Below, one piece after another: positions 1-64,000 of a stretch of DNA of 64,000 bases. The stretch is from assembly GCA_005888745.1 (NCBI GenBank), contig VBBS01000030.1, positions 140,175-204,174 of the forward strand. The letters are read 5' to 3'. How positions within the stretch are numbered: the stretch's first letter is position 1; every line of letters begins with the position of its first letter. Below the pieces are notes generated by a model, which was not told where the DNA came from, did no database searches, and saw only the letters and a program-made list of their open reading frames with translations. The position numbers were made by a program, and so were the translations under genes. Source of the stretch: Candidatus Bathyarchaeota archaeon (GTDB lineage: Archaea; Thermoproteota; Bathyarchaeia; 40CM-2-53-6).

Positions 1-490
1 GAACGGCTTGGAAACATGCGACGTCGTATTGAGCGACTGCTCTCGAGTTTGCCGGGGTCTGAGTGTTCTGTCCATTGCCTGCGTAGTGAGTATCTGCATT
101 GGCGAACCCGTTGGTGTTGAAGCCTGGGGGAGATAGGGGTCCGGTTGGGAACACGGATTGGCAACTCTGGTTTGGCTGTCCGGGAGTGCCAGTTGTAGTG
201 TCGGCCGCGGCTGGCCTGGTGAGGAATGGTATCGCGGCAAGAGATACGATGGCCAATATCAAGAAAAGTCTAGCTAGAGTCATAATTTTCGTCATAGGTG
301 GCACCGACGTGTCGAGATAAAAATGTTACTATCGCAATAGCAGGAAAGAGAATTCTAGCGCCCGGGAAAAGGAGACAAACCGCTCAAACGACTAACCGGA
401 AAGATTTCCCCGCTTCTCAGGTGCAAGAACCTGGGCTTTGGCAAATTCAACTGCCGACTGATCATTTCTCGGAATGTCCACTTTGACAGC

Positions 491-1465
491 TCAGTCCATC
501 ACGAACACAGATAGCTCGGTAGGCGCGGGAGGTCCGACAATCTGCCAAGAGTCGGTCTGGGCTTGAACATGTTTGTTCCGAGCCAACAAGATTCCGAGCG
601 CCAAAGATACAGCAAGCAGGAGACCGGCAACCACAGCCACTATCAAGATCTCAAGCCTCATCTGATTGATAGAGCTCTGAAGGGATTGAATTTGCTCGGA
701 ATAAGGATACACGGACTCATAGGCGATTCCCGGAGGCAACGAATAAATTGCGACGGGGTGTCCCGCGCCGGTGAAGCCTGAGGGATTGGCTAGCCAATCG
801 TAAATGTTCGATAGCGCGTACATATCCAGGGTTGATGGTGCTTCAAGAGAATTCCCCGGATTGCCCACTCCCTGCCCATAGGACAGGAACATCAGCTCAA
901 AAGTTCCATCATCTGTTATTGATACAGTTGCGTGGTTGAGACCGAGAGCATGCCCAAACTCATGGCTCGCAATATTGATCATATCCGTATCGGTCAGCTG
1001 CGTTGTATTGGTCGGGTCGTACGTAGCGAGCGTCGTGGTCGTTGGGGCCACGAAAACTCCCGAATTTTGCTGAATCCGCACCGAAGTCAACCCCAAACCA
1101 GCCGATTGCGATCCAAACGACTGGATGAACTGGATCCTGATGTCCGGAGTGGCGCACAACGTCTCATTGACACCCGAAATGCACGTAGTGAAGCCTAGTT
1201 TGCGAAGGTAATACGAGCCATAGGCATCTGTGTACGTGATGACAGACTTGGCCCAGCGGGCAATCGCATGGTTCACATCATACAAGTATGACGCCTTGAA
1301 CCAAGGCATGTTTGATGCGGGAGTAATCACAATACTGATAGTCGGATTTGTCCAGGTGCCGCCTTCCGTTGGAATCTCCGCACCAGTAACCGCGTTAGCA
1401 CTGGGTGCAAGATTGGACCACATAGCTGAGAAAAGGAGGATTCCGAGAAGAACGAGCGTTCTCAA
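491..1465 (-). CDS. Secreted zinc metalloprotease, metzincin/matrixin-like (M10). N-terminal signal peptide and C-terminal TM anchor.
   Basis: HEFGHALGLNH zinc-binding motif (HExxHxxGxxH). Hydrophobic N-terminus MRTLVLLGILLFSAMW. C-terminal hydrophobic stretch followed by a basic tail. Confidence 0.7.
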   Translation of the reverse strand: MRTLVLLGILLFSAMWSNLAPSANAVTGAEIPTEGGTWTNPTISIVITPASNMPWFKASYLYDVNHAIARWAKSVITYTDAYGSYYLRKLGFTTCISGVNETLCATPDIRIQFIQSFGSQSAGLGLTSVRIQQNSGVFVAPTTTTLATYDPTNTTQLTDTDMINIASHEFGHALGLNHATVSITDDGTFELMFLSYGQGVGNPGNSLEAPSTLDMYALSNIYDWLANPSGFTGAGHPVAIYSLPPGIAYESVYPYSEQIQSLQSSINQMRLEILIVAVVAGLLLAVSLALGILLARNKHVQAQTDSWQIVGPPAPTELSVFVMD

Positions 1466-1727
1466 CGTGGGACCACTTTTTCCAGATGACGGTGCCGTAA
1501 TGTTATGGGGTTGTTTGTAGGGATTCTCCTACCCGATCATTCCCGCAGAACCCCCTCTCCGCTTATGGAAAGGCCGCTGATTCGAAAAACGCATTTTACA
1601 TCTTGGACGTTCTAACGATTGAGCGCCTGAACAGCCAAACGATTGTCGGTTGATTCGTCCACAAACCGAACAACGGGCTTATCTACAGCCCGACATCAGG
1701 ATACTATACGGATACCCACGTGATGTA

Positions 1728-4700
1728 ATGTCGGACAAACGTTTTGTCCAAGGGTCCGGTATCAACGCTTTCAACGGAAATGAGCTGATAGTAAAGGGAG
1801 CGCTTGAGAGCAAGGTCGGCTTGATGGCCGGCTATCCTGGATCGCCTGTCGCAGAAGTTTTCACGATTCTAGAAGAGAACGCTGAGATTCTCAGAGAATG
1901 CGGCTTATGGGGAGAAATGACCAACGACGAGTCCCAAGGGGCTGCTGCGCTCAACGGCGCGTTGGATGTCGGCGTCAATGCGGTTGCTGTGATGAAGAGC
2001 GTCGGCCTCAACGTTGCTGCCGACCCTATCAATATCATCAATTATGCTGACAAGCTAGGCTTGAGCGGAAAGAGGGGCGGTGCCCTTGTTGTCTGCGGCG
2101 ACGACCCCCACGCTTCCAGTACGCAGGTTGCGGGTGATAGCCGCCAGCTTATGGAGCATCTCAAGATGGCGATTATCGAGCCGAGCACTCCGCAAGAGGT
2201 CAAGGACTGGATCGGAGAAGGACTCAGGCTCTCTCAGTACTCAAACCTGGTCGTAGGGTATCTCATTACCACTTACCTGGCCGAAGGCGGAGGTAGCGTT
2301 GTTCTATCAGAAAACCAGCCGTCGGAGATTACTTTCAAGAATCCGATTACCCTCGATATTTCAAAAGTTGATATCAAACGGAGAGTCAGTATCCCCCCGA
2401 ACACTTGGGATCTCGAGAAGGAGATTGTCAGAGATAGATTCCCGAAGGTCCATGAATATGTTCGCGATCATAAGCTCGACAAGATACTCTACGATGATGG
2501 TCGGAAGCACCGGATCGGATTCATCGCAGCCGGCATATCCTACAGCTATCTGGAACAGGCTCTCTGGGAACTCGGACTAGATGAACAATTTCCGATTCTG
2601 AAACCTGCCGTAACCTATCCACTTGAGCCCAACATCGTTGGCGAGTTATCAAAGAAAGCCGAGAATATTGTTGTTGTCGAAGAGAAGAGTCCAGCGATAG
2701 AGAACCAGGTCAAGACTATCCTCGATGACTTGGTCCAGGAAGGAAAACTCTCCAGCATGCCAAGGGTCTGGGGTAAATTCTTTCCTCAAGGCGATGGATT
2801 CCCGGAAGAGAGCGGCCTCACTCCTTCAAACCTAATCGAGAAAGTTGGAAACCTGCTCTTAGAGATCGGTGATCCTGCGGCCAAGATTGACCAGAAGAAG
2901 ATCCACAGCGAACTTGACCTGCTGGCTGAGATCAAAGCCTACGGGCTCCTGGTTCCTCCTCGCTCTCCAGGCTTCTGCGCCGGCTGCCCCCATCGGGAAA
3001 CCCTCAGCGCAGTTCATTCTCTAAGAGACACTCCTGAGCACAAAGACATCTTCGCGCACGGCGACATTGGATGCTATTCGATGTCTTTCCTTCCTCCCTT
3101 TGGTGAAATGCACAACCTAACGGCCATGGCGCTCGGTGGTGCTGCAGGAGCCGGGATGGACCCGTTCGTGACGAACAAGCAGTACGCGCTGATGGGCGAC
3201 TCCACGTTTTTCTGGAGAGGAATGACTGCAATCTCCAACTCGATCAAAGAAGGACAGGACATACTCTATCTCATTCTCGACAACAAGAACACTGCGATGA
3301 CAGGCCACCAACCTACACCGGAGTCAGGTCACAACCTGATGGGCGACAAGACAACCCCTCAGGACATCGAGAGCATCGTACGCGCTATGGGTCAGGGCCA
3401 GATCTACGTGAAAAAGATGCCCCCGTCCAACCGAGAGAAGTACATGAAAGAACTGGACAAGGTCTTCGAAAAACCCGGCGTCAAGGTCATAATAGCCGAC
3501 AAAGAGTGCGGCATCACATTTCACAAGAGAAAACGGTCAGAAAGAAACAGGATCATTGAGAGACAGGGTTTCATCAAGAAAGAGACATTCATCAACATAT
3601 CACAAGAAGTCTGCGAGAACTGCCGTGAGTGCACAAAGAACACTGGCTGCCCAGGACTAACGATAATCAACACTGACTATGGCGAGAAGATTGGGATTGA
3701 CCAGTCTATCTGCGTGTCCGACACCTATTGCACCAAGGTCATGGCTTGCCCTTCATTCGAGAAGGTAATAGTTACAAGAAACAGACCACCGAAATCACGA
3801 GTCAAGAAGATCTCGCTCGAAAATATTCCGCAGCCTGCTCCACACCGATTCAACGATACTTGGAAGATCTTCATCAGCGGCGTTGGCGGCATGGGGGTAG
3901 GTGTAATGTCGTCAGTTCTTGCTCGAGCCGGAACCAGAGAAGGATACCATGTCCGGTTCAACGATAAGAAAGGACTCGCAATCAGAAACGGAGCAGTTTC
4001 AGCTCACGTACTGTACTCGAATGGAAAAGCCAAGATCTCAACCATCGTCCCCAACGGCAAGGCGGATCTCTTGATGGGCGTCGACATGCTTGAAGCGGAG
4101 AGAAGTCTCGTATACGCGAGCCAAGTTCACACCACTGCAGTTGTCAACACCACGGTGGTCCCGACCATCCCGATGCTGGCAGGGATGATGAATTACCCTC
4201 CAGATGCGGAGCAGAATATTCGAAGATACACTAACTCCGACGAATATTTCGGTGGAAGACTTAGCGAGATCTCCGAACTGTATTTCGGAAGCAAGCTGTT
4301 CACCAACATGATTCTCTTGGGCGCGGCTTTCCAGAAAGGACTGATACCCGTCAGCGAACAGAACCTTATCGATGCAATTATGGAAACCGTACCTCCAAGC
4401 CAGCGAACTAGAAACATGGAAGCTCTACGCCTCGGACGAAAAATGGCCATCGAACCGGAGCTTCTGGAATTCAGGAACATTGTCGCCGATGACCGCATCC
4501 TTACTCTGTTTGGTGCGAAGGAAAGCTACCAGTCCGTTCTTGACATGAAGGCTAAGCAGCTCTCCCATTCCTACTGGATGTTCTGGCGTGGAAAGACGGT
4601 CGCAGACGAATACAGACGACTCGTTGAGAGCACCGTTGCCACGATGAGGCTCGATGAGGATACCAACAGAGCGATTGCCAGAAGAGTGTACGACCTCATA

Positions 4701-5345
4701 ATGTGGGGAGAACTTCCCTACGCCGAGAAGTACGTGGACAGGATCCTCGAGGTGTTCAGGAACGATAGGGAGGACAATGGCTACGCTGCAACGAAGACAG
4801 CAATGCTGGACCTTCACAAGGTGATGGCGATCAAGGATGAGATCTACACACCTCATCTGTTGACTGACGGTGAGAAACTGGACCGGGACAAGATACGGTA
4901 CAATGTTGACGATGAGAACGGTGACAAGATAATGTACGAGCACATCAACCGGCCCGAGTTTGAGGTCTTCGGCAAACAAGTAAGGTTCGACCTGCCGCAG
5001 TGGCTTGCGCATAACTGGCTGATGAGGATCTTCAAACACATGAAATGGACCAGAACCATCCTCGACAGCTGGGGATGGCACAAGAAAGAACGCGCCTTCC
5101 GCGACTGGTACAAAGACGACGTCATAGGATTCTACCTCAAGACGGCATCAACAAACTACGATCTTGCTCTCAGAGCGTTAAGGGTCATAAACGATCCATA
5201 CAGACCCAATGAATTCGCTGTCACAGGTTTCAGAGAGGTCATCTATCCAAAGATGGACAAGGCAAGAAGAGAATTCGAAGAACTCGTAGAGCCGGGTCAG
5301 CAACTCCCAGTAATGCCATTGATCACGGCCTCATCCGAAATGTAG
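1728..5345 (+). CDS. iorAB: Indolepyruvate:ferredoxin oxidoreductase, fused alpha+beta form (about 1200 aa). The ORF is open from 1650; the start is probably the Met at 1728.
   Basis: N-terminal GYPGSPV pyruvate-oxidoreductase-type domain, TPP-binding GDIGCY region, and two CxxCxxCxxxCP ferredoxin-like cysteine clusters (CENCRECTKNTGCP; CVSDTYCTKVMACP). The C-terminal half resembles the IorB-like domain of the fused bacterial-type IOR family. Confidence 0.75.
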   Translation: MSDKRFVQGSGINAFNGNELIVKGALESKVGLMAGYPGSPVAEVFTILEENAEILRECGLWGEMTNDESQGAAALNGALDVGVNAVAVMKSVGLNVAADPINIINYADKLGLSGKRGGALVVCGDDPHASSTQVAGDSRQLMEHLKMAIIEPSTPQEVKDWIGEGLRLSQYSNLVVGYLITTYLAEGGGSVVLSENQPSEITFKNPITLDISKVDIKRRVSIPPNTWDLEKEIVRDRFPKVHEYVRDHKLDKILYDDGRKHRIGFIAAGISYSYLEQALWELGLDEQFPILKPAVTYPLEPNIVGELSKKAENIVVVEEKSPAIENQVKTILDDLVQEGKLSSMPRVWGKFFPQGDGFPEESGLTPSNLIEKVGNLLLEIGDPAAKIDQKKIHSELDLLAEIKAYGLLVPPRSPGFCAGCPHRETLSAVHSLRDTPEHKDIFAHGDIGCYSMSFLPPFGEMHNLTAMALGGAAGAGMDPFVTNKQYALMGDSTFFWRGMTAISNSIKEGQDILYLILDNKNTAMTGHQPTPESGHNLMGDKTTPQDIESIVRAMGQGQIYVKKMPPSNREKYMKELDKVFEKPGVKVIIADKECGITFHKRKRSERNRIIERQGFIKKETFINISQEVCENCRECTKNTGCPGLTIINTDYGEKIGIDQSICVSDTYCTKVMACPSFEKVIVTRNRPPKSRVKKISLENIPQPAPHRFNDTWKIFISGVGGMGVGVMSSVLARAGTREGYHVRFNDKKGLAIRNGAVSAHVLYSNGKAKISTIVPNGKADLLMGVDMLEAERSLVYASQVHTTAVVNTTVVPTIPMLAGMMNYPPDAEQNIRRYTNSDEYFGGRLSEISELYFGSKLFTNMILLGAAFQKGLIPVSEQNLIDAIMETVPPSQRTRNMEALRLGRKMAIEPELLEFRNIVADDRILTLFGAKESYQSVLDMKAKQLSHSYWMFWRGKTVADEYRRLVESTVATMRLDEDTNRAIARRVYDLIMWGELPYAEKYVDRILEVFRNDREDNGYAATKTAMLDLHKVMAIKDEIYTPHLLTDGEKLDRDKIRYNVDDENGDKIMYEHINRPEFEVFGKQVRFDLPQWLAHNWLMRIFKHMKWTRTILDSWGWHKKERAFRDWYKDDVIGFYLKTASTNYDLALRALRVINDPYRPNEFAVTGFREVIYPKMDKARREFEELVEPGQQLPVMPLITASSEM

Positions 5346-5485
5346 ATCTCCTTTCAATCTCTCTTTCTAGAAAACTCACAGAATTGCGATCCCTCTGCTC
5401 CACGCGATGTTATGCGGTGCTGTCGACTGAGAGGGTATCGGTTATATCATCCAGAATGGATCTACCTAGAATTGCCGGCTGACTA

Positions 5486-6061
5486 TTGAGCTCAGAGATC
5501 CATCCTATCAATCCTCTGGCAGAAGTCTTAGCAAGGCGGCAGTACTCCCAAGAGTCTCTTTACAGGGCGGCTTTCAAGGACACCCGGTTCTCTTCCGGTT
5601 TCGGAATGTACCCGCCTACTTCTCCCAAGCAGCCAGGGACTGGAGGCTCGATAGCTTGGATCTTGGTCAAGTTCGGGTTTGTTGGGGGGTTGGGAATCTT
5701 CCTTAATCAGTCCGTACTGTTCGCATTGACGACATTCTTTGGCGTATACTATCTGATCGGTGCAGTCCTCAGCAGTCAGGCAGCTGTACTCGTCAATTTT
5801 GCATTGAACAACTTTCTCGTATTCAGGTCAAGAGAAAGCGCCGGAGGACTAATCCGGAAAATCTTCCTCTTTAACGCAGTTTCGTCATCAGACCTACTCC
5901 TAAGAATTCCCCTACTCTTCGGTCTGACGAGTGCACTGGGTATTGGGTACCTTTGGTCCAACCTTGCGAGCATCTTCTTGACGTTCGGGGCTAGGTTTCT
6001 TGTGAGTGAGAAGAAGATTTGGGCAAAACACGTTGCACCAATTACCCCAGCGTCGCGCTAG
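5486..6061 (+). CDS. GtrA-family small membrane protein (flippase-associated 4-TM). The N-terminal 40 aa may be an over-extension.
   Basis: Four predicted TM helices with a GtrA-like motif: LFALTTFFGVYYLIGAVLSSQAAVLVNFALNNFLVFRS. Confidence 0.5.
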   Translation: MSSEIHPINPLAEVLARRQYSQESLYRAAFKDTRFSSGFGMYPPTSPKQPGTGGSIAWILVKFGFVGGLGIFLNQSVLFALTTFFGVYYLIGAVLSSQAAVLVNFALNNFLVFRSRESAGGLIRKIFLFNAVSSSDLLLRIPLLFGLTSALGIGYLWSNLASIFLTFGARFLVSEKKIWAKHVAPITPASR

Positions 6062-6076
6062 ATCACCGATGATATC

Positions 6077-6805
6077 TTAGTAGTGCCTTACAAAGGTCTC
6101 AACTGGATGGACAAGCTCTAGCGATGGCTGGAGGTCCAATTGGAATAGCTCTCCAGACGGGGTCTTAGAGAATCCGTCCTCGCCTTTTCGAACTAGGTCG
6201 TCAACGATGGAGACTCGCCTCCTGATGTAGTCACTCTCATCAGCGGCCGGTAAGGGGCCGAAGACTTGCGGCGCGGCAAGTCGGACCGCGGCGTACATTG
6301 ACCATGCTAGATCCCGTATCTCCCACTGTGCGTCGGGAGCGCAGCGGAGATTGAAGAAGTGGATGAGCTGGCGCGGGCTCATGCTCATTACAATGTTCGT
6401 GGTTGCTGCATTGGGCCTGAGGTATCGGCTGTCTTCCGCTTTTATGCCTTTGGCAACGAGTCCTTCCTCGGCTTGACGCGTCAAGTCCATTACGTCTGTG
6501 AAGTTTAGGTCTATCTTGTGTCCCTGTATCTCAACTGGGACCTTGAGGTCATGGGGTATTCCGGGTGGTTTCAAGTATCCATAGCTTCGTGTGACGCGCA
6601 CATAACGTTGTGATTGCTGACTGAAGGAGGCGATTCTATGTCTTACAATCTGATGACTGGCTGCTCGGCTTATTCCCTGAAGGTCAAACGTGAGGCTCCC
6701 ATGCCGGAGCATGCTCTCTCCTCCCATCTTCACTCCGGCTTTCTCCAAGTTTCTGGTTAGCTCGGGATAGTTGGTGTAGCTGAACAGGATTGCTTTGCTT
6801 GCCAA
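6077..6805 (-). CDS. thyX: FAD-dependent thymidylate synthase ThyX, catalytic core with all signature motifs.
   Basis: RHRIASFSQQSQRY (the ThyX RHR...SxxQxSxRY signature) and a downstream NLRCAPDAQWEIR motif. Alignable to Thermotoga and Mycobacterium ThyX from the HG..EH region onward. Confidence 0.8.
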   Translation of the reverse strand: MASKAILFSYTNYPELTRNLEKAGVKMGGESMLRHGSLTFDLQGISRAASHQIVRHRIASFSQQSQRYVRVTRSYGYLKPPGIPHDLKVPVEIQGHKIDLNFTDVMDLTRQAEEGLVAKGIKAEDSRYLRPNAATTNIVMSMSPRQLIHFFNLRCAPDAQWEIRDLAWSMYAAVRLAAPQVFGPLPAADESDYIRRRVSIVDDLVRKGEDGFSKTPSGELFQLDLQPSLELVHPVETFVRHY

Positions 6806-6813
6806 TTCTCAAC

Positions 6814-7272
6814 CTAACTTCTTGTTGTCGATATCGCGAGTGCGGAGGCGATGATCGGGGCGGCTTCATTCAAGGTCCCGACAAGTTCTTTCGTTAATGG
6901 TAGGTCGCTGGGGCCTCGTGCTAGCTCGACTAGTACTCGTAGGTTTGTTGTGATGAGCCATCGCTGTTCGTCGATCTGGCTTGTCTCGAAAAACTTGGAT
7001 GATTCCATGAGGAAGAGGATCTCCTTTTCGTCAGCCTCCACTAGCCAGGTGATGCTGTTGTGCTCGAGAATATCGTAATGTCCCAGCTCAAGGGCACGCT
7101 TCAACAGTCCACCTATTCGCTCGGCGTCGAAGATTTTTTCCCCATCCAGCACCTTGTCTTGTGAGGTGTGCGTGAACAGTTCATATCCCGGATGGGGAGA
7201 ATAGCATGATCGCATGGCTGCGGCGCATACTCTTTCAAGGTCAGGCTCGTAGCCTACAAGGCGAACACGCAT
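6814..7272 (-). CDS. ThyX-like degenerate paralog. It has the ThyX N-terminal strand, the HxxxEH region and a C-terminal helix region, but lacks the RHR/SQRY catalytic motif. It lies 8 nt upstream of thyX in a different frame.
   Basis: MRVRLVGYEPDLERVCAAAMRSCYS aligns with the ThyX N-terminus. GHYDILEHNSITWLVEA aligns with GHFSVLEHASVSFYITG. The RHR motif is absent. Confidence 0.5.
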   Translation of the reverse strand: MRVRLVGYEPDLERVCAAAMRSCYSPHPGYELFTHTSQDKVLDGEKIFDAERIGGLLKRALELGHYDILEHNSITWLVEADEKEILFLMESSKFFETSQIDEQRWLITTNLRVLVELARGPSDLPLTKELVGTLNEAAPIIASALAISTTRS

Positions 7273-7444
7273 GACGAGAAATCCTTCTCAAGAAGAGTAG
7301 ATGTTCCGCCCCAATAAAAGAGCTACCGCCTCATTCTTGTAATCCGGATTATTCTACGAAGCAGAAATGTGAGCTAACGCGTGTCTTTTGTGACTGAATA
7401 GTGGTTTTGGAAGAGACAGTATCCTTAGCTACGCGCCTTGTCCA

Positions 7445-7858
7445 TTGCGAGAATGGACGATTAGGGGAGACGGTAGGTCAATGGCCGAAGATGAAGGGTC
7501 AGACAGCGAAGCAAGACAGGAGCGTGAACGGGACCCTCCGGATGATGCACGGATAGAACCCTTCTTGGACATGCGGGATCCTACTTTTCGCCGAATTCTT
7601 CGATCCGCCACAAGCAAGTTCAACCAGATGATATGCCCCTTGATGGCATCTGTTTGTGTGCGGGACCTATGCATGTTCTGGAACGACCACTCAAAATCGT
7701 GCTATATTGTTGATACGCTGAAGACGAACCTCTATCACACTGTCTGTCCGAAGTGCGGGTCCACCAACATCGAACTATCCGCTAGGGAGCAGCGTTCTGG
7801 GAAGGCGAAATTGTATCGGTGCGACACCTGCGGCAACGAATGGGGAGCAGTTCACTAA
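7445..7858 (+). CDS. Small protein with a C-terminal TFIIS/TFS-type zinc ribbon. The start is uncertain and the N-terminal acidic/Arg-rich part may not be translated.
   Basis: CPKCGSTNIELSAREQRSGKAKLYRCDTCGNEW resembles the CxxC...QTRSADE...CxxCxxxW consensus. Confidence 0.35.
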   Translation: MREWTIRGDGRSMAEDEGSDSEARQERERDPPDDARIEPFLDMRDPTFRRILRSATSKFNQMICPLMASVCVRDLCMFWNDHSKSCYIVDTLKTNLYHTVCPKCGSTNIELSAREQRSGKAKLYRCDTCGNEWGAVH

Positions 7859-7955
7859 GCACATCTGCCTTTTTCACATCTTAAAGATTAGCCGAAGACC
7901 CTGCAGTTCTTATACGAATGAAGAATCCAAGCAAATACTAGGCATTGAGGAGAAC

Positions 7956-8348
7956 GTGCTAAGCATGACTGATATGCTAAAGGGAAGCCAGGTCCTCCAG
8001 AAGACCTACACCTACATTGAGAATGTGACCAAGGAGTCCCGCAAAGCCCTGATGGAAGAATTCAGCCAGAAACACAAAGGTATCGCTATCAACTCCGCGT
8101 CCGACACTCTCCGACAAACCGTCCTGGACTGGTTCCCTCGTCGCGATCCTATGCTGAAGCTGTTCCACGAGAACACAAGCCAAGGAAAGCCGGGCGAGGT
8201 CCGAATGGACTTTCGCGGAGAAACCAAGGCCGTACGTTTCAAGGTTCATCTCCACGCAGTATTCGCGGTGAACGGGCAATCCCCGGATTCACGGGCGTTT
8301 CTGAAAGAAGTCAACCTCTCAGTCGACCCTAGAGAATTCTCGATGTAG
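7956..8348 (+). CDS. Hypothetical protein
   Basis: 130-aa ORF with balanced composition and no recognisable motif. Confidence 0.3.
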   Translation: MLSMTDMLKGSQVLQKTYTYIENVTKESRKALMEEFSQKHKGIAINSASDTLRQTVLDWFPRRDPMLKLFHENTSQGKPGEVRMDFRGETKAVRFKVHLHAVFAVNGQSPDSRAFLKEVNLSVDPREFSM

Positions 8349-8360
8349 AGCCGAGACTCA

Positions 8361-9626
8361 ATGAGTCTCGTCAGCACATTCACCCTCTCCAGTCTAGAGC
8401 TGACCAGGTTTTTCTTCGCAATGGTCCTACTCTTGTTCACGGCACATTCTTTCGGTTTCTTGTTCTATGAAGCCAAGCTTCCACGAGTGATCGGGGAAAT
8501 CTTCGGAGGACTAGTTCTCGGTCCAACCTTCCTTGGGTATGTTGCTCCTGACACTGAGAACTGGGTCTTCGGCGCTTTTCCGTCGGAAGGCCCATTGATC
8601 TCTGTCATCTCCTACATCGGGCTGGTTCTCTTGATGTTCATATCTGGATTCGAGATCCAGAGGGCGTTCTCGAAAGAAGATCGAAAGATCGCCACCTCGT
8701 TCTTGATCGGTGCCACGGTTGTTCCGTTCATTATTGGCATGTTTGTTCCCTTCGTCTACAACTTCTCGCCGTATTCGGGGGCAAACGGGAACATGCTCTC
8801 ACTGGCCATAATCGTCGGCATCGGAGTCTCGGTAACGTCAATCCCAGTGATCTCGAAAATCTTCATCGATCTGAAGATTATGGATACGCGGTTCGCTAAG
8901 ATCGTTCTGGCGATTGCCACAGTGGAGGATGTCATCCAGTTCGGTGCGCTCGCCATTGCCACGGGGGTTGGAGCTTCAGCCTCCGCATCACTCTCCCTGA
9001 TTGGTTACACTGCTTCTGTGACTGTCGCGTTTTTCGGCGCAGCCCTTCTGGGTCTGCCTAGGTTGGTACGATATACGATAGGGTCGAGGTTTGACGTTCT
9101 GATCAAGTATCACCCGTCGAGGTACGCTCTCTTTCTTTGTTTCTCGATGGTGGCGTTGGCGAGCCTTCTCAACGTGAACATCGTCTTCGGCGCCTTTCTC
9201 GCCGGTATCGCGATTGGAATGATGCCGGAAGGAGTGTTCTCTCTAGCAAAGTCTCAGGTCAAGTCAATATCCCTCGCCGTTTTCACGCCGGTCTATTTTG
9301 CGGTCGTCGGATTGAAGCTCGATCTGATCCACTCATTCGACATTCTCTTCTTTCTCGGCTTCCTACTCTTCTCGACCGCGCTCAAAGGTGGAGGTGCCTT
9401 GGCGGTGGGCAGATTGGTCAAACAGAAGAGACTGCCGAGCATCAACCTTGCAATCGCTCTTAACGCCAGGGGTGGGCCTGGAATCGTGCTCGCAACTGTC
9501 GCCTTTGACTTAGGACTAATATCAGAGACATTCTTTGTTGCTCTAGTTCTGACAGCAATTGTTACCTCGTTCATTGCGGGATTCTGGCTGAGGTACGTCA
9601 ACAAGAAGGGTTGGGAACTACTGTAG
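8361..9626 (+). CDS. Monovalent cation:proton antiporter (CPA2 / Kef-NapA type)
   Basis: 421 aa with about 12 TM helices. N-terminal GEIFGGLVLGP and repeated glycine-rich helix motifs typical of the Na+/H+ exchanger family. Confidence 0.7.
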   Translation: MSLVSTFTLSSLELTRFFFAMVLLLFTAHSFGFLFYEAKLPRVIGEIFGGLVLGPTFLGYVAPDTENWVFGAFPSEGPLISVISYIGLVLLMFISGFEIQRAFSKEDRKIATSFLIGATVVPFIIGMFVPFVYNFSPYSGANGNMLSLAIIVGIGVSVTSIPVISKIFIDLKIMDTRFAKIVLAIATVEDVIQFGALAIATGVGASASASLSLIGYTASVTVAFFGAALLGLPRLVRYTIGSRFDVLIKYHPSRYALFLCFSMVALASLLNVNIVFGAFLAGIAIGMMPEGVFSLAKSQVKSISLAVFTPVYFAVVGLKLDLIHSFDILFFLGFLLFSTALKGGGALAVGRLVKQKRLPSINLAIALNARGGPGIVLATVAFDLGLISETFFVALVLTAIVTSFIAGFWLRYVNKKGWELL

Positions 9627-9642
9627 TGGTCGGAAGGGCTGC

Positions 9643-10137
9643 GTGAGCGCTTCCGAAACGCATTTCAGCTTCTCTGACCCTCCTAGAATGGGCCGAGCCA
9701 TGAAGGAGATTTCATCTGAAATCGTGATTGAGGCCCCTGCCGATCGGGTATGGCAAGTCCTAACTGATTTTGCCAAATTCCCCGAATGGAACCCTTTCAT
9801 CAGAAAAATGAGCGGTGAGCCGAGGACGGGGGCGAAGCTTGAGGTTCGACTTGAGCCTCCTGGAGGAAGGGCGATGACTTTCAAGCCCAAAATGGTTAAT
9901 GTGGAGACGAATCGTGAGATGTGTTGGCTCGGGAAACTCTGGATACCGGGCTTGTTTAATGGCGAACACTGCTTTACAATTGAGGCATTAGATGAGAAGG
10001 GTGTCCGTTTCGTTCAGCACGAGAGGTTTACGGGACTGCTTGTTCCATTCATGGCAAAAAGCCTAGACAAGGATACAAAGAATGGATTCGAGGCGATGAA
10101 TCGTGCCTTGAAGGAGCGAGCCGAGAAAGAAGCTTAG
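9643..10137 (+). CDS. SRPBCC (START/Bet v1/polyketide-cyclase-like) family protein
   Basis: IVIEAPADRVWQVLTDFAKFPEWNPF is a typical SRPBCC N-terminal signature. Size about 150 aa. Confidence 0.6.
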   Translation: MSASETHFSFSDPPRMGRAMKEISSEIVIEAPADRVWQVLTDFAKFPEWNPFIRKMSGEPRTGAKLEVRLEPPGGRAMTFKPKMVNVETNREMCWLGKLWIPGLFNGEHCFTIEALDEKGVRFVQHERFTGLLVPFMAKSLDKDTKNGFEAMNRALKERAEKEA

Positions 10138-10739
10138 GCCTTCCCTTTCCCGGTTTTTTCGGGAGATAGGTTGACACTGATTCGGACGCCTTTGCCTTCG
10201 TAGCTTTGGCATTCGCAGTCGGATTGACCGGTACAGACTTCCCATTGGCCGCGATCATGTAGAAGAACATGAATTGGGTAGTCTCTTCTTTCCGATTGAG
10301 GGGATTCACTACCGCACGCGTCGCACCGGATTTCTAGGGTGCTGATGAAAGACTTGCCGTGATGGCGTCCTGGGGAAAGCTCATCGGTTCCAAAGGAACC
10401 ATAGGTTCTTCCGAAGTTGTGGCCAGTAGCGTTGTAGTGCTGCTTTCGTACTCGTTCGACGAAAGTCACCAATCCTTTGAATTTGCCAAAGTCTTCTTCG
10501 AACTGTTCGGGGAGCTTCTCGAGGACTGATTGGTTGGTAGTAGACTGGTTCCTAGTCTCTGGGGGTTGGATTTGGTTGGCTCGTTCGGCGAGGTTGTAAA
10601 CTCTTCCCGTCATATTCCTGGTTGTCTCGGAGAGGCCATTTGCTGATGCTTCTTTGAGGAGCTTACGAAGCTGGTTTTCGAGGTCTTTTAGCGTCTGTTG
10701 GAATTCAAGGAACTCTTTCGTCCTCAGCGCCGATGACAT
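10134..10739 (-). CDS. Hypothetical protein with an N-terminal coiled coil and a C-terminal Cys/His cluster, immediately downstream of atpD.
   Basis: C-terminal CDACGSE...HVLLHDRGQWEVCTGQSDCEC cluster (possible metal site). N-terminal heptad-like LKDLENQLRKLLKE. Confidence 0.4.
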   Translation of the reverse strand: MSSALRTKEFLEFQQTLKDLENQLRKLLKEASANGLSETTRNMTGRVYNLAERANQIQPPETRNQSTTNQSVLEKLPEQFEEDFGKFKGLVTFVERVRKQHYNATGHNFGRTYGSFGTDELSPGRHHGKSFISTLEIRCDACGSESPQSERRDYPIHVLLHDRGQWEVCTGQSDCECQSYEGKGVRISVNLSPEKTGKGKA

Positions 10740-10810
10740 AGGTTCGAGAGTAAGGAGTCGGGAAAATTAGAGATGTTGTTACCCGAGAACCGCGGTGCCT
10801 CGCATAGAGG

Positions 10811-11479
10811 CTAGGTCGAGATCTGTGGGACTTTTACGGTTTCCTCTTCTTCCTCTTCCAGACGTGTCTTGATCCGTTTCAACCGGAAGAAGTCTTCTCT
10901 AGATCTCTCCTGTAAACTCATCTCGATGTACCGGATTGTGTTCTCGATTCTCGGGACGACAATGTTTTCTAGGCTGTTGACCCGTCTCTTGGTGGCGGAG
11001 ATTGCTTCAGCGAGTCTTCGAATGGCGGCTTCGGCCGCTGACAGCTCGACTACGTTCTTGATGGCTTCCGTCATTAGCGCGACTGCTTCATCGAGTTTGG
11101 CGCTGCTTCCGATCATGGAATATGGAAATCCTTCAAGAGCTTTCAGTTTTACCGAGACGTGGGGTATTGATACGCCGATGACGTTTCTGGTCGACGCGTC
11201 GACATCAAACCGATCCTGGGTTGTTAGCGATGTTTCCTCAACTCTATTGAAGCCCATGAGCATCTGGGCCTCGGTGAACTTCTCGTAAGCCTGGAACAAA
11301 AGGTCCTGCGTCTTCTGGCGTAGAGCGGTGATTTCGCGGGCGAACTGGAAGAACTCGATCATCAACGCGTCCAATTTCTCCCGTAACAGGTCTCCGCCTC
11401 TTTGTGCAATACGTCGTCGTCGCCGGAGGGCGATAAGCTCCATCCGGGTTGGACGAGCGCCCGCGACGACCTCCGACAC
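10811..11479 (-). CDS. atpD: A/V-type ATP synthase subunit D
   Basis: TRMELIALRRRRRIAQRGGDLLREKLDALMIEF is the canonical subunit D N-terminus. Protein is 222 aa. Confidence 0.85.
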   Translation of the reverse strand: MSEVVAGARPTRMELIALRRRRRIAQRGGDLLREKLDALMIEFFQFAREITALRQKTQDLLFQAYEKFTEAQMLMGFNRVEETSLTTQDRFDVDASTRNVIGVSIPHVSVKLKALEGFPYSMIGSSAKLDEAVALMTEAIKNVVELSAAEAAIRRLAEAISATKRRVNSLENIVVPRIENTIRYIEMSLQERSREDFFRLKRIKTRLEEEEEETVKVPQIST

Positions 11480-14007
11480 TACGAGGTCTTCCCACGATAT
11501 TTCGGATGATATTTCTTGATCGTAGCTGGGTCGATACGCTTCAGCTCGCTTTCAGGCAAGACACTAAGCAGATTCCAGCCAAGATCAAGGGTCGCATCGA
11601 TATCGCGATTCTCGTACAGCCCTTGATTGATGAACTTCTTCTCGAAACTGTCCGCAAAACCCAGGTAGAGCTTGTCTCGGGCAGAGAGAGCCTCTTCACC
11701 GATGACGGCGACGAGGTCACGGAAGCTTCGTCCCTCCGCATAGGCATAGTAGAGCTGGTCCGAGACTTCACGATGATCCTCTCGGGTCCGACCCTTTCCA
11801 ATACCCTCCTTCATCAACCGCGAGAGAGAGGGTGCAGGGTCGATAGGCGGGTAGATGCCTTTCCGGTGTAATCCTCGATCAATGTAGATCTGCCCCTCGG
11901 TGATATACCCGGTGAGGTCGGGGATGGGATGAGTCACATCATCCCCGGGCATTGTAAGAATCGGCATCTGCGTAATCGAGCCTTTACTACCATGAAGTCT
12001 TCCCGCTCTCTCATAGATTGTAGAGAGATCCGTATTGTGGAGAAGTAGAAGACCGCAGGCATCTACGAAGTTGTCGGATCCTTCAACGTCGATGTCGTAG
12101 ACCCACTCCTCTGTGGGTTCGACCTGCTCCATCTCTTTGATCTTTACACAGTCGGTGTCGTTTGGCGAGGCCGTTTGGCTTCTCACGAATGTCGAGAGGT
12201 AGACTTGGTGGGCTTTTCCTCCGACACCCGCGGGAGTGAGTGACGGTGACCGGTCAGGATACAGCGTACGACACGAGAAAATGAGATCGTCACGGAACCC
12301 CGGGCATATAGTAGTCATGCCGTATTGTTTCGTCTTGTACCGGGCGTTTTGCGAAAATCCGCTTCCATCATAGTACGTTTTGAAGAACGCCCCTCGGATT
12401 GGCCTTGGGGCAGAGAGAATGGCGCTGGGTATCCGTTTGTGGGAAGCTCGATGACCGCATCCCAGCGAGTCATTGAGAAAGTCGTACGCGTGTTTGCGTT
12501 GGGTTCCAACCCTCCAAGTTCCTGACCTCTTGTCACCGATCTGAATAGTAGGCGGGGCTCTTCCAAAGACACTTGTGTAGCATTCAGCTGAGTCATCGAT
12601 GAACTCTGTAGAGTTGTTGTTGATGAGAACTTGGTGTACCCATTTATCGTGCCTGCGACTGTACCACCGAGAGGAGTGACCTTCGGAAACGTAGTAGCCA
12701 AGGTATCTAGCAAGTTCCGGTGTTAGGGCAATCTGCCGATGGAACCGTTTCTTTACGCTTGGAATCTCAACAGTTTCCCTGGAAACCCGGTCCTCCGGGA
12801 TTTTCGCCACATGTGCGAGCGAGTCGCCAACTCCAAGCCGCCCAGCTTCCACAGCTGACAGTTGTCCGTCCTTGGCACTGAAGACGCTGTGGTTGGGAGT
12901 TACGATTGTTTCTCCGAGTTGCGTCTTGATGCGCGTAAGCCGACCTTTGTACGGGTGCCGAACAATATGTCTGACTGGGCGGAACCCGCTCCTGCCGTCG
13001 GTTGTCGTGGAGAGCGCGCACCATCCGTCGATCTTCTTCCTCTCTACGGTCCCATCGTTCTGGAGGGGACTTTCTATCATTTTGAAGAATTCGCTTAGAG
13101 AAACGATTCTAACTGAGCCTTCAGGATCTCGAAGGACAACTCTACGGCTTCCATCGACACTATACATGTAGCCAGGGTATCCTCGGCGTCCCGGAACTTC
13201 TTCTCTGGCTGCGGAAATTTCTCGGAGAGCTTCTGCATAGTTTGTCATGTCGGTAAGAATGACCAGGACGTGGGTTCCAAGTTTGACAGCGAAATATTCG
13301 GCGGCGGTAAGCGCCAACCTCGGAGTCAGTATTCGTTCGATGGCAGGGTCGTCGGCTAGGTTGACGAACATAGTTACGTGGTCGAAGGCGCCTTGTTTCT
13401 CGAAGTCGTCTCTGAAAAAGCGTGCTTCGTCTGCGGTGATTCCCATTGCTGCGAAGACCGTTGTGAACGGTTCGTCTGTGCCTCGGACCTTGGCTTGGCG
13501 GGCGATCTGAGCCGCGATTTGGTTGTGTGGCAGTCCGGATGCGGAGAATAGTGGGAGTTTCTGGCCTCGGACGAGTGTGTTCATTCCATCAATGGCGGAG
13601 ACGCCTGTTTGGATGAACTCTCTAGGATATTCGCGGGCGAAAGGGTTGATGGGGCTGCCGTTTACATCGAGATAATCGTCAGGGATGATTCTCGGACCGC
13701 CGTCAGTCGGTCGGCCGCTGCCGTCGAAGATCCGTCCGAGCATGTCCTGTGAGACGGGGAGTTTCACTGTTTCTCCGGTGAAACGAACAGTTGTTGCGGA
13801 AACGTCGAGTCCCGACGTTCCTTCGAAGATCTGGACGACTGCAACGCCGCCGCCAACTTCTAGGACTTGTCCTCTTCTTTCTTCGCCGCTTGGAGTCCTG
13901 ATTCGCGCTAGCTCGCCGTATCCTACTCCCCTTACCTGTTCGACGAAGATGAGGGGTCCGGATATTTCCCGTACTGTTCTATACTCGAGACCTGCGAGCG
14001 AGACCAT
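11479..14007 (-). CDS. atpB: A/V-type ATP synthase subunit B interrupted by an intein (842 aa precursor; about 466 aa of extein).
   Basis: The extein sequence ...[14 protein letters not shown] / [12 protein letters not shown] is contiguous in normal B subunits. The N- and C-terminal regions are typical of subunit B. Confidence 0.85.
12034..13161 (-). other. Intein in atpB (about 376 aa) with a LAGLIDADG homing endonuclease. Ser1 is the nucleophile, the C-terminus is HN, and the +1 residue is Thr.
   Basis: Starts [10 protein letters not shown] (block A). TPNHSV (block B). [11 protein letters not shown] and [22 protein letters not shown] motifs. Ends LLLHN / [11 protein letters not shown]. Junction codons were checked against the DNA. 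Confidence 0.75.
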
Positions 14008-14008
14008 T

Positions 14009-17000
14009 CTATTTCGCCTTGACGGCGGGCGCCTTTAGGCTCTGGAACTCTTGGTCGAGGCGCTCGTTCAAAGATTGGGAGTAGTCAGTGAACTTTTCCG
14101 CAGCAGTGAGTCTCATGCGGCTGATATCGTTCTTGACCGGCAGCTCGAGAACTTTCTGGAGTTGGATGTTTTCGTCGACTGCTTTCTGCATCAGGTTGTA
14201 GTAGTGGAGGATTGTACGTATCATATTGTAGGTCTTCGTCTTGTCGCAGTAACTGTCGGCGGGGTTGTAGGATTGCTGCATTAGGAAGTCTTCCTTGATC
14301 ATCTTCGCAGCTTCCAAGATAACCCGTTGTCCCTCAGACAGGGCGTCAGGACCGACGAGCATGACGATCTCGCGAAGCTCCTCATCGCGCTGGAGAAGAT
14401 ACATTGCTACTTTCCGCAAATCAACCCATTCTGGTCCAACTTCTTTCGGATACCAAGTCTCGAGAGTGTCCAGATAGAGAGAATAGCTCGTCAGCCAATT
14501 GATGGCGGGGAAGTGGCGTCTCTTGGCAAGCTCGGAGTCGAGAGCCCAGAAGACCTTGACTATCCGGAGGGTGTTCTGGGTTATTGGCTCTGAGAAGTCT
14601 CCCCCAGGCGGAGAAACAGCGCCGATGACACTGATCGAGCCTTGCTTGGATTCAGATCCCAGGACCTCTAGTCGTCCCGATCTTTCGTAAAAGTCGGCGA
14701 GGCGGGATGCAAGATATGCTGGGTAGCCTTCTTCACCAGGCATCTCCTCTAGACGACCGGATATCTCTCTGAGGGCTTCTGCCCATCTGCTTGTAGAATC
14801 TGCCATCAACGCGGTGTCGTAGCCCATGTCGCGGAAGTATTCTGCGATCGTGATACCTGTGTAGACGCTTGCTTCCCGAGCGGCGATGGGCATGTTCGAA
14901 GTGTTTGCGACTAGTGTCGTTCGGTTCATGAGCGGTTGTCCAGTGCGAGGATCGAGAAGTGTCGGGAATGTTTCAAGAACTTCCGCCATCTCATTTCCTC
15001 TCTCACCACAGCCAACATAAACGATGACTTGCGCGTCGGCGAATTTTGCCAAAGCCTGCTGGAGGACTGTATTGTGGCAGACCATAGGTCCCCATCCAGC
15101 GATGAAATTCTCGTAACCTGGGACCGTGATGTCGTAGACTTCAGAGCTGGTAGTGATTTGTCGGATTTCGGAAATCTCGTCGAAGAAAGAAAAGTCGGAT
15201 AATTCTGAGAGTTTCTCGAGCTTCTTCAGCGCTGTATTTTCGTTCGCGCCTGGCGCGGATTTGTCTTTGATTGCAGATATGAGGCGTCTGATTACTGTAA
15301 TGCCCGGTTTCTCTCCATGCGTTGTGTAGTTGTACATGTTGAAGCCAGATTTTCTCAGGCTCTTTCTTGATGTTTTACCAAGAGCTGCGGCCTCCGAAAG
15401 GACTGATGGGTCGATGGGGATGACGTCGACGTTGCTGTATCCTCGCTTGTCAAGCTTCAGGAAATGATCTATCTTCCTTAGGTATGGATACGGTCGTTGT
15501 TTCGGCAGAAATTGGTATAATTCGGAGATTGGTCGGCGTCCCTCAATACTCATGCGATGGTACGTGTGACCGCCGACTTCGCTGTGCCTTATTCTATGCA
15601 GCACTCCCAACCTTGTCAGCAGATAGGAAATTCCGAGGGCCATCTCCTCACTTGCAGTGGAGATCTCTAGAGTACCTTTGCTGAAGGATCCATCGCCGGC
15701 GATGTACCCTGCGAAGAATCCTCCGATCACCTTGTCCGGGGACATTGAGACAAGGTCCGGAACCCCTAGTGTGCGAGATTTCTTCTTCTTGGGGAACCCG
15801 ATACCGACCAGTAGATGGACCAGCGCTCTGCTGTCGATTTGAGCCAACAATCCTCCACTGTGCGTCCCGCGACGAGGGGTCAAACCAAACAGGTCGTTCG
15901 CTAGCCGGGAGAATCTGCGGAGTACCTGCTTGTCATTATTGAACAGGATAACCCTTCCCCGTCCTCGAAGCATGCCGTCAGAGAGGATTAGTCCGAGAAA
16001 CTCTGCCAGTTCCAGCGTCATTTCCTTGGGGAGTTTTATGCTCCAGCCTTGTCGCTGAGCTCTGACGGACCCAACCGGAATCTTCTTACCTGTGGCCTTT
16101 GCAAGGCGCCTCAAGAAGCCGAGAGTGGGCCTCGCCCTTCTTCTCCAACAGTTCAGGAGACTCTTGTAGCTCACATCGAGGTTCCTCGCAAGGACTTTGA
16201 GGGCCATATCCGCTGTCAGGCTCTCTATGGTTGCGACCATCATCCTGATGGCTTTGGGATCGTCGACTCTGGTGTCGTCAGGTAGGAGTTTGTAAGGGTC
16301 GATCGGTTTCTGATCTAGACTGAGTGCGATCTTTCTTGGTGTTAGAAGGTATGCTCCGGGCCGGAGTAGTTTGGCAGAGGTCTCTTCTATTGTGCCGTCG
16401 CGGCGTAGTTGCTGGAGCTTGTGAACAGGGGTGACCCTTACCCTGCGCCCGCTGCGGGTCTGAATTTCGAGCAGTTCATTGGTGGACCCTTTGTAGCCCA
16501 TTGAGGCCTCGGCCTTTGTGAACTCGGGGTTGGATAGGGATACAACTCTAGGAGGGTTGGAATAAGAATAGAGAGTCTCATCTCCGTTGTCATCGAAGGC
16601 CTGCGAATTCCCATTATCTCGCACAAGCTCTCGGATTCTCCTTATCCTGCCATCAGCAAGCAGGACGGGAGTCTCTCCGTCCATGCACTTTCCACTTCCG
16701 AACGGTCCGGGAACGGCTGCTGTTCCGCCTTTGGCGACGGGGAAGAAGAAGTCGATGATGCGTTGGCCAGTTATGAGTGGGATTTCGGACGGGAGCTTGC
16801 GTTTGAAGGGCCTGGCGATTCGTACGGGCCAGGTGTGCATCATGAACAATGAGACGGGTCCCGTCTTGGTCTCCAGTTCACCGATCGGCTCGGTGATCGT
16901 ATAGTCGCCTTCTGGGACGATTGAGATGATCTTTCCGGACTGGTTTGGCGGGACCATTATCCGCTGCGTGATCAGGGTTGTCTCTTTGACAGTCCCTAGA

Positions 17001-17410
17001 ACATCACCACCGGAAACCTCTACTCCTCTATCCGCGGTTGGTACGAAGTGCCACTTTTTTGATCGGTCGATCGCGGCAGGGGCAAGGCCTCTTTTGATGA
17101 AGGGTCCAGTCTTTTCAAAAAGAACTGTTAGTGGGCGTTGGATCCCGTCATAGATCTGGCCTAGGATCCCGGGTCCGAGCTCGACGGACAGTGGTTTGCC
17201 TGTGCGTTCTACTTTTTCGCCGGGTCGGAGGCCGGCGGTTTCCTCGTAGACTTGGACTGTGGCGTTTTCGCCGTCTATCTTGATGATCTCGCCGATGAGG
17301 CCTAGGTCGCCGACGCGGACGACTTCGTGCATTTGGGCGCCTAGCATTCCTTCGGCGACAATGACGGGGCCCGCGACCCGTGCGACTTTTCCAGGCTTGA
17401 AGTCAGGCAT
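14009..17410 (-). CDS. atpA: A/V-type ATP synthase catalytic subunit A interrupted by an intein (1133 aa precursor; 594 aa of extein).
   Basis: The P-loop GPFGSGK is followed directly by the intein. The extein resumes [29 protein letters not shown]- and C-terminal domains are typical of subunit A. Confidence 0.9.
15071..16687 (-). other. Intein in atpA (539 aa) inserted in the P-loop at the classical VMA/AtpA-a site, with a LAGLIDADG endonuclease. The N-terminal boundary is good to within 1-2 nt.
   Basis: [13 protein letters not shown] (block A, Cys1). TPVHKL (block B). [14 protein letters not shown] and [21 protein letters not shown] motifs. Ends WGPMVCHN / TVLQQ. The C-terminal junction was checked against the DNA. 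Confidence 0.8.
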
Positions 17411-17525
17411 TGAAACGTGACCTTGGGAGTGATGAAGGGTCGAGTTTCTGGCCGGTTGTCATTAAAACCTTCCTCGTTACAGCATTGGTTACGCCAACCT
17501 CATAGCCAACGGCTGGGGTGGACGC

Positions 17526-18158
17526 TTGTTATCGCATCCTTTCCCTTCAAAGAGTGATTGTGAATTGTTTAGAGGAGTAGCATCGAGAACCCCACTGTCC
17601 AGCTTCAAACGCCTCATACAGATCCTGGTAATTGGATCTGATGGTGATCATTGTCCCGAGAGCACCTATGCGGCGGCAAAGGAGGTCGGTGCAGAGATAG
17701 CTTCTAGGGGAGCTGTTCTAGTTACAGGGGGCCTTGGTGGAGTCATGGAGGCTGCTTGCAGAGGGGCGAAAGAGAAGGGCGGAATGGTCGTGGGAATTCT
17801 CCCGCAGGAAGACATGAGCTACGCGAACCCCTATTGTGATATCATCGTCCCAACAGGAATGGGATTCTCACGGAACTACGTGACAGCATACTCTGCTGAC
17901 TCTGCGATCGTGGTCGGTGGAGGAGCGGGAACCTACGTGGAAGCACTGGTCGCCTACCAAAAAGGAAAACCAATAGTCGCCCTGAAGGGAACGGGTGGAA
18001 CGGCGGACAAGATCGCGGACAGCTACCTTGACGATCGGAAAACAGTGAAAGTCATGGCCGCCCCAACACCCAAAGACGCCGTGGACCAAGCACTAGACCA
18101 CGCCCTCAACGGCAAAAGAGGCATCCGCTACTTTCAAAGCGTAGCAAAGATGCTGTGA
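17526..18158 (+). CDS. LOG/TIGR00725-family Rossmann-fold nucleotide-binding protein (SLOG superfamily)
   Basis: GGLGGVMEAACRGAKEKGGMVVGILP and PTGMGFS...VVGGGAGT motifs are typical of the TIGR00725/LOG family. Confidence 0.55.
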   Translation: MLSHPFPSKSDCELFRGVASRTPLSSFKRLIQILVIGSDGDHCPESTYAAAKEVGAEIASRGAVLVTGGLGGVMEAACRGAKEKGGMVVGILPQEDMSYANPYCDIIVPTGMGFSRNYVTAYSADSAIVVGGGAGTYVEALVAYQKGKPIVALKGTGGTADKIADSYLDDRKTVKVMAAPTPKDAVDQALDHALNGKRGIRYFQSVAKML

Positions 18159-18351
18159 CTATCCTAAGCTCTTAGACAAATCATGACATCTAAGCCTTCG
18201 AATCAGAGGAAGCTCTGAAGGTCATCGCCTCCCTGCCCCAATGACACCCTAGACCAAGCATTAGACCGTACCCTCAAATGGCAAAAGAGGAATACGATAC
18301 TTCGGTTCTGTAAACTCTTCGGTTGCTTTTTTTGGGTGATAGCTTCGGCCA

Positions 18352-18701
18352 CCTCTAACTGTAATGTTCAAGGAACGCCTGATTATTACATTAGGCGGTC
18401 GTCGTATGAGCCTGTCACACTGGGATGAGGGGAGTGACTCCGACCACGTGACAGGTCTAAATTTGGATGGCCGGTTCGCTGGCCACCGTAACATCCCTGC
18501 CTGGCAACGGGCCAAGCTACCACGCTATGGGCGTGAGGGGGCGGTTGAGGTTCGACCGTTCCCTGCCAAAAAGAGACTACTCGTCTCTGAGGCGCAAGGG
18601 CTCTCAGGTGAAGCAATGAACGGGAACTCGATGACGACGGTAATCCCCGGAGTCGATGAGAGCAAGCCAAGTCCTCGAGCAACCGAAGACTTGACAGAAC
18701 C
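18352..18701 (+). repeat. Copy 1 of a roughly 350-nt structured repeat, probably a non-coding RNA or MITE-like element. It runs from ctctaactgtaatgttcaagg to gacagaacc.
   Basis: Roughly 85% identical (estimated by eye) to the reverse complement of 48749..49098 over its full length, and to 24765..24843 over its 3-prime 80 nt. Differences cluster in hairpin loops or are compensatory, for example gagacTACTCgtctc versus gagacTATGTgtctc. Confidence 0.6.
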
Positions 18702-18828
18702 GAGAACGTTAACCAAGGGGGTGGGAGGGGGAGGCCCATGTCTGCCCTGAGTGGTTCCACGGGATTCCACGCGTGGAGCGGTGATAAGACCGGTCGATTT
18801 CTTCGATAAGATCATGATCTTGGTTTAG

Positions 18829-19371
18829 CTAGGCAGTCCGGGATCCCGATTGTGTGTCCAACCATCCAGCGATTTCTGACAGCTCCTTCTCCTGCTTTCG
18901 TATGCCCGGTAATTCATAGATTGTTGGGTTCAACCTCTCGAATATCTTGCTGAGGGATCGTGAAAGCAACAAGAACGCTCTGACCCATTCTTCGACCAAG
19001 ACATCTCCGACATACTCTGATTGCGGGTACCTAATTCCCTGAACGGGCCCGTAATGGCCGTCCACCTCAACAAATACTCTAAGGAAATTTCCTATCCGGT
19101 TGAGGCGAAAACCGAACCCAGTTCCGGTCAGCCAGTATCTGTATGTCCCCTCTGACTTGCTTGTGAGGTCGTGGATCAATCTGAGAGTCACCCGTATTTT
19201 CTCCTCTCTGAAGTGCATGATTACAGTGTTCTTTACACTATCCAGCCCAAGAGACCGGAACACGTTCTTTCCCTCGATCTTTACAACTAGAGTTGGCTCA
19301 AAGATGTCGTAGCCGTTTTCATGCTTGACTTCTTCGTTACTGATGCCAGAAAGAATGAACTCACAGGTCAT
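18829..19371 (-). CDS. Hypothetical protein
   Basis: 180-aa ORF with no recognisable motif. Confidence 0.35.
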   Translation of the reverse strand: MTCEFILSGISNEEVKHENGYDIFEPTLVVKIEGKNVFRSLGLDSVKNTVIMHFREEKIRVTLRLIHDLTSKSEGTYRYWLTGTGFGFRLNRIGNFLRVFVEVDGHYGPVQGIRYPQSEYVGDVLVEEWVRAFLLLSRSLSKIFERLNPTIYELPGIRKQEKELSEIAGWLDTQSGSRTA

Positions 19372-19417
19372 TGATAATCACTGAACGGCCATGAATCCTC
19401 CGGGGAAACATTTCGTA

Positions 19418-20440
19418 TCATGGCTCGCGTCGGGCGGCCTTCAATGCCCGAATGGCGTTTAGTGTTATCATTCTGTTGGGGCCTTTTCGTCCCCAGTCCA
19501 CGATCTCCACGTTGGACACGTTCATTTTCGTCTTGGTCGATGGTGTCCCTCTCATACTCCAGTAGTAGTCGTCTGCTTGCCACAGTCCGTCGGGACCCCT
19601 CTTCTTCTCAACAATATCCAGCGCTTCCTTGGTTCGTGGGTCGTCTAGTTTTCCTGCTCGTGAGAGTATCGTGAGTTCTTGTAGAATGTCGCAGTGCCAG
19701 TACAGTGGATAGTGGAGCTGAGTGAATAGGTGAACAACTCGAAATGTCTTTGAGTGAAATGTCTCCGGCTGGCGTTCTAGGCCTGTGCGACATGAGCGAA
19801 AGAGGCGGTGCTTGAGGAAAAACTCGGCAGCATTCCCTGCCGTTTTTAGAGCGTCTTTGTCGCCGGTAGCCCGGTAGTATTCGACTAGCCCCCACAATGT
19901 CGACAGGCTCTCATTGAACGAGGAATGATGCGCATCCTCACTCCTATCACAGTTCCATCCTCCATCAGGCCACTGCCACTCGGCCAACGACTCAGCAAGT
20001 TTCACAACCCGCGGATCCTCTGCGAGACCCAGCCGGCTGCACACAGCCAACGCGTTGCCCTCTTGAGACGCACACCTCCGATATAGTCCATTGATCTTGG
20101 GAACATTCCGAAGATGAGCCTCACCCAGCAACCATTTCAGAACTAGATTCGTCGCCTTTACCGCCGGCCGAAACCCCGGAGGGATTCCAAGTTCGACGAG
20201 AGATACCAAGCGCCAGTGTGCGCCTGTCCACTTCTGGTAAGGATGGACCCCGAAACCACCATCAGCCTGCTGTCCAGAGAGGAGAGTTTTCACAATTGGT
20301 CCGTTAGGAATTTGTTTCTTGGCTGCGAGAACTTCTTTCGCATCTGAAGGTATATCGAGAATATCGGTGAGAGTGAGATATCGGATCGACGGGTCATCAG
20401 ATTCCAGAAGCCAGTTGACTATGGGGTCTTTGACGCTCAT
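19418..20440 (-). CDS. Alpha/alpha-toroid protein with prenyltransferase/squalene-cyclase-like repeats
   Basis: Repeated Q..DGG(W/F) motifs (QQADGGFG, QWPDGGWN, PDGLWQ) and aromatic-rich helices. Confidence 0.35.
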   Translation of the reverse strand: MSVKDPIVNWLLESDDPSIRYLTLTDILDIPSDAKEVLAAKKQIPNGPIVKTLLSGQQADGGFGVHPYQKWTGAHWRLVSLVELGIPPGFRPAVKATNLVLKWLLGEAHLRNVPKINGLYRRCASQEGNALAVCSRLGLAEDPRVVKLAESLAEWQWPDGGWNCDRSEDAHHSSFNESLSTLWGLVEYYRATGDKDALKTAGNAAEFFLKHRLFRSCRTGLERQPETFHSKTFRVVHLFTQLHYPLYWHCDILQELTILSRAGKLDDPRTKEALDIVEKKRGPDGLWQADDYYWSMRGTPSTKTKMNVSNVEIVDWGRKGPNRMITLNAIRALKAARREP

Positions 20441-20509
20441 GACTCAGAATTCCTAAGAGCGAGAAGATTGGAGGGGTTTGAGCGTAGAATATGTCGCAAA
20501 TTCAGTCGC

Positions 20510-21586
20510 CTAATTATCTTCGATCGCGGCAATAATGCACTCGGACAACAATCGGTCCGTCTGTTGGTGCGCCGCGCGACTGTTGTAGTTCGTACTGGTT
20601 AACACGGCGACCATGTCTAAGCCGGGAAGGACTGAGATCTTGTTACCGCCATTCCCCAGCATATTGTAGCTCGGGAAACGTTTCCCTGCAGGACCGAGCG
20701 ACTTCAGCCACCACAAGTACCCATACTCGGTACCGGTGACATACTCTGTATCTTGAACCCGGGCATGAGGCTTGGTAGAATTTTCAACCCATCCCTTGGA
20801 TACTACGCGGGTGTTCTTCCAGCTGCCTCCGTTTAGGTAGAGTTGTCCCAGTTTGAGTAGATCTTGACTCATCAGCCGTAGTCCTCCACCAGTCATTACC
20901 AGTCCCGATGGTGTCGGCTGCCATTCCGAATCGACTATTCCAAGAGGGCCGAACAGATACTTGTCCGCAAATACGGGGACTCTTGTCCCCGTTGCTCTCT
21001 CAATCACTCCGCCCAGCGTCGCTGTGCCTGCGGTGCAGTAGCAGAAGTTTCGTCCATACGGGGAGTCTTCGGGCCGTTTCTCCCATGACGGGAATCCCTT
21101 GATCGGCAAATCGAGTGTGAATCTAACGTAGTCTTCGGTTAGATACATCCGCTCTTCGTTTCCTGCCGAGAACTGATTATTGTCATCACACTCCAGCAAC
21201 GAACTCATTGTCAAGAAGTCCTCTACAGTAATCTGGTCTTTGCGAGGATCAGGATTCTTTACCGGCTGCTTATCCGGGAAGAACGACATCACCGGAGCGT
21301 TTACTCCCGACAAGAATCCCTTATCGATCGCAATCCCGATCAGGATACTCGTTACAGTCTTTGTTGCTGAGCGAGTGTCTCTAAGAGTCGATCTCGACCC
21401 TTCAAAATACTGCTCAAGCACCAACTTTCCATGTCGTGCGACAAGTATACTGCCAATATTCTTGAAATCATTCGATCGGATAGCGTCCCTCGTCGATTCG
21501 GCCAATCTCGACGAGAGTCCTGCCGAATCTGGAGAAGCGATCTCCCAAGCATTAGCCTGACTCCGTAAGTTTACGTCAGTCTCCAA
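20510..21586 (-). CDS. Serine hydrolase of the beta-lactamase/transpeptidase (class C-like) family
   Basis: SATK (the S-x-x-K active-site motif) near the N-terminus within a region resembling the family core (VARHGKLV...RSATKTVTSILIGIAIDKG). Confidence 0.6.
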   Translation of the reverse strand: METDVNLRSQANAWEIASPDSAGLSSRLAESTRDAIRSNDFKNIGSILVARHGKLVLEQYFEGSRSTLRDTRSATKTVTSILIGIAIDKGFLSGVNAPVMSFFPDKQPVKNPDPRKDQITVEDFLTMSSLLECDDNNQFSAGNEERMYLTEDYVRFTLDLPIKGFPSWEKRPEDSPYGRNFCYCTAGTATLGGVIERATGTRVPVFADKYLFGPLGIVDSEWQPTPSGLVMTGGGLRLMSQDLLKLGQLYLNGGSWKNTRVVSKGWVENSTKPHARVQDTEYVTGTEYGYLWWLKSLGPAGKRFPSYNMLGNGGNKISVLPGLDMVAVLTSTNYNSRAAHQQTDRLLSECIIAAIEDN

Positions 21587-21691
21587 CGATGTTCTGTTCA
21601 GACGTTTCTTTGCGTGACTAATAGGTACTCCTCGGAAGCACGTGTGATGAAGGGTCTCAGTCTTTAATACGAATCACCGGAACCTGAATCT

Positions 21692-22171
21692 ATGCAGCCA
21701 GTCACCTATACAGTAGCCAAAGGGTTGAGAGCTGGTGCGGTAGGCGGTTTCATAGGATCAATCGTTCTAGGCATTACTGGAGAGCTGGGAGCTATTTCCA
21801 TGAACCAGGAGCTCTTCTACACCACCATCGCGAAAAAACTAGGGTTGGGCGACTATTCCGTCCTAGGAGGATGGACCCTCCATTTCCTCGTAGGGATAAT
21901 CGCAGGCTCAATGTTCATCGGAGCAACAGCCGCCATCCGGAGATTTATCTTGACCACAATGAAGAAGGCCCTCTGGGTGGGCATACTGGGAGGAATCGCG
22001 ATCTGGATAGTCGTCTACGTTCCCGTCACAGGCATCCTTATCCCAGGGGATCTGACTGACACGACATTCGCAGTGGGAACCTTCGTACTCCATCTGCTCT
22101 ACGCGGTCGTAACCGCGATCGTCTCGCTCTCGCTTCTCCGCCGAACGATCAAGACCAAGACTGCTGCCTAA
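21692..22171 (+). CDS. Integral membrane protein (4 TM), hypothetical
   Basis: Four long hydrophobic segments. No motif recognised. Confidence 0.45.
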   Translation: MQPVTYTVAKGLRAGAVGGFIGSIVLGITGELGAISMNQELFYTTIAKKLGLGDYSVLGGWTLHFLVGIIAGSMFIGATAAIRRFILTTMKKALWVGILGGIAIWIVVYVPVTGILIPGDLTDTTFAVGTFVLHLLYAVVTAIVSLSLLRRTIKTKTAA

Positions 22172-23145
22172 CAGCTTGGCATATTTGAGGTGCCGGATGC
22201 GAGAAACCCGTCTCCCGACATTGTTGAACTGTCATAGTTTGAGTTTTGAGTGAGCATATAGGTCGCGTAGGTCCCTGTGACGACGTAGGTTCCATTCAGA
22301 GTTACGGTGAACGCGGTAAGGTTAGGGTTCGGAGGTAGATTGTTCAACTGCGACCCAGAGACCCTGTAGCTAAAGATCGGATGAGCGATTCCGTTCGCTG
22401 AGAGATGAAAAGATTCTGTGTCAGCCAAGACCCAGCCCACGGAGGGATAGTTCAAGGTAAGGGCCCATGTTGCATCCATCGCAAACCTGGTGGGATTGCT
22501 GATGCCGAGAGTTTCGTAGACCGTTCGATAACCTGTGAAGCTTCCAGGTGATCCGTAAAGCGTTGAAGAATCAGTGCGAACCGAGATGCATGTTGGTTGA
22601 AGCTGGTTGACTGACTGGTTCGCGGCGTTTCGGTCAGAAGTCTTGGCAGCCTGCAAGATTTGCCGTTGCACATTGTTATACACGATGAATCCGCCAACCC
22701 CGACAAGAAGAAGGGCAATGAGAACTATTCCAACGATTAGCTTTACCGGTCGTTTCGAGGGCGGCGCGGTCGCAGGAGTCGGGCCCCATGTTGGCGGAGG
22801 AATTGCGGTTCCACACTGCGGACAAAACTGAGTTCCCAAGGGAACCGTTGTGAAACATGTTGGACAGGTCAGCTCCTGAGCTTGCGGTCGAACTGCGTAA
22901 GTGGATGGAGGAGGAGCAGGTGGCGGTGGAGCCTTTGCCTGATTCTGGCCATCCGCTTTGATATTACTCTCTTCCGTCACGACCACAGACTCCTTGCGGC
23001 ACTTCTGTTGGTCAGTCTCGCTTATTAGAGCGTCGGATTCCTGCCAGTAGCTTGTTCCAGTTTTTTGTCGGAACAGGAAACGATCCGCAGGTTTGAAAAC
23101 TACACACTGTTGGTCGACAGCCGACGCTCTTCTCTCCTTGATCAT
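22168..23145 (-). CDS. Membrane-anchored protein with an N-terminal zinc ribbon, a Pro-rich linker, one TM helix and an extracytoplasmic domain
   Basis: CPTCFTTVPLGTQFCPQCG zinc ribbon. PPPPAPPP linker. TM helix LIVGIVLIALLLVGVGGFIV. Confidence 0.45.
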   Translation of the reverse strand: MIKERRASAVDQQCVVFKPADRFLFRQKTGTSYWQESDALISETDQQKCRKESVVVTEESNIKADGQNQAKAPPPPAPPPSTYAVRPQAQELTCPTCFTTVPLGTQFCPQCGTAIPPPTWGPTPATAPPSKRPVKLIVGIVLIALLLVGVGGFIVYNNVQRQILQAAKTSDRNAANQSVNQLQPTCISVRTDSSTLYGSPGSFTGYRTVYETLGISNPTRFAMDATWALTLNYPSVGWVLADTESFHLSANGIAHPIFSYRVSGSQLNNLPPNPNLTAFTVTLNGTYVVTGTYATYMLTQNSNYDSSTMSGDGFLASGTSNMPSC

Positions 23146-23488
23146 GCGAGTCCTTCGGAAGAGTGGTATTCGGCGATGAGCCTCTCGATCTCCTGCCGGT
23201 CTGCCAGGCTACACTGACCTATGGTTACCATCCTTGATCCTGGGCTTGCCAGCGTCAAGGAAATAAGCAGAGAGGAGTGGTTAGATCCAAGGCTTCTCAA
23301 TGCCCTTTGGAACATATTCGTCTTCGAGATGCCAGACCTGTGGTTGCTCCGAAGAATCCTGCGAGAGTTGCCAGACAGTCGCGGATTGTTCCAACTGTGC
23401 CTCATGCTGCTGCAGCACTACCCATCAATCATGGAGACATGTGAGGATCGGAAGCGGAATCAGAATCGAATATCTTAGCTCGGCCTGG

Positions 23489-24046
23489 ATGACGGTTGAG
23501 GTCTTGGGGTCTATCGGAGTTGGACTGGTCGCTGGCAGCTTCGCACTTCTCGCCTTTGGTGGTGATAGTCTGATAGAACTGATCTCTGGGCTCGCGGTCT
23601 TGGCTGGTCTGCGCCGGGACTCTTCGAGAATTGGCAGTGCAATCGACAGCAAGAGAACGGAACAATTCACGAGCTTCCTCCTCTTCGCCCTCATCCCCGT
23701 CATCGGCCTAGGCGCCATCTACTCTTACACTAGCGGAATCAAGCCTGAAGGATCGCCGCTCGGAATCGCCATCGCTGTTGGAGCAGTCATTGTGATGCCC
23801 TATCTCTACGTCCAGAAGAAGCGGATTGGCCGTGAGACCCGGTCGCTCGCCCTCTCGATGGATGCCATAGAATCTGTGACCTGTCTCTTCATGGCCACAG
23901 CTCTACTCGGAGGACTTCTCGCGGAATATTTTCTAGGACTGTGGTGGGCTGATTATCTTGCCACCGGAATTATCCTAGCGTTCGTCGCGAGAGAAGCTGT
24001 TGAATCATACCATGAACTCCATGAGGAAGAAGCAGTTCACGCATAG
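23489..24046 (+). CDS. Divergent cation-diffusion-facilitator-like membrane protein. The ORF is open from 23300 through a Cys-rich stretch that is probably not translated.
   Basis: The TM2 segment ALLAFGGDSLIELISG resembles the CDF motif ALLADAGHMLTD but lacks the His/Asp pair. Five TM helices. Confidence 0.35.
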   Translation: MTVEVLGSIGVGLVAGSFALLAFGGDSLIELISGLAVLAGLRRDSSRIGSAIDSKRTEQFTSFLLFALIPVIGLGAIYSYTSGIKPEGSPLGIAIAVGAVIVMPYLYVQKKRIGRETRSLALSMDAIESVTCLFMATALLGGLLAEYFLGLWWADYLATGIILAFVAREAVESYHELHEEEAVHA

Positions 24047-24087
24047 TCGTCGATGTTCTCTAACTCCTGACCGAGCGTCGCCTGAAT

Positions 24088-24663
24088 CTATTCCCTGATT
24101 TTCCTTCGAACTGACCCGACCACAAAGACTCCAGCGCCGAGCTTTTTCTCATCAAAGACCTTCACCCGTTTGGGTGCGAACGCGAAAAAGCGTAGTCCCT
24201 GAGTCTCTTCGTCAGACTTGAGCGTCGCCCGCCATTTCGTGTATGCTTGAAAACGGCGAGCATAGACCTGCTCTGAACGCGTCGCGTCCCTTCCGTAGGT
24301 GGCGCCACAGGTACCGTAGAGACTGATCCCTCGATCCATACCGCCCCAGCGTTGAGTTGAATCAAAAACTGAAACTGCCATTGAGGAATTAGTCTCGAGG
24401 TTAGTGCAGTGGCGTGATTCAGGGTCAGACAAGAAGTAGAGTTCGAGTGTCGGAGAGTAAGCAAAATACACATGGCAAATGTGAGAGCGGCCGTCAGGAT
24501 TCACTGTGGCCAAAGAACAAAGCGAGGTCATCGCCAGTATCTGAAAGAGGCTCCGAAGCACTGGTACCTCGCTCAAGCTACGTTGAGCCGAAGGCAGGAG
24601 TGACCCTCCGGAGCCGATCGCTCGCAGACCAGTTAGATGGACCACAAATTCCCGAGGATGCAT
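24088..24663 (-). CDS. Pyridoxamine-5-phosphate-oxidase-like FMN-binding split-barrel protein. The start is probably internal.
   Basis: LATVNPDGRSHICHVYFAYSPTLELYFLSDPESRHCTNLETNSSMAVSVFD matches the PNPOx-like family pattern. Confidence 0.5.
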   Translation of the reverse strand: MHPREFVVHLTGLRAIGSGGSLLPSAQRSLSEVPVLRSLFQILAMTSLCSLATVNPDGRSHICHVYFAYSPTLELYFLSDPESRHCTNLETNSSMAVSVFDSTQRWGGMDRGISLYGTCGATYGRDATRSEQVYARRFQAYTKWRATLKSDEETQGLRFFAFAPKRVKVFDEKKLGAGVFVVGSVRRKIRE

Positions 24664-24764
24664 GGATGGATATCTATTGAATCGAACTTAAATGAACGCG
24701 ATTGATGGCTCAGTGAGATTTTCAAGGTCGTGACTTTGGCTCGAGCTCCCCTCGAGGTTGTCGG

Positions 24765-24843
24765 AACCCGACGACGGTAACCCATGGAGTCGATGAGAGC
24801 AAGTCAACTAACAACCGAAGAGTTGACAGAACCCTGAAATCCC
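24765..24843 (+). repeat. Partial (3-prime about 80 nt) copy 2 of the structured repeat
   Basis: aacccgacgacggtaacccatggagtcgatgagagcaagtcaactaacaaccgaagagttgacagaacc matches the 3-prime end of copy 1, with the caagtc...gacttg hairpin changed to tcaact...agttga. Confidence 0.45.
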
Positions 24844-24910
24844 TACAGCGTAATGGCCCAGCCGTCTCTCTCCGACTGGCTCGACCCGGCCAAAGCTCTG
24901 GCCTCTGCGA

Positions 24911-26428
24911 GTGTCAAGCCGTGGTGGCGGGAGTAACATATTTCCTATAGAAACCGGGAGTGAATCCCTAGTAATCATGAATGTTCGCGGGCACGTCCGA
25001 CTCTTGTCTGTGCTCTTGGCAGGGTTAGCCGGTGCAGGTCTGCTCACGGTTGGCTTCGGACTAACACCTCTTAGCGGTTCTGTATTCGGTTCCATGCTCG
25101 GGCTCGGTCCCAAAGGAGACTTCTCAATGTCATCCAGCTCGAACCCCGTCGTCGTCCAGCAGGGGTACACAGGACCCGTTTCAATTACAATCGCCAGTCT
25201 GAATCATTTCAGCGGAGACATAGGCATGACTGCGACGATCACTACCAGCGCGAACGCTCCGATTGTGAAGGCGAGCGAGTCGTCTGTCAAGCTTACTCCC
25301 GATGATACCGTGTCTTTTTCGGTCTCTGTGGCAACAACAAGCTCCACAAATCTCGGGAACTACAACGTCACCGTTCGAGGAAAGACCGATGCGCTCTCTC
25401 ACTCGATAACAGTCTCCACGAGAATAATCTCACCGCCGCCACCTCCAACTCCGGACTTCGATCTCTCATCTAATCCGTTTGCGCTGACGACAACCCAGGG
25501 AGGGTTTCTGAGCGCAACACTGACAGTTTCGAGCATTCTCGGCTATTCAGGAAATGTGGCGTTGGCGGCAATCATCTATCCTTCGGGAGTCAACAGTCCC
25601 AGTGTTTTTCTGAACCTAACCTCCCTTCAATTGCTACCAGGAGGAACCAATTCTACGAACTACTTTGTCAACGCGTTTAACGCGACGGCTGGGAATTACG
25701 TAATCGCAATCACCGGAATCAGCGGTTCACTAAGCCACACTCTCCAAGTGTCTCTCTCAGTAAACCTTGTCAACGGCTACGAAGCGCTCAATCTGGAATT
25801 CTACGCGTTCAGCTCAGCTACAAACGCTACTCTCGATATTCGAAACTTTGGAAGCGTGACGAGCAGTCTCGTGGCATACTACGTCACAGATGCCAATTTT
25901 GACCAGTACTCTCTTACGACTTGGAGCGGTCCGGTCATCAGTCCAAACCAGCTGGGAATCGTAACGGTCCTGATCGGGGCAGGTTGCAGCGGATGCGTTC
26001 TATCCGGTTCAGCTTTCACCTTCACACCAGGCAACGATTACAGGATAACGCTGATTACAACTTACAACAATCAGTTCACATTCACGATAGGCCCGCCGAA
26101 TCCCAACCAGGAAGCTCTCTCGATTGACGCCTTCTCTTTCACCTCCAGCACGAACGTGACATTGTACATTCGGAACCTAGGAACGATCTCAGTCCAACTC
26201 GCCAGCTACTACGTGAGAGACGCGTCAGGCGACGCTTACGCACTTACATCATTCGCTGGGCCGACCATAGCTCCTAACAGCGTCGTGGCAGTGGCTGTTA
26301 CAATCGGGTCGAGCTGCCCCGGCTGCACGCTTACAGGCAACGCCTTCACGTTCGTCAATGGTAACAGCTACACGATAATCTTCGTGACCTCGCGGAACAA
26401 CCAGTTCTCCTTTACGGTGACAAAGTAA
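24911..26428 (+). CDS. Secreted Ser/Thr-rich cell-surface protein with an internal tandem domain repeat
   Basis: N-terminal signal/TM. Two homologous roughly 100-aa domains (YYVTDANFDQYSLTTWSGP...GCSGC... and YYVRDASGDAYALTSFAGP...SCPGC...). Confidence 0.55.
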   Translation: MSSRGGGSNIFPIETGSESLVIMNVRGHVRLLSVLLAGLAGAGLLTVGFGLTPLSGSVFGSMLGLGPKGDFSMSSSSNPVVVQQGYTGPVSITIASLNHFSGDIGMTATITTSANAPIVKASESSVKLTPDDTVSFSVSVATTSSTNLGNYNVTVRGKTDALSHSITVSTRIISPPPPPTPDFDLSSNPFALTTTQGGFLSATLTVSSILGYSGNVALAAIIYPSGVNSPSVFLNLTSLQLLPGGTNSTNYFVNAFNATAGNYVIAITGISGSLSHTLQVSLSVNLVNGYEALNLEFYAFSSATNATLDIRNFGSVTSSLVAYYVTDANFDQYSLTTWSGPVISPNQLGIVTVLIGAGCSGCVLSGSAFTFTPGNDYRITLITTYNNQFTFTIGPPNPNQEALSIDAFSFTSSTNVTLYIRNLGTISVQLASYYVRDASGDAYALTSFAGPTIAPNSVVAVAVTIGSSCPGCTLTGNAFTFVNGNSYTIIFVTSRNNQFSFTVTK

Positions 26429-26563
26429 GGATGCCCACTATCGTCGTCTTACCCTCGAACCATAAGGCGACTCGAAGATCCTTGCCGTATCTCGGAAGAG
26501 AAACCGTGGAATATTCTTCAAAAAGAATTTTTGGTTTTTCTTAGAACCTAAATATCATCTCTG

Positions 26564-26848
26564 ATGTTCTATTTTCAGACGATGCGTGTGGCTAGCATAT
26601 TCAGTCGTCGTGAGAGGATTGTCCTGGCTCTTCTTGCGATTGCGGTTGTTACCGCCGTAACTTATGGAGTTGTTACATATCAGACTCCGTACGGTTGCGG
26701 CCCCGACGGCGTTGCTGCCGGACCCGGGATCGACTTGCAAGTATTGGCCAAACCATGTCTCTACATTTACTTCACTGGGATCGTTGGGGGAAGCGCTCTC
26801 CTGATTCTCCTCATACCAGTCCCAGAGAAAAAAGCCAAAGAGCCCTAA
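26564..26848 (+). CDS. Small membrane protein (2 TM), hypothetical
   Basis: Two hydrophobic helices. Weak. Confidence 0.3.
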   Translation: MFYFQTMRVASIFSRRERIVLALLAIAVVTAVTYGVVTYQTPYGCGPDGVAAGPGIDLQVLAKPCLYIYFTGIVGGSALLILLIPVPEKKAKEP

Positions 26849-27467
26849 TCCTACTTTTTCTAGACATAACCGGTTGAATATTTCTCGAGGAAACTCTCTT
26901 TGTTCAAATTCGTTGTGTCAAATACACAGCGGTCGACCATCGTGTCGAGGAAAATACGGCCATGAAGGAAAACAGCAACGCGAGAGTCCTGGTCATAGAA
27001 AGCTCTACCCGCCTCACAATGAGGCGTGCAAGAGCCCACGAATCCTTCATGACCATGCACTTCGAAGAAAGGAAGCGCACCGCAGCAGCATACGGAACCT
27101 TTTGGTACTTGATGTCCAGAAGATTCTGCTAAGAGAGCCCTTTTCAAGCATGGCTCCCATTGAACACTACCAACAAAGCCAGACGACCAGGACCAACCCC
27201 CGTTTTTTCAGTAACCTGCACTCTCTCAGTCCACATTAGACATGAGTGGATGGACGAATGTTCTCAAATCCCTCGCGACCTTGTCTTTGTACACGCTATG
27301 CCCAAATAGCCGTAGAGCATTCCTCATAGCGGGAAGCGACAAACCGAGCGCTCCCTCAGAAAAAAAATGATTGCCAGATATTTCGGCTACATGGCTCTTG
27401 GCATACTGCTTGTGATAGTTCTCATTGGTGCATACTACCTGGGCAAGTAGCTCAAGGCTCCCTCCGC

Positions 27468-27980
27468 TTAGCTCGTCTTCCGAAGCCGACGACGTTTGTC
27501 ACTTCGCTTCTTGCTGCTTAGCACAATTCCTGCTTGAGGGCCTTCGACATTGATCACAGGCTCGCCTCTGCCAATGAGGATATTCACGACGACAAACTCT
27601 TGTTGCTCATCTGGATTCACGTCTCGATGCACAAGTCGGGGCGGAATATGGAAAAAGTCGCCTTGTCTCACCACGACCGCATCGACGCGTCTCGAGCCAA
27701 ATTCCAACCGCATCCGACCAGCGAGTTGAAACCCGTACAAGTGTCGGGTTCCATGGTGATGCCAACCGGACATCGCCCCACCAGACGCTCGTGTCCGTGA
27801 AACAACGATGTACCGATGCGTCGACTCGAACGCCTTGTCCCGGACGATTCCAGGCGTAGAATAGCCCGCCTTCAGAGCGCCGCCACGAACAACCTCTATC
27901 TTTTTCATGAATCTCGATGTCTCCTCACCCCGCTTTTCGAAGGATCTCTTCGGCGAAAACTGCCCAACTCCCGTTGCCAT
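27468..27980 (-). CDS. Cupin-domain protein
   Basis: A conserved-barrel-like region HHHGTRHLYGFQLAGRMRLEFG...GDFFHIPPRLVHRD (two His-containing cupin motifs). Confidence 0.5.
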   Translation of the reverse strand: MATGVGQFSPKRSFEKRGEETSRFMKKIEVVRGGALKAGYSTPGIVRDKAFESTHRYIVVSRTRASGGAMSGWHHHGTRHLYGFQLAGRMRLEFGSRRVDAVVVRQGDFFHIPPRLVHRDVNPDEQQEFVVVNILIGRGEPVINVEGPQAGIVLSSKKRSDKRRRLRKTS

Positions 27981-28440
27981 CTTTCTGTTTGATCAGGATC
28001 GACCAGGTCCCATCCTTCGGGTTCCATGTGAGCGTGTTGTGAAGAGGTCCAGAAGGACCTTCGAATACAAACCTTATCGAATCGTGACTTTGGGGTGTTC
28101 CGTAGCCGAGTGTCTCGGAGAAGCGGCCACCAAAAACATCTATCCAGTGAACTACGTATCGTTCGCTCATGTTATCATAGCCAATGAAGACCATCGCTTC
28201 ATACTCCGCGGGGCTAGAGATGTCCTTACTCTTGCGATTCCTAGCTGCTGAATCTATGAAATAGACCCGGAGGAATTGATGGTTGAGAACCCAACCAGCT
28301 TCACAATATTGTTCAATCTGCTGACCTGCAATCTTCCCAATCACCTGCCATTTTCCGACCAGTTCCTCCAACAACCTATCCTGGAAGACGTGATGCTCAC
28401 CGTCAACGTCCACCGGGGAATGATCAGCCGACATGCTCAA
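27925..28440 (-). CDS. Hypothetical protein
   Basis: 171-aa ORF that overlaps the 3-prime end of the cupin ORF by about 56 nt. Confidence 0.35.
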   Translation of the reverse strand: MSMSADHSPVDVDGEHHVFQDRLLEELVGKWQVIGKIAGQQIEQYCEAGWVLNHQFLRVYFIDSAARNRKSKDISSPAEYEAMVFIGYDNMSERYVVHWIDVFGGRFSETLGYGTPQSHDSIRFVFEGPSGPLHNTLTWNPKDGTWSILIKQKDGNGSWAVFAEEILRKAG

Positions 28441-28519
28441 TCCTACCTAGTCATCGACTACATTTGCGTTATTTTCTTTACCGCGCTCGAGGGCTCGTTT
28501 TTGGTGGGTTGAAGCACCG

Positions 28520-28765
28520 TCACCCGGCCGCAACCGCCCGTGTGAAGAACGAATCAACATCCTTCACATCGACGTGGATGATGACAGGCGTTCCGCCGAG
28601 AGTCCTAGGACTCTTGTTGAAGGCCGGGAACTCGTCGGCTAGCATCAATTGTGCGCCCTCGATCCCAATCTCCGCGTGATCGATCTTTCCTTCCCATGGT
28701 GTCCGCTGAGAAACCTCCTTTGCACCGAATGGCGTTTTGCTTAGGAAGCCAGTGCATGCTTTGCA
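28520..28765 (-). pseudogene. Central fragment of a glyoxalase/VOC (PhnB-like) family gene. It lacks a start codon and both protein termini.
   Basis: The minus-strand translation ...TPFGAKEVSQRTPWEGKIDHAEIGIEGAQLMLADEFPAFNKSPRTLGGTPVIIHVDVKDVDSFFTRAVAAG* matches the middle of PhnB-like VOC proteins. It is bounded by in-frame stops with no ATG, GTG or TTG. Confidence 0.4.
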
Positions 28766-28951
28766 TCATGAACCGCTAAGTCTGGTACCGTGCGATTCTT
28801 GATCTTATCGGATACCACTTTGCTAGGCATGGAAGATGAATTTCGCCGGACAGCTCACAAATGTTTCCTGAATCGACTAAGAAAGAGCTGGAGAATCTAG
28901 GCCTTTTGTTGGTCGCTTCACAGTGGACGCACGCTAGAGAGAGGAAGCTGA

Positions 28952-29080
28952 TGGTGGGGCTGGCAGGATTTGAACCTGCGATTTCGTGGGTTCCTGGCGA
29001 GACAGATTGCTCCCAAGCCACGCGGATTGTCCGGACGCATCGAGGATATTGTCCTCTAGACCTGGCTATCCGACAGCCCC
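28952..29080 (-). tRNA. tRNA with about 50 nt of intron sequence. The isotype was not resolved. CCA is genomically encoded.
   Basis: Acceptor GGGGCTG/CAGCCCC is perfectly paired. Canonical T-arm GCAGG-TTCAAAT-CCTGC. Discriminator A followed by CCA. The body is too long for an intron-less tRNA. Confidence 0.55.
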
Positions 29081-29337
29081 TGGTTCGCTTCCAAAGCGCG
29101 ATGTTGCTTTAGCTCTTATCTTTCCCAATCGACCTTTTCGACTCTTTTCTTTCTGACAAAAAGGTGAACGGGGGCTATCTATGCCACGAGAATTTTTGCG
29201 TAGTACGAGGTAGGGTCAATCAATCATCTGTACTGGTTGCGACTCGTGGGAGGCATGCCAGTTTTATACCGGTACCTCTCTACCATATATCTAACAAACG
29301 AAGGGATACGTGACCAAAGACACACGGTTACAATAAC

Positions 29338-29730
29338 ATGGCTGTCGACAAGAAAGTCCTCAAGGCATGCGTCGTCTGCAAGCGCAAATTCCTAGGCTGG
29401 TTCTCCGAGAAATACTGTAGCGACGACTGCCGGATCGAAGGAACACGACTAAAGAACCGAAACCGCCAACGCAAAGGCAGGAAGGTCCTCGACCTACGCG
29501 AGGGAGCGATTAGCCAACAACTCGGCGAACTAGGCCTCGGCGACACGCAATATCCAATGTACAACCATGAACTAGTCACGACAATGTACGCCAACGTAAG
29601 CCTCTACCATGGCCGCGATGGAAAGCGTCACGTCAGGTCCTACTATGATCTCGTGCGAGAGATCGCCAAGCTCAATGGTGGAGACACGAGCAAGATTCTC
29701 GCCAGGCTCGCACCCCGCGAACAAAACTAG
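29338..29730 (+). CDS. Small zinc-ribbon protein, hypothetical
   Basis: CVVCKRKF...CSDDC near the N-terminus. Confidence 0.35.
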   Translation: MAVDKKVLKACVVCKRKFLGWFSEKYCSDDCRIEGTRLKNRNRQRKGRKVLDLREGAISQQLGELGLGDTQYPMYNHELVTTMYANVSLYHGRDGKRHVRSYYDLVREIAKLNGGDTSKILARLAPREQN

Positions 29731-29742
29731 CGATCTAGATTT

Positions 29743-30612
29743 TTACTGCGCTAGACGTCGCAGATCCTGAACCTTACCGAGAAACGTTCCATCAAACAAG
29801 TACGCCTCCCCATTCTCAAAATCCACCGCACCTGACCGCAGGACCGGTCCCATATACTCCTTGTACAACTCCGTCCAGCCCTCCTGATAATTCCGGTTGA
29901 TCGGCTGTCCTCCGAGATAGTCGTTGAATGATGGCATGATGATACAGTCCGCATCAGCAACTGAGACCCCGAATTTCTTCTTCACCTCCACCGCCGCGTC
30001 GCCCTCGAACTTCGCATCCTCGCGTCTCAAGACTCCTGCCGCGAGCTTCTCTCCATCACTCTTCGCTTTGACCCAGGCCTGCCGGGTGATCCTGAACCCC
30101 AATGGATCTTTGAAGACCACGACAGGGTGCAGGTGACCCATGATAAGGAACTTACAACCCAGGAGTGGCGGCGCTGGCCAGGCGTGGCCGTGGAATAATC
30201 CAACAGAATCCCAGAGAACCATCCCATTGGATTTATTGATCTTAACGGACGACGGTGTCAACGGCTCAAGGTTACCATCATGGTTTCCCGGAACCACCTC
30301 TACGTCAGGTATGATCTCGACGAGGCTGTCGAAGAATTCTGGAACATATTTCCACTCTTCCAGTTCGACCTTGGAAACAGCGTGTTTCACATCCCCCAAC
30401 AATACCAAGAGCTTGGGATGGGTTTCAGCCAGGATTTTTCGAAGCTTGTCCAATAGCCTCGGCACCTGAGAGGGCACATGTATTCCCTGGTGCGCCAAGG
30501 TCACTTCCCAGCCGAGATGCAGGTCAGCGATTACAAGGACCCGCTCTCCTTTGCGTTCTAGCAGAAGAGCTGGTTGGTCTGCCACTGGTTTTACAGTAAC
30601 ATCATCAGTCAC
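29743..30612 (-). CDS. Calcineurin-like metallophosphoesterase (MPE / Mre11-SbcD-like nuclease fold)
   Basis: Motif I VIADLHLG, motif GDVKH, motif GNHDG, and HGH later in the protein. Confidence 0.7.
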   Translation of the reverse strand: MTDDVTVKPVADQPALLLERKGERVLVIADLHLGWEVTLAHQGIHVPSQVPRLLDKLRKILAETHPKLLVLLGDVKHAVSKVELEEWKYVPEFFDSLVEIIPDVEVVPGNHDGNLEPLTPSSVKINKSNGMVLWDSVGLFHGHAWPAPPLLGCKFLIMGHLHPVVVFKDPLGFRITRQAWVKAKSDGEKLAAGVLRREDAKFEGDAAVEVKKKFGVSVADADCIIMPSFNDYLGGQPINRNYQEGWTELYKEYMGPVLRSGAVDFENGEAYLFDGTFLGKVQDLRRLAQ

Positions 30613-30677
30613 TAGTATATGCCCGATAGTTCGAAATCGATCATGTCCAATGAAAAGGTATTCTTAGCGCGTGACAA

Positions 30678-31118
30678 GTGTCCCGGCAGGGAACTAGTTC
30701 GCCACCGACCGTAAACGAAAACAGGATACTAAAGGGGGCCTGTCAGGAAATAGTCCGGACTAGAACGTTCTCCGAAGAACAGAAGCAGACGTTGACGACT
30801 GTATTCCAGAAAAGGTTCCAGCAAGCGCTCGGGCTTGTGGAGGCTGGAAAAGTTCGGAAGTACCAATTCGCCCCCAGTGGTAGAACGATCTGGGTGGTAA
30901 CCGGTCGCGGCCGAGACTATCAGGTTCTCCCGGACAGCTTGTTCTGTACCTGCGACGATTACTATTTCCGAGTAATGGAACACAAGAAACAACTGTGCTA
31001 CCACATCATTGCTCAACAGCTCTCCGAAGCCATGAGCAAGCATGACGCGATCGACATGACAGACTCTCGCTACTCAGAAATTACTTCCAAACTAACCTCG
31101 ATCATTACTCGCGAGTAA
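30678..31118 (+). CDS. SWIM zinc-finger protein
   Basis: CTCDDYYFRVMEHKKQLCYHIIA fits the SWIM pattern CxCx(n)CxH. Confidence 0.5.
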   Translation: MSRQGTSSPPTVNENRILKGACQEIVRTRTFSEEQKQTLTTVFQKRFQQALGLVEAGKVRKYQFAPSGRTIWVVTGRGRDYQVLPDSLFCTCDDYYFRVMEHKKQLCYHIIAQQLSEAMSKHDAIDMTDSRYSEITSKLTSIITRE

Positions 31119-31360
31119 GGTCAAGGTTTTAGTAGCCGTTTCCGAGGTTGTGCGAGAGCGAAGCCGAGTGAGCCGACATGTCTTACAACCTTCTACCGGA
31201 CCAGGAGTTTGCGTTACTCCAGCTCCTGCTCTACATCTTCAGCTTCGTCACTCTGATCATGATCTTCCTCTACATTGCGGCTGAACGTCCAGGGGAAGGA
31301 AAGAAGAAGGTCGAAGAGGAAGAAGAATAAATCGTCCTTCGATGATTACTAGTGCAGTAG

Positions 31361-34183
31361 ATGCGGACTTCGGCTTTCTTAACCCTCAAACCTCCAGTCC
31401 TACGAAGGCTTGAAAAAGAAGGCTTCCTGGAAGCTAGCCCGATCCAGGAGCTAGCCATCCCCGCAATTCTCAGCGGCGAAAACGTCCTTCTAATCGCTCC
31501 GACCGGGACCGGTAAGACCCTCGCCGCCATCCTCCCAGTTCTCGACAGGCTAATCGAAGCGAGAGCAGAAGGAAAGCCTAGGGGCATATCCGTCCTTTAT
31601 GTAACCCCGCTACGCGCTCTCAACAGAGACCTCCTCCGTAGGCTCGAGGAGATGGGAAAGGATCTCGACATCAAGATCCAGGTCCGACACGGAGACACTC
31701 CGATCAGCGCGAGATCACGACAGGCAAAGAGCCCACCGGACGTCATGATCACAACTCCCGAGACACTACAAGCCATCATGATCGGGAAGAGAATGAAGGA
31801 ACATCTTCGCTCGGTCAGATGGGTCGTCGTAGACGAAGTCCATGAACTAGCAACAGACGAGAGAGGAGTACAACTATCCTTTGCGCTAGAACGACTCCGA
31901 GAGCTCACCGGGGTTGAGTTTCAGAGAATCGGACTCTCCGCCACCATCGGAGAGCCAGAGCGCATCGGCCAGTTCCTAGTCGGAGCCGGACGAAGGGTAA
32001 CAGTACTACGTTCCGACGAGACCCGGGGCCTCCAGATCAACGTCCGATCCGTCCATCCTAGCTCCGGAGATCAGAAAGAAGCCATCAACCTCGGGCTACC
32101 CGCATCCACGGTTTCTCGGGCTAGGATGATACTCGGCATCATTCAATCCCACAAGTCAACCTTGGTGTTTACCAACACGCGAGAACACGCGGAGGCCTTG
32201 GCCGCCCAGATCCAAGCGGTTGGCGCCGGTGTCGCTGTCCGAGTACACCACGGATCCTTATCGAGAGAGTTGCGGGAAGAAGCAGAGAAAGAATTCCAAG
32301 AAGGAAAACTCAAAGCACTAATCTGCACGAGCTCTCTTGAGCTAGGAATCGACATCGGTAGCGTTGACTTCATCATCCAGTACACCTCTCCGCGAGAGAC
32401 GACGAGGCTGGTCCAACGCGTCGGTCGTAGCGGACACACGTTAGGTGGAACTTCTCGCGGAGTCATTCTGACCATCAACACGGACGACATACTAGAGTCC
32501 GCTGTTTTGATCCAGCGAGCCAGAGAAGGAAGGCTCGAACGGCCAATCATCCATGAGAAGGCCTACGATGTCCTCGCGCATCAGATAGTTGGTCTCTTGC
32601 TCCAAAAGGGTCGAATGACCGTTGAGGAAATCGGCGAGGTCGTTCATCGTTCCTACCCCTTCCGCGATATAGATCCCGTAGAGCTCGGACGGGTTATCGC
32701 GCAGCTCGATGAGCTGAGACTGTTGAGAAAGTTCGAACAGTTCCTTATCGCTCGTAACCCCAAGGCGATCCAATACTATTTCACAAATCTCTCTGTCATA
32801 CCTGATGTTCAGAAGTATACTGTATTCGATTTCTTCCGAAAAAGGCGGATCGGAAGCCTTGACCAAGACTTTGTCGCTCGCAGATGCGCAAGCGGAACAG
32901 AATTCATCCTCCACGGGCAGACCTGGAAGGTGCTCTCAGTCGACGAGGAACAATATCATGTCGAGGTGGAGGCTGCCCCTCCAAGCCTGACCGCCATTCC
33001 CGGCTGGGAAGGAGATATGATTCCTGTCCAGATAGACGTTGCCGAAGAAGTTGGACGTGCCCGCAGAATCCTGTCAGATGGAATTGTACCTGACGGATTT
33101 CTTGAGCAGGGTGAAGTTGACCGGGTAGAGTCCACTCTCTCCGCTCAGAAGCGTCAGGCTTTGGTTCCAACAGAGAGACTAGTCCTAGTCGAAAGCTTCG
33201 AGAACAGCGTGGTAATCCATTCATGCTTCGGAAACCTGGTCAACGAGACCCTCGCAACTGCCATGGCCGCGCTGTTCGGCTCCCGCTTGGGATCGAACAT
33301 CGGCACACAGGTCGACCAGTATCGATTCGCCCTAATCTTCCCACGCCCAGTGAGCGCCTTGTTGGTTGCAGAGGAAGTCAGAAAACTCTCGCCTGACGAC
33401 ATGGAGAAGATTGTTGGGGACACCATTGACGCCTCGGACCTTTTCGCTTGGAGGCACTGGCACGTCCTCCGCCGGCTCGGTGCGGTGAGCCGAGAAGCAG
33501 AGTACAAAGCTCGCCAGGCAAGACTCTTGGTCGACATTTTCAAGACGTCTATAGCTAATGATGAGGCTCGTAGAGAACTCTTCACAGAGAAACTGGATGT
33601 CAAGGGCGCCAGAAGAGTCCTTGAAAGGGTTGGTTCCGGGGAGATCACGATCGAAACCATTCAGGATGTGGGTCAGTGCACTCCATTTGCTCTTCCCATT
33701 CTTGACAGGATCGTTCCACACGGTCTACTCAGACCCGCCGTCGAAGAAGCTTCCATCATCGAGGTCGTGAAGAGCCGATTGCTCTCCACCAACCTTCGAC
33801 TTCTATGCATGAACTGTGGAGAATGGGACAGCATCCGAGGGGTCGATACTCTCCGGGAAGTCGTGCGGTGTCCGAAATGTCGATCGTCCCTTATAGCTGT
33901 GACATACCGAAGCAACGATGCACTGGGATCGATAATCAACAAGAAAAAGAGAGGAAGCAAGTTAAGCCCTGAAGAAGAAAAAGAGTGGATGACGGCATGG
34001 CGGTCTGCGGGGCTAATTCAGAATTATGGAAAGAGAGCCGGCATAGTTCTAGCAGCTAGGGGAGTCGGACCCACTACTGCGACTCGGATTCTGCGAAACC
34101 GGTTGGCAAGAGAAGATGACTTATACCTGAGTGTTCTAAGGGCGGAGCGAGAGTTCGAGCGTACCCGAATGTTCTGGGACTAG
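31361..34183 (+). CDS. lhr: Lhr-type large superfamily-2 DEXH helicase (Lhr-core plus C-terminal domain with a zinc ribbon)
   Basis: Motif I APTGTGKT, motif II DEVHEL, helicase C motifs, about 940 aa, and a C-terminal CMNCGEW...CPKCRSS zinc ribbon. Confidence 0.8.
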   Translation: MRTSAFLTLKPPVLRRLEKEGFLEASPIQELAIPAILSGENVLLIAPTGTGKTLAAILPVLDRLIEARAEGKPRGISVLYVTPLRALNRDLLRRLEEMGKDLDIKIQVRHGDTPISARSRQAKSPPDVMITTPETLQAIMIGKRMKEHLRSVRWVVVDEVHELATDERGVQLSFALERLRELTGVEFQRIGLSATIGEPERIGQFLVGAGRRVTVLRSDETRGLQINVRSVHPSSGDQKEAINLGLPASTVSRARMILGIIQSHKSTLVFTNTREHAEALAAQIQAVGAGVAVRVHHGSLSRELREEAEKEFQEGKLKALICTSSLELGIDIGSVDFIIQYTSPRETTRLVQRVGRSGHTLGGTSRGVILTINTDDILESAVLIQRAREGRLERPIIHEKAYDVLAHQIVGLLLQKGRMTVEEIGEVVHRSYPFRDIDPVELGRVIAQLDELRLLRKFEQFLIARNPKAIQYYFTNLSVIPDVQKYTVFDFFRKRRIGSLDQDFVARRCASGTEFILHGQTWKVLSVDEEQYHVEVEAAPPSLTAIPGWEGDMIPVQIDVAEEVGRARRILSDGIVPDGFLEQGEVDRVESTLSAQKRQALVPTERLVLVESFENSVVIHSCFGNLVNETLATAMAALFGSRLGSNIGTQVDQYRFALIFPRPVSALLVAEEVRKLSPDDMEKIVGDTIDASDLFAWRHWHVLRRLGAVSREAEYKARQARLLVDIFKTSIANDEARRELFTEKLDVKGARRVLERVGSGEITIETIQDVGQCTPFALPILDRIVPHGLLRPAVEEASIIEVVKSRLLSTNLRLLCMNCGEWDSIRGVDTLREVVRCPKCRSSLIAVTYRSNDALGSIINKKKRGSKLSPEEEKEWMTAWRSAGLIQNYGKRAGIVLAARGVGPTTATRILRNRLAREDDLYLSVLRAEREFERTRMFWD

Positions 34184-34190
34184 AACCTGC

Positions 34191-35327
34191 TTGACAGAGT
34201 CTTCTGAGAATCTCATTAATCATATTCTGGCTAAGAACCCGGGAATGTCGAGAGGGGAACTCCTCTCGCTGATCGAGCGCAAGAAACAAGAATCACATGG
34301 TCTCCTGTCCGACGAAGGTGCCGCACGGCTCCTTGCACAACAACTCGCGGGCTTGTCGGGCGAGTCAGTCAATATTTTGGACCAGCGGATTTCAAGCATC
34401 CAAGCAGGACTGTCAGACGCGACCATCTCAGGAGAAATACTCTCCGTAAGCCAGTTGCGCGAATTTCAGCGGTCCGATGGATCCGTCGGCAGGCTCGTAA
34501 GACTCAAGTTAAGGGATGGATCTGGACAAATCACCGGTGTCCTCTGGGACTCTACTGCGGAGATCGTCGAGAAGGAACAGCTCGGAGAAGGCTCCAAGCT
34601 CCGTCTTGCTCATGGCTACACAAGGTTAGGGCTCGCGGGCGAGGTCGAGTTTCACCTGGGGTCGCGTAGCAGTATCGAAGTCTTGACCAGAACCCCTGCG
34701 AAAGGTCTCTCATTCAGTTCCAGCGACGTACGAGATAGCTCCCCAGTCAACATTTCTCCCGAAACCGTCCGGGTCCGGATTAGAAAGCTGCAGAAGAGCA
34801 GAGGAGAGAAAGGACCTGCATGGGCTTTGTGCGAGAACGAACAGGGTCTCACAATGGCGAAGTTCTGGGATGATAACATGAAGACAGTTCTTTCCATGGG
34901 CGAAGGAAGCGTAATCACGATCAAGAATCCATGGGTCACAGAGAGGAACGGAATGGTCTACCTGAACGCTGGATCGAAATCCTCCATAACAAAAGAGACA
35001 CATGTCGACATCGAGTTTCCTCCACCTGTCACTATTGCATCGATCAAACCTGGCCCCAAACTCTACACCACGCGGGGAGTCGTCGTTGAACGAACAGATC
35101 CCCGAGAGATCGAGACCAGGGAGGGGAGGAGAACAAGGGTCTCAAATATTAGGGTGGAAGACGGTACAGGCAGGATTAGAATCGCCCTCTGGGATAATCA
35201 TGCCCAACTCGTGGAAACCCTAAGAATGGGAGACGCGATAAGGCTGACAGGAATCAAGGCCCGAGAGTCATCCAATGGAGAACTGGAAGCGTCGACCGTA
35301 TTTCTAACCCAGATCGAGAAATCATAG
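34191..35327 (+). CDS. RPA-like single-stranded-DNA-binding protein with three OB folds and an N-terminal helical domain
   Basis: Three tandem OB-fold-like units (GEILSVSQLREFQRSDGSVGRLVRLKLRDGSGQITGVLWD; ...ALCENEQGLTMAKFWDD; TTRGVVVERTD...VEDGTGRIRIALWDN) typical of archaeal RPA. Confidence 0.55.
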   Translation: MTESSENLINHILAKNPGMSRGELLSLIERKKQESHGLLSDEGAARLLAQQLAGLSGESVNILDQRISSIQAGLSDATISGEILSVSQLREFQRSDGSVGRLVRLKLRDGSGQITGVLWDSTAEIVEKEQLGEGSKLRLAHGYTRLGLAGEVEFHLGSRSSIEVLTRTPAKGLSFSSSDVRDSSPVNISPETVRVRIRKLQKSRGEKGPAWALCENEQGLTMAKFWDDNMKTVLSMGEGSVITIKNPWVTERNGMVYLNAGSKSSITKETHVDIEFPPPVTIASIKPGPKLYTTRGVVVERTDPREIETREGRRTRVSNIRVEDGTGRIRIALWDNHAQLVETLRMGDAIRLTGIKARESSNGELEASTVFLTQIEKS

Positions 35328-35345
35328 GGATTCTGCTGAAAGCCC

Positions 35346-35747
35346 ATGATGGCGCTGAGAGTAGGGAAGGACCCTTTCGACTATATCAACGAGGTCAGAG
35401 TTGAGAAATCTCGGCAGTCAATGAAACGCCGACTCCAGGAGTACCATCCCAAAGCTGCCTCGATTGACACCCTTGAAAGGGTCGACGAGAAACATCATCT
35501 GATAGTTTTCTCAGCAGACTGGTGCTCTGACTGTGTCGCGTACATCCCTGGACTCGCAAAGTCGCTGATAATGGCAAAGAACAACATGCTGCAGGCCGAA
35601 TTCAACATTCGGGCAATCCCCACAATAATCGTTTACGACAAGAACTGGAAGGAAATTGGAAGGTTCGTCGAGACGCCAAAGAAATTCGGCACAGTTGAAG
35701 AAGAGCTCTGCGCAATCCTAGGATCAAAGGACACACCCAAGATCTAA
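35346..35747 (+). CDS. Thioredoxin-fold protein
   Basis: WCSDC (CxxC) active-site motif in a roughly 130-aa protein. Confidence 0.5.
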   Translation: MMALRVGKDPFDYINEVRVEKSRQSMKRRLQEYHPKAASIDTLERVDEKHHLIVFSADWCSDCVAYIPGLAKSLIMAKNNMLQAEFNIRAIPTIIVYDKNWKEIGRFVETPKKFGTVEEELCAILGSKDTPKI

Positions 35748-36416
35748 TCATTCCAGGGACGTGATCTAGACTGGGGTATGACTGCGGCCGAGAAGATACT
35801 GGGCCATTCATTCTTGAAAGGAGTATGTGAGACGTCGAGAGCTTGTCGAAGCCAATATTGAAAGGCAATGCTATGTCGCCCAGATTCTGATTTTTCCAGA
35901 TGCGCTTTCGTTCGGGTCAATTGCGCTTTTGGTGGCGCTATCTTGTGGTTCCGAAAATCTTTGATGATGGTGGCTGCTCTCCCTAACGTCCCATTTTAAT
36001 GTCGCAAACCCATCCGATCCCCAGAGAGTAGCGTCGCGCCCGTCGCTCCAATGTTGGAAGGGTAATCCTTTGGAAGGAGTATCAAATCTTCTCCGCGTGC
36101 GAGTCATCTCGGGCTGCGAGGTGGGAAGTGGGATAGTAAGATCCGTCAATCTCCAGGACAATAGCAAATGGCGAACCGATGTCCTCAGTACGGGAACCTA
36201 CTCCGCGTCGGAAATGTCAACCACCAGAGCGGTTGGCTGGTGTTGGAGCTCATTTCCCGAGACCTAAGCTAAGATCTCGGTTCCTCTCGATGGCAAGTAG
36301 ATTACCTTCGTAGGTCCATTGGTCTATGACTCCGAAAACTGGAACGCTGTCTACCTGGTCTGGTCGATTCAAGGCGACTAATGGTTCCATCAATCTTCTT
36401 CTGGCGAGATTTCATT

Positions 36417-37103
36417 CTAGATTAGTCGTGATAATAGTAGGACTAGTCCGATCGAGTATGCTGCTGTTCTATGGATCTTTAACAGTAGCCGTGCATTCTT
36501 TGTCAGGTCGGCGCCATATTCTTTCTCGTTGGTCAGCACGGCCATGTGATGCATTTCGACCACGGTTATTCCGAGGAAGAGCGCTAAGCCTAGGCCCATC
36601 AGGTCTATTCGCGTTCCTTGAATGTAGTAGCTGGCCAGGACGGGCATGAAACCCCAGGCTATGCCGAAACCAGGATAGGTGTGAAGCCATTTGGGCTTCT
36701 CGATAGGATAGAAGAGGGCGAAGAATCCTCCCAGGATCACAAACACAAGGAACCATATGGAGTAGAGGAGTGACATGTAGACTCCCACGGCCATGCCCGC
36801 TAGGATCGCGAGTACGCCAACTGTTCTGATCGCTCCCCTGTTCATCGTTGGGAAGTAGGGAAGGTACTTGTCTTTGCTCGCGGTTATGTCGATATAGTGC
36901 GCTCCGACGACGAGGCCGAAGAGTCCTGCCAGCATCGTCAATAGATAGCGGTCGAGGTGAAACTCGGGGGCCAGCGTCGACGCGACCGTGACCCAAGAGA
37001 AGAGGACCATGCTGAATGGCCAGCGGAGGCCGAACCACCAGACATTCTTCCTCCACACTCCGACAAGATCAGGTTCCACAAGGGGAAGAACCGGTTCGCC
37101 CAT
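36417..37103 (-). CDS. Integral membrane protein (about 7 TM), hypothetical
   Basis: Multiple hydrophobic helices. The overlapping Arg/Pro-rich ORF 36469..37056 in another frame is rejected. Confidence 0.45.
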   Translation of the reverse strand: MGEPVLPLVEPDLVGVWRKNVWWFGLRWPFSMVLFSWVTVASTLAPEFHLDRYLLTMLAGLFGLVVGAHYIDITASKDKYLPYFPTMNRGAIRTVGVLAILAGMAVGVYMSLLYSIWFLVFVILGGFFALFYPIEKPKWLHTYPGFGIAWGFMPVLASYYIQGTRIDLMGLGLALFLGITVVEMHHMAVLTNEKEYGADLTKNARLLLKIHRTAAYSIGLVLLLSRLI

Positions 37104-37237
37104 AGTCCACGTCTTTCTCGAGGCATATTTAGGAGGAACCCTCTGTGTTCCTTCTGTTCTTCTTTCACACCGTCGGAGCAGACACGAGTCGCGGAGAAAA
37201 ACTCGGACAGAATATCCTGCGGGATCGAAAAACGCTT

Positions 37238-38584
37238 CTACTTGCTAGATTTGGCTACTTCCTTTACCGCGCCTTCTAGAATCTCTAGTCCAGAATCCAC
37301 AAGTTCCCTAGTTATTATCAGTGGAGGAGCGATGCGGAGAGTCGAGTGACCCGCCGTGATCATAGCGAGACCACGCCGGAACGACTTCATCATGATCTCA
37401 TGCGCTTCGCTATCACCTGATTCTTTCGTCTTAGGATCCTTCACGATCTCGGCCCCGATCATCAATCCCTTCCCTCGAACGTCGCCGATGATCTCGTACT
37501 TCTCCTGCATCTCCTTCAACCGCTTAACCATATAGTCCCCCTGTTTCGTCGCGTTCTCCAGAAGGTGTTCATCTCTAATCGCACCGATGACCTCTATGGC
37601 TGCGGCACACGACACCGGGTTCCCGCCGAACGTGTTTGCATGCGATCCTCCCTCCCAATCCATTAGATCAGAGTTCGCAACCGTCGCACCGATAGGCATA
37701 CCTGACGCCAATGCTTTCGACGTACACAGAACATCAGGCTCAACGCCCCAGTGCTCGATTCCGAACCAGCGCCCCGTCCTTCCCATCCCAGCCTGCACTT
37801 CGTCATCGACCATCAGAATCCCATTCTTGTCTAGCAGCTTTCTCAATCGCTTGAAGTATTCCTGTGGAGGGACAACATACCCACCCTCCCCCTGAATAGG
37901 TTCGATGAAGAACGCTGCAACATCCTCCGGCGGGAGATACTTGTCCAGGACCTGCTCCTGTATGAAGTCGACGCAGTACATGTCACATTCCGGGTAAGTC
38001 ATCTTGAACGGGCACCTATAGCAGTATGCGAAGGGAACGTGAGTATCCCCTGGAACCATCGGGAAGAAGTGTCGTCGTTGCACAGGCTTGCTCGCGGTAA
38101 GACTCAACGCCCCCAATGTTCTTCCGTGGAACGCGCCTGTGAAGCTGAGAAAACTGTGTTTTCGCGAATGCCACTTTGCAAGTTTCATCGCGGCCTCGAT
38201 AGCCTCGGTGCCGCTGTTGCTCAGGAACACTTTCTTCTGAAAGTTCCCCGGAGTTATCTTCACCAACTCCTTCGACAACTGAACGACTTTTTCATAATAG
38301 AAATCGGTCCATGAATAGTGAATCAGCTTCTCCGCCTGAGACTTTATCGCTCCGACAACTTTGGGATGGGAATGGCCTACTGCGAGACAGACCAGGCCAG
38401 AGTTGAAATCGATAAACTCGTTTCCATCAACATCCTTTACAATACATCCCTGGCCCGAGTCGGCAGCGAGCGGATAGAACCTAACAAGAGAGGGAGAGAT
38501 CAGAGACTCGTCCTCTTTCAGCAAAGCTCGGGCCTTCGGGCCCGGAGGTGTAACCACGATCTTCGGATATTTCTCAGCTGGCAT
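37238..38584 (-). CDS. Class-III PLP-dependent aminotransferase (acetylornithine/4-aminobutyrate aminotransferase family)
   Basis: 448 aa with GNFQKKVFLSNSGTEAIEAAMKLAK, DEVQAGMGRTG and SKALASGMPIGA motifs (PLP lysine in SK context). Confidence 0.8.
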   Translation of the reverse strand: MPAEKYPKIVVTPPGPKARALLKEDESLISPSLVRFYPLAADSGQGCIVKDVDGNEFIDFNSGLVCLAVGHSHPKVVGAIKSQAEKLIHYSWTDFYYEKVVQLSKELVKITPGNFQKKVFLSNSGTEAIEAAMKLAKWHSRKHSFLSFTGAFHGRTLGALSLTASKPVQRRHFFPMVPGDTHVPFAYCYRCPFKMTYPECDMYCVDFIQEQVLDKYLPPEDVAAFFIEPIQGEGGYVVPPQEYFKRLRKLLDKNGILMVDDEVQAGMGRTGRWFGIEHWGVEPDVLCTSKALASGMPIGATVANSDLMDWEGGSHANTFGGNPVSCAAAIEVIGAIRDEHLLENATKQGDYMVKRLKEMQEKYEIIGDVRGKGLMIGAEIVKDPKTKESGDSEAHEIMMKSFRRGLAMITAGHSTLRIAPPLIITRELVDSGLEILEGAVKEVAKSSK

Positions 38585-38650
38585 CGGTGGCGACGTCCGG
38601 GCCTATCTGCCGCTAATAAGATTGCGCAGACTATCCTACATGTATTAGGC

Positions 38651-38974
38651 TCAGTTTCCGAGAGTTATCTCGATCGTGGAGAGACGTGCAATCGAACCGT
38701 CCTCTCGCTCAACCTCTTCAGTCCCGATGTCGACCGTGTGAATCTGGACATTTTTGAAAAAAGCTCTCCTGAGCATCTCAACTGTCTCAACAGCCTTGTT
38801 GATAGACTGTCCACGGGCCCTCACCATGACTTCGGGTTGTCCTGTATTGAACAGGGTAACGCAGGCAACTACGTAGTTCATCGTCGGTTTCTTGCCAATC
38901 CGGACAATATTTGGAGCTGGCTCTTCATCTTCGAATCCGTCGTCGATCTCAGTCTCGGGAAGTATCTTTGACAT
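38651..38974 (-). CDS. albA: DNA/RNA-binding chromatin protein Alba
   Basis: NIVRIGKKPTMNYVVACVTLFNTGQPEVMVRARGQSINKAVETVEMLRRAF matches the Alba signature. Confidence 0.8.
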   Translation of the reverse strand: MSKILPETEIDDGFEDEEPAPNIVRIGKKPTMNYVVACVTLFNTGQPEVMVRARGQSINKAVETVEMLRRAFFKNVQIHTVDIGTEEVEREDGSIARLSTIEITLGN

Positions 38975-39157
38975 GGTGATCTCAGTGTAAATTGTTTGTA
39001 TCGGGTTCGTTCCTGTAAGATTAACCTTGCCAAACCAAGGGGGTTTGACGAAAGGACTCCGCAGCGCGTTCGTTCCAGTCTCTGTCTATCCTCCGCCCTG
39101 CTTTTAAGGCACTAAACATGGGAATCAACGCCTCTTCGGAGTCGCGATCCGTATCAC

Positions 39158-39448
39158 ATGTCCTCAGTAAATCCGACCGTTTTTCACATGCTGGAGAGGC
39201 TGGTGGGGAAGAGAGTACTGGCGGTGATTAACCGCGATTTTGGCTACGAGGGGCTGCTTGCGGTTGTTTCGCACGAGCCACCAGGAGTCTGGTTAACAGA
39301 GTCTGAAGCGGTGATTCTCCGCTCTACAATTGTTAGTCCCATTCCTCAGATCGTGAACCGGGAACCCAGGGGCGACACTTTCCTTCACCTGGACGCGATT
39401 CAAAGGCTGGAGTCAGTTTCGGAGGGAAAGCCAAGCGCACGGCGATAA
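39158..39448 (+). CDS. Possible Sm-like (LSm) fold protein
   Basis: LERLVGKRVLAVINRDFGYEGLLAVVSHEPPGVWL fits the Sm1 pattern L..L.GK.V.V.L..G..Y.G.L...D. Weak. Confidence 0.3.
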   Translation: MSSVNPTVFHMLERLVGKRVLAVINRDFGYEGLLAVVSHEPPGVWLTESEAVILRSTIVSPIPQIVNREPRGDTFLHLDAIQRLESVSEGKPSARR

Positions 39449-39470
39449 GGTAGCCTGGCTCGACGGGCTT

Positions 39471-40448
39471 TTGGTCGCCGCGTCTGGAGTTACTATCGTG
39501 ATGGACCCCATCAAACTTCGGAGGGTCCCGGAGACTGCCAGGGTTTTTGTCTCTCATGCCCACAGCGATCATACTCGCGGATTTCGACACAAAGGATTGA
39601 AGCAGTCAACTGTTCAGACAAGAGATATTCACAGTGCACTGAGCGCGCATAGGATTTCCAATTTCGCCGCGATCGATCTGAATCGCAAGGTCTCGATTGA
39701 TGGCGTCGAGATCAGAGCGCTAAACGCTGGACACATGTTAGGGTCTGCCCAGTTTCTCGTTCACACGCCGGCGACTTCGATCTTGTACACCGGAGACATT
39801 AACTGCGTCGATACTTTGACTACAAAGGCGGCCGAGCCTCACCGGTGCGACGTTCTCGTGATCGAGGCGACGTACGGCTCTCCGATCTACCGTTTTCCAT
39901 CTCGCGAAACCATCTATGCCGGTGTCGTCGAGTGGGCCGTGGAGATGACAAAACAAGGTTGCGTTCCATGTCTGCACGTCTACGCTGCCGGCAAGGCCCA
40001 AGAGATGGTCCGCCTCTTCAACATCTACACTCACCTGCCCGTCGTTGTTAATCCGCGTCTCGATGGTGTGAACGAGGCTTATCGGAAGAGCGGCCACTCG
40101 TTGAATTGGCTGGCCTCAAACTCTGCAGATGGTAGAGAAGTCTTAGAGAAAGATCCCTGCGTCTATATCACTACCCCGGGCGATAAGAGGAGTATTGGTA
40201 GGAAGGCGGCGAGGGCTTTTGCCACTGGCTGGGCCCTCTCATTGAGAGGACGCAATGCGGCCTTCCCATTGAGCAGTCACGCCGATTTCGAACAGCTAGT
40301 ATCGTTTATCAAAGCGTGCCAACCCGAGGAGGTGTACATTTTCACAGGGTTTGCTGATGAGTTGAGGCGAACGGTCAAGTCCGAACTCGGGCTTGATGCT
40401 AGAGCTGTTCCTACGATGAATCAGAGAAAATTGTTCGAGGACTACTAG
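39471..40448 (+). CDS. Metallo-beta-lactamase-fold hydrolase
   Basis: VSHAHSDHTRG (HxHxDH) plus downstream His/Asp ligands. 325 aa. Confidence 0.65.
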   Translation: MVAASGVTIVMDPIKLRRVPETARVFVSHAHSDHTRGFRHKGLKQSTVQTRDIHSALSAHRISNFAAIDLNRKVSIDGVEIRALNAGHMLGSAQFLVHTPATSILYTGDINCVDTLTTKAAEPHRCDVLVIEATYGSPIYRFPSRETIYAGVVEWAVEMTKQGCVPCLHVYAAGKAQEMVRLFNIYTHLPVVVNPRLDGVNEAYRKSGHSLNWLASNSADGREVLEKDPCVYITTPGDKRSIGRKAARAFATGWALSLRGRNAAFPLSSHADFEQLVSFIKACQPEEVYIFTGFADELRRTVKSELGLDARAVPTMNQRKLFEDY

Positions 40449-40476
40449 TCTTCTAGTCAGACTGATTGGGCCGGGG

Positions 40477-40620
40477 CTAGGTAACGGGGAGGAGGAAATA
40501 TGCGATGAGGGCGAGGACGACTAGTCCTACTCCGGATATTACAACGAGTTGGGGGCTCAGCTTTATTCCTGGGGTGTCTTCCTCGAAAAAGCGCAATAGT
40601 CCAGCGCTTGCAGCGGGCAT
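40477..40620 (-). CDS. secG: Protein translocase subunit Sec61-beta (archaeal SecG). The longer 107-aa ORF, open up to 40800, overlaps the glyA 3-prime end and is probably not all translated.
   Basis: GLLRFFEEDTPGIKLSPQLVVISGVGLVVLALIAYF matches the archaeal Sec61-beta consensus (GLMRYFDED..GPKL.P..V....L.FIV.VL). Confidence 0.55.
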   Translation of the reverse strand: MPAASAGLLRFFEEDTPGIKLSPQLVVISGVGLVVLALIAYFLLPVT

Positions 40621-40717
40621 CGGTGCCTCATCTCGGCGTCTCTTCTCCCGCTTGGTCAACTGGTATCTCCTGCTTCCGGCGCTCGGGGCTAACGGTCTGT
40701 AATAAAGGGTGGCGTGG

Positions 40718-42037
40718 CTATCGTAGCTGGATGTACTCGTAAGCGTCTCTTGTGGACTCGAAAGCATAGTGTACTCTTGTGAACCCTTTTCGGAATTCAT
40801 TGACGATTCTGCCTACCTTCGCTGGGTCCTCGCCTTTGACGACGATGCGATGCATTAGCTGGGCTATTTCTTTCATCTCTGACTCTTTCATTCCTAGCCT
40901 AGTGACTTCGGATACGCCGCACCTTATTCCTCCGGGAGCTTCAAAGTGTCTTCCTTCTTTGATGTCATAGGGTAGAAGGTTGCGGTTGAGGATGATGTTT
41001 GCATCCTCCAGTTTTTTCTCGACGGTTTTTCCATCCCCGTACTTTGTGATGTCGGCGACCAAGAGGTGTGATTTTGTGAAACCCTTTTTCTCGCCGAGGA
41101 CCTTGAATCCAAGCTCGTGCAGCGCTTGAGCAAGGGCTTTGCTGTTCTTGACGATCTGGGTGGCGTATTCTCTTCCGTAGGCGAGCATTTCGGCGAACAT
41201 TATTGCTTTCCCCGCGAGATGGTGGAGGTGGTGGTTGCTAACGTTGCCTGGGAACGTTGCCTTCTTGATCTTCTCAGCGTTTTGTGGATGGGAGAGTATC
41301 AGTCCGCCTTGGGGTCCGGGCAGTGTCTTGTGTGTGCTGCAAGTCATGGCCTCGGCGCCTTCGTGCATGGGGTCTTGGAACTGGTGTCCCGCGACTAATC
41401 CTGCTACATGGGCTGCGTCATAGCAGCTTTTGGTTCCGTGTTCTTGGAGTATGGGAGCAAGTTCCTTGATGGGGTGTGGGAATGGAAGGACTGAGCCGCC
41501 TAGCATCGCCAATGTTGGCTTCTTTCCCTCGGCCGCCAATTTCTTGATTTTCTTCTCAGTTGCGTCAGTGTCGATGTTCATCTCTTCTGTGTCGAACGGG
41601 AAGTACTCGACGTTGAGCCCTCGGACTGACCCTGCTGTTCCTCCGAACTCTTTCTTTCCCATGCTGATGTGACCGCCTGCTGGGATCGCCAGTGCCATGA
41701 TCGTGTCTCCTGGAGTTGTGAAGGTCGTATATGCCACGAGGTTCGCGCAAACTCCAGATATTGGCCGGACGTCGGCGAAATCGACTCTGAATAATTCCTT
41801 TGCGAGGTCCATGCAGATCTGTTCTACCTGGTCAATGTATCGGCAGCCAGCGTAGACTCGTTCGCCTGTCCAGCCTTCTGCGTAGCGGTTGCCGAAGTCT
41901 GAGAGGATGGCTTCTTTGACTGCTGGGCTTGGAATGTTCTCGCTTGCTATTAGGGGGATTGCTCCGGAAAACCATTCGTGGTGGGCTTGTAGGAGCTGGA
42001 AGACTCGTTGATAGGATTCTTTGGGCTGTGATTGCAT
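40718..42037 (-). CDS. glyA: Serine hydroxymethyltransferase
   Basis: STHKTLPGPQGG (PLP-lysine motif). 439 aa, with an N-terminal region typical of SHMT. Confidence 0.9.
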   Translation of the reverse strand: MQSQPKESYQRVFQLLQAHHEWFSGAIPLIASENIPSPAVKEAILSDFGNRYAEGWTGERVYAGCRYIDQVEQICMDLAKELFRVDFADVRPISGVCANLVAYTTFTTPGDTIMALAIPAGGHISMGKKEFGGTAGSVRGLNVEYFPFDTEEMNIDTDATEKKIKKLAAEGKKPTLAMLGGSVLPFPHPIKELAPILQEHGTKSCYDAAHVAGLVAGHQFQDPMHEGAEAMTCSTHKTLPGPQGGLILSHPQNAEKIKKATFPGNVSNHHLHHLAGKAIMFAEMLAYGREYATQIVKNSKALAQALHELGFKVLGEKKGFTKSHLLVADITKYGDGKTVEKKLEDANIILNRNLLPYDIKEGRHFEAPGGIRCGVSEVTRLGMKESEMKEIAQLMHRIVVKGEDPAKVGRIVNEFRKGFTRVHYAFESTRDAYEYIQLR

Positions 42038-42160
42038 GCTGAATGACTTTTCCTCATTCTTGTATAACCTTTCACTGTTCTCCTTGTCCGGCTTCTCATT
42101 CTAGTGGGGCGGTACTCGGGAACCTCCGAGACTATGGTTGGATAAGTGTGTCCTTATCGG

Positions 42161-42640
42161 TCAGGTTTTTGCCTGTTTTCTGAACTGACTCCACCACGGG
42201 GGGTTCAAATTGACGTATTTCACAAACCTCGCCAAGAGGTCGAGGGTTCGGGAGTCGATGTAGTGTTCCAAGCCTTCAGTATCTTTTTGGGCCGTTGTTT
42301 CCTCGACGCCGAACAACTTGAGAAAGGCCACTAGGAGAGCGTGACGTTCCCCAAAGGCTCGGGCCATGTTTTCTCCCTCCGCGGTCAGCGTGATGCCACC
42401 GTACTTTTCATGGAGTATGAGCTGTTCTGAGTGGAGCCGGTCTAGCATGCCTGTGACTGTTGGTGGTCTTACGTGGAGATGTTTGGCTATGTCGACTGGT
42501 TTCGCGTACCCTTTTTCACGGATAAGCTCGTAGATTATTTCTACATAGTCCTCTTTTCTAGGCGTTTGTTGTCTTGTGCCCGGTTTGTGGGCTCGGGCCA
42601 GCTTTGCAAGCTGGCTTTTTCCGGGTCGAGTTGGGGCCAT
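42161..42640 (-). CDS. DtxR/MntR-family metal-dependent transcriptional repressor. The ORF is open to 42847 through a Pro/Arg/Gln-rich low-complexity extension that is probably not translated.
   Basis: EDYVEIIYELIREKGYAKPVDIAKHLHVRPPTVTGMLDRL (wHTH) followed by a metal-binding/dimerisation region typical of DtxR. Confidence 0.6.
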   Translation of the reverse strand: MAPTRPGKSQLAKLARAHKPGTRQQTPRKEDYVEIIYELIREKGYAKPVDIAKHLHVRPPTVTGMLDRLHSEQLILHEKYGGITLTAEGENMARAFGERHALLVAFLKLFGVEETTAQKDTEGLEHYIDSRTLDLLARFVKYVNLNPPWWSQFRKQAKT

Positions 42641-42687
42641 CTTTCTAATGCGTTGCGTTCTTGGTGGTTGGCTGTTTAAGGGGTTTC

Positions 42688-43056
42688 TTAGATGTGGATG
42701 TGCAGGTTGAGGCTGTCTCTGAGTTTGCGCAGTATGGGCTCGAGGGGTCCGGGTTCGAGGCTGATGGCGACGATCTGGTTGTTGTGGGGGAAGATGATAA
42801 GGTCGACTTTCTGGTATTGTATGGAGATGTGTGCTAGAGGTCCGCACTGGTTTTCGAGCTGGGATAAAGTGTCTAGGATCATTGGTGGGACGCTTCCCAT
42901 GAATTTCCGGTCGTAGGTCTCGGGGGTTAGGCTCATCACGTTTGACCGCATTCGCGATTCTAGGAGTTTGCTGTTCCTGTCTAGGAGGGCGACGTAGCGG
43001 ATGCGGGAGTCTAGGGCGAACAGTTCGTCGACGAGTCGCGTCTGGGGCCTGCTCAA
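42688..43056 (-). CDS. Roadblock/LC7 (MglB-like) domain protein
   Basis: About 120 aa with an alternating alpha/beta pattern, RYVALLDRNSKLL ... VDLIIFPHNNQIVAISLEP. Confidence 0.4.
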   Translation of the reverse strand: MSRPQTRLVDELFALDSRIRYVALLDRNSKLLESRMRSNVMSLTPETYDRKFMGSVPPMILDTLSQLENQCGPLAHISIQYQKVDLIIFPHNNQIVAISLEPGPLEPILRKLRDSLNLHIHI

Positions 43057-43685
43057 GCTGGAATCATTCGCTTTTCCGCGTTGGTCGCTAAAGAAATGCT
43101 TTCGCCTTACGTGTGACTATCTAGGCTGGAGATGGGTGCAGTTCCGGTTTCGTTGCGCGTTGGCAATACTCGTTTTTGAAGGCGTTTCATGTCCTGCTCT
43201 GACTTTGGAGGCGTTCTCTAGATGAGTGATGTGATTGGGTTTTGTGAAGATTGCTTTCACATGGGTCTGCAGGGACGAGTCTTGGGGAGGCGCTAGGGTC
43301 GTTCGCTAAGACCCCCCCTTTTTCCTAGAGGAATTTTCCTATCCGGCAGGGTTTCTGGGCGGCGTAGGCGATTCAGGGTGCAGTCTGGGCTTGGACGCAA
43401 GGGGGCAAAGTAGGGAGGTCTAGCGCCATTCCCGAACGTTTCTAGGGGGAGATATGGAGCATGTCCCAAACTCGAGAACAGGGCTCATTCTAGGCGAATC
43501 TCCCCGAAATCTTTCAGATATCACTGGTGTCCTTGATAATCTCGATCGGGAGATCGTGGAGATCTCGCTTCAGAAAATAGCGCGTCCTGAAATCATGGTT
43601 CGAATTAGTTTGTGATGATTTCCAGGTTTTCTGCCGGAGTTTTATATTCTGGTTTTTCCGATCTGCCGGAAAAATACTCCCTGTT

Positions 43686-45125
43686 GTGTGTCGGTTTCTC
43701 TTGGAATACAAGTGGGTTGTTCTGACGGTCACTACGGTCGGAATTTTCATGGCGACCCTTGACTCGAGCATTGTCGTGGTTGGGCTTCCACAGGTCGTGT
43801 CCGATCTCAAAACCAACCTGGTCGTTGGTGTATGGATTATCACAATCTACCGTCTCATGATCACCGTTCTCCTTGTTGGGATTGGGAGATGGGCCGACAT
43901 GCATGGGCGGGTCCGGCTCTACAACATGGGCTTCGCAATCTTCACCCTCGGCTCTCTTCTCTCCGGGCTCTCCCCTACGGCTGAAGCTCTTCTCGCTTTC
44001 AGGCTCGTCCAAGGCATTGGAGCGGCTCTGTTATTCGTCAACAGCGTTGCCATCGTCACGGATGCCTTCTCTGGCAAGGATCTTGGCAAAGGGATCGGGA
44101 TAAACCAGGTGGCGATAAACGCCGGGACAATCACCGGATACACGCTGAGCGGAGTCCTTATTCAGCTATTCACATGGCGTTCCATATTTCTAGTAAACGT
44201 TCCAGTAGGAATATTTGGAACATACTGGTCAAGAAAGCGACTGAAGGAGATTTCCCCGCCGGCAGCCGGAGAGAAGTTTGATGCAGCAGGCGCCACAACA
44301 TTCTCCATCGCCATTACCTTCCTACTCTTGGGTCTCACCCTTGGCAGCCTAACGGACTTTGCTAACCAAGCGGTCGTCGGAGGTAGCATTCTCTGCTTTG
44401 CTATTTTCATCATGATCGAGAGAAGGGCCCGGTATCCGGCACTAGATCTATCTCTGTTCAAGATCAGACTGTTCACTGCAGGAAACATTGCCAATCTCCT
44501 CAGTGGACTGAGCTTCGCAGCGCTAGCCTTCGTCATGACGCTCTACTTCCAACTGGTTAGAGGGTATGATCCACTGCACGCGGGAATATTTCTTATCCCT
44601 CTGGATGTGACATTGATTCTTGTCGGGCCGGTTAGTGGTTGGCTCTCCGACAAGTGGGGTGCTCGAGGATTGAGCACTGTGGGCTTGCTAGTCGCCTCTG
44701 CGGGCTTCCTCTTTCTCTCCGGATTTGATCTGAATACGCCCTATCCTCAGATTGCGCTCTGGCTGGCGCTTGTCGGACTTGGTATCGGACTTTTCCGCAG
44801 TCCTAACGCGAGCTCTGTAATGGGGTCCGTTCCAAGTTCGAAGAGAGGGATCTCGTCAGGGGTCCGAGCCACGATCATCAACACTAGCATCGTCGCCAGC
44901 ATTCCACTTGTCTTGGCGCTTATGACCGCTGACGTTCCTTATTCCAAGCTTGTGAACTTGGGAAACGTAGGTATAGGCGGAGTCTCACAGCTAACAAGTG
45001 GTGATGTGGGAACCTTCCTCACTGGACTACAGCATTCCTTGATCGTCCTATCATTTCTAATCCTTGGATCGGCGGTCTTTTCGCTTCTCAGGGGCCGAAA
45101 AACCGATAATCCCAAGGACCCATGA
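43686..45125 (+). CDS. MFS transporter (14 TM, DHA2-like drug:H+ antiporter)
   Basis: 479 aa with about 14 TM helices and an MFS signature region GRWADMHGRVRLYNMG. Confidence 0.8.
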   Translation: MCRFLLEYKWVVLTVTTVGIFMATLDSSIVVVGLPQVVSDLKTNLVVGVWIITIYRLMITVLLVGIGRWADMHGRVRLYNMGFAIFTLGSLLSGLSPTAEALLAFRLVQGIGAALLFVNSVAIVTDAFSGKDLGKGIGINQVAINAGTITGYTLSGVLIQLFTWRSIFLVNVPVGIFGTYWSRKRLKEISPPAAGEKFDAAGATTFSIAITFLLLGLTLGSLTDFANQAVVGGSILCFAIFIMIERRARYPALDLSLFKIRLFTAGNIANLLSGLSFAALAFVMTLYFQLVRGYDPLHAGIFLIPLDVTLILVGPVSGWLSDKWGARGLSTVGLLVASAGFLFLSGFDLNTPYPQIALWLALVGLGIGLFRSPNASSVMGSVPSSKRGISSGVRATIINTSIVASIPLVLALMTADVPYSKLVNLGNVGIGGVSQLTSGDVGTFLTGLQHSLIVLSFLILGSAVFSLLRGRKTDNPKDP

Positions 45126-45327
45126 AAAAATGTTCCATTGATCAGAGAATTGAAATTGGAGAGGCATAGATTGCTTCGGATCTCTTGCCTGGAAAACAAT
45201 CATGGATAGCCTGATGACGCGATGGATAGCGCTCAGATGTGATGGATAGCCAAGAACGTGACAAGCTATTTCTTATCGGATACGCTTAAATCTGCACAAT
45301 AGCCGCATTGCGGACTAGTCGATTCGA

Positions 45328-45993
45328 ATGCCAGAGCTTGTCCTAAAGAGACTCTTACCAACTAGAGCGTCCCGCTCCAGACTCAGCAAGAATTCTCTTC
45401 GAACTTTAGCAGGAGTATTCTTTCTAGTTTCGCTTGTTGGTCTGTCCTTGACCATCTTTCCTAACCTCACTCTCTCATCTTTCGGAGGAAAAGCCGCCGT
45501 TGGGAGAGTCCCGATCATGGCTGTTCCCGGATTTGATTTCTCAATGGCAAATTCCGGTAGCATTGTGCTTACGGAAGGATCATCAGGATCTAATTCCATA
45601 ACCGTTACACTAGTCAGCGGCCAGTCAAAGGCGGTGATGCTGTCCTGCGATAGCGGACTCCCTGCAGGCGCATCGTGCAGTTTCAACCCGGCGTCAGGCT
45701 CTCCAACCTATTCTAGCCAACTTACGATCATTACCCTACCCACGACGCCTCTTGGCGACTTTACAATTGTCGTCGGCGGAACTGGTGGCGGACAAAAACA
45801 TACGACCCAGTTCTTTTTGATAGTCAACTCGCCCGGACCAGTCGGAGGTACTAGAGTCCCCGTCGACAAACTCAGTCTGGTCGCCCCCTTCGTTGGTTTG
45901 GCCGCTTTGGTCTTGGGTTCAATTGGCGTTGTCGCGGTCTACCTGAGTCGCAGAAACTCGAATAGGAACTTGCCTGCGCCAATCGTCACGTAA
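45328..45993 (+). CDS. Secreted protein with a C-terminal TM anchor, hypothetical
   Basis: N-terminal signal/TM, Ser/Gly/Thr-rich body, and a C-terminal hydrophobic helix followed by RRNSNRN. Confidence 0.4.
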   Translation: MPELVLKRLLPTRASRSRLSKNSLRTLAGVFFLVSLVGLSLTIFPNLTLSSFGGKAAVGRVPIMAVPGFDFSMANSGSIVLTEGSSGSNSITVTLVSGQSKAVMLSCDSGLPAGASCSFNPASGSPTYSSQLTIITLPTTPLGDFTIVVGGTGGGQKHTTQFFLIVNSPGPVGGTRVPVDKLSLVAPFVGLAALVLGSIGVVAVYLSRRNSNRNLPAPIVT

Positions 45994-46025
45994 AGTGGGA
46001 CTTCATCAACAAGTAGTTCTCGAAA

Positions 46026-46988
46026 ATGAGACGAAGGTCCCGGATTAGATCCGGGTACGACCTTCTCCTTGCCAGACTATTGGCAAATGACCGTGCAAGC
46101 CGCGGAAACGTAGGCGCTCGTTCCAGCACGGTCAAGAAAAGCAGGGGACTCCGTAGGACCGTGTTCGTTATGATTCCTGTTGTTCTAATATTGACAACGG
46201 CGTTCTGGTTCTACCAAGATGATTCTTGGAGACACTCAACCAGGTCTTCCGATGGCTCTTCGCGGGCCGCTATCATTGACCAGCTTTCAGGGACTGTGCC
46301 TGACCCTTGGTTTGTGAGCCACGCCCAGTCTGCTCTCGGGAATGCTGGCTACACCGTAGATTATTACGGTCCTGCTGAGGTCACGGTGTCCCTTTTCCGG
46401 GGCCTTCCTCTAAAAGGATATGACCTAATTGTAATCCGGTCTCACAGTGGTGGCGAGGGGATCTATACGGGCGAGACTTACGACACTTCCAAATATGTGT
46501 GGGAACAACTCACCGACCAAATAATTCCTGTGACCGTTGGTCAGAAAGTATACTTTGGGATAACCCACCAGTTTGTGCAAGAAAGCATGCATGGAAGTTT
46601 TCCAGGTTCTCTAGTCGTGGTCATGGGTTGTGGCGGGCTGGTTAACACGAACATGGCTCAGGCTTTCCTCGTCAAGGGCGCTAAGGACTATGTGGGATGG
46701 GATGGAGCTGTGAACTCGGCCCACACAGATCTCGCCGTTGAAACCCTCATTCAATATCTGTCCCAAGGTAATAGCGTCAGGGACTCGGTTAGCCTAACAG
46801 CAGGCCAGGTGGGACGCGATCCTCTCTACGGAGGACGTTTGAGCTATTTTGACTCGAAAGTGGGGCTTGTTCAACAGTTAGAGAGCTTTTTCATTTCGGT
46901 TCTCATCGGTCTCGTTCCTATCATGATCCTCCCTGTTCTAGGCTGTTTTGTGATCATTCTCGTGCCAAGATTGTTTGGCAAACGGTAA
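46026..46988 (+). CDS. Membrane-anchored hypothetical protein with a possible caspase-like His/Cys dyad
   Basis: N-terminal TM. IVIRSHSGGEG (His) and VVVMGCGG (Cys) in caspase-like order. C-terminal TM. Speculative. Confidence 0.35.
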   Translation: MRRRSRIRSGYDLLLARLLANDRASRGNVGARSSTVKKSRGLRRTVFVMIPVVLILTTAFWFYQDDSWRHSTRSSDGSSRAAIIDQLSGTVPDPWFVSHAQSALGNAGYTVDYYGPAEVTVSLFRGLPLKGYDLIVIRSHSGGEGIYTGETYDTSKYVWEQLTDQIIPVTVGQKVYFGITHQFVQESMHGSFPGSLVVVMGCGGLVNTNMAQAFLVKGAKDYVGWDGAVNSAHTDLAVETLIQYLSQGNSVRDSVSLTAGQVGRDPLYGGRLSYFDSKVGLVQQLESFFISVLIGLVPIMILPVLGCFVIILVPRLFGKR

Positions 46989-47022
46989 GCTCGAGCATTC
47001 GGATGTGAGATTTTGGAGCCCC

Positions 47023-47108
47023 GGATGGGGGTTGAACCCATGACCTACGGCTTTTTTGGCATTTACAAAGCCGTCGCTCTACCACTGAGCTACCGGGGCA
47101 GGCATGGA
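47023..47108 (-). tRNA. tRNA-Thr (anticodon TGT) with an 11-nt intron in the anticodon loop. CCA is encoded.
   Basis: GCCCCGG-TA-GCTCAGTGGTAGAGC-G-ACGGC-[TTTGTA + intron AATGCCAAAAA + A]-GCCGT-AGGTC-ATGGGTTCAACCCCCAT-CCGGGGC-T-CCA. Confidence 0.65.
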
Positions 47109-47156
47109 GCTGTCTGGGACCCTGCCCAAGATAAAATCTCTCGGCAAGCCCATGGT

Positions 47157-48418
47157 CTAAGACGGCGAGTTTGCGATGCGCATCCTGTTGGCCGCTCGGA
47201 CAAGCGCCTCTACTCCCGGCAGGCTCTGCCCGGACAAGAGGGAAAGCATTGCTCCGCCTGCGGTGCTGACATGGCTGAACTTTTCCTCTATGCCCTGTAT
47301 TGATGCCAGGCCGACCAGATGTCCTCCTCCTATGACGGTGTAACCATTGCTATCGACCATCGACTCGAGCAGTTGCCTTGTTCCCTTTTCAAACCCGTTT
47401 CTCTCAAACACTCCAAGAGGGCCGTTTGCAACTGTTGTGGCCGCTCCTCTTACGATCTTGGAATATTTCTCCAGTGTTATCGAGCCGATGTCAAGAGCCT
47501 CTTCTTCCATGGAGGGAGAGTTGACGGGTTGGTCGACCCTCCTACCTAGCGTATCCTCGTACGCTAAGTCCAAGGGGACTTCTATGTGATCCGCATACCT
47601 CTTCGTCAGATTTCTTGCTCGGTCTAGGAACTGGTTGAAGTCGTGGATTTCTTCTTCGTTAATCTTTGTTTTTACCTCCCGGGCTCGAAGGAAAAGTTTC
47701 GCCGGTACTCCTCCTAGCAAAACCTTGTCTGCTTTCCCTCGCGACAATATGTTTTCGATCACTGGGATCTTGTCTTCAACTTTAGATCCGCCGAGAGAGT
47801 AAACGCATGGTCTCTTTGGTTCTTCAAGGAGGGTTGAGACTGCGTCTAGTTCTTTCTCCATGAGGCGGCCAGCTGCGCTGGGCAATAGTTCCGACAGGCC
47901 TGCGATGGAGGGCTGAGACCTATGGGCTGTTGCAAAGGCGTCGTCAATGTAGAGATCGAAGAGCGGTGCCAGGCGTCTGACAAAATGCGTCTTGACCAGT
48001 TTTTCGCGTTTGTCGTCGATATTTTCCTCCGCGCAGAATCTCAGGTTGTCGAGAACAAGGATCTCACCAGGTTGGACCTTTGTTATTTTCTGGATGGCAT
48101 GAGGACCGATGACGTCATCTACGAACTTGATTTGTTGCGAGCAATATTGCGCGAGGAGACTTGAATGGGGTTCGAGCGATGTGAAGTCATCCTTTCCGGG
48201 TCTGCTTTGGTGAGAGCCGAGGGTGACACGTGCCTCGTCCAGCTCGGAGAGGGTTTTGGAGATTGCCTTTATCCGGGTATCATCTAGAATCTGGTGTGTC
48301 GAGGGATCTAGGGGAACGTTGATGTCAACTCTGAGAAAGACCCTTTTGTCTCGCGTCTCTACATCGTCAAGCGTTAGAAAATCGTATTTTTTCAGATGAG
48401 GATCCTCTCGCCGACATC
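47157..48418 (-). CDS. pgk: Phosphoglycerate kinase. The frame is broken in codon about 11 by a run of six A (6 T on the plus strand at 48388..48393). The ATG at 48416..48418 restores MSARGSSSEKYDFLTLDDVETRDKRVFLRVDINVPLD if one A is removed.
   Basis: Continuous PGK homology: N-terminus RVDINVPLD...ILDDTRIKA, C-terminus GGGHLVGLASIQGIEEKF...GGAMLSLLSGQSLPGVEAL. The ORF-track entry 47157..47885 is only the part downstream of the first in-frame TTG. Confidence 0.75.
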
Positions 48419-48748
48419 AAGGCCGGGTTTAGGGTCTTGTTTAATGATTTGTCAGAAATTCCCAACCGGTTCAAATCCGTGATCTTACTGGCTTAGATAA
48501 GATAACTCCTTTGTCTCCATCTCATGCCTGCTCTGAAGCCAGTGAAGCAAAACTGTTTCCCTTCAGAAAGAAGCCCTAAGGCTTATTGTACATTCCGGAA
48601 AATGTCTAGTGAGAATCGGATGTGCATTTCAGAGACAAGAGTGTCGACATTACAAAACATCACCCAACACCAGCTTTGTCAAAACACTCTTAGATTCCTT
48701 GAATATCCACTGCGTAATGCGCTTCACCAGAGGGTATGGGGCAATAAC

Positions 48749-49098
48749 GGTTCTGTCAAATCCTCGGTTGCTCAAGGACTTGGCTTGCTCTCATCGACTC
48801 CGGGGATTACCGTCGTCGTCGGGTTCCCCTTCATTGCTTCACCCGAGAGCCCTTGCGCCATAGAGACACATAGTCTCTTCTTGGCAGGGAACGGTCGAAC
48901 CTCAACCGCCCCCTCACGCCCGTAGCGTGGTAGCTTGGCCCCTCGCCAGGCAAGGATTTTACAGTAGCCAACCAACCAGATATCCCGTTTCAGACCAGTC
49001 ACGTGGTCGGAGTCACTCCCCTCATCCCACTGTGACAAGCTCATACGACGACCGCCTAATCTGATAATCAGTCATTTCTTGAACATTACAATTAGAGA
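48749..49098 (-). repeat. Copy 3 (full length, inverted) of the roughly 350-nt structured repeat
   Basis: The reverse complement aligns end to end with 18352..18701 (roughly 85% identity by eye), with loop-localised and compensatory substitutions. Confidence 0.6.
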
Positions 49099-49155
49099 TG
49101 GACGAATCTATCACCAAACAACAAGCGAAGAGTTGAGTGTCGCGCAGACCAAGCC

Positions 49156-49419
49156 TTGAAGATTGACGTTTTCAATCCTGAAGCCAATACCTACAGAATG
49201 GAACTGCTGGAGAAGCTAGTCGCTGCGAGCGTTTACCCTCGGCGTTGGCCTAGTTGGCTCGAAGAAAAGGTGGATCGCCTCGGTCGATTAGGTCTAAATA
49301 AGAGAGAAATTTGCGAGCGCATTCTGAACAAAAACAACACTTACATCAAGATGCATGGGTTAGGCAGGAAGATACAGAACCGAAATGCGATGTTCAAATC
49401 ATGTATGAGGGTCGCATAG
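49156..49419 (+). CDS. Hypothetical small protein
   Basis: 87-aa ORF between the repeat and a tRNA. Weak. Confidence 0.25.
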   Translation: MKIDVFNPEANTYRMELLEKLVAASVYPRRWPSWLEEKVDRLGRLGLNKREICERILNKNNTYIKMHGLGRKIQNRNAMFKSCMRVA

Positions 49420-49429
49420 CTGAAGTAGT

Positions 49430-49562
49430 GCCGAGGGAGGGATTCGCACCCTCGATCTCCGGGAAGCTTTCTCTCTCCGGAATCCACCCTAGCCCAGGAT
49501 TATGAGTTTCACCCTCGCGGAGGGCGAGCCCGGCGCCTTAACTAGGCTAGGCCACCCCGGCG
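49430..49562 (-). tRNA. tRNA with a long (about 58 nt) intervening sequence between the anticodon-stem strands. The anticodon was not resolved (possibly xGC). No encoded CCA.
   Basis: Acceptor GCCGGGG/CCTCGGC (one G-U). D-arm GCCT-AGCCTAGTTA-AGGC. Anticodon stem CCGGG...CCCGG. T-arm GAGGG-TGCGAAT-CCCTC. Discriminator A. Confidence 0.45.
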
Positions 49563-49762
49563 AATCATCTCGAATCGATGGCATTCATAGGCTTTGCGCT
49601 TAACGATAGCTCTCAAGAGAGCTCGCGCAGTGGAATGGTCGCAGGTTCGAACTCACTTGTGTCCGAGACTCCCGCCCCCGGCATTTCGATTGATCTTGCC
49701 AGATAGAATGTGGCGGGTTCTTTCGCGCAACGGTCAAGAGTCCCTGTCCTTTCATTGGTTCC

Positions 49763-50194
49763 GTGGAGACGACTGAGGGGGATGGTGAACCGAAGAATGA
49801 TCGGCTAGCAAGACTAATCTGTCTCGTTAACGGATTCTCATATGATGGCTTCTTGGTTCTGGAAGAATGCCCCTTCTGTCACAAGTTCCTCGCCGCCGAG
49901 TTAATGTCTAAGACGGAGATAGACACAGCTGAAGCGCTCAAGGAGAAGGACGTTTTGTTCAAGCTAGGACTGGCAATCGATACCGGGGAGAGGGTCGCTG
50001 ACCATCCGGAGGCGTTTATCACGTACAAATTTACGTACCGGTGTAGGGATTGCGGAAAGGAATGGGACAAGTTCAAGATTCAAGCAGTTGAGCTTCCGAA
50101 GGAATATGTTGAGGACGAGGACGATAAGAGCGACTATGATGCCGACAAGGAGGCTGAAGACGCGAGAGAGGAGCAGTACGCTATGGAGGAGTGA
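49763..50194 (+). CDS. Acidic zinc-ribbon protein, hypothetical
   Basis: CPFCHKF ... CRDCGKEW CxxC pairs. A Glu/Asp-rich C-terminal tail. Confidence 0.4.
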   Translation: METTEGDGEPKNDRLARLICLVNGFSYDGFLVLEECPFCHKFLAAELMSKTEIDTAEALKEKDVLFKLGLAIDTGERVADHPEAFITYKFTYRCRDCGKEWDKFKIQAVELPKEYVEDEDDKSDYDADKEAEDAREEQYAMEE

Positions 50195-50238
50195 TTGGTT
50201 TACCCAGACCCGCATACGGTTCTAGATCGCTAGCTTTT

Positions 50239-50940
50239 CTAGCTTCGGCGTAAAATGTCCACCTTTCCATCCTTCCGGCCGACGTAGGCGGTGTCGCACA
50301 TCTCTAGAAAGAGCCCCGTTTCTATAACTCCAGGAATCTTCTTGAGTTTTTCGTTGATGATGTCTGGGCGTCGGAGGTTGCGGTAGTAGGCGTCTACGAT
50401 TAAGTTGCCATTGTCGGTTATTACCGGCCCGACCTTACCGCCTGCTGCCTCCCTCAACCCTGCTTTCTCGGAGGTTTTTCGGATCTGTGCGAGTGTAGCG
50501 TCGTAGGCGAATGGTGTGATCTCGACGGGGATGGGTTGTATTCCTCCAAGGGTCTTTGTCAGTTTTCTCTCGTCGATGATGATGACTAGCTTCTTGGTAG
50601 TCGAGTCTACGATCTTCTCTCTTAGGAGGGCAGCGCCGCCGCCTTTGACTAGGTCAAGTGATCTCCATTGTACCTGGTCAGCGCCATCCAATGCTAGGTC
50701 AAGCTCACTATTTTCTGGTATTGTAGTTGTTTTCAGCCCGAGCCTTTTTGTTGCGATTTCCATCTGGTAGCTTGTCGGTACCCAGCTGATGTTGAGGTGT
50801 TCCTTCTTGATTCTCTCCGCGGCTAGATCTAGTGCTTTGAGGACGGTGGTTCCGCTTCCGAGGCCGACTATGGTGCTGTTTCTCAGTTCTCGGACGGCTT
50901 GCGCCGCTGCGCTAAGCCTTGCTTTTTCTACCCAGCTCAT
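50239..50940 (-). CDS. rpiA: Ribose-5-phosphate isomerase A
   Basis: IVGLGSGTT, LDGADQV, KGGGAALLREKIV and VIIIDERKL are RpiA signature segments. Confidence 0.85.
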   Translation of the reverse strand: MSWVEKARLSAAAQAVRELRNSTIVGLGSGTTVLKALDLAAERIKKEHLNISWVPTSYQMEIATKRLGLKTTTIPENSELDLALDGADQVQWRSLDLVKGGGAALLREKIVDSTTKKLVIIIDERKLTKTLGGIQPIPVEITPFAYDATLAQIRKTSEKAGLREAAGGKVGPVITDNGNLIVDAYYRNLRRPDIINEKLKKIPGVIETGLFLEMCDTAYVGRKDGKVDILRRS

Positions 50941-50949
50941 TGTGTCGTG

Positions 50950-51624
50950 TTAGCCTTCTGTTTCTATCTGTTCGAGACGCTCCATGGCTTTGAGGACTTC
51001 CTCCCGGATGGTCTCGATCTTTTCTTCGGCTTTGTTTCTCGCCTTTTCTCTTGGAGGCTTCTCCCTTGGAGGAGCGTCTTCCACTGTCTGTTCCGTTGGT
51101 TCGGTCTTGGTTGGGATAGGTTTTGGCTCCGTAGGTTTGGTCTCATTTGAACCTGGTAGGGTGAGCGACGGCCGGATCTTCTCGATCCTGGCTTGGATGT
51201 CCAAGAATGTTTCTTGGAATCTCATGAACAGGTCCTCTTTCGCTGTTTCGAGCTCGTACAGGTCCACTGTTTTCTTGTAGGTCTCGATCTCCGCGTCTAC
51301 CCGTTTGAGATCGTTCTTGTACGGTTGTATCATCTGGTTTTTTTCGGGCTCGTTGATGGTGCCCTTGGTCTCTGCTTCGTAGATCTTGGTGAGTGCGTCC
51401 CCTATGATGTCTCTTTCTAGGTTGGCGACTCTGAGCCTGTTCCGAGCCTTCGCGATATCTGATTCTGTCACGGTCTTGCGAATCGTGTCAGGTATGGGGA
51501 AGGGTTCCAGTCTAGTGATGGTTGTCGGGACTGGTTCCTCTATGGGTTTCTTTTTGCCGAATAGGATTAGCTGTGTGAAAAGTTGGAACGGGGCTCTGGG
51601 GCCCTTCCCCGGCAATAGAAGCAT
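50950..51624 (-). CDS. Membrane-anchored coiled-coil protein with a Lys/Glu-rich C-terminus, hypothetical
   Basis: N-terminal hydrophobic segment, long heptad-like helices, and a KPTEPKPIPTKTEPTEQ low-complexity tail. Confidence 0.4.
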   Translation of the reverse strand: MLLLPGKGPRAPFQLFTQLILFGKKKPIEEPVPTTITRLEPFPIPDTIRKTVTESDIAKARNRLRVANLERDIIGDALTKIYEAETKGTINEPEKNQMIQPYKNDLKRVDAEIETYKKTVDLYELETAKEDLFMRFQETFLDIQARIEKIRPSLTLPGSNETKPTEPKPIPTKTEPTEQTVEDAPPREKPPREKARNKAEEKIETIREEVLKAMERLEQIETEG

Positions 51625-51769
51625 TCCTCTAGCGATAACTCGCGTTAGGGCGGGTGCCGGATTATTATAGGTTTAGCAGAGCGGGATGTTTGTCTGTTAC
51701 TTGTGCTACGTAGCGACTTGTCCAGTTAGGTTATTAGTTCTTGTCTTGGTGCTTGTTCATGTTAGACTC

Positions 51770-52054
51770 ATGTCTCTCGCTTTGCGCTGTGAGAGCTGTG
51801 GAATGCCGATGGCGACGAATGAGGAGCATGGTGCTCAGAACCCGAATAACCCGTATTGTATTCATTGTACTGATATGAATGGGAAGCTTTTGCCGTTTGA
51901 GAAGAAGTTTGAGGAGTTGGTAAAGACGGCGATGGATACTCGGTGGATGAACCGTGAGCAGGCGGAGAAGAATGTGCTTGGTCAGATGGCGGAGCTGCCT
52001 GCCTGGCGGGGTCGTGTGGCTGAGATGAAGCTAGGCGCCACTAGTGGTCATTGA
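51770..52054 (+). CDS. Small zinc-ribbon protein (CxxCGMPM-type putative zinc ribbon domain). The ORF is open from 51686 through a hydrophobic leader.
   Basis: CESCGMPMATNEEHGAQNPNNPYCIHCTD, followed by a conserved helical tail. Confidence 0.4.
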   Translation: MSLALRCESCGMPMATNEEHGAQNPNNPYCIHCTDMNGKLLPFEKKFEELVKTAMDTRWMNREQAEKNVLGQMAELPAWRGRVAEMKLGATSGH

Positions 52055-52310
52055 CATCGGTGGCAGAACAGTTCTTGTCCCAATCGGACTTTGCAAGTCT
52101 GATTTCTAGTCCCAGTTAGAGGTCTGTACTCACGGCGAGTGTGAACTGTTCTAGGTGCATTCGCTCGGCTTGAAACTGTCGGTTTGGCTAGGAACTTTTC
52201 ATGGATGTCCGAGGGGACCGCTCATGACGGGCGAGATGCCTGAACCATACCCCATTCTTGTCAAGTCTTAGGAGGAGACCGAGAGTTGAGGTTGTCTTGT
52301 CTTATTTTGT

Positions 52311-55300
52311 CTAAAAAGGGAGGGCGGAGGCGTTGTCGCGCCTCTTGATGTATCCTTTCTTCCAGAACACTGCCAGCGTTCCTGCAATTCCTACTATTGC
52401 TGCCGATGTGATCGTTGCCTGTCCGTTGCCGCTACTTAGCCACGGTAGTCTGACTTCGAATGTTGCGACTGAAGCTGCGTCGAGTGGGCCTGACATGTGT
52501 GCCTTTGCTAGTACTGCATATGTTCCGATTAGCGCCTTGTCGGTGGAGAGGCTGAGGGTTGCCTTGTAGAGCCCGTTGGTCTGGGCTACGAGGACGAGGT
52601 TGGTGGTGGTGCCGTTAGGGTTGATGACGATGGCCGTCACCTGAGCGCTGGATGAGGTTACTGGGGCTCCGTTCAAGGTTGCTAGCACGTAGATCGCTAC
52701 TTTGTCCCCTGGGAAGTAGACTGATCCAACAGTCACGGTCGTTGCGAGGCCTCCTGATGCAGGTGCGGTTGTAACCCTGAAGTCTACGCTAGCTCTGCCG
52801 CCGAAGTACCGGTCCATTGCTTTGATCAAGTGCGGGCCGGGTTGTGATAGAGGCACGTCGAAGGTGAAGTTGAACGATCCATTCTTGGTGTTGGTGAAGC
52901 CGACAAACATGTCGTCGAAGGTGGACTATGATTTTTGTTCCCGGGCTACCGCTGGATGGGGTAACTGTTAGGGTTGGAGGGGGTAGAATGGTGACAGTTC
53001 CATCTGTCATGCTGTTGTCCGCCGGGGTTGGGTCCCCGGTGAGGAGCACTGTGGCGGAAATCGTGTAGTTGCCTGCCGCCAAGCCTAGCGTGTCCCAGGA
53101 GACACTGGCATATGCGTAGTAGGAGCAGCCTATGCAGTTGGGTGGGGGTGCCTGTACGAAGACCCCGTTGAGAGTTGCTACAGCCGCGGAGTTTGCGTAG
53201 ATCGTAACGCCGACCGTGTCGTTGAGGGTTCCAGTATTTGCAATGACGACTTGGATGCCAACGAACGCACTGGAGACCGCAATCTGCGGATAGGCTTGGA
53301 TGCTGACGATCGCGACGTCGTGCGGGGGCCTATTGAGTACATTTACCACGTGCGATGTAGTGCTGGAGAGGCCGCTGCTATCGATGACTGAGAGCGTGAC
53401 GGTATAGTTTCCGGAGGCGAAATATGTGTGGTACATTGTGGGATAGTTAGAAGAGTATGATCCTGATGAGTCTCCAAAGTTCCAGAAGAACTGGTTGATG
53501 AAACCGTCGGGGTCGGAGCTTGGGGAAGCGTCGAAGAAGACCTGCCCGCCAACTAGCGGATTCGCGGGTGTGAAGCTGAACTGGGCTACCGGATTCTCAT
53601 CGACTAGGGGTACGAGCACGAAACCGTCCTGTGTGGTCGACGGGATCAGTTGGCCAGCCCTATCGGCTAGTAGTGTATTGCTGAGGTGAAGATTGTATAG
53701 CCCGCTCTGGCTGGGCATGAGTGTTATGGCCGCTAGAACGCTGGTGCCATTTACCGTGGGTGCGCCGGCCAGTAGAGTGAATGCGACAGTTATCATTCCA
53801 TTCGAGATGGTTCTGGTTGATACGAAACCGGTGTTCGTGTTGAGGGCGTTCTGCCAGAACGTCCCGAGGACGATGCTCGCATTGAAGGTCTGGAATGCGG
53901 TGTTGTTATAGTTCAGGGTGAATTGCCAGCCGAATAGGTTGACAGCGTTGACTGCTTCAACGTTCACCGTGAAGCTTCCGCTCGCCACCGTCATGTTCTG
54001 GATTATTGGGGAGCTTGGGCTCATGTTGACGGCGACTAAAGCAGGACCCGAGACGGCTGGATGAACGGGTATTGTGCCAATAGTTGAATTGACGAGGTTT
54101 ACGTTGTCTGTAACGGTCAGTATTACGGTGTAGTTGCCTGGATTGGAGTATGAGTGGCTCGTCGTGGGTACAAAACCGTTGGTCGTCGATCCGTCGCCGA
54201 AAGCCCATAGCCAGTTTGTAATAACGCCGTCAGGGTCGAAGCTGGCTGAGCCTTCAAAACTGACGGGCTGACCGGCGGTTGGGTCTGCAGGAGTGAACGT
54301 GAATATGGCTATTGGCGCCCGGTCGCCGGTTAGACCTACGTTTACTCTGAGGAATGCATGACTTGGTTGAGCATTGATAATGATGTTGCCGAGCGAGTCC
54401 CTTGCTGAGCCTGTTGCTCCAAGATCGTCGGCGACTCTGAGGGTAACATTGTATGATCCGGCAGTGGTGTAGTTGTGGTTTAGGAGGGCGCCCGTGACTC
54501 CGAGATCTTGCGTGCCGTCTCCAAAGTCCCAGAAGTACCCGGCGGGATTAGCGATCGTGCCATCGCTGTCAGTGCTACCTTTGCCCTCAAAGACCACGTT
54601 GAAAGGTCCCGACCGGGTGTCGGGAGTCGCGATGAGCATGGCGCGAGGTGGATCATTCGTAATGGTTTCGCTCGCTCCAATTCCGGCCAAAACGCCTGGT
54701 ATGAGGGCGCCTGTACTGTCAACAAAAATCACGTTGGTTATACGGAACAACTGCGGGGCGCTCTGTTTTGTCAGTAGTTCGAAGTTGACATTTGCTAGAA
54801 TATTGTTCGTTGAGAGTGTGACTGTTGGGTTGGGCGCTAGTATTGTCAGGAAGACCGTGATTGATCCATTCGACCCGAAAGAGTTTACGGTGAAAGAGCC
54901 GAACGCTTTGTTGCCCGCGATCAACCCGGCCCAGTTCGCTGCCGCAGTGGTTGTCTGCGCACCGAAGAGTACACCGTTAGCCGATCCGTCGGGATATGTG
55001 GATGCGGCGCTAGGGTCGCCTTGAGGGATGAACGCTGTTGCATTGTAGTTTATCGTGAATTGCCATCCATCAAGGTTTGAGATCGGGTTCGAGGCGCTCG
55101 CGTTTACAACTGCGCCGACCCTGAAGCTTTTCGCGTCCGAGGCGGAGGACGTTACTAAGACGTCGGTCTGGGTGAGGCTTGCAGCATCTAGGTCAACGAC
55201 GTGGACTGCGGCGGCATGAGCAGGTCTTACTCCAGTCGATGTGAGTCCGGTTAGAAGTACAGCTAGAAGGAGGAATGTTGAGAGCAATTTGCTCATTTCT

Positions 55301-55341
55301 GAGCTAGGTTTCATAGAACTCTCTAAGTTGCTCCATTTCAC
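52311..55341 (-). CDS. Large cell-surface protein with multiple PKD domains and a C-terminal TM anchor. The frame shifts near 52915: ORF 52789..55341 carries the signal peptide and PKD domains, and ORF 52311..52910 carries the terminal beta-domain and TM anchor.
   Basis: Signal peptide. Repeated PKD hallmarks (YFWDFGDGT, WLWAFGDGS, FFWNFGDSS). The two ORFs encode the same peptide TLTVTPSSGSPGTKIIVH up to the shift. The downstream frame continues as a credible domain ending AAIVGIAGTLAVFWKKGYIKRR. Confidence 0.6.
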
Positions 55342-55432
55342 TATGAATAAAAATCTTTAGGGCTGGGGATATCCAGGGCTAACTCGGGAATGAAATTGAA
55401 AGGCAGAATCGACTTCGACCAGGAGGTCTAGG

Positions 55433-55804
55433 TTGTGGCTTCCATGGCCGAAGGAGGCGCGGTCCGTTCGGCTCATCGATTCGGTTTGGGTTAGAGAACC
55501 CTTATCCTCGAAGAGAACGAATGCTTCTATGGCGATGAAGTGGATTTTACTGATATTCTTGCCGTTCCTTGCCGGGATCTCAGTGTTTGTGGCATTCGCT
55601 CAGCCCGTGACAGCTATAGTCTGGATTCCATCGTTCATAGCTTGCGTAGCCGTTGTCACTTGGTATTACGAGAAGCATCATCAAGGAGAATCCACTGATA
55701 CTTGGGAGGTGTCCGAGGAAAAATGGCAGAACACTCTAGCTCAGCACGTTGACAAGATGAAAGAAAAGCGCGAGAAATCATCGGATAATGAAACCCCCCA
55801 GTAG
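55433..55804 (+). CDS. Small membrane protein (2 TM), hypothetical
   Basis: Two hydrophobic helices and an acidic C-terminus. Confidence 0.35.
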   Translation: MWLPWPKEARSVRLIDSVWVREPLSSKRTNASMAMKWILLIFLPFLAGISVFVAFAQPVTAIVWIPSFIACVAVVTWYYEKHHQGESTDTWEVSEEKWQNTLAQHVDKMKEKREKSSDNETPQ

Positions 55805-56260
55805 CGACGGCGAATCGCGCAGGTCCGTTCGTGAGGACTCTGCGTACTTTGCCAGCCAAAGCAAATTACACCTAAGGGAGAGACCCTGCACGTCTGAGTT
55901 TTCCGGAGTCTAGCTTGAGAATGATAAATCCAAAGGAGCCATCTGTGTGGAGACAGCTATGGATTCAGATCGCCATAATGGTTCCGCTTCTCACTGATGC
56001 TCTCGCGTTGATTACGCTTACCCTCGTCCACAACTTTATTCATGACCGGATTGATATCGATTTGGTTGGGCCTGCACGCACGGAGATCTCGTCACCCAGG
56101 GGAGCTTATTCGTACTATTCGGGGACCACGGACATTGCAGGTCGACCAGGCGTCTCGTTCGGAACTTTTTCCATTTTCCCGATTTGCATCAGAAATCATT
56201 GCGGTCGCGATCACAATGCTGTTCCCATAAGATCATCGATACTCAATAAAATAGAATTTG

Positions 56261-56367
56261 TGGAGCCCCGGACGAGATTTGAACTCGTGACCTTTGCCTT
56301 TTTGAGGAGTCTACCAAGGCAACGCTCTTGGCTGGTTGTGGTATCTACCAGGCTGAGCCACCGGGGC
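56261..56367 (-). tRNA. tRNA-Thr (anticodon GGT) with two intervening sequences: about 12 nt in the anticodon loop and about 18 nt in the D-arm. CCA is encoded.
   Basis: GCCCCGG-TG-GCTC-AGCCTGGTA[GATACCACAACCAGCCAA]GAGC-G-TTGCC-[TTGGTA + GACTCCTCAAAA + A]-GGCAA-AGGTC-ACGAGTTCAAATCTCGT-CCGGGGC-T-CCA. The acceptor and T-arm are nearly identical to the tRNA-Thr(TGT) at 47023. Confidence 0.55.
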
Positions 56368-56459
56368 ATTCGAGAATGGTCGCGGTTTTCCCGAGCTATA
56401 TGAATTGCTAGAAATGTCTTGACGGGCGTATGCTAGGACCACGATGTCCAACATAACCA

Positions 56460-57005
56460 TCAACAGATGAAGGAAGGCCCTAATGGTCCGCGATCAAACT
56501 CAAATTGACTTTCTTTTTTGAAGGTCCACAGCATTGTGTGATAGTTGCCCACGAACGTCTTAACAACCGGATCTTCAGAGCTTACCCGGCCGATCTGCTC
56601 GGGGCCTACCCCAGTAAATGTTAACTTGACCGAGGTTGTTCCTTGGGCAGGAATGTGAAAGGACTCGGTGTCCGACTGAACAATCCCCGGACCAGTATAG
56701 TTGTAGCTGATCTTCCAGACCCCGTCAATTGGAAGGTATGAAAGGTTGCTGAATAGTATCCTCTCGTTTCTCGCGAAGCCGTTGCCTTGTAACGACATGC
56801 AGTTGTCATATGTCGTCACGTTGCTGGAAGCTTCACTCGCAAATGCCCAAAGTCCTGGAAGCCCTCCCAGAAAGAGAACGATCAAGATCGCTAGAATCAC
56901 AAAGGGTGTGGTCAACACTTTATTTAGTTGCCCGGGGAACGGCGACTTCTCGTTCTTGGATCTCCAAGCGAGGGCGTTGAGCACTCGACGCTCATTAATT
57001 CTCAC
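56460..57005 (-). CDS. Secreted or membrane-anchored hypothetical protein
   Basis: N-terminal TM/signal peptide. No motif recognised. Confidence 0.4.
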   Translation of the reverse strand: MRINERRVLNALAWRSKNEKSPFPGQLNKVLTTPFVILAILIVLFLGGLPGLWAFASEASSNVTTYDNCMSLQGNGFARNERILFSNLSYLPIDGVWKISYNYTGPGIVQSDTESFHIPAQGTTSVKLTFTGVGPEQIGRVSSEDPVVKTFVGNYHTMLWTFKKESQFEFDRGPLGPSFIC

Positions 57006-57304
57006 AATTTCCTCCTTCTCTTAGAAGACGATTTTCAAGGGGTTTCGACAAACCTTTCTCACCAAATATAGTGCACACCTATTGAGCGAGTCAGAAGTTC
57101 GGGCTTGGCTGTCTGGAAAAAAACTTCATGTCGAACTTGCTCGTCATCAACCTCTATAGCTCCGTCGAGGAAATTGAGAACCCAGTACGGAGATATCTGC
57201 GGACTTCGCTTGGGATAACTCACCGTCCCAAGAATGAGGATGGTTGAACGTACTACCACAAGCGTTAATACAGCACTGGCTAATTTTCTGAACAGGAAAT
57301 TATC

Positions 57305-59575
57305 TTGAAACCAAAACTCTCTCTACTAGCTATCACTCTCTTCGTACTTACACTATCTCCGTTCGTTACAGCGCTTGAAAGCGGAACTGACGCACCAGTT
57401 GCTCCAGCCAGCGGAGTTTCTGACTATGCAATTATCGGACTTAGCGATCAGCCACTGTCCAGCTACGATGGCTCAGTTCAGGGATATGCCGCGACGAAAC
57501 CCGTCCCTGGACACAAGTTGGATCTCGGCTCGCAAGCTGCACAGTCCTACTCATCATACCTCGCGAACGAGCGAGGCGCCTTGAAGGGATGGCTCAAGAA
57601 CAATGCCCCAGAAGTACAAGTCCTCTACGAATACTCGCTCGTGCTAAACGGCTTGGCGGTTAAGTTGAATGGCCACAACTCCAATGCTCTCACCCACGGG
57701 CCTAACGCCGCATGGGTCTTACCCGCATCCACCTACACCACGCAGGACGACATTTCAAACAACCTAATCGGCGCGCCAGCAGTCTGGACCGCGCTCGGAG
57801 GACAGAGCAACGCCGGAGCAGGAATGAAGATCGGTATCATTGACACCGGGATCGATCAAACGCATCCTTTTCTCACCGACAACTCACTGACAGTACCCTC
57901 GGGCTTTCCGAAGTGCGACGCGAGAGACTCTGCAGTTGGAACACCTGACACCTCATGTCTCTTCACAAGCAACAAGATCCTGGTTTCCAAGGTCTTTCAG
58001 CTTACGCAAGGGACCAACTTTGACGCCCACGCCGCCCAAGACCACGGAACACACGTTTCCGGCATCGCAGCAGGAGTAGCAAATACGTGCGCACCGCTGG
58101 TGGGCTGCGCAATGAGCGGAGTTGCACCGAAAGCCTACCTCGGCAACTACAACGTCTTCCCAGGAAACATAACCGACGCCAACAGCATTGACATTGCGAT
58201 GGCGGTTGAAGCAGCTGTCGCTGACGGAATGGACGTGCTCAACCTCAGCCTCGGAGGTACACCTACACCGCACGACCCACTCGTCGACGCGGTGAATGAC
58301 GCGGTCGACGCTGGTGTCGTAGTCGCGATCGCCGCCGGCAACGCTGGACCGGGACCTTTCAGTGTCGAGTCCCCCGGCATAGCCAGTGAAGTGATCACAG
58401 TTGGCGCGAGCAGTGACCCGCACTTCATCGGGATACCGGTAATGGTCAGCAGTCTAGGTACTTTCGGAGCGGCTCTCGGACAATTCACCAACTTCGTGCC
58501 GGCAAGCACCGCTACATACATTACGACTTCGCCAGCCAACGGTTGCAGCTCTATCAGCACGAACCTATCGGGCAAGATTGCCCTGATCGCGCGCGGCACT
58601 TGCACGTTCAGCACCAAGATACGCAATGCTCAGACCGCAGGTGCGGTGGGAGTCATCGTCTACAACAGCGTGCAGGGTGACCCGACGGCGATGGCCCAGG
58701 ACGGCTCGCCAAACCAGCCTACGATTCCCGCGGTGATGGTATCGCGACCGAATGGGCTCGCGATGGCTGCGATCTCACCTAACACCGTCACGGTCGACGG
58801 CACGACTCGACAGCACTTCCTTTCCGGCGCTGCGAGCGCTGACATACTGGCAAGCTTCTCTTCAATAGGTCCTCCCATTCTCGTATTGAAGCATGGGAAA
58901 GCAAGCCTCATTGAGGAGATCAAGCCTGACGTTGTAGCGCCCGGAGTAAACGTACTATCCTCGGTTCCAGCCTACGACTGTAGCACTCCTCCATGCTACG
59001 CGTTCTTCTCTGGCACCAGCATGGCTACACCACATGTCGCAGGCGCGGCTGCAATTCTGAAACAGCTTCACCCCGACTGGTCACCACTGCAGATCAAATC
59101 GTCACTTGAGACTACTGGTGATCCCGTCAAGAGCTTCAATACTCTCTCACCGCTGTCCAACCCAATGGTCAGAGGTGGTGGACGCATCAACCTAGCCAAC
59201 GCTGGCTCTGTTTCAGCGACAGTGGACGCGGACGATGGAATCGCAAGCGTCGACTTCGGAACCTCCGCAGCAGTACAGTTTACACGGCCTGAGCAAGTGA
59301 CTGTCACCGATACTAGTGGAGTCGGATACTCGTACAGTGTTAGCGTGAACCAGGTTCAAAGCGTAGGCCCTTCAATAACTGCTCCATCGAGCTTTACTGT
59401 CGGCGCAGGCCAATCCGCAAAGCTTACGGTGACGCTCACGGTAAGCGCTGGCACCAGCCCCGGCGACTATTACGGCTACGTTGTCCTGTCTGGTGGACCA
59501 GTTCCACTCAGCATACCATACTGGGTTGAGCTAGCAACTCCTCACCACGCGGGTCGCGGCGTAATTTCGCTGTAA
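57305..59575 (+). CDS. Subtilisin-like serine protease (peptidase S8) with a signal peptide, an inserted PA-like domain and a C-terminal beta-domain
   Basis: Catalytic triad contexts GIIDTGID (Asp), HGTHVSGIAAG (His) and GTSMATPHVAGAAA (Ser). N-terminal signal peptide. Confidence 0.85.
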   Translation: MKPKLSLLAITLFVLTLSPFVTALESGTDAPVAPASGVSDYAIIGLSDQPLSSYDGSVQGYAATKPVPGHKLDLGSQAAQSYSSYLANERGALKGWLKNNAPEVQVLYEYSLVLNGLAVKLNGHNSNALTHGPNAAWVLPASTYTTQDDISNNLIGAPAVWTALGGQSNAGAGMKIGIIDTGIDQTHPFLTDNSLTVPSGFPKCDARDSAVGTPDTSCLFTSNKILVSKVFQLTQGTNFDAHAAQDHGTHVSGIAAGVANTCAPLVGCAMSGVAPKAYLGNYNVFPGNITDANSIDIAMAVEAAVADGMDVLNLSLGGTPTPHDPLVDAVNDAVDAGVVVAIAAGNAGPGPFSVESPGIASEVITVGASSDPHFIGIPVMVSSLGTFGAALGQFTNFVPASTATYITTSPANGCSSISTNLSGKIALIARGTCTFSTKIRNAQTAGAVGVIVYNSVQGDPTAMAQDGSPNQPTIPAVMVSRPNGLAMAAISPNTVTVDGTTRQHFLSGAASADILASFSSIGPPILVLKHGKASLIEEIKPDVVAPGVNVLSSVPAYDCSTPPCYAFFSGTSMATPHVAGAAAILKQLHPDWSPLQIKSSLETTGDPVKSFNTLSPLSNPMVRGGGRINLANAGSVSATVDADDGIASVDFGTSAAVQFTRPEQVTVTDTSGVGYSYSVSVNQVQSVGPSITAPSSFTVGAGQSAKLTVTLTVSAGTSPGDYYGYVVLSGGPVPLSIPYWVELATPHHAGRGVISL

Positions 59576-60257
59576 GAAAACCCCTCTCTCCCTCTTTTTT
59601 TGTGTCTCGAAGACACGAGAGTCTATTCTGCGATTTGCTTCCAGACCATAACCGTTTCTGACATGTTGTGAAATGCCCATTTCCCATGAAATGAGTAACG
59701 ATCGTATTGGTCGACAGCCCTACTCAAACAGTCTTTCTCGACCCTGAGATATCCCAGATTGCCGCTTCGGCCGCGTCACAAGAGACTGTGAAATACGACT
59801 GTGCAGTCGATGCCGGGGGAACCTCGTACTTGTGAGCACTCGTTTTTTTTGGCTCGACGCCAATCCCCCCAAATTGGAACCCGGCGGCCGACATCAATGG
59901 CGACGGCGTGATCAATGTCTTACGTCTAACTCTTTCAGGGGCGATCTTTCTGCGTATTTGCGGTTGGATGTCGATAATCTTGAAAAAGCCTGAAAGTGCA
60001 ACTCTGTCAGAGGTTCTAGCTGGTAATGCTGACCCATAGCTTTCTTACCGATTTGTTAATCCGTCAGAGTTACAAATATCTCACAAGCTATTTCTGAATC
60101 GCTTGGGACAAAACGAAGACGATTCAACGATTCAATTCGGAAGATTCGCGGAACAAGACTTCCTGTAACGGACCGTTATGGGTCAACGGTCTTAAACGGG
60201 ATCGATGGTTCCTCTAGATTTTCGGATCTTATGAATATGCTCGGATCCGCTTGGGTC

Positions 60258-60752
60258 CTAGTTATGACTTAGTAGTAATGTAAGGAAGGTTGTGCCTTGA
60301 ATCCATTCCACCCCGGCTCTGGGATTCACGTGGCTGGTCAGAAGAGGTGTTCCGCCCGATACAGGCGGGTTTCCTCCGAATGCTATGGAAAGTTTCTCGA
60401 TGGGCGTTCCATCGTTAAAGTTGAGGGTTATGTCTGCGCTGTACGTTCCGTTGGGGTCTGTGCCGCAACCAAATCCGATTCGATGTGAAAGGTTCGGGTC
60501 GAAGAAACTAGACGTCTGATAGGAGACTGGACCGATGCTGATCTGTTGGAGTTCAGCTGTAAAAGTGACGTTCAATTGGTAGTAGGGCTGTCCATCGATA
60601 GTGGTGGAACCGAGACTACCGTGAGTTACTGGTGTTCCGCCTAGTGGTGGCGAGCCGCAATCGGGCTGGGTATATTGAATGTAGTAGGCGAGGATCGAGA
60701 CTGAGCCGCCGATCATCAGGGCCACAATGATTATTGTGTTGAGTCTTCTCAT
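60258..60752 (-). CDS. Secreted hypothetical protein (N-terminal TM/signal)
   Basis: MRRLNTIIIVALMIGGSVSILAYY leader. No motif recognised. Confidence 0.4.
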   Translation of the reverse strand: MRRLNTIIIVALMIGGSVSILAYYIQYTQPDCGSPPLGGTPVTHGSLGSTTIDGQPYYQLNVTFTAELQQISIGPVSYQTSSFFDPNLSHRIGFGCGTDPNGTYSADITLNFNDGTPIEKLSIAFGGNPPVSGGTPLLTSHVNPRAGVEWIQGTTFLTLLLSHN

Positions 60753-60950
60753 TGTTTCAACTGTTTCTTGGACCCGAGACTACACTGCTGAGATCTGGAC
60801 TGTTGCTAATTTACATAGCTTCGCTTGGCTGACTGTCGCACAAACGGCTTTGATATCGATCCGCAGGGGTCATAAGTGTTGCAGTTCGCGTGTATCTCGA
60901 TAAGGATAAACGAGAGTTGCCCTCTTTCTTAGCAAGTAGAGAGAGTCCCG

Positions 60951-61526
60951 TTGGCTAGGAAGAAACCTGTTACGTCAGAGAAAGTCCGGAACAAGGGGCA
61001 TATGCGAGCCAAGCTAAAGTTCTGGGGGATCATACTCATTGCAATGGCAGTCACAGGTGGTGCGCTCTACTTTTACTACAGTTACACTTTGAGTCTTGGG
61101 CCGCAGCCGTACCAGGCGATTTTCAGACTCAACATTACTCTAGCGAACCCGGACAATACGAGCCAGGTCAAAGGGGTGTATATTCCTTCAGGGGTCGGTG
61201 TCTTCCCGAGCCTTTGGATTGATCACAGGCTGGACAAGTATGGCGTGGATGGTCGGGCGCCACTGTATACGTTAGACTCGAGTGGGATAGTGCGGATCCA
61301 GTCGAACGCGTACCTGAACTATACGCTAGGCGACTTCTTCACCATCTGGGGACAATTCTTCAACGGAACATGCCTCCACATCGACAGACTATACTGCGAC
61401 AGTCTCTCCTCTGGCAGCGGCATGGTGTGGGGGTTCTACGTTAACGGGCAATTCAATGGCAACTTCGGGGCCTACATAGTTAAGGACCAAGACTACCTGC
61501 GATTGTCTTACGCAGCCGTCGCCTGA
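60951..61526 (+). CDS. Membrane-anchored hypothetical protein
   Basis: Basic N-terminus followed by one TM helix and an extracytoplasmic domain. Confidence 0.4.
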   Translation: MARKKPVTSEKVRNKGHMRAKLKFWGIILIAMAVTGGALYFYYSYTLSLGPQPYQAIFRLNITLANPDNTSQVKGVYIPSGVGVFPSLWIDHRLDKYGVDGRAPLYTLDSSGIVRIQSNAYLNYTLGDFFTIWGQFFNGTCLHIDRLYCDSLSSGSGMVWGFYVNGQFNGNFGAYIVKDQDYLRLSYAAVA

Positions 61527-62291
61527 TAGGTCCATCGCGAATTTCATCTGGTTTCTAGACAGAACCGAAAGCCTAGTTTGCCAGGATTGTTAGAGGATTG
61601 AGTGGGTATTCAAGCGTAGGAATTCAGCGACTCTAATTCTCTTCGGCATCACATATCCTGGTTCTGATAATTCTCCGGGTCACCGAACATCACTATTTGC
61701 CCTGATACTTTTGGGTGAGACTAAGCCCCGGCTAGCCAGTACCCGCATATTCGAGTAGAATACCGGGACCGGGCAGAGTTTCCTCTGCTATCTGCTAGAT
61801 GAAAGGAGTAGGTCTCTGTGCCCTAACCCGGGCTATGCCTGCGTGGCTGGATTCGGGATTTCACGGATTCCACGCGTGGAATCTGGACGATAGCAATCCA
61901 GATCCCTCCCACCCCCAGACTCCAATCTCCCTCGGAGGTCAACTACTCGACGCCCATCTAGAAAACTGTCATGTTGAAGCCTGATTATATGATAGGGGTG
62001 TTAGTGAACGCGAATCGCTATGCGACCATCTCCCCCTAGATTATTTATTTTTCTTAGCTCTTGCCATGGGTTGCGTTCAATTTCCTTTGGCAACATCCGG
62101 ACCCCCTCTGATCCTGGGGATCTGCCCTGTGGCGGGTTGTGCACTTTGTAGCGTTTTTTCTATGAGCCTGTTTTCGGCTTCTGGTTATATCCATGATTAC
62201 CTTTGGCTATCGACAGTTGTCTTTGAATCGCAAACTCTTATATTGCCAACACGTGGAACCCGTCTCCACGTACTATCTAGAGTGTAATTGA

Positions 62292-64000
62292 ATGACCACT
62301 AAGAAACCTGTACTGATAGTTTTGGTAATCCTCCTGTTAGCCGGATTGTTTGCGACCCAGAATGTTATCCCTGTCCATGCGGCGAAGTGGACTCTGAACC
62401 AGGACGCGAACAATACAAGCACCGCGAATGATGTTCTTATTCAGACTACAGGTTCGTTTGCTAAGTCTTTTCGTATCGGCGCTGTTTTGACTAACGCGTC
62501 TTCCACGAACCCGTTGACTGTTTTCGGCTGGCAGTTCACGATCAACTATGATGCTACCCTTTTTGTGCCTCAAGGTGATCCTAGTGCGGCGGCGACGTAT
62601 CCTGATGGTGCTGCTAACACGGTTATCTTTGGTTCTCAGACGACTGCCGGGACCGTGAACTGGGCTGGGAAGATAGCGGCCCAGCAGGCGTTCGCGACTA
62701 CTACCAACTCGGTTTCTGGTAGTGTTGGACAGTTTACTGTCGCGTACACTATTCTCGCTCCTAACCCTGCAGTGACTATCACTGCGCCTAATCTGTTCGC
62801 GTCTGTCTCGTTTGAAATTGTGAGTATGCAGACTGCCGCTCAAACGTTCACTATTAGCAATGTTATCTTTGTCGATTCGACTGGAGGCAATATTGCGGGT
62901 GTTGCTGGGGGCCCTCCAGTAACCGAGACGATCACCGACTCTCCGCCAGTCGCGAGGATGGTTATGACTCGTGAGCCTGTTGGTTCAGCTAACTGTGTCC
63001 CTGCCTGTTCTGCTTATGCTTTCCAGTTTGATGGTTCTACCAGTACTGCTGCTAGCGGGACGATTGCGAATCCGGGCGGTTACTTCTGGGACTTTGGTGA
63101 TGGTTTCCAGGATCTGGGTGTGACGGGTCCGGTTGTGATTCATGATTATCAGGCGGCCGGTGCGGTTGTTCCTGCGAACTATAATGTTACTTTGAGGGTT
63201 CAGGATACTGCTGGGAACACGGGTGCTGCTCGTGATGGGCTTGGTAATGTGATTCTGAATGTTCAGCCTAGTCATACTCAGGTATTGAATCTTCATGTTG
63301 ATATTCCTCCAACCGCCAGCTTCACTACTACTCCGTCGAGCGGCAGCTCCCCGCTGACCGTAAGCTTCGATGGTTCTGCGAGTGCTCCAGGACAGGCCGG
63401 CACAACTATCACCACGTACTTCTGGAACTTTGGTGATGGTTCAGCTGTACAGACAACCACCACAGCAACGACAAGTCATGTCTATACTGTTTCAACTACA
63501 ACCACGTTCACAGCTTCCTTGATTGTCCAGGATAATCTGGGTGCGAACTCGACCAGCGCAACACATCAAATCATGGTCACGTCGGGTGTGACTATTCATC
63601 CCACTACAACCACGGTCTCCTGTACCAGCCCAGTTGTGATCAATCAGGGTTCGACCTGCACTGTTACCGTCACGGACACTTCTTCATCTGGAGCGACGAC
63701 GCCCACGGGCACTGTATCTCTAGGCGAGACCGGTGTCACAGGCACCTTCACAACGTGCACCTTATCCGGCACGACATCTGCCGCCACATGCACCTCGACA
63801 TTTACCGCTACCACTTCGGGGACAGCATCCGTAACAGCGAATTATCCAGGTGATTCGACCCACGCTGCCACTAGCGGAACAACCAGTATTACCGTAAACT
63901 TGCGTGCAACATCGACAACCGTGTCCTGCACAACTCCGATTGTCGTGAATCAGGGTTCAACCTGTAACGTCACAGTCGCGGACACTTCCCCAGGCACGTT
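62292..64000 (+). CDS. PKD-domain cell-surface protein, paralog of 52311..55341. Partial: it runs off the end of the window. It is absent from the ORF track because it has no stop codon.
   Basis: ATG at 62292. Signal peptide MTTKKPVLIVLVILLLAGLFA. The N-terminal domain is about 60% identical to the 55341 protein (FRIGAVLTNASSTNP...GWQFTINYDATLFVPQGDPSAAATYPDG). PKD motifs YFWDFGDGF and YFWNFGDGS. Confidence 0.65.
   Translation, partial: MTTKKPVLIVLVILLLAGLFATQNVIPVHAAKWTLNQDANNTSTANDVLIQTTGSFAKSFRIGAVLTNASSTNPLTVFGWQFTINYDATLFVPQGDPSAAATYPDGAANTVIFGSQTTAGTVNWAGKIAAQQAFATTTNSVSGSVGQFTVAYTILAPNPAVTITAPNLFASVSFEIVSMQTAAQTFTISNVIFVDSTGGNIAGVAGGPPVTETITDSPPVARMVMTREPVGSANCVPACSAYAFQFDGSTSTAASGTIANPGGYFWDFGDGFQDLGVTGPVVIHDYQAAGAVVPANYNVTLRVQDTAGNTGAARDGLGNVILNVQPSHTQVLNLHVDIPPTASFTTTPSSGSSPLTVSFDGSASAPGQAGTTITTYFWNFGDGSAVQTTTTATTSHVYTVSTTTTFTASLIVQDNLGANSTSATHQIMVTSGVTIHPTTTTVSCTSPVVINQGSTCTVTVTDTSSSGATTPTGTVSLGETGVTGTFTTCTLSGTTSAATCTSTFTATTSGTASVTANYPGDSTHAATSGTTSITVNLRATSTTVSCTTPIVVNQGSTCNVTVADTSPGT

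Follow-up and report, generated by a model that had tools for sequence, protein, structure and literature searches.

The DNA analysed here is a 64,000-nt stretch, referred to as the window, from the soil archaeon Candidatus Bathyarchaeota archaeon (GCA_005888745.1, contig VBBS01000030.1, positions 140,175-204,174). Direct reading of the sequence located two open reading frames on the minus strand, ORF1 and ORF2, with ORF2 offset by 2 relative to the frame of ORF1; this confirms the original prediction of two frames at this position that lie 8 nt apart and out of register. The genes and their flanking sequences are as follows.

6814..7272, minus strand: ORF1, ATG start, 152 amino acids, a putative non-catalytic "mini-ThyX" subunit with a ThyX fold
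6806..6813, minus strand: 8-nt spacer between the TAG stop codon of ORF1 (6814-6816) and the TTG start codon of ORF2 (6803-6805)
6077..6805, minus strand: ORF2, TTG start, 242 amino acids, the putative catalytic ThyX subunit
7273..7330, minus strand: region upstream of ORF1, a tentative archaeal promoter and ribosome-binding region, read by eye

Because the spacer is too short to accommodate a promoter, the two genes are read as probably co-transcribed and closely coupled. A TATA-like TTTTATT (7313-7319) and a purine-rich GAGAAGGA (7282-7289) are located upstream of ORF1 and are tentatively assigned as the promoter and ribosome-binding region of a two-gene operon. The two Thy1-like domains are not joined in one polypeptide in the window, where a TAG codon, the 8-nt spacer, a new start codon, and a change of frame lie between them. 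Decoding of the ORF1 TAG as pyrrolysine was considered and rejected, as the frame past the TAG soon reaches the next stop codon and the ORF1 genes of relatives end in TGA or TAA. A tblastn search limited to the 64-kb window, as distinct from the whole genome, returned neither thyA nor a second thyX.

Sequence and predicted fold of the two proteins

Both proteins were compared with the family profiles Pfam Thy1 (PF02511) and TIGR02170. ORF2 matched Thy1 over profile positions 41-191 (E = 2e-45, 155.4 bits, cut-off 24.8) and scored 127.6 bits against TIGR02170, above the cut-off of 87.9, and it matched ThyX sequences from the PDB with E-values down to 2.7e-17. By the family profiles, ORF2 is a bona fide ThyX. 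The following elements were recognized in it.

6776..6799, minus strand: SKAILFSY, ORF2 residues 3-10, its own N-terminal beta-strand
6701..6724, minus strand: GGESMLRH, ORF2 residues 28-35, a degenerate helix H3 (His53 replaced by Gly, Glu58 by Arg; His59 kept)
6602..6643, minus strand: RHRIASFSQQSQRY, ORF2 residues 55-68, the ThyX signature with RHR and the equivalents of Ser88, Arg90, and Tyr91
6341..6436, minus strand: EDSRYLRP, TNIVMSMSPRQ, and FFNLRC, ORF2 residues 124-155, placed by alignment with Thermotoga maritima ThyX and single-chain relatives

ORF2 had been predicted to lack the first roughly 40 residues of a canonical ThyX and to contain every catalytic motif, and neither part withstood the alignment. 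The N-terminal peptide SKAILFSY is nearly identical to SKVILFSY in single-chain relatives, and AF2 models it as a strand in concatenated ORF1 and ORF2 (residues 155-162); its conservation supports the TTG start. The segment of about 40 residues that is gone relative to the single-chain proteins is internal and comprises helix H1, the "folate loop", and a lineage-specific insertion. Furthermore, the His53, Glu58, and Asn163 positions are occupied by Gly, Arg, and Ser, the last of these in TNIVMSMSPRQ, which retains the Arg165 equivalent. The equivalents of Arg147 and Arg174 were found in EDSRYLRP and FFNLRC, respectively, and the signature RHR-x7-S-x-R-Y is present in ORF2 and absent from ORF1. 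The peptide RHRIASFSQQSQRY is identical in the other loci of the window clade in which the motif is uninterrupted. In three relatives, an intein is located directly before its Ser (the Ser88 equivalent).

ORF1 matched Thy1 at profile positions 1-64 of 191 only (E = 8e-8, 32.7 bits, cut-off 24.8) and fell below the TIGR02170 cut-off of 87.9 with 26.3 bits; on these scores it is a partial, divergent member of the ThyX family (PF02511/TIGR02170). Its AF2 model (pLDDT 90.9, pTM 0.83) contains four strands, and as modelled ORF1 is a complete four-stranded mini-domain. When the model was searched against the PDB with Foldseek, each of the best 50 matches was a chain with the ThyX fold, belonging either to ThyX or to the ThyX-like methylase PolB, with a probability of 1.0 and TM-scores normalised to the query of 0.56-0.67. 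The homologs of ORF1, referred to here as minis, fall into 151 sequence clusters and are nearly all stand-alone proteins of about 151 amino acids. The elements recognized in ORF1 are listed below.

7183..7236, minus strand: ERVCAAAMRSCYSPHPGY, ORF1 residues 13-30, the putative equivalent of helix H1 and the folate loop
7060..7083, minus strand: GHYDILEH, ORF1 residues 64-71, helix H3 with the equivalents of T. maritima His53, Glu58, and His59
6958..7008, minus strand: MESSKFFETSQIDEQRW, ORF1 residues 89-105, a degenerate region in place of RHR..S....S.RY
6916..6960, minus strand: WLITTNLRVLVELAR, ORF1 residues 105-119, the last core strand and helix, with N110 and R112

Residues 13-30 were aligned by hhalign with the N-terminal region of single-chain ThyX, and residues 20-27, 29, and 30 are invariant in an alignment of the 14 minis of the window clade. 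In helix H3, the equivalents of His53, Glu58, and His59 are present in 143, 152, and all 156 of the 156 minis aligned, respectively. The description of ORF1 as a ThyX-like protein with an H...EH region and without RHR or S.RY, made in the original prediction, is correct: GHYDILEH is present, and MESSKFFETSQIDEQRW takes the place of the RHR..S....S.RY motif. In a phmmer alignment, this region is opposite RHRHFSYSQLSQRY of Mycobacterium tuberculosis ThyX, with the catalytic residues replaced, and RHR is conserved at this position in no mini. ORF1 is also devoid of the central helical domain and contains the peptide ITWLVE.

The alignment of ORF1 with single-chain ThyX by hhalign covers the N-terminal 82 columns only. 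When the C-terminal half of the minis was aligned alone, NLR was placed on N163-A-R165, a weak match (E = 0.054). The N110/R112 motif is located at a strand-helix junction in the AF2 model, and in the WLITTNLRVLVELAR region N110 is found in 153/156 minis, R112 in 156/156, and W105 in 155/156. Based on this weak profile alignment, the secondary structure, and the invariance, N110 and R112 are proposed to be the equivalents of T. maritima Asn163 and Arg165, and the C-terminal half of ORF1 may be homologous to the region that holds these two residues.

Split, fused, and single-chain relatives

The original prediction had proposed looking for the same two-gene arrangement in related genomes, and ORF1 followed by ORF2 was found in 22 related Bathyarchaeia loci. 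A survey of the junction in 23 loci gave distances from a 4-nt overlap to +11 nt, with relative frames of 0, 1, and 2 all represented. Two of the loci, L004 and L005, are exceptions in that their ORFs are in the same frame with one TGA between them and no start codon for 85 nt. Four additional loci, representing three more divergent types of mini, encode a 134-147 amino acid mini that overlaps a short Thy1 gene by 11-25 nt, and one such divergent pair of mini and catalytic gene is in a closed 2.30-Mb genome (CP070784.1). With the exception of L004 and L005, a same-strand overlap or very short gap between mini and catalytic gene is thus conserved across lineages. Short overlaps and gaps of this kind are enriched among genes for subunits of heteromeric complexes and allow coupling of translation by termination and reinitiation (PMC10666635). 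The dN/dS values of 0.04-0.09 for ORF1 and 0.03-0.05 for ORF2 indicate that both are under strong purifying selection.

Natural fusions of an N-terminal mini with a C-terminal catalytic domain were identified, for example in P0127, P0209, P0302, P0146, P0151, and P0153, with P0209 originating from a metagenome-assembled genome of Conexivisphaera sp. All 13 of the fused C-terminal domains are without H....EH and without NxR, while their N-terminal domains keep H....EH. The 98 single-chain relatives all retain both residue sets, namely His53..Glu58-His59 and NxR. The existence of relatives with a standard single thyX had been put forward as a sign of an assembly error at the locus; such relatives do exist, but only distant ones (37-57% identity) and none that are close.

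The nearest sequence relatives of ORF1 and ORF2 are single-chain ThyX proteins of a TACK type, which are 277-287 amino acids long and were found in Nitrososphaeria and some Bathyarchaeota (loci L027-L033 and P0123). The N-terminal half of ORF1 is 51-63% identical to the N-terminal half of these proteins, including MRSCYSPH and the insertion that follows it, and ORF2 is about 50% identical to the remainder, including the C-terminal extension. In a neighbour-joining tree, the ORF2 clade is nested among the single-chain TACK-type proteins with 86% bootstrap support.

The losses in the catalytic chains were then compared with what the minis retain. In the alignment, none of the catalytic subunits and none of the fused C-terminal domains contains the helix H1 and folate loop segment. 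The split catalytic subunits show unrestricted variation at the His53 position (G, L, N, Q, T, K, H, R, P, S), nearly all have Arg in place of Glu58, and most have lost Asn163. ORF2 and its relatives have not been stripped of all trans-acting elements, however, because the Arg165 equivalent is kept in ORF2 of the window clade, L013 has a His at the His53 position, and L014 keeps Asn163. Neither ORF1 nor ORF2 carries both the catalytic and the trans-acting residue sets on one chain.

A probable two-subunit ThyX and its alternatives

In the active site of M. tuberculosis ThyX, the RHR motif and Arg199 are contributed by subunit A, Ser71 and Arg190 by subunit B, and Ser105, Arg107, and Tyr108 by subunit C (PMC6514825), which bears out the premise of the original prediction that these sites are built from several subunits. 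Arg190, the equivalent of Arg165, belongs to subunit B and is contributed to the FAD bound by subunit A (PMC6514825). In T. maritima ThyX, His53 is located on helix H3 of the third monomer ("monomer-3") of each active site, and a role has been published for helix H1, the folate loop (residues 27-37), and Ser30 (PMC11940539). As judged from the alignments, the set of residues that the minis keep is the subunit-B set of the published active site, and a Ser is present at the Ser71 position in 116/156 minis.

We consider it likely, with a probability of about 0.7, that ORF1 and ORF2 are separately translated, co-transcribed subunits of one ThyX that forms an alpha2-beta2 assembly with two composite sites. 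ORF2 would be the catalytic subunit, providing the RHR motif for FAD and dUMP, the loop with Ser-x-Arg-Tyr, and the equivalents of Arg147 and Arg174. ORF1 would be a miniaturised, catalytically dead ThyX paralog that retains only the elements given in trans to the site of its neighbour: helix H3 with the flavin- and folate-stacking His and with Glu58/His59, and the Asn-x-Arg motif, whose arginine is predicted to bind the FAD of the neighbour. Helix H1 and the folate loop would also be contributed by ORF1 and may work in trans from the subunit that also provides His53. In a pseudo-D2 alpha2-beta2 tetramer, the two ORF2 chains would give RHR/Arg174 and the active-site loop to each other and the two ORF1 chains would fill the remaining two positions, resulting in two complete composite sites and not four. 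The physical association, stoichiometry, and enzyme activity in this scheme are those that we infer from sequence.

A two-polypeptide ThyX with a dead paralog was one of the options in the original prediction, and it is supported by comparative evidence, namely the conserved tight linkage, the natural fusions, and the complementary residue loss; the ThyX of this Bathyarchaeota gene pair is probably built from two different subunits. The accompanying suggestion that the paralog donates a missing N-terminal strand found no support, because ORF2 has its own N-terminal strand and ORF1 is predicted to be a complete mini-domain. ORF1 more likely occupies whole subunit positions of the tetramer than acts as a mere strand donor. 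The AF2 model of the concatenated pair, for which ORF1 and ORF2 of the window were aligned with natural fusions and minis, had a pTM of 0.69, above the expectation for the larger domain alone, and is only suggestive of an ORF1-ORF2 association. In a Foldseek search with this model, TM-scores normalised to the query were about 0.25 and no two-domain ThyX was among the PDB matches.

Alternatively, ORF2 alone could be a working homotetrameric synthase that tolerates the loss of helix H1 and His53, with ORF1 as an accessory protein, for example one that regulates or inhibits by joining mixed oligomers, carries flavin or folate, or serves as a chaperone. ORF2 does keep all of the dUMP and FAD motifs of the catalytic type, including the Arg165 equivalent in the window clade, and the T. 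maritima H53A and H53D variants, for both of which the PDB holds structures, are stable enough for crystals. However, the positions that are relaxed in ORF2 are nearly invariant in ORF1 and invariant in 98/98 single-chain enzymes, mini and catalytic domains have become one chain in several lineages, and even very divergent lineages keep the genes tightly linked or overlapping. We regard this explanation as unlikely.

A single fused gene of about 390 codons, whether interrupted by an error in sequencing or assembly, or yielding one chain through a programmed frameshift or readthrough of the stop codon, would agree with the fused versions in other lineages and with L004 and L005, in which the ORFs are in frame with one TGA between them and no start codon nearby. 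Yet in each of the independent assemblies a start codon comes after the stop codon, a closed genome contains one of the more divergent pairs, and lineages differ in relative frame (0, 1, or 2). As the junction sequence is not conserved and the frame differs by lineage, there is no shared slippery site, and a programmed frameshift was rejected. A single interrupted gene is thus very improbable, and the duplication with frameshift or assembly error that had been predicted as the other option is rejected in view of the stand-alone ORF1 homologs, the varying spacing and frame in the 22 loci, and the purifying selection on both genes. The least probable explanation, that ORF1 is a decaying leftover from a tandem duplication, a pseudogene fragment still open by chance, has in its favour the missing catalytic motif and central helical domain and is already contradicted by constraint similar to that on ORF2, 55 invariant columns among homologs that are 65-92% identical, 841 database matches to the mini family outside the window clade, and a compact, confident AF2 fold.

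The two-subunit reading can be extended to the wider group, and here we see even odds that an obligate hetero-oligomer, with a dedicated non-catalytic pseudo-subunit and two sites, is what ThyX forms across much of Bathyarchaeia and, as a fusion, among Conexivisphaera-like Nitrososphaeria, the single-chain, fused, and split forms having interconverted more than once. In trans, the pseudo-subunit would supply the histidine on the flavin and folate side, the arginine that binds FAD, and the folate loop. As for the interconversion, duplication could have occurred repeatedly with convergent reduction, or the two genes could have been fused again when their homologous strands recombined.

Comparison with known systems

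ThyX, an essential enzyme, is also a target for drugs and serves as a model flavoenzyme. The structural and mechanistic literature consulted treats it as a homotetramer in which sites are common to three identical chains. The split form would be a natural exception, with the catalytic and trans-donor roles on separate polypeptides, such that each role could be mutated independently. Half-of-sites behaviour would become directly accessible, and the effects of His53, the folate loop, and Arg165 on folate binding and flavin positioning could be measured without same-chain confounding. With regard to annotation, hundreds of minis now carry the label "hypothetical protein" or, wrongly, that of a thymidylate synthase, and their catalytic partner resembles a truncated gene. 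In evolutionary terms, the pair may provide a clear microbial example of duplication and complementary degeneration leading to a probable obligate heteromer, with the fused, split, and single-chain forms all on hand for comparison.

No description of a heteromeric or split ThyX, or of ThyX in Bathyarchaeota or Conexivisphaera, was found in the literature, the sole related note being a "domain-duplicated ThyX" mentioned as uncharacterised in Chloroflexi (PMC3224940). The Chloroflexi protein, compared here by description only, indicates that a duplicated ThyX architecture has been seen before. The uncharacterised fused mini-catalytic proteins match ORF1 and ORF2 in domain order and complementary residue pattern but are one polypeptide, and the TACK-type ThyX carries both element sets on one chain, whereas the window splits them over two genes.

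ORF2 resembles canonical ThyX (T. maritima TM0449 and M. tuberculosis ThyX) in fold, in its RHR..S....S.RY motif, and in the dUMP arginines, and ORF1 has a smaller version of the same fold. Every ThyX characterised so far is made of four copies of one chain and has four sites, whereas two sites per tetramer are predicted for the pair in the window. Unlike in canonical ThyX, helix H1 and the folate loop, the helix-H3 His and Glu, and Asn163 would be located on a separate, non-catalytic chain. The three-subunit construction of the canonical active site (PMC6514825) is the property that the split system appears to exploit. The principle of such a division, applied to ORF1 and ORF2, would be that of the "prozyme" heteromers of an enzyme and a dead paralog. 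In those systems, which include S-adenosylmethionine decarboxylase/prozyme and deoxyhypusine synthase of trypanosomatids, duplication was followed by complementary degeneration, the active sites are at subunit interfaces, and the dead paralog is needed by the weakened one. The families, organisms, and chemistry are unrelated to those of ORF1 and ORF2, and the likeness is an analogy of principle only.

Two adjacent thyX-related genes

The region 6077-7272 encodes two proteins, as the original prediction described; both reading frames, their coordinates and the 8-nt junction were right, apart from two corrections.

6814..7272, minus strand: ORF1, ATG start, 152 aa
6077..6805, minus strand: ORF2, TTG start, 242 aa
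6602..6643, minus strand: RHRIASFSQQSQRY, carried by ORF2

ORF1 ends with TAG (6814-6816), 8 nt before the TTG codon that opens ORF2 (6803-6805), and the two frames are offset by 2. ORF2 matched the Pfam Thy1 HMM over profile positions 41-191 (E 2e-45), scored above the TIGR02170 cut-off, and matched solved ThyX structures with E-values down to 2.7e-17. ORF1 matched only positions 1-64 of the 191 in Thy1 (E 8e-8) and scored below the cut-off for TIGR02170 thyX (26.3 versus 87.9 bits). A weak phmmer alignment against PDB sequences paired ORF1 residues 54-116 with residues 58-119 of Mycobacterium tuberculosis ThyX, placing GHYDILEH opposite GHFSVLEH and MESSKFFETSQIDEQRW opposite the RHRHFSYSQLSQRY motif; the catalytic motif of ORF1 is thus degenerate, and it lacks RHR/SQRY as had been proposed. 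The TTG start of ORF2 is supported by the conserved peptide ASKAILFSY. In most close relatives the start codon is ATG (GAATGGC versus GAATTGGC at 6803-6813, one base apart), and the ORF2 homolog of locus L023 also begins with TTG.

Homologs of ORF1 form 151 protein clusters, nearly all stand-alone and about 151-152 aa in length (65-94% identity), and those with names come from Bathyarchaeia metagenome-assembled genomes (MAGs). A genome scan using one genome per species yielded 28 loci, of which the 21 close ones are from soil Bathyarchaeota MAGs. The two-ORF arrangement that the original prediction proposed seeking in related genomes was found by tblastn of all loci in every close locus extending far enough, with ORF2 directly downstream of ORF1. 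The junction is an ATGA or TTGA overlap in five loci (L002, L003, L020, L017, and L019) and a gap of 1-11 nt in the remaining close loci, the ORF1 stop codon is TAG, TGA, or TAA, and the relative frame of ORF2 is 0, 1, or 2. Because these differences are lineage-specific, neither one assembly error nor a common slippery site can be their source, which rules out programmed frameshifting and also the earlier suggestion of a tandem duplication plus frameshift. Relatives with a standard single thyX do exist, as had been considered, but only distant ones (L027-L033, 37-57% identity to ORF1).

That ORF1 is a decaying remnant is likewise excluded, as dN/dS against close relatives (Nei-Gojobori) is 0.04-0.09 for ORF1 (0.03-0.05 for ORF2) and its predicted fold is confident and ThyX-like. 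The AlphaFold2 model, built from a 40-sequence alignment, consists of a four-stranded sheet with flanking helices (pLDDT 90.9, pTM 0.83), and every one of the top 50 Foldseek matches in the PDB is a chain with the ThyX fold, either ThyX itself or PolB, a ThyX-like methylase (probability 1.0, TM-score normalised to the query 0.56-0.67). Together with the homolog clusters and 55 invariant columns across homologs 65-92% identical, these data indicate that ORF1 is a selected protein with a predicted miniaturised ThyX fold.

In L004 and L005 (4397-4484), ORF1 and ORF2 share one frame with TGA alone between them; no ATG, GTG, or TTG precedes the conserved ...TTSKIILFSY and the first start codon lies 85 nt downstream. 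Readthrough of the stop codon, initiation at a non-canonical codon, or a catalytic subunit shortened at its N-terminus could account for this. The ORF2 homolog of L008 (843-1568; VBAX01000034, MAG BA_3) has an in-frame stop (DLAW*MYAAV), and the MAG has another copy of the pair (L006, VBAX01000052), truncated at the contig end. L008 may hold a pseudogene, or strain mixing or a sequencing error may be the cause.

Residues retained and lost

Single-chain ThyX from L027-L033, Thermotoga maritima ThyX (with its sequence verified), minis (small ThyX look-alikes of the ORF1 type), catalytic partners (ORF2 type), and fusions were aligned. Loci L027-L033, from Nitrososphaeria and two other Bathyarchaeota, each encode one ordinary ThyX of 277-287 aa. 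ORF1 is collinear with these through strand 1, helix H1 (ERVCAAAMRSCYSPH), a lineage-specific insertion, helix H3 (GHYDILEH), and strand ITWLVE; it then becomes degenerate, skips the active-site loop and central helical domain, and resumes at the strand-helix element WLITTNLRVLVELAR. ORF2 had been thought to lack its first ~40 residues. It begins with its own first strand (SKAILFSY versus SKVILFSY in single-chain forms), and the ~40 residues, comprising helix H1, the folate loop, and the insertion, are missing after that strand. Nor does ORF2 hold all active-site residues: RHR, the Ser88/Arg90/Tyr91/Arg147/Arg174 equivalents, and the TACK-type C-terminal extension are intact, but helix H3 is degenerate (GGESMLRH; His53 to Gly and Glu58 to Arg, with His59 kept) and Ser occupies the Asn163 position (T. 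maritima numbering).

Searching 1.84 billion representatives with a profile of ORF1 homologs recovered more divergent stand-alone minis (134-147 aa) and fused proteins of 300-382 aa in which an N-terminal mini domain precedes the catalytic domain, one of them from a Conexivisphaera sp. MAG. Three more divergent mini types at four loci (L034-L036 and L038) each have an overlapping short Thy1 gene downstream, and a fifth locus, L037, in a closed 2.30-Mb Bathyarchaeota genome (CP070784.1), has the same layout. A profile of the divergent minis matched 841 further proteins, mostly annotated as hypothetical, the named ones being from Bathyarchaeota/Bathyarchaeia. Across these sequences, the residue patterns of minis and catalytic partners are general and complementary.

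Conservation of ThyX residues by architecture (His53, Glu58, His59, Asn163, and Arg165 in T. maritima numbering)
Single-chain relatives (n = 98): His53..Glu58-His59 motif, 98/98; Asn-x-Arg motif, 98/98
Fused proteins, C-terminal domain (n = 13): His53..Glu58-His59 motif, 0/13; Asn-x-Arg motif, 0/13
Fused proteins, N-terminal domain (n = 13): H....EH kept, 13/13
Split catalytic subunits: His53 position free (G, L, N, Q, T, K, H, R, P, S); Glu58 position Arg in nearly all; Asn163 position Ser, Gly, Thr, or Asp except in L014 and L035
Minis, by ORF1 residue: His65 (His53), 143/156; Glu70 (Glu58), 152/156; His71 (His59), 156/156; Asn110 (Asn163), 153/156; Arg112 (Arg165), 156/156; residue 67 (M. 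tuberculosis Ser71), Ser in 116/156

The catalytic subunits of L034 (3416-4042) and L036 (3381-4022), from two other Bathyarchaeia lineages, have a Cys-rich tail instead of the TACK-type C-terminal extension (GPYCFQxGxCxEGRFxCG), with a Cys-Cys pair directly after the Arg174 equivalent (LRCC); these residues may form a metal or iron-sulfur site.

A proposed heteromeric enzyme

Each ThyX active site is composed of parts of three subunits (PMC6514825). In the M. tuberculosis enzyme, RHR (95-97) of subunit A holds the FAD of that subunit and its Arg199 binds dUMP, subunit B adds Ser71 and Arg190 to the contacts of the subunit A FAD, and the Ser105/Arg107/Tyr108 loop of subunit C holds dUMP (PMC6514825). 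In the alignment, Ser71 falls two residues past the counterpart of His53; Arg190 corresponds to the arginine of Asn-x-Arg, and Arg199 to Arg174. T. maritima His53, on helix H3 of 'monomer-3', stacks on the reduced flavin or folate pterin, and the folate site is gated by Ser30 (helix H1) and the folate loop 27-37 (PMC11940539). By these published contacts, the alignment, and the residue counts, minis conserve the subunit-B set and nothing else; catalytic partners keep the A and C sets, with the B set relaxed or deleted. In a D2 tetramer, B-type contacts are exchanged between A and B and loop contacts between A and C. If A and C were ORF2 and B and D were ORF1, two sites would be complete and two absent, and the B-type residues of ORF2 would have no site left to serve, which would explain their decay.

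The natural fusions support physical association by the Rosetta-stone argument, and the conserved overlaps and short gaps are as expected for complex subunits whose translation is coupled (PMC10666635). An AlphaFold2 model of concatenated ORF1 and ORF2 (pLDDT 82.3, pTM 0.69), in which only the active-site loop (residues 214-230) falls below 50, is mildly supportive. The serious rival is that ORF2 is active alone, with ORF1 in an accessory or regulatory role; in its favor, ORF2 of the window clade (the window and its close Bathyarchaeia relatives) retains the Arg165 equivalent, and in one relative, L013, the His53 position is occupied by His. The two-gene ThyX system is real and conserved, and its product is most likely a heterotetramer in which a catalytic subunit is joined by a pseudo-subunit. 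We put the probability that ORF1 and ORF2 are subunits of one enzyme at roughly two in three, and regard the specific alpha2-beta2, two-site geometry as an even bet.

Evolution and relation to known ThyX

The N-terminal half of ORF1 is 51-63% identical to single-chain TACK ThyX and only 32-44% to other minis, and for its C-terminal half the only similar proteins are other minis (31-51% identity), with none among single-chain ThyX. ORF1 (6814-7272) shows a mosaic of similarity, its N-terminal half following the local single-chain clade and its C-terminal half the mini family. A neighbor-joining tree built on the catalytic domain places window-clade subunits inside the single-chain TACK enzymes (86% bootstrap) and Conexivisphaera-type fusions inside another single-chain subgroup (83%), and other Bathyarchaeia catalytic subunits form deeper branches, so that split and fused forms are interleaved with single-chain forms. 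The mosaic and this interleaving suggest repeated interconversion of split, fused, and single-chain architectures, either by repeated duplication and reduction converging on one mini architecture, or from one ancient mini, with single-chain forms remade by recombination between homologous strands (ITW, LTF).

ORF2 homologs in L023 (3468-5264), L009, and L011 are split in frame by a 352-aa LAGLIDADG intein (Pfam LAGLIDADG_3, E 4e-9) that begins with Cys, ends in ...VWCGN, and lies between SFSQQ and SQRY, directly ahead of the catalytic Ser88 equivalent; ORF2 in the window has no intein. A single-chain TACK-type ThyX (P0136, 633 aa) carries a different intein between SRAM and THQLVRHR, upstream of RHR, so that inteins occupy at least two sites in ThyX of this group. 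The neighboring gene for a 1231-aa indolepyruvate/2-oxoacid:ferredoxin oxidoreductase-like protein (1650-5345), a single ORF here and in L001, is two overlapping genes in L004 (5961-8399; 648 and 559 aa), a second fused-or-split gene near the thyX pair. A GtrA-family gene (5486-6061) convergent to ORF2 is conserved in most loci. Divergent from the pair, a small protein of 137-147 aa with weak Pfam matches to zinc-ribbon families (7445-7858, plus strand; L004, 3383-3826) may be a conserved neighbor or regulator.

By sequence, ORF2 belongs to the ThyX family and ORF1 is a divergent, partial member. The full-text literature, with incomplete coverage, returned no description of a split or heteromeric ThyX, or of ThyX in Bathyarchaeota or Conexivisphaera, and no two-domain ThyX was among the PDB matches of Foldseek to the concatenated model. 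The nearest recorded observation is a Chloroflexi ThyX that 'contains a domain duplication' and 'has not been characterized' (PMC3224940). Canonical ThyX is defined as a single-chain homotetramer; the ORF1-ORF2 pair departs from the single chain and probably from the homotetramer, and we regard the two-gene ThyX as a new variant of a known enzyme, of which an earlier description is still conceivable.

Follow-up and report, generated by a model that had tools for sequence, protein, structure and literature searches.

The ATP synthase genes of a soil Bathyarchaeota genome, ordered atpA-atpB-atpD as an operon, carry an intein in each of two paralogous products, the catalytic subunit A and the non-catalytic subunit B. 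Our preferred reading, to which we attach a probability of roughly 0.88, is that these are two unrelated class 1 inteins that are removed by canonical protein splicing, and that the subunit B intein is vertically inherited and carries an endonuclease that is probably disabled. The insertion site in subunit B is undescribed in the literature searched and in curated models, and its chemistry is ordinary and known; our understanding of how inteins work is unchanged by either element.

Operon structure and intein boundaries

The window, a stretch of 64,000 nucleotides in which every feature given below by coordinates lies on the reverse strand, contains the three genes in tight succession. The atpA precursor gene (14009..17410) encodes the A1AO/V-type ATP synthase catalytic subunit A as an ORF of 1133 aa including its intein, with the Pfam domains ATP-synt_ab_N, Xtn, ATP-synt_ab and VA_C. 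The start codon of the atpB precursor gene (11479..14007; 842 aa including its intein) lies 1 nt past the atpA stop, and atpD (10811..11479; 222 aa), encoding the central-stalk subunit D (Pfam ATP-synt_D, E 6e-56), starts with a GTG that shares 1 nt with the atpB stop; the three genes are translationally coupled. A TTTTAAT sequence (17461..17467), some 54 nt before the atpA ATG, is a possible archaeal TATA box. The preliminary description held that the cluster comprises only A, B and D in this window, and this is correct for the 25 ORFs scanned with Pfam, none of which encodes another A1AO subunit. Two independent metagenome assemblies also contain both precursor genes, with 0-1 mismatches over 6.6 kb, and the inteins are therefore not an assembly artefact.

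Our computed intein boundaries reproduce those of the preliminary description to the residue, with junctions (marked by slashes) of GPFGSGK/CMDGE...MVCHN/TVLQQ in AtpA and PGYMY/SVDGS...LLLHN/T in AtpB. The Pfam Intein_splicing model matches inside both proteins, at 64.9 bits in AtpA and 50.1 bits in AtpB against a cutoff of 35.8, and the ATP-synt_ab domain of AtpB is split at profile position 143/213. When the inteins are excised, as had been proposed, the spliced exteins are contiguous with solved subunits: the 594-aa AtpA extein aligns in a single gap-free stretch with the A subunit 1vdz_A (E 1e-252), and the 466-aa AtpB extein does so with the B subunit 2rkw_A (E 3e-204). Intein-free homologues read straight through the two sites, with GSGKTVLQQ in AtpA (L004) and GYPGYMYTDL in AtpB (P0162). 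The expectation that the termini would carry blocks A, B, F and G was likewise borne out in both inteins. The block A nucleophile and the T-x-x-H of block B are Cys1 and VTPVH in the A intein and Ser1 and VTPNH in the B intein, while blocks F and G read VYDITV...MVCHN/T and VYDIDV...LLLHN/T, respectively. Host continuity, blocks A and B, and blocks F and G with the +1 residue, the sequence features of class 1, are thus present in both inserts, which are on this basis class 1 inteins that we predict to splice.

The residues suggest that both precursors would mature by the canonical four-step pathway. In subunit A the first step would be an N-S acyl shift at Cys1; in subunit B it would be an N-O acyl shift at Ser1, aided by H69 of the NX motif and by T88 and H91 of block B. 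Transesterification onto the hydroxyl of Thr+1 would then be followed by cyclisation of the terminal Asn, aided by the penultimate His, and by an O-N shift that would re-form GSGK-T (subunit A) or GYMY-T (subunit B).

The subunit A intein

The AtpA intein (15071..16687; 539 aa, aa 242-780 of the precursor) has the termini Cys1...His-Asn/Thr+1 and is inserted directly before the Thr of GxxGxGKT (GPFGSGK/intein/TVLQQ), which is the VMA-b site in the P-loop of subunit A (PMC8966425). The preliminary description regarded A-subunit inteins as classical, and we can be more specific: this is a VMA-b allele homologous to the solved Tli and Pho VMA inteins (PMC8966425), with matches to 7qss, 7qsu and 7qst at E values of 5e-50 to 3e-34. 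It resembles TliVMA and PhoVMA in its GSGK/T site, its Cys1...HN/Thr+1 termini and its Hint plus LAGLIDADG architecture, but is longer than the solved VMA-b inteins (376-429 aa), with extra segments at approximately aa 121-211 and 415-500, and it resides in a mesophilic Bathyarchaeote from soil, whereas TliVMA and PhoVMA come from Thermococcales. The Sce VMA1 intein (PI-SceI) is likewise a LAGLIDADG intein in a catalytic V/A-type ATPase subunit; however, it occupies the VMA-a site (YVG/CGERGNEM), which is uninterrupted in the AtpA of the window. An extra segment between the N-splicing domain and the endonuclease (16082..16261), which is unaligned to TliVMA, is possibly a helix-turn-helix accessory DNA-binding domain; a relative (P0285) has a Pfam HTH_3 match, and accessory domains are known in VMA-b inteins (PMC8966425).

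Pfam identifies LAGLIDADG_3 (57-60 bits) alongside Intein_splicing in the AtpA intein, and alignment to the solved VMA inteins places a catalytic Asp in both motif 1 (15968..16009, SDG) and motif 2 (15683..15718, GDG). Two sister species, L004 and L006, have no intein in atpA; their A exteins share 98.5% and 96.6% identity with that of the window. In fragments from related organisms the intein is found at 80-90% identity, and some of these fragments have endonuclease deletions or mutations. With both LAGLIDADG acids intact and a patchy presence among congeners, the AtpA intein is consistent with an element that still undergoes homing cycles. In a co-conversion test, the mismatch density near the insertion site was flat at about 12% when compared with the intein-free L004 and L006, which are different species.

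The subunit B intein: sub-type, relatives and inheritance

The AtpB intein (12034..13161; 376 aa, aa 283-658 of the precursor) lies between GYPGYMY and TDL, with the termini Ser1...His-Asn/Thr+1. The preliminary description called this a catalytic-region insertion at a conserved GYPGYMY/TDL site; the conserved site stands, but since subunit B is non-catalytic the location is better described as the core of the nucleotide-binding domain, at a position specific to AtpB. An initial idea that the site adjoins the arginine finger of the B subunit was dropped, as that finger, going by F1 alpha-R373 and V1 B subunits, would lie in the later HRKGIYPPI segment. Across 14 alleles the splicing residues S1, R68-H69, T88, H91, D356, H375 and N376 are invariant. 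They fall within block A (13126..13161, with the Ser1 codon at 13159-13161 and S1, V2, D3 and R6 invariant), the NX motif VRHPYKG (12943..12963), block B/N3 (12880..12915, including the invariant T88-x-x-H91) and, from the allele alignment, blocks F and G (12034..12105), with the Thr+1 codon at 12031-12033. An NX His preceded by Arg or Lys marks Ser1 oxyester inteins (PMC10189870), and the combination of Ser1, Thr+1, R68-H69 and H91 places the AtpB intein, to judge from its sequence, among the ordinary class 1 inteins of the Ser1 (oxyester) type.

The use of Ser1 and Thr+1, which the preliminary description had pointed out, is therefore confirmed, although the sub-type is not new, being established from 58 InBase inteins in 16 alleles (PMC10189870). 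The AtpB intein shares Ser1, Thr+1, the N3 His and the NX [R/K]-His with the Ser1/Ser+1(Thr+1) "cysteine-independent" class 1 inteins Psp Pol-1, MjaTFIIB and PolB16 OarG (Pasch et al. 2023). It differs from that comparison set in being contiguous rather than split, and it contains non-catalytic Cys, so it is not literally cysteine-free. It adds a new host protein and allele to the Ser1/Thr+1 sub-type, which is wanted for cysteine-independent protein ligation tools, and it is mesophilic. An AlphaFold2 model built from 11 sequences, with a pLDDT of 41 and a pTM of 0.24, was too poor to use, and the fold is assigned from sequence and profile homology alone.

Profile comparisons place the closest relatives of the AtpB intein among the pol-c inteins of DNA polymerase B, and not in the AtpA intein next to it. 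The AtpB-intein profile matches PI-PkoII at 6e-38, the MjaTFIIB intein, its second-best PDB match, at 4e-27, and VMA inteins at about 1e-12. An hhalign comparison of AtpB inteins with DPANN PolB pol-c inteins gives an E value of 1.9e-40 over 341 columns at 29% identity. The possibility that the AtpB intein derived from the neighbouring AtpA intein was rejected, the BLASTP match between the two being only 3e-5, against the far stronger PI-PkoII and PolB pol-c matches. PI-PkoII/PI-TkoII (Thermococcus kodakarensis PolB pol-c, PDB 2cw7) is a full-length homologue of the AtpB intein, and the two groups have in common Ser1, the Arg-His NX, a GET.VT..HS block B, a Thr-Asp beginning at +1, and the LGYYVSEG and GDG LAGLIDADG motifs, the window copy having Ser for the motif-2 Asp. 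They differ in length (approximately 360-376 aa for AtpB inteins, 420-537 aa for PolB pol-c inteins) and in insertion site. The pol-c allele is defined by insertion into YGDTDS of a family B DNA polymerase (YGD/TDS), whereas the host here is AtpB and the site GYMY/TDL; by sequence, then, the AtpB and PolB pol-c inteins are homologous but represent different alleles. The reconstituted intein-less AtpB target site reads CGAGGATACCCTGGCTACATGTAT/ACGGATCTCTCTACAATCTATGAG, and the reconstructed AtpB and PolB pol-c target DNAs match at only 11 of 24 central bases, a likeness that is suggestive at best and carries no weight here. From the similarity of the inteins themselves, we infer that the AtpB intein may have a pol-c origin.

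The allele occurs at the same site, always with Ser1 and Thr+1, in 15 of 185,579 GTDB species genomes, belonging to Bathyarchaeota, Thermoplasmata and DPANN, though all alleles come from metagenome-assembled genomes whose taxonomic labels may be wrong (L013, for example, was binned as "Fraserbacteria"). Among NCBIfam models an intein-containing one exists for subunit A (NF011287) and none for subunit B, and no description of a B-subunit intein was found in the full-text library searched. The earlier suggestion that B-subunit inteins are the rarer kind is borne out by all three observations. Subunit A is the founding intein host in intein catalogues and curated annotation models, and subunit B is missing from both; a recurrent, site-specific B-subunit intein extends these lists by one host protein and one insertion site, and gives a reason why some archaeal atpB genes run to about 840 codons, or have fragments called "hypothetical protein".

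When the window is compared with the related genomes L004-L006, dS is 0.66-0.74 for the intein and 0.62-1.19 for the exteins, with dN/dS values of approximately 0.09 for the AtpB intein and 0.004-0.014 for the exteins. Judged by these rates, the AtpB intein is inherited vertically under purifying selection within the clade, and predates the divergence of four related Bathyarchaeota species. A sister clade of soil Bathyarchaeota has a 465-aa AtpB without an intein, at 88-90% identity. Cross-phylum transfer of the AtpB alleles was considered and rejected, as identities among the inteins and among the exteins follow largely the same clade pattern. The only discordant case is a fragment (P0008) in which an extein of Thermoplasmata type (86% identical to P0009) is followed by the N-terminus of an intein of Bathyarchaeota type (80% identical to the window), and it contains no more than 40 intein residues and may be chimeric.

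Endonuclease state and alternative readings

The preliminary description stated that both inteins encode LAGLIDADG motifs, and proposed a check of whether the endonuclease blocks are intact. For the A intein the motifs are confirmed by Pfam and the acids are in place. For the B intein Pfam LAGLIDADG_3 gives no match, but the alignment of its profile to PI-PkoII covers both motifs. Motif 1 (12676..12714) retains the catalytic Glu160, and E160, G161 and H162 are invariant; in motif 2 (12355..12390), corresponding to block E, Ser267 (codon AGC, 12361-12363) stands in place of the catalytic Asp, giving G-S267-G. All 15 other AtpB alleles read YYxGDG at this position, making the window genome the single exception among 16, and the codon for residue 267 is GAY in L004-L006, so that two nucleotide changes are needed. 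The Ser267 motif is identical in L001 and L002. As one of its two catalytic acids is lost, the AtpB-intein endonuclease of this genome is probably disabled and no longer a double-strand homing nuclease. PhoVMA provides a precedent, its endonuclease being inactive without the active-site aspartates and rescued when they are restored (PMC8966425), and in a close relative of the window (P0160) blocks D and E of the AtpB intein are deleted in frame. Such decay would represent the degeneration stage of the homing cycle, after fixation. The operon would thereby offer a snapshot of that cycle: the AtpA intein retains an intact endonuclease and varies in presence between congeners, and the AtpB intein is fixed and its endonuclease is in decay.

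The endonuclease domain of the AtpB intein nevertheless has a dN/dS of 0.07-0.10, a level of purifying selection unlike that predicted for a long-dead domain. This could mean that Asp was lost only recently, that folding or splicing depends on the domain, or that the enzyme can still nick DNA. If the endonuclease had retained activity, either by nicking or through Ser267 or the neighbouring Asp265 taking over from the lost acid, the element could still be mobile in the population. This constraint would then be accounted for, as would the intact Glu160, the conserved Lys-Arg-Ile-Pro block D and most of the invariant endonuclease residues, and the mixed extein and intein of P0008 could be taken as a hint of cross-phylum transfer. 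We consider this unlikely, however. The Asp is kept at motif 2 in every other allele, Asp265 is also present in relatives that have Asp267 and is thus not a compensating change, the loss of an active-site Asp inactivated PhoVMA experimentally, and P0008 may reflect a chimeric assembly across a highly conserved junction. Another proposal, that atpA and atpB are decaying pseudogenes or assembly chimeras and that ATP is made by another enzyme, could draw on the absence of further A1AO subunit genes among the scanned ORFs of the window and on damaged related entries, one without block B (P0161) and one frameshifted (P0007). It is extremely improbable, given that both ORFs are intact in three assemblies with 0-1 mismatches, that extein dN/dS is 0.004-0.014, that every splicing residue is conserved and that atpA, atpB and atpD are translationally coupled.

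It is also conceivable that one or both inteins are retained because splicing is conditional, responding to cues such as redox, temperature or pH. Splicing would then control formation of the A3B3 head after translation, since the head could not assemble before the P-loop of A and the nucleotide-binding core of B had been freed of their inteins. The AtpB intein, including its endonuclease, is under purifying selection (approximately 0.09) and has been kept vertically in four species, inteins occur together in A and B in three other lineages (L011, L012 and L020), and the clustering of inteins in ATPase domains has led to a "panic button" hypothesis (PMC4760082). Yet there is no sign of conditionality, and constraint on the splicing residues is expected regardless, since failure to splice would be lethal where the host gene is essential. 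Most relatives are missing one or both inteins, and a patchy distribution with decaying endonucleases fits the dynamics of selfish elements, which leaves conditional splicing very unlikely in our judgement. We give a similarly slender chance to an extended version, in which a pol-c Ser1 intein jumped ectopically into atpB at a Tyr-x-x/Thr-Asp sequence and was kept for a host-level reason, as a conditional gate on assembly. Were it true, A3B3 assembly would need two splicing events independent of each other, a redox-sensitive one that proceeds through a thiol and another through an oxyester, and ATP synthase biogenesis would be under a conditional, post-translational gate. Canonical splicing of two unrelated inteins remains our preferred reading.

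Elsewhere in the window, an Rfam scan returned two tRNAs and nothing else, and Pfam identifies a divergently oriented SLOG-family gene upstream of atpA.

Two interrupted genes in a coupled A-B-D operon

Minus-strand open reading frames for atpA (14009-17410), atpB (11479-14007) and atpD (10811-11479) were recovered as placed in the preliminary description. Pfam identifies the products of atpA and atpB by A/B-type ATPase domains and that of atpD by ATP-synt_D. Coupling between the genes is tight: a single base separates the atpA stop from the atpB ATG, and the atpB stop is overlapped by the GTG start of atpD. An Intein_splicing domain lies within both AtpA and AtpB, and the ATP-synt_ab domain of AtpB is split at profile position 143 of 213. 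The computed AtpA intein spans residues 242-780 (539 aa; 15071-16687, junctions GPFGSGK/CMDGE...MVCHN/TVLQQ) and the AtpB intein residues 283-658 (376 aa; 12034-13161, junctions GYPGYMY/SVDGS...LLLHN/TDL), both lengths being exactly those first read from the sequence. Excision in silico leaves an AtpA of 594 aa, which aligns to subunit A of the Pyrococcus horikoshii A-ATPase (1vdz, E 1e-252), and an AtpB of 466 aa, which aligns to Methanosarcina mazei subunit B (2rkw, E 3e-204). Each spliced product aligns in a single stretch that is gap-free at the junction, and the expected contiguity of the exteins was thus borne out. Moreover, the same 6.6-kb operon is present in two independent metagenome assemblies with 0 and 1 mismatches, which indicates that the interrupted genes are real.

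Directly upstream of atpA lies a divergently oriented SLOG-family gene, with unrelated genes beyond. A Pfam scan of 25 open reading frames in the window, including all those above 600 aa as well as small hydrophobic or highly charged candidates, found no ATP synthase subunits other than A, B and D, confirming for the window the A-B-D-only arrangement proposed earlier. A TTTTAAT box approximately 54 nt before the atpA ATG is, from its sequence, a candidate promoter. Elsewhere in the window a repeat of approximately 390 nt occurs twice in opposite orientations with 87-88% identity (~18310-18700, plus strand; ~48750-49134, reverse). The first of these is situated approximately 900 nt upstream of the atpA gene, and the second adjoins a tRNA gene; the repeat overlaps an open reading frame at 18364-18750, and Rfam returned nothing for it at the gathering threshold. 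A tRNA match at 49429-49561 (minus strand) is 133 nt long against a 71-position Rfam model, which suggests an intron-containing archaeal tRNA gene, and a second tRNA (47017-47099) is 83 nt long. Two adjacent minus-strand open reading frames, 6077-6805 (242 aa) and 6814-7272 (152 aa), both match Pfam Thy1 (ThyX) and may represent one split gene or two genes in tandem; they are arranged likewise in two other assemblies of the window population (L001 and L002).

Predicted splicing chemistry and lineage of the two inteins

The AtpA intein is a textbook case. It occupies the archaeal VMA-b site, in the P-loop (PMC8966425), and shows homology to VMA inteins solved from Thermococcus and Pyrococcus (7qss at 5e-50); for the AtpA protein, NCBIfam offers an intein-containing equivalog model (NF011287). 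All of this is in keeping with the initial description of the intein as classical. It retains blocks A, B, F and G, the LAGLIDADG motifs LILSDG and IAGDG both keep their catalytic Asp, and the yeast-type VMA-a site of the same protein is unoccupied.

The AtpB intein has a block A of SVDGSR with Ser1, a 12-residue block B with T88-x-x-H91, a 13-residue block F, and a block G that ends in His-Asn and is followed by Thr+1. These splicing-motif residues are invariant in an alignment of 14 alleles, as are R68-H69, approximately 20 residues upstream of block B. The latter pair corresponds to the NX motif, the signature of Ser1/Ser+1(Thr+1) inteins, which is required for splicing in three of them (Pasch et al., PMC10189870). 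A profile of the AtpB intein searched against the PDB returned PI-TkoII first (6e-38) and the MjaTFIIB intein second (4e-27), with VMA inteins reaching only ~1e-12. Within the Ser1/Ser+1(Thr+1) sub-type, the AtpB intein is an ordinary member. As InBase holds 58 such inteins in 16 alleles, and as PI-TkoII and the MjaTFIIB intein are structurally characterised examples (PMC10189870), the Ser1/Thr+1 chemistry is established and carries no novelty.

For both precursors the predicted route to maturity is standard class 1 splicing. A thioester would form at Cys1 in subunit A before transfer to Thr+1, while in subunit B a Ser1 oxyester, helped by H69 and T88/H91, would precede transfer to Thr+1; in both, Asn cyclisation and an O-N shift would follow. 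Since one insert interrupts the P-loop of A and the other the nucleotide-binding core of B, the unspliced precursors should be non-functional, which would account for the strict conservation of the splicing residues. The wording "catalytic-region insertion", applied to AtpB in the preliminary description, is imprecise, as B is the non-catalytic subunit. An early idea of ours placed the insertion site next to the subunit B arginine finger, and was later abandoned.

When 1.84 billion representative proteins were searched exhaustively with HMMER, only one other full-length AtpB with this intein emerged, P0009 (45% identity); the next-best checked matches were inteins in family B DNA polymerases, followed by those in MCM, Top6A and DegT-family proteins. 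It might be supposed that the AtpB intein arose by copying of the AtpA intein in the same operon, and the two do resemble each other weakly over block F/G (BLASTP 3e-5). However, when the AtpB alleles were compared profile to profile with DPANN PolB inteins, which the genome scan places at YGD/S...LLHN/TDS, the pol-c site, the alignment reached a probability of 100% and E 1.9e-40, with 29% identity over 341 columns, covering both splicing halves and the endonuclease. Given these strong PolB and TFIIB matches, copying from the neighbour was rejected, and sequence comparison places the AtpB intein among the Ser1 inteins of PolB and TFIIB. The intein may have moved ectopically from pol-c to atpB; such a step is plausible given the Thr-Asp shared at +1/+2, but the weak similarity of the reconstructed target DNAs (11 of 24 central bases shared) leaves it unproven.

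A full-text literature search found no description of the AtpB intein; subscription literature and InBase lay outside its reach, so that we regard the intein as undescribed only provisionally. The main tables of the survey by Novikova et al. give 12 cases for V-ATPase subunit A, with subunit B absent from those tables. NCBIfam holds no intein-containing AtpB model, and the database copies of these genes are labelled "hypothetical protein" or miscalled as fragments. The host protein and the insertion site are provisionally new, whereas the mechanism is known.

Distribution and inheritance

An intein at exactly the same AtpB site, always of the form SVD.../...HN/TDL, was found in 15 of 185,579 GTDB species genomes (one genome per species), a lower bound because the scan used two peptide patterns; the B-subunit intein is indeed the rarer of the two, as first suggested. 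The carriers comprise three Bathyarchaeota, four or five Thermoplasmata or Methanomassiliicoccales, four Woesearchaeota, two unnamed or differently binned contigs with Woesearchaeota-like exteins, Iainarchaeum and a relative, and one contig binned as "Fraserbacteria". This last (L013, JBBIJD010000081.1) is a 6-kb contig with an archaeal atpB and its intein in a bacterial "Candidatus Fraserbacteria" MAG, and is probably misbinned. Among the AtpB-intein lineages, the atpA P-loop intein is present in three (L011, L020 and, as a mini-intein, L012) and not in five, making the doubly invaded A-B pair uncommon but not unique. The L012 locus (3587-4133; atpA of Euryarchaeota RBG_16_67_27, a Thermoplasmata-like MAG) has an apparent mini-intein of ~170 aa at the P-loop site and a full-length atpB intein.

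The AtpB intein has its closest relatives (87-89% identity) in three soil MAGs, L004-L006, labelled Bathyarchaeota or "Crenarchaeota archaeon 13_1_40CM". The best intein-free AtpB matches are likewise from soil Bathyarchaeota, of which a sister group with AtpB 88-90% identical has intein-free genes of 465 aa. Intein and extein identity matrices cluster in the same way, so that inheritance within clades is mostly vertical. Against L004-L006, dS is 0.66-0.74 for the intein and 0.62-1.19 for the exteins, and given this equality the intein was already present in their common ancestor. The sole hint of cross-phylum transfer is the fragment P0008, which joins a Thermoplasmata-type N-extein (86% to P0009) to a Bathyarchaeota-type intein N-terminus (80%); it covers 40 intein residues and could be a chimera formed at the conserved GYPGYMY junction. 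A 704-aa intein-free AtpB from another lineage (P0159) has an internal tandem duplication of ~240 residues, probably an assembly artefact.

The AtpA intein is missing from the sister species L004 and L006, whose A exteins are 98.5% and 96.6% identical at the protein level; many AtpA fragments from related organisms carry it at 80-90% identity, and a further clade does so at ~50%. Some of these copies have lost part of the endonuclease: a deletion affects P0281, and in P0283 the LAGLIDADG motifs carry Asp-to-Gly and Gly-to-Arg substitutions. This presence, absence and decay is the pattern expected for a homing element.

State of the AtpB endonuclease

Of the two endonuclease blocks that had been singled out for checking, the 13-residue block C is intact, with Glu160 as catalytic acid, as in motif 1 of PI-PkoII (PI-TkoII), whereas the 12-residue block E has Ser267 in place of the Asp of the G-D-G found at the same position in all 15 other alleles and in PI-PkoII. 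The altered codon, AGC, differs by two bases from the GAY of the three closest relatives; because two other assemblies of the window population share it, it is not a sequencing error. The PhoVMA endonuclease is experimentally inactive without its active-site aspartates, and their restoration rescues activity (PMC8966425). By analogy, we infer that the AtpB intein of the window no longer makes double-strand breaks, a loss that would represent the degeneration phase after fixation in the homing-cycle model. A caveat is the purifying selection on the endonuclease domain (dN/dS against L004-L006 0.07-0.10, ~0.09 for the whole intein and 0.004-0.014 in extein sequence): either the substitution arose recently, perhaps, or splicing may depend on the domain for structural reasons.

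Three near-identical AtpB genes from other samples carry damaged inteins that may reflect either true decay variants or short-read assembly artefacts. P0160 has a 49-residue in-frame deletion across endonuclease blocks D and E, P0007 has a frameshift after block B, and P0161 lacks intein residues ~16-126 and with them the NX motif and block B, so that splicing is not expected.

What the first reader, a model, noticed from the sequence alone, without database searches (positions are those of the whole stretch)
18352..18701. Roughly 350-nt repeat family in two full copies and one partial copy, with hairpin-preserving covariation
Seen directly: 18352..18701 (+) and 48749..49098 (-) align end to end at roughly 85% identity by eye, and 24765..24843 matches the last 80 nt. 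Substitutions fall in predicted loops or are compensatory (gagacTACTCgtctc versus gagacTATGTgtctc; caagtc..gacttg versus tcaact..agttga; ggccggttcgctggcc is altered). Overlapping ORFs 18364..18750 and 48772..49044 translate to proteins that differ by many non-conservative residues, which argues for a structured RNA or a non-autonomous mobile element rather than a coding gene. All copies end at the shared motif GACAGAACC, after which the flanks diverge. Copies 1 and 3 are inverted and flank a roughly 30-kb segment, so they could mediate inversion. No match to RNase P, SRP or hammerhead cores was seen.
Basis: seen in the sequence. Interest (0 to 1): 0.7.

Follow-up and report, generated by a model that had tools for sequence, protein, structure and literature searches.

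The report
Gene-less archaeal transposon carrying TnpB guide RNA
The repeat is a small, gene-less mobile element of soil archaea that descends from a TnpB (Cas12-ancestor) transposon and keeps that nuclease's roughly 300-nt guide-RNA scaffold, and its family inserts in an unusual way: always just after a TTG/TTA motif, in one orientation, duplicating 8 bp.

Summary
Window 18329-18702 (+) and 48748-49121 (-) match at 89% over 374 nt. A 3' fragment lies at 24763-24833. Nothing in Rfam matches.

Scans of public genomes and metagenomes returned more than 140 copies, all in soil Bathyarchaeota and Nitrososphaerales. Complete copies are 350-400 nt with imperfect terminal inverted repeats (GGCACTGTCAAC...GTTGACAGAACC). 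They are flanked by an 8-bp target-site duplication, and four empty sites confirm it.

The 3' ~300 nt is homologous to the 3' end of a ~400-aa TnpB gene, which sits alone in ~1.3-kb elements with the same ends and the same duplication. This region is therefore a TnpB omega-RNA scaffold. The element end, CAGAACC, marks where the guide would begin.

Covariation supports the fold of the 3' ~170 nt: 93.5% of cells are paired, against 34-44% when partners are slid, and 21 pairs show compensatory changes.

In 37 of 37 non-redundant insertions the left copy of the 8-mer is preceded by T-R (TTR in 28). This is the geometry of a TAM next to the sequence the guide would match in an empty site.

The end sequences and the 8-bp duplication match the IS6 family, but I found no transposase. 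The window copies are old, have lost their duplications, and have no TnpB nearby.

I class this as a new variant of a known kind. Whether the RNA functions is inferred, not shown.

The parts
18304..18701 (+). Copy 1, a complete protein-less element of 398 nt.
   Evidence: The ends were placed by inverted-repeat matching: 5' GGTTCTGTAAACTCTTCGGT and 3' ACCGAAGACTTGACAGAACC, with 2 mismatches in 14. It is 80-89% identical end to end to about 40 elements in soil archaeal contigs. It has no flanking duplication (3 of 8 positions match).
18304..18325 (+). Left terminal inverted repeat of copy 1.
   Evidence: It is 92% complementary to 18678-18703. It starts GGTTCTGT, whereas the usual left end of this subfamily starts GGCACTGT. 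This fits a hybrid formed with the right end of an older, inverted element that is still present in the orthologous locus L065.
18394..18701 (+). Omega-RNA-like scaffold of copy 1. The 5' limit is inferred and the 3' limit is exact.
   Evidence: It is homologous to the last ~300 nt of the TnpB-only elements L164, L166, L106 and L086. The 3' 169 nt (18533-18701) carry the 40-pair structure tested. Conservation among 45 protein-less copies rises from 0.68-0.73 in the left part to 0.87-0.90 here.
18702..18721 (+). The flank that would be transcribed as the guide of copy 1 (GAGAACGTTAACCAAGGGGG).
   Evidence: Sequence conservation stops exactly at 18701. The orthologous locus L065 has the unoccupied site ...CCTTG|GAGAACGCTAACC, that is, TTG followed by this sequence. 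There is no second match in the window.
48749..49143 (-). Copy 2, a complete-length element of 395 nt with a decayed left end.
   Evidence: It is 87.9% identical to copy 1 over 390 nt. The left repeat reads GCGACACTCAACTCTTCG, with 7 of 16 mismatches to the right end, and there is no flanking duplication. It folds with z = -3.1.
48729..48748 (-). The flank that would be the guide of copy 2 (GTTATTGCCCCATACCCTCT). It lies ~350 nt upstream of the phosphoglycerate kinase gene on the same strand.
   Evidence: Homology ends at 48749. There is no second match in the window.
24763..24833 (+). Copy 3, a 3'-terminal remnant of ~70 nt from a third subfamily.
   Evidence: It is 86.5% identical to the last 71 nt of the 344-nt element in L048 and to nothing upstream of that. 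It keeps the terminal hairpin and CAGAACC but lacks the 5' strands of the main helices, so it cannot form the scaffold.
18364..18750 (+). Relic reading frame of the TnpB C-terminus inside copy 1. It is not a gene.
   Evidence: BLASTP against the intact TnpB P0043 aligns residues 52-101 with TnpB 360-403 at 50% identity, E = 1e-7. The same frame in copy 2 contains stop codons.
18216..18302 (+). Duplicate of the 3' end of the neighbouring SLOG/LDcluster4 gene. It forms the left flank of copy 1.
   Evidence: It is 76% identical to the stretch of L065 that is orthologous to window ~18046-18133. It is evidence of local rearrangement at this insertion site.

Best explanation
The repeat is a miniature, protein-less transposon. 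It descends by internal deletion from a ~1.3-kb archaeal insertion sequence whose only gene is TnpB, the RNA-guided nuclease ancestral to Cas12.

Shown:
- The family has imperfect terminal inverted repeats.
- It inserts with an 8-bp target-site duplication.
- It inserts immediately downstream of a T-R (mostly TTG or TTA) motif, always in the same orientation relative to that motif.
- It keeps the ~300 nt that in the parent element overlap the 3' end of tnpB and run to the right end.
- The 3' ~170 nt of this region have a secondary structure maintained by compensatory substitutions, including among copies that no longer encode protein.

Inferred:
- The region is transcribed as an omega RNA whose guide is the flank after CAGAACC (the 8-mer plus downstream bases).
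- A TnpB made elsewhere in the genome loads this RNA.
- The complex cuts any allele without the element, which reads TTR + 8-mer + flank, that is, TAM plus a full guide match. Recombination with an occupied copy then restores or spreads the element.
- The occupied site is protected. Its left copy matches only 8 nt of the guide, and its right copy is preceded by AACC rather than TTR.
- Movement itself is probably carried out in trans by an IS6-family-type DDE transposase. I infer this from the end sequences and the 8-bp duplication.

The two full copies in the window are old. They are 11% diverged, have lost their duplications, and copy 2 has a decayed left end. Copy 3 is a stump. No TnpB lies in the 64 kb, so their present activity is doubtful.
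For: Mobility:
- Of 71 copies with recognisable inverted repeats, 23 have a perfect 8/8 flanking repeat and 11 have 7/8.
- Four unoccupied orthologous sites hold a single copy of the 8-mer.

Parentage:
- L086 and L106 carry the same 3' module directly behind a TnpB frame, CPRCG...LWCGNC...DRDxAAAVNLARRG.
- The intact TnpB-only elements L164 and L166 have the same ends, with 8-bp duplications CTATGGTT and CGCGCTAC after TTA.
- L131 is a 1302-nt pseudogenised version with duplication ACCTAATC after TTA.
- The TnpB family has more than 1,555 members, about 400 aa, Pfam PF07282, with D-E-D and zinc-finger motifs intact.
- The window ORF is a relic of the TnpB C-terminus.

RNA structure:
- I tested 40 pairs on 97 distinct sequences aligned by MAFFT. 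93.5% of cells are paired, against 34-44% when the 3' partners are slid.
- 21 pairs change on both sides, in 228 compensatory cells against 59.7 +/- 8.4 in shuffles (0 of 500 shuffles reach this).
- Helix GCUCUC/GAGAGC in the protein-less copies becomes CGGAGC/GCUCCG in the TnpB-linked copies.
- The GAGAC/GUCUC hairpin covaries only among protein-less copies.
- Conservation rises toward the 3' end.

TAM-like motif:
- Position -2 is T in 37 of 37 insertions, -1 is G or A in 37 of 37, and -3 is T in 28 of 37.
- No mirror motif lies on the other side.
- The same rule holds in the Nitrososphaerales copies of L013.

Literature:
- Protein-less IS605 derivatives that encode omega RNAs used in trans are described.
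- TnpBs inside DDE transposons with inverted ends, and solo TnpBs sharing those ends, are described.

Ends:
- GGCACTGT and GGTTCTGT(T) are the first 8-9 nt of the IS26/IS15 and IS431 inverted repeats. Those are IS6-family elements with 8-bp duplications.
Against: - There are no expression data, so neither transcription nor the 5' end of the RNA is shown.
- No TnpB or transposase gene lies in the window. The window copies lack duplications and the TTR context.
- No IS6-type or other transposase was found in ~1 Mb of related loci or next to any TnpB examined.
- IS6-family elements are known for replicative cointegrate transposition and are not known for an asymmetric target motif (my own knowledge). 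The strict, oriented TTR is therefore not explained by that assignment.
- I drew the tested structure by hand from these same sequences, which inflates the comparison with slid versions.
- A proposed long-range pairing, GUCGUCG/CGACGAC, has no covariation support.
- Conservation of the 3' module could partly reflect recent common origin rather than selection.
Confidence: 0.8

Rival explanations
1. It is a dead relic only. The copies are decaying deletion derivatives of TnpB elements, mobilised in trans. The RNA-like conservation is inherited from the parent, where the protein-coding frame and the omega RNA were both under selection, and the protein-less copies make no functional RNA.
For: The window copies are 11% diverged and lack duplications. 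Copy 2 has a decayed left repeat and copy 3 is a stump. No TnpB lies in the window. There are no expression data.
Against: One hairpin (columns 45-49 with 63-67) exists only in protein-less copies, and all five of its pairs carry compensatory changes. Protein-less subfamilies differ by paired changes in the terminal hairpin, with CG to UA in 25 sequences. The interior of the left part drifts to 0.68 identity while the 3' 200 nt stay at 0.87-0.90. The module is retained in protein-less form from Bathyarchaeota to Nitrososphaerales and Nitrosotalea.
Confidence: 0.3
2. It is a cellular structured non-coding RNA gene, such as a ribozyme, a regulator or a riboswitch-like leader, present in two paralogous copies.
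For: It folds strongly and shows covariation. Copies 2 and 3 lie upstream of genes on the same strand.
Against: There is no Rfam match even at E = 10. There are more than 140 copies at unrelated sites with inverted repeats, 8-bp duplications and empty sites. It is homologous to the tnpB 3' end. Copy 1 faces a convergent gene.
Confidence: 0.03
3. It is a palindrome-associated element (PATE) of the classical IS200/IS605 family, moved as single-stranded DNA by a Y1 TnpA.
For: TnpB and omega RNA are the hallmark cargo of IS200/IS605. Insertion is immediately 3' of a short T-rich motif and is orientation-specific, as for IS605. Protein-less omega-RNA carriers are known there.
Against: IS200/IS605 elements and PATEs have no terminal inverted repeats and make no target duplication. 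This family has both, and empty sites verify them. No Y1 gene was seen next to any TnpB examined.
Confidence: 0.05
4. The two inverted copies act as a recombination switch that inverts the 30-kb segment between them.
For: They are 374-nt inverted repeats at 89% identity. Both copies lack matching flank duplications, and recombination between copies can cause that.
Against: Swapped flanks do not reconstitute duplications: the copy 1 left flank against the copy 2 right flank matches only 5 of 8, by my own reading. The orthologous locus L065 explains the missing duplication at copy 1 by a deletion between element ends. 11% divergence argues against frequent exchange.
Confidence: 0.05

Closest known systems
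TnpB omega RNA (reRNA) of OMEGA systems in IS200/IS605 and IS607 elements
   Same: The structured scaffold overlaps the 3' end of tnpB and ends exactly at the right end of the transposon. The next bases are variable flank that would serve as the guide. A short T-rich motif lies directly 5' of the sequence the guide would match in the unoccupied site. The last bases of the element (AACC) differ from that motif.
   Different: The scaffold is long (~300 nt) and has no Rfam model. The whole scaffold lies inside the TnpB reading frame, whose stop codon is 7 nt from the element end. The carrier transposon has inverted repeats and makes an 8-bp duplication, which IS200/IS605 and IS607 never do.
PATEs: protein-less IS200/IS605 derivatives that often encode omega RNAs (Meers et al. 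2023 preprint; Haloquadratum survey)
   Same: They are non-autonomous and gene-less, made of fused transposon ends. They keep the omega RNA, which must be used by a TnpB encoded elsewhere.
   Different: PATEs have subterminal palindromes, no inverted repeats and no target duplication. This family has both, so by structure it is a MITE.
TnpB genes inside DDE transposons (branches DDE-1 to DDE-6 of Altae-Tran et al. 2023; ISL2, IS630 and IS1031 named in a 2026 review) and eukaryotic Fanzors in TIR transposons
   Same: TnpB sits within 250 bp of a symmetric (inverted) transposon end. Solo TnpBs share ends with, and are presumably moved in trans by, a DDE enzyme.
   Different: The named partners make 2-3-bp duplications (my own knowledge). 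This family makes 8 bp, and its ends resemble IS6. No partner transposase was found. The strict oriented T-R motif next to the duplication and the abundant protein-less derivatives are not described in the texts I read.
IS6 family (IS26/IS15, IS431/IS257) and MITEs moved by it
   Same: The first 8-9 nt of the ends are identical (GGCACTGT, GGTTCTGTT). The target duplication is 8 bp.
   Different: No IS6 transposase (DDE_Tnp_IS240) was found. The inverted repeats diverge after position 9. I know of no asymmetric target motif or TnpB cargo for IS6.

Membership tests
TnpB omega RNA (OMEGA guide RNA) | Lies at or overlaps the 3' end of a tnpB gene and ends at the transposon's right end. | tested here: met
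   Met in relatives: L164, L166, L167, L106, L086, L061 and L131 carry the module inside and behind the TnpB frame. Not met for the window copies themselves, which have only a decayed relic of the frame and no TnpB in 64 kb.
TnpB omega RNA (OMEGA guide RNA) | Conserved secondary structure of the scaffold. | tested here: met
   40 pairs on 97 sequences: 93.5% paired, 21 pairs with compensatory changes, and 0 of 500 shuffles reach the observed values. Caveat: I derived the structure from the same sequences.
TnpB omega RNA (OMEGA guide RNA) | A variable guide directly 3' of the scaffold, taken from flanking DNA. | tested here: met
   Conservation ends at CAGAACC in every copy and the flanks are unrelated.
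TnpB omega RNA (OMEGA guide RNA) | A TAM directly 5' of the guide-matching sequence in the target. | tested here: inconclusive
   T-R (TTR in 28 of 37) directly precedes the 8-mer in 37 of 37 insertions and is present in empty sites. Whether TnpB reads it as a TAM was not tested.
TnpB omega RNA (OMEGA guide RNA) | Transcribed, bound by TnpB, and able to direct DNA cleavage. | not testable with these tools
   No transcriptome or biochemistry is available.
MITE (miniature inverted-repeat transposable element) | Short, non-coding, multi-copy. | tested here: met
   350-400 nt. Frames are broken by stops. The two collection scans returned 163 stretches, and 149 pattern matches were found across all loci plus the window.
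MITE (miniature inverted-repeat transposable element) | Terminal inverted repeats. | tested here: met
   The ends match at 11-17 of 20 positions in copies with duplications. Window copy 1 has 2 mismatches in 14. Copy 2 is decayed, with 7 mismatches in 16.
MITE (miniature inverted-repeat transposable element) | Target-site duplication of fixed length. | tested here: met
   8 bp in 34 of 71 relatives (23 perfect, 11 at 7/8), with four empty sites. Not met for the window copies (3 of 8).
MITE (miniature inverted-repeat transposable element) | A transposase-encoding partner with the same ends. | tested here: not met
   Only TnpB-only elements share the ends. No transposase gene was found in ~1 Mb of loci. 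This is a weak test, because whole genomes could not be searched.
IS6 family (as the source of mobility) | Inverted repeats starting GGCACTGT or GGTTCTGTT. | tested here: met
   IS15/IS26 has GGCACTGTTGCAAA and IS431mec has TGGTTCTGTTGCAAAGT. Identity is limited to the first 8-9 nt.
IS6 family (as the source of mobility) | 8-bp target duplication. | tested here: met
   The 8-bp flanks for IS15 are quoted.
IS6 family (as the source of mobility) | An IS6 DDE transposase present in the same genomes. | tested here: inconclusive
Divergent archaeal homologues could be missed, and the genomes were not searchable.
IS200/IS605 PATE | No inverted repeats, no target duplication, and insertion 3' of a TAM without duplication. 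| tested here: not met
   Inverted repeats and an 8-bp duplication are present.
Any Rfam family | A covariance-model match. | tested here: not met
   Only two tRNAs reach gathering score in the window. The best hit on 18200-18800 has E = 9.

The most novel reading that the evidence does not exclude
Insertion of this family may be mechanistically coupled to TAM recognition. Either TnpB (with or without its omega RNA) takes part in choosing or processing the target of a TIR/TSD transposon, as a minimal archaeal analogue of Cas12k-guided transposition, or TnpB's RuvC domain itself acts on the ends.

Three observations allow this reading:
- The only gene ever found between these ends is TnpB.
- Every insertion is oriented on an asymmetric T-R motif, placed exactly where a TAM must be.
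- The same TTR lies 8 nt inside both transposon tips, so the ends mimic the target, and the right end is itself a recurrent insertion site.
Probability: 0.12. Interest if true: 0.92.

Novelty: new variant of a known kind. Interest (0 to 1): 0.62.

Why it matters
TnpB is the ancestor of Cas12. Its natural role is understood only for scarless IS200/IS605 and IS607 transposons, where TAM and transposase target coincide.

This archaeal family puts the same geometry (TAM, then guide match, at the empty site) onto a transposon with inverted repeats and an 8-bp duplication, and it does so with no linked transposase. It offers three things:

- A natural test of whether restorative homing works with DDE-type elements, where the 8-bp duplication supplies the first 8 nt of the guide match.
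- Many protein-less carriers showing that the omega RNA alone is kept under structural constraint.
- A large set of compact (~400 aa) TnpBs, with a defined ~300-nt scaffold and a candidate TTR TAM, that could be tried as editing tools.

The oriented T-R rule needs a mechanistic explanation. If it reflects coupling between TnpB and integration, it would bear on how RNA-guided transposition arose.

Tried and rejected
- **Rfam** at gathering score and at E up to 10 gave nothing.
- **Coding gene.** The frame is broken in copy 2 and is only a TnpB relic.
- **Hammerhead, group I or group II intron.** I considered these from the sequence and dropped them once duplications and empty sites appeared.
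- **Partner transposase.**
  - I scanned loci for solo ends. The hits were reverse complements of right ends, apart from the TnpB-linked copies and chance sites such as L097, which is an aldo-keto reductase.
  - I scanned for any inverted-end pair 0.5-4 kb apart with a duplication. Only L131 and L166 came up.
  - tblastn with the IS26 transposase found nothing.
  - The neighbours of four TnpBs in 12 places are only host genes.
- **Second targets of the three window guides** within the window: none.
- **Long-range pairing** of GUCGUCG near the 5' end of the scaffold with CGACGAC: no covariation. Registers slid by 3 pair equally well, because both sides are trinucleotide repeats.
- **RNAalifold on the full 320-nt alignment** recovered only the most conserved helices, because MAFFT misaligns the variable 5' half. 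The 5' half therefore remains unmodelled.
- **Inversion between copies 1 and 2.** Swapping the flanks does not restore duplications, and L065 suggests a deletion instead.
- **Literature.** Searches for TnpB elements with 8-bp duplications, or for MITEs carrying omega RNAs, found no description in the held library.
Full report

Yes. The repeat finder reports an inverted pair, 18329-18702 and 48748-49121, of 374 nt at 89%, with 30,045 nt between the arms. blastn gives 87.9% over 390 nt.

A third, partial copy matches at 24770-24833. The 18-mer GGAGTCGATGAGAGCAAG occurs three times, against 0.07 expected. All three copies end in GACAGAACC, after which the flanks are unrelated.

Both full copies fold more stably than dinucleotide shuffles, with z = -5.1 and -3.1. 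Rfam has no match at gathering score or at E up to 10.

**2. Where the window comes from.**

The window is archaeal. It has an A-type ATPase subunit with an intein, and intron-containing tRNAs. Its closest public relatives are soil Bathyarchaeota MAGs.

**3. The repeat is a large family of small mobile elements.**

An exact scan for the 18-mer in one genome per species gave 43 stretches. About 25 are in soil Bathyarchaeota (isolates BA_19, 21, 22 and 23), in '13_1_40CM' archaea, in a Nitrososphaerales MAG and in a Nitrosotalea MAG. The remainder are the number of chance hits expected.

I placed the ends of every copy by matching the last 16 nt against the upstream sequence. This showed imperfect terminal inverted repeats. 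The consensus is 5' GGCACTGTCAACTCTTCG ... CGAAGACTTGACAGAACC 3', and a second subfamily reads GGCTCTGTTAAC ... GTTAACAGAACC.

Among 71 copies with recognisable repeats, 23 have a perfect 8-of-8 direct repeat of the flanks and 11 have 7 of 8.

Four orthologous unoccupied sites were present among the fetched loci. Each holds one copy of the 8-mer. For example, L131 reads ...GAGTCTG TCAAACAA TCTCTACC, against L038 and L138, which carry the element between two copies of TCAAACAA. The 8-mer is therefore a genuine target-site duplication, and by structure the family is a MITE.

**4. What the conserved core is.**

While looking for right ends that lacked the 18-mer, I found L086 and L106. There the same 3' module follows a reading frame that ends ...CPRCGERLQSDKRLERKLWCGNCRIVMDRDRAAAVNLARRG. 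These are the zinc ribbon and RuvC-III motif of TnpB.

A composite of these fragments retrieved more than 1,555 proteins of about 400 aa, all with Pfam PF07282. Some are named TnpB by NCBI, from Bathyarchaeota and 'Crenarchaeota 13_1' MAGs. The catalytic D, E, D and both CxxC pairs are intact in P0043 and P0019.

Their genes sit alone in ~1.3-kb elements:
- L166 reads ...GCTTA|CGCGCTAC|GGTTCTGTTAACTTATTG ... GAGTTAACAGAACC|CGCGCTAC.
- L164 has the same layout with the duplication CTATGGTT after TTA.
- L131 is a frameshifted 1302-nt copy with ACCTAATC after TTA.

The TnpB stop codon lies 7 nt from the element end. The last ~300 nt are therefore both coding sequence and the region where a TnpB omega RNA is expected. 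The small elements keep exactly this region, plus ~90 nt of left end.

In copy 2 the same frame is interrupted by stop codons.

**5. Is the RNA structure real?**

I aligned 97 distinct 3' modules (about 135-180 nt) with MAFFT. The set includes protein-less subfamilies, TnpB-linked copies and Nitrososphaerales copies. I wrote a 40-pair structure by hand and counted pairs.

| Measure | Observed | Control |
|---|---|---|
| Cells forming a standard pair | 93.5% | 34-44% with the 3' partners slid by 1-3 columns |
| Pairs with a change on both sides | 21 | 14.3 +/- 1.7 in shuffles |
| Compensatory cells | 228 | 59.7 +/- 8.4 in shuffles |
| Shuffles reaching the observed values | 0 of 500 | |

Three examples stand out:
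- The long helix GCUCUC/GAGAGC of protein-less copies is CGGAGC/GCUCCG in TnpB-linked copies.
- The terminal hairpin switches CAAGUC/GACUUG to UAACUU/AAGUUA between subfamilies.
- One hairpin, GAGAC/GUCUC to GAAGC/GCUUC to GAGGC/GCCUC, exists only in protein-less copies and covaries at all five pairs.

Across 45 distinct ~390-nt protein-less copies, mean pairwise identity per site varies by region:

| Region | Mean pairwise identity |
|---|---|
| Inverted repeat | 0.83 |
| Interior of the left part | 0.68-0.73 |
| 3' 200 nt | 0.87-0.90 |

There are three caveats. The structure was drawn from these same sequences. The 5' half of the scaffold could not be aligned well enough to model. A suspected long-range pairing has no covariation support.

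**6. The unexpected part: an oriented target motif.**

I examined 37 non-redundant insertions with 7-8 of 8 duplications. The base two positions upstream of the left 8-mer is T in all 37. The base immediately upstream is G (18) or A (19) in all 37. The third is T in 28. There is no mirror motif on the other side.

The two Nitrososphaerales copies (TTA|ATCAAACT and TTG|ATAAAGCT, read) and the three TnpB-containing elements obey the same rule. The motif is present in the empty sites, so it belongs to the target.

The consequence is that the empty site reads TTR + 8-mer + flank, while the RNA leaving the element would read scaffold + 8-mer + flank. This is exactly the TAM-plus-guide-match geometry of TnpB.

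In the occupied site the left 8-mer is followed by the element, so only 8 nt match. The right one is preceded by AACC, not TTR.

TTR also lies 8 nt inside both tips: the right end reads ...TT(G/A)ACAGAACC| and the left end does the same on the other strand. Thirteen loci carry a duplicated right tip, CAGAACC|NCAGAACC, followed by the true duplication. This would happen if a copy inserted into the right end's own TTR+8 site and the tandem pair then collapsed.

**7. What moves it?**

IS200/IS605 and IS607, the classical homes of TnpB, have neither inverted repeats nor duplications. Altae-Tran et al. 2023 describe six TnpB branches associated with DDE transposases. These have inverted terminal repeats, and solo TnpBs share those ends. 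A 2026 review names ISL2, IS630 and IS1031 as partners.

The ends here begin GGCACTGT and GGTTCTGT(T). These are the first 8-9 nt of the IS26/IS15 and IS431 repeats, and those IS6-family elements make 8-bp duplications. An IS6-type enzyme acting in trans is therefore my best lead.

I found no such gene, however:
- none by scanning for inverted-end pairs with duplications;
- none beside the TnpBs examined;
- none in the window.

An ordinary symmetric transpososome would not explain a strictly oriented, one-sided motif. This point stays open.

**8. The window copies specifically.**

Copy 1 (18304-18701) has good ends but no duplication and no TTR. The short contig L065 is orthologous on both sides. 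Its left flank ...GAGGAATACGATACTTC abuts the right end of an element in the opposite orientation. About 840 nt further on it reads ...CCTTG|GAGAACGCTAACC, which is the unoccupied target (TTG + 8-mer) of window copy 1.

The simplest history is that copy 1 inserted at TTG|GAGAACGT. A deletion then occurred between the inverted-repeat tip of the older element and the left tip of copy 1. This removed the left duplication and gave copy 1 its atypical GGTTCTGT start. This history is my inference.

Copy 2 (48749-49143, minus strand) has a decayed left repeat and no duplication. Copy 3 (24763-24833) is the last ~70 nt of a third subfamily. None of the three putative guides has another match in the window. 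I see no evidence for or against inversion of the segment between copies 1 and 2.

**9. Comparison with what is known, and verdict.**

Three pieces are already known:
- TnpB and omega RNAs.
- Protein-less IS605 derivatives (PATEs) that encode omega RNAs used in trans.
- TnpB inside DDE-type transposons.

I did not find the following described in the library:
- a TnpB-only element with IS6-like ends and an 8-bp duplication;
- abundant MITE derivatives that retain a covarying ~300-nt omega-RNA scaffold;
- a strict, oriented T-R motif abutting the duplication.

I therefore class the finding as a new variant of a known kind.

My confidence that the repeat is a TnpB-derived, omega-RNA-bearing non-autonomous transposon is about 0.8. 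That its RNA is still used by TnpB to cut empty sites is an inference from geometry and covariation, and I put it at roughly even odds. For the decayed window copies it is less likely.

Noticed in passing
window 49429-49561 (-) and 47014-47099 (-): Two intron-containing archaeal tRNA genes. The first has a 62-nt insertion in the anticodon loop and was found only by the Rfam tRNA model, not by ARAGORN. The second is tRNA-Tyr with a 13-nt intron. The first lies ~290 nt upstream of copy 2 on the same strand.
   Followed up: no
window 47157-48420 (-): The phosphoglycerate kinase frame is open back to ~48410 but has no ATG, GTG or TTG before 47885. An ATG at ~48417 is in another frame and could be joined through the A6 run GAAAAAATAC at ~48392-48386. 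This suggests a homopolymer assembly error or a frameshift.
   Followed up: partly
window 14009-17410 (-): The A-type ATP synthase catalytic subunit is interrupted by an intein with a LAGLIDADG homing-endonuclease domain.
   Followed up: no
13 loci, e.g. L053 2840, L115 753, L128 11345, L151; L084 (- strand, position 347): The right tip of the element is duplicated (CAGAACC|NCAGAACC) ahead of the true 8-bp duplication. L084 has a small array: ACAGAACC GCATAACC ACAGAACC GCATAACC ACAGAACC. This fits the right end's own TTR+8 acting as an insertion site, but I did not work it out further.
   Followed up: partly
L065 ~880-1250: An HNH-endonuclease-like ORF (…CVNCGCDDERLLEINHIRGGG…) lies between an old inverted element and the empty target of window copy 1. 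It is absent from the window.
   Followed up: no
L013 3541-3860 and 4382-4701: A Nitrososphaerales MAG contig carries two shorter relatives ~840 nt apart on the same strand. Each has an 8-bp duplication after TTA or TTG, so the family and its insertion rule extend beyond Bathyarchaeota.
   Followed up: partly
window 56258-56303 versus 47011-47056: A 46-nt stretch is 78% identical to the 3' half of the tRNA-Tyr gene. It may be another tRNA or a tRNA fragment that neither Rfam nor ARAGORN reported.
   Followed up: no
window 54491-54561 and 63057-63127: A 71-nt inverted repeat at 77%, unrelated to the element. The first arm lies inside a gene encoding a protein with PKD and cohesin domains.
   Followed up: no
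window 61558-61566, 49374-49381 (-), 25076-25083: Isolated GACAGAACC or GGTTCTGT tip motifs with no attached repeat. GGYTCTGT occurs 10 times, against 5.1 expected, so these may be chance or eroded solo ends.
   Followed up: partly
L164 1215-2856 versus window 17526-20440: The SLOG (LDcluster4) gene and the following ~340-aa gene are adjacent in L164. In the window they are separated by ~1.26 kb, which holds a duplicate of the gene's 3' end, copy 1 and a 180-aa ORF with no Pfam match.
   Followed up: partly

Follow-up and report, generated by a model that had tools for sequence, protein, structure and literature searches.

A close described counterpart of the gene reported here is the D-loop intron of pre-tRNA-Thr2(UGU) of Aeropyrum pernix, which is spliced in vivo (Hirata et al. 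2011, PMC3241643). The purified α2β2 endonuclease alone cleaves this intron, more slowly than an anticodon-loop intron, and the cleavage needs the Crenarchaea-specific loop of the enzyme (PMC3241643). For Thermoproteales, introns are described at positions 22/23, 30/31, 45/46, and 59/60 (Sugahara et al. 2008; Fujishima et al. 2010; PMC4033280, PMC4090602, PMC8450103), and the published non-canonical sites comprise 20/21, 22/23, 25/26, 29/30, 30/31, 45/46, 53/54, 56/57, and 59/60 (PMC4090602). The tRNA-Tyr of Cenarchaeum symbiosum has a bulge-helix-loop intron, and non-canonical introns of Thaumarchaeota need a clade-specific intron model in tRNAscan-SE (PMC3241643, PMC8450103). Non-canonical and relaxed motifs are handled only by the α2β2 and ε2 endonucleases, according to PMC5829648 and PMC4033280.

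We analysed a 64,000-nt stretch of DNA from Candidatus Bathyarchaeota archaeon (contig VBBS01000030.1), termed the window. Sequence comparison confirmed that one of its loci is a real threonine tRNA gene of soil Bathyarchaeia, tRNA-Thr(GGU), with two short introns that are predicted to be spliced by protein. The first-pass annotation of this DNA had proposed two intervening sequences in the gene, one of them in the D-arm. Inserts of 18 nt and 12 nt were indeed present, and removal of both yielded a canonical tRNA. The distances it had read from the sequence, 27 nt separating the D-stem strands GCTC and GAGC and 19 nt separating TTGCC from GGCAA, were also correct. The 5' part of the gene on the minus strand reads GCCCCGG TG GCTC AGCCTGGTA GATACCACAACCAGCCAA GAGC G TTGCC TTGGTA GACTCCTCAAAA A GGCAA, and the 3' part continues after GGCAA with AGGTC ACGAG TTCAAAT CTCGT CCGGGGC T CCA. 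As RNA, with the introns in parentheses, the 5' part is GCCCCGG-UG-GCUC-AGCCUGGUA-(GAUACCACAACCAGCCAA)-GAGC-G-UUGCC-UUGGUA-(GACUCCUCAAAA)-A-GGCAA. The coordinates are summarized in Table 1.

Table 1. Positions of the tRNA genes, introns, and splicing elements in the window (^ marks a cut or an exon junction, here and in the text).
Feature	Coordinates	Strand	Details
tRNA-Thr(GGU) gene	56261..56367	-	107 nt; three exons and two introns; encoded CCA at 56263..56261
TATA-like box TTCATATAG	56396..56404	-	29-37 nt upstream of where the tRNA starts
D-arm intron of Thr(GGU), AUACCACAACCAGCCAAG	56327..56344	-	18 nt; between G22 and A23
Central helix, 5' strand: D-loop U17a G18 G19 U20 (exon)	56347..56350	-	pairs with intron GCCA
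Central helix, 3' strand: intron GCCA	56329..56332	-	followed by the bulge A G ^ A23
Canonical intron of Thr(GGU), GACUCCUCAAAA	56300..56311	-	12 nt; between A37 and A38
tRNA-Thr(UGU) gene	47014..47099	-	one intron; encoded CCA
Thr(UGU) 37/38 intron	47053..47063	-	11 nt
tRNA-Pro(UGG) gene	28952..29080	-	two introns; encoded CCA
Pro(UGG) 22/23 intron	29027..29055	-	29 nt
Pro(UGG) 37/38 intron	28991..29011	-	21 nt
tRNA(CAU) gene, elongator Met type	49429..49561	-	three introns; CCA not encoded
tRNA(CAU) 30/31 intron	49508..49529	-	22 nt
tRNA(CAU) 38/39 intron	49482..49499	-	18 nt
tRNA(CAU) 45/46 intron	49457..49474	-	18 nt

Like the Aeropyrum case, the window gene is a threonine tRNA with an intron in the D region; splicing by protein is experimental in Aeropyrum, whereas here it is predicted from sequence. 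The two differ in three respects. A canonical bulge-helix-bulge motif has been ascribed to the Aeropyrum D-loop intron, whereas the window D-arm has a central helix with 1-bp flanks. In addition, the window gene carries a second, canonical intron, unlike the reported Aeropyrum intron, and the hosts are a hyperthermophilic crenarchaeon and a mesophilic soil member of Bathyarchaeia, respectively.

When both inserts were taken out in silico, what remained was a perfect cloverleaf of 77 nt with a terminal CCA, which ARAGORN identified as tRNA-Thr(ggt), while removal of either insert alone gave no tRNA call with the same program. Excision of the D-arm insert restored the D-stem GCUC/GAGC and the D-loop AGCCUGGUA. 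The acceptor stem, the discriminator U73, the T-arm, and the CCA end are all intact. ARAGORN did not call the unspliced gene with or without its intron option, and the score against the Rfam tRNA model was 25.1 bits, below the threshold, with the acceptor and T arms alone being aligned. A permissive Rfam scan of the window detected no second Thr(GGU) gene. The TATA-like box has a counterpart in the closest relatives, where the motif TCTAGCAAYTCATATAAC occurs at an equal distance from the gene, as judged by eye. A 162-aa open reading frame (ORF) on the plus strand (55915-56403) runs antisense across the gene and is almost certainly spurious.

The canonical intron provided the geometry of cleavage. 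U32U33G34G35 pairs with UCAA of the intron, and the cuts UA^G and AA^A each lie 2 nt 3' of a helix strand. The central helix (H) is 4 bp long, the exon helix (h) is the 5-bp anticodon stem, and the intron helix (h') has 0 bp, so that the 5' cut falls in a loop. This intron thus has the relaxed form (hBH with a loop, i.e. bulge-helix-loop) and not the strict hBHBh' form. It resembles the Cenarchaeum symbiosum intron, in which one splice site is likewise in a loop and whose host is a mesophile of the same superphylum.

The cleavage rule taken from this intron was applied to the D-arm of the same gene. The predicted cuts are A21 G22^A at the 5' end of the intron and A G^A23 at its 3' end, in each case 2 nt 3' of one strand in the UGGU/GCCA helix. 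Both flanks consist of 1 bp, namely C17-G24 for the exon helix and one pair for the intron helix; hence, the D-arm formally falls outside the strict hBHBh' definition and, with less than 2 bp on either side, does not clearly fit the usual relaxed ones (hBH, HBh'). Bulge-helix-bulge-like motifs had been expected at the inferred junctions. For the D-arm, the 4-bp central helix and the 2-nt cut geometry bore this out, but the flanking helices of 1 bp each did not; because these are almost absent, the motif is a very relaxed bulge-helix-loop and no full bulge-helix-bulge. The insertion is non-canonical, as had been noted, and its position can now be given as 22/23, a published site (PMC4090602) and therefore not unprecedented.

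Folding of the precursor, which had been proposed as a check, recovered neither central helix with meaningful probability in ViennaRNA; the UGGU/GCCA helix had a probability of approximately 0.001 in the free precursor, in which other pairings were preferred. Helices of 4 bp are too weak for free-energy folding, and we therefore relied on comparison, which supports the motif instead. In a single sequence, a helix paired at 4/4 positions in the right register arises by chance in approximately 2% of cases per register; chance is excluded for the D-arm helix by the comparison across relatives and not by the window alone. A loose single-sequence scan (H = 4, one flank of at least 2 bp) was discarded, as it returned dozens of chance matches per gene and missed the true D-arm intron.

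The pattern searched for in metagenome contigs had an insert of 8-38 nt flanked by GCUCAGCCUGGUAG and AGCG, with a GGU anticodon loop after it, and at least 120 loci were obtained. Relatives with a D-arm insert at the same site amounted to at least 96 distinct precursors from soil, peat, and sediment metagenomes. The 96 precursors among the matches listed contained at least 91 distinct D-arm inserts of 13-34 nt, versus 27 mature sequences. As the search pattern fixed the 5' strand of the helix, variation within Thr(GGU) can be read on the intron strand only. The central helix was paired at 4/4 positions in 73 of the 91 inserts among the matches listed; in 1000 shuffles of the inserts, the corresponding number averaged 5.5 and reached 13 at most. 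When the partner was slid by 1-3 nt, no more than seven of these 91 inserts gave a perfect helix. The strand GCCA was found in 64/91 of the listed inserts, and the variants GCCG, ACCA, GCUG, and ACUG still pair.

Conservation within the listed inserts was restricted to the first position (A in 89/91, 1.8 bits) and positions -6 to -2 (0.9-1.4 bits), with approximately 0.1-0.2 bits per position in the interior. The conserved 3' end thus reads GCCA-A-N and pairs with D-loop U17a-G18-G19-U20. In 44 of the 91 listed inserts, against 5.5 expected, the intron-side helix reached 2 bp or more (HBh'), and no listed insert lacked both such a helix and a perfect central helix. The exon-side helix was the single C17-G24 pair in every copy among the matches listed. 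An alternative pairing of GCCA with U8-G9-G10-C11 is less likely; it offers no placement for the 5' cut and fails for ACCA, for ACUG, and for the proline gene described below, although only three variant inserts among the matches listed discriminate against it.

These data also bear on the register of splicing. The D-arm intron might be excised at 21/22, or with a CUGG/CCAG helix that would leave an 11-nt D-loop (AGCCUGGUAAA); the mature tRNA would distinguish the registers by its junction, GGUAGAGC versus GGUAAAGAGC. The window junction by itself is ambiguous, because G and GA are repeated at both ends and the intron ends in G, and ViennaRNA gave CUGGU/ACCAG a probability of 0.05-0.10, higher than that of UGGU/GCCA. 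However, 56 of the 91 inserts among the matches listed end in A, C, or T, which fits G22^...^A23 only, and the junction was placed at 22/23 for this reason. Moreover, CCAG occurs in a single subfamily, some members of which have it disrupted (e.g. ACAG), whereas GCCA is kept, and the 21/22 register has no 4-bp helix. We thus consider another register quite unlikely.

A second explanation is that the locus is a pseudogene, i.e. a copy of tRNA-Thr that an insertion in the D-arm has disabled, as would suit its rejection by the standard finders and a weak splice motif that gains nothing from free-energy folding. Nevertheless, the exons are near-invariant in more than 90 distinct relatives, in which the insert varies freely yet keeps the splice-site helix; the parts of the tRNA outside the inserts are intact, the promoter-like box is conserved, and the window has no other Thr(GGU) gene. 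Inactivation is accordingly very improbable. That the insert is retained in a mature tRNA with an expanded 27-nt D-loop is hardly credible, even though the D-stem GCUC/GAGC can form around it, since a stretch of 13-34 nt with such a variable interior (among the matches listed) is unfit as a structural part of a tRNA, its conserved part is exactly what the splicing helix needs, and intron-less orthologues of other lineages among the matches listed share the D-loop AGCCUGGUA. Group I and II self-splicing introns, which have a ribozyme core, were rejected on size, the inserts of the window being 11-29 nt instead of hundreds of nucleotides, and no Rfam intron model matched at the tRNA loci.

Splicing at 22/23 and 37/38 is thus retained: the locus is very probably a functional Thr(GGU) gene of soil Bathyarchaeia, whose 107-nt precursor would lose two introns by protein splicing. 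Relatives and a second tRNA family share the insert position and the helix geometry, which, together with the intact exons, supports this reading as introns. Positions of this kind, next to a helix, are where archaeal splicing endonucleases cut. At 37/38, the 3' cut would be set by the UUGG/UCAA helix, the anticodon stem, and the 3-nt bulge AA^A between them; the 5' cut would fall in the loop, 2 nt beyond the helix. At 22/23, the four D-loop bases that directly precede A21, UGGU, would pair with GCCA close to the intron's 3' end, placing the cuts AG^A and AG^A 2 nt 3' of both helix strands. By analogy with Aeropyrum pernix, both sites would be cut by an archaeal splicing endonuclease of broad specificity, and ligation of the exons by an RtcB-type enzyme would give the standard 77-nt tRNA with its pre-encoded CCA. 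The spliced junctions would read GCCTGGTAG^AGCGTTGCC and CCTTGGTA^AGGCAAAGG. Cleavage, ligation, the type of enzyme, and the order of intron removal are inferred. The relaxed-specificity endonuclease suggested in the first-pass annotation would agree with the literature (PMC3241643, PMC5829648). No match to PF01974, searched for as the splicing endonuclease gene, was found in the 39 window ORFs scanned, most of them longer than 150 aa.

Intron content varied among the relatives. Among the matches listed, 63 distinct Thr(GGU) genes had the D-arm and 37/38 introns, 15 had the D-arm intron and an intron in the T-loop (59/60), 12 had the D-arm intron only, and six had all three. The T-loop intron, observed in many relatives (L130, L149, L157, L160, L167, and others), is 18-24 nt long, has the form UUCAAA^AGC...GCUGAAAN^N, and combines a central helix UUCA/UGAA with a strong intron hairpin. 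Seven D-arm introns (L149, L166, L176, L189, L199, L237, and L244) are off the standard register: they end in CACUGG plus 2 nt and fit only a helix shifted by one base, with ACUG and 4-nt bulges. The resemblance of their 3' ends (CCUGGUAG) to the exon D-loop (CACUGGUG) hints at an origin by duplication or at a different mode of recognition. In one relative (L197), Thr(UGU) has an apparent 22/23 intron, as parsed by eye.

A pattern scan of a genome collection gave at least 121 matches, mostly intron-less Thaumarchaeota, and is uninformative on frequency. No D-arm insert was present in 117 of the 121 matches listed, and three Thermoplasmata-type genes had one extra base; the only named genome with the insert among them was a Bathyarchaeota bin (L119). 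Unlike the window gene, the Thr(GGU) genes of Thaumarchaeota among the matches listed lack the D-arm insert while having the same D-loop, AGCCUGGUA.

The window contains three further tRNA genes, and a permissive Rfam scan revealed no other tRNA loci. As had been read from the sequence, the D-loop of the sister gene Thr(UGU) is normal, and 11 nt are inserted behind position 37. The gene scored 63.5 bits with Rfam, its intron has a 4-bp central helix and a 5-bp exon helix, and ARAGORN called the spliced product Thr(tgt) and miscalled the unspliced gene as Tyr(gta). Two genes had been credited with 50-58 nt of intervening sequence; the extra lengths, 50 and 58 nt, stood, while the sequence did not prove to be one intron each but two in the proline gene and three in tRNA(CAU). 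As had been stated, three of the four genes encode CCA; tRNA(CAU) is the exception. In the Thr(UGU), Pro(UGG), and CAU genes as well, intron removal restored the correct tRNA according to ARAGORN, and the total for the window is eight introns in four tRNA genes.

The 37/38 intron of Pro(UGG) has a full hBHBh' motif (h 5, H 4, and h' 2 bp), and its 22/23 intron has the central helix GUCU/GGAC with a 4-bp intron helix. BLAST of the exons against the first 246 loci found no orthologues of the proline or CAU genes; proline orthologues (L247, L248, and L249) were reached through the neighbouring phosphoesterase gene. All three keep both the 22/23 and the 37/38 introns, and the intron strand at 22/23 is GGAC or AGAC, pairing with D-loop GUCU. 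Their intron helices at 22/23 differ entirely in sequence and yet pair (GGAC/GUCC, AGGCU/AGCCU, and AGAC/GUCU). Because the proline D-loop GUCU pairs with GGAC, the pairing at 22/23 tracks the D-loop sequence and not a fixed word. One of the orthologues (L249:4546-4683) has three introns, one at 15/16 in the D-loop (central helix GGCU/GGCC) besides those at 22/23 and 37/38.

For tRNA(CAU), three introns gave a 4-bp central helix at every site, the intron helices measuring 5, 4, and 3 bp; with two introns, the motifs were poor, at most two of four central pairs being formed, and this solution was rejected. ARAGORN called the unspliced gene Pro(tgg), which is wrong, and the spliced product Met(cat). 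Distant orthologues, parsed by eye, fit introns near 30/31 and at 45/46; in these, a 45/46 helix CUGG/CCAG replaces CCGG/CCGG of the window, and the 30/31 helix pairs at 3/4 positions. The window gene has A18 and G55 (T-loop UGCGAAU), and the distant orthologues have G18/U55, which is near-universal in tRNAs. A solver that removed introns automatically until ARAGORN accepted the product was abandoned, since ARAGORN accepts unusual variable arms and the isotypes obtained were therefore spurious; the additional genes were parsed by hand instead.

With the exception of 38/39, the intron positions of the window have been reported before from Crenarchaeota and Thaumarchaeota, and so have relaxed motifs and genes with as many as three introns. 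Position 38/39 is absent from the site list of PMC4090602, in which 22/23, 30/31, 45/46, and 59/60 are present. The window genes resemble the multi-intron genes of Thermoproteales cited above in having up to three introns per gene, relaxed motifs, and intron positions that recur in different tRNAs, and differ from them in belonging to another lineage. Eight introns in four genes exceed the mean of 0.84 per gene reported for Thermoproteales and the 71 introns in 46 genes of Pyrobaculum calidifontis, four genes being too few to generalise. A literature search, weak as evidence of absence, found no paper tying Bathyarchaeia to non-canonical tRNA introns. The host lineage and the apparent intron density may thus be unreported, four genes being too few for a record. 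The locus leaves the current understanding of the mechanism of archaeal tRNA splicing unchanged. What it adds is a further host group: tRNA genes with several introns, some at non-canonical sites, are known from thermophilic Crenarchaeota and from Thaumarchaeota, and here they are seen in soil Bathyarchaeia, which are abundant and uncultured. The more than 90 distinct 22/23 introns form a natural series that shows the minimal motif kept by selection.

A wider proposal, which we advance with considerable doubt, is that Bathyarchaeia of soil, peat, and sediment are an unrecognised second hot spot of tRNA intron proliferation, with approximately two and at most three introns per gene at 15/16, 22/23, 30/31, 37/38, 38/39, 45/46, and 59/60, and with about half of the D-arm introns having a bare 4-bp helix. 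If this is true, such bare-helix introns would be looser than the hBH and HBh' forms documented as cut by known endonucleases, and would point to an endonuclease or cofactor of still broader specificity acting at moderate temperature. The tRNAs would also be systematically under-counted and misnamed in genome bins of Bathyarchaeia. In the window, ARAGORN and Rfam at its curated threshold missed two of the four tRNA genes, and ARAGORN misnamed the other two. Since genes are missed or misnamed, tRNA counts used for bin quality and inferences on codon usage are wrong when made without intron-aware tools.

By its protein homologues, the window belongs to Bathyarchaeia. The serine hydroxymethyltransferase (SHMT) gene of the window has identical copies in soil metagenome assemblies, and the top homologues among those with a name share 82-83% identity with it and are annotated as Candidatus Bathyarchaeia or Bathyarchaeota; the phosphoesterase gene bears the same label. 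In four relatives represented by short loci (L208, L174, L172, and L245), Thr(GGU) apparently lies near the rpiA-side block, which occupies 49.8-52.0 kb of the window. In the window, approximately 4 kb (~52300-56260), including a gene for an 850-aa PKD-repeat surface protein, separate this block from Thr(GGU), and blastn found no match to this stretch in those four loci.

Some protein genes of the window showed irregular structures. The phosphoglycerate kinase ORF at 47157-47885 (minus strand) spans only positions 158-379 of the profile, and relatives align up to 48459; its N-terminal part may lie in another frame. A homologue of ThyX (Thy1) extends over two adjacent ORFs (6077-6805 and 6814-7272, minus strand), which may reflect a frameshift or a genuinely split gene. 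The ORFs of the A and B subunits of an A-type ATP synthase (11479-14007 and 14009-17410, minus strand) both contain intein splicing domains, and that of the A subunit contains a LAGLIDADG endonuclease domain as well.
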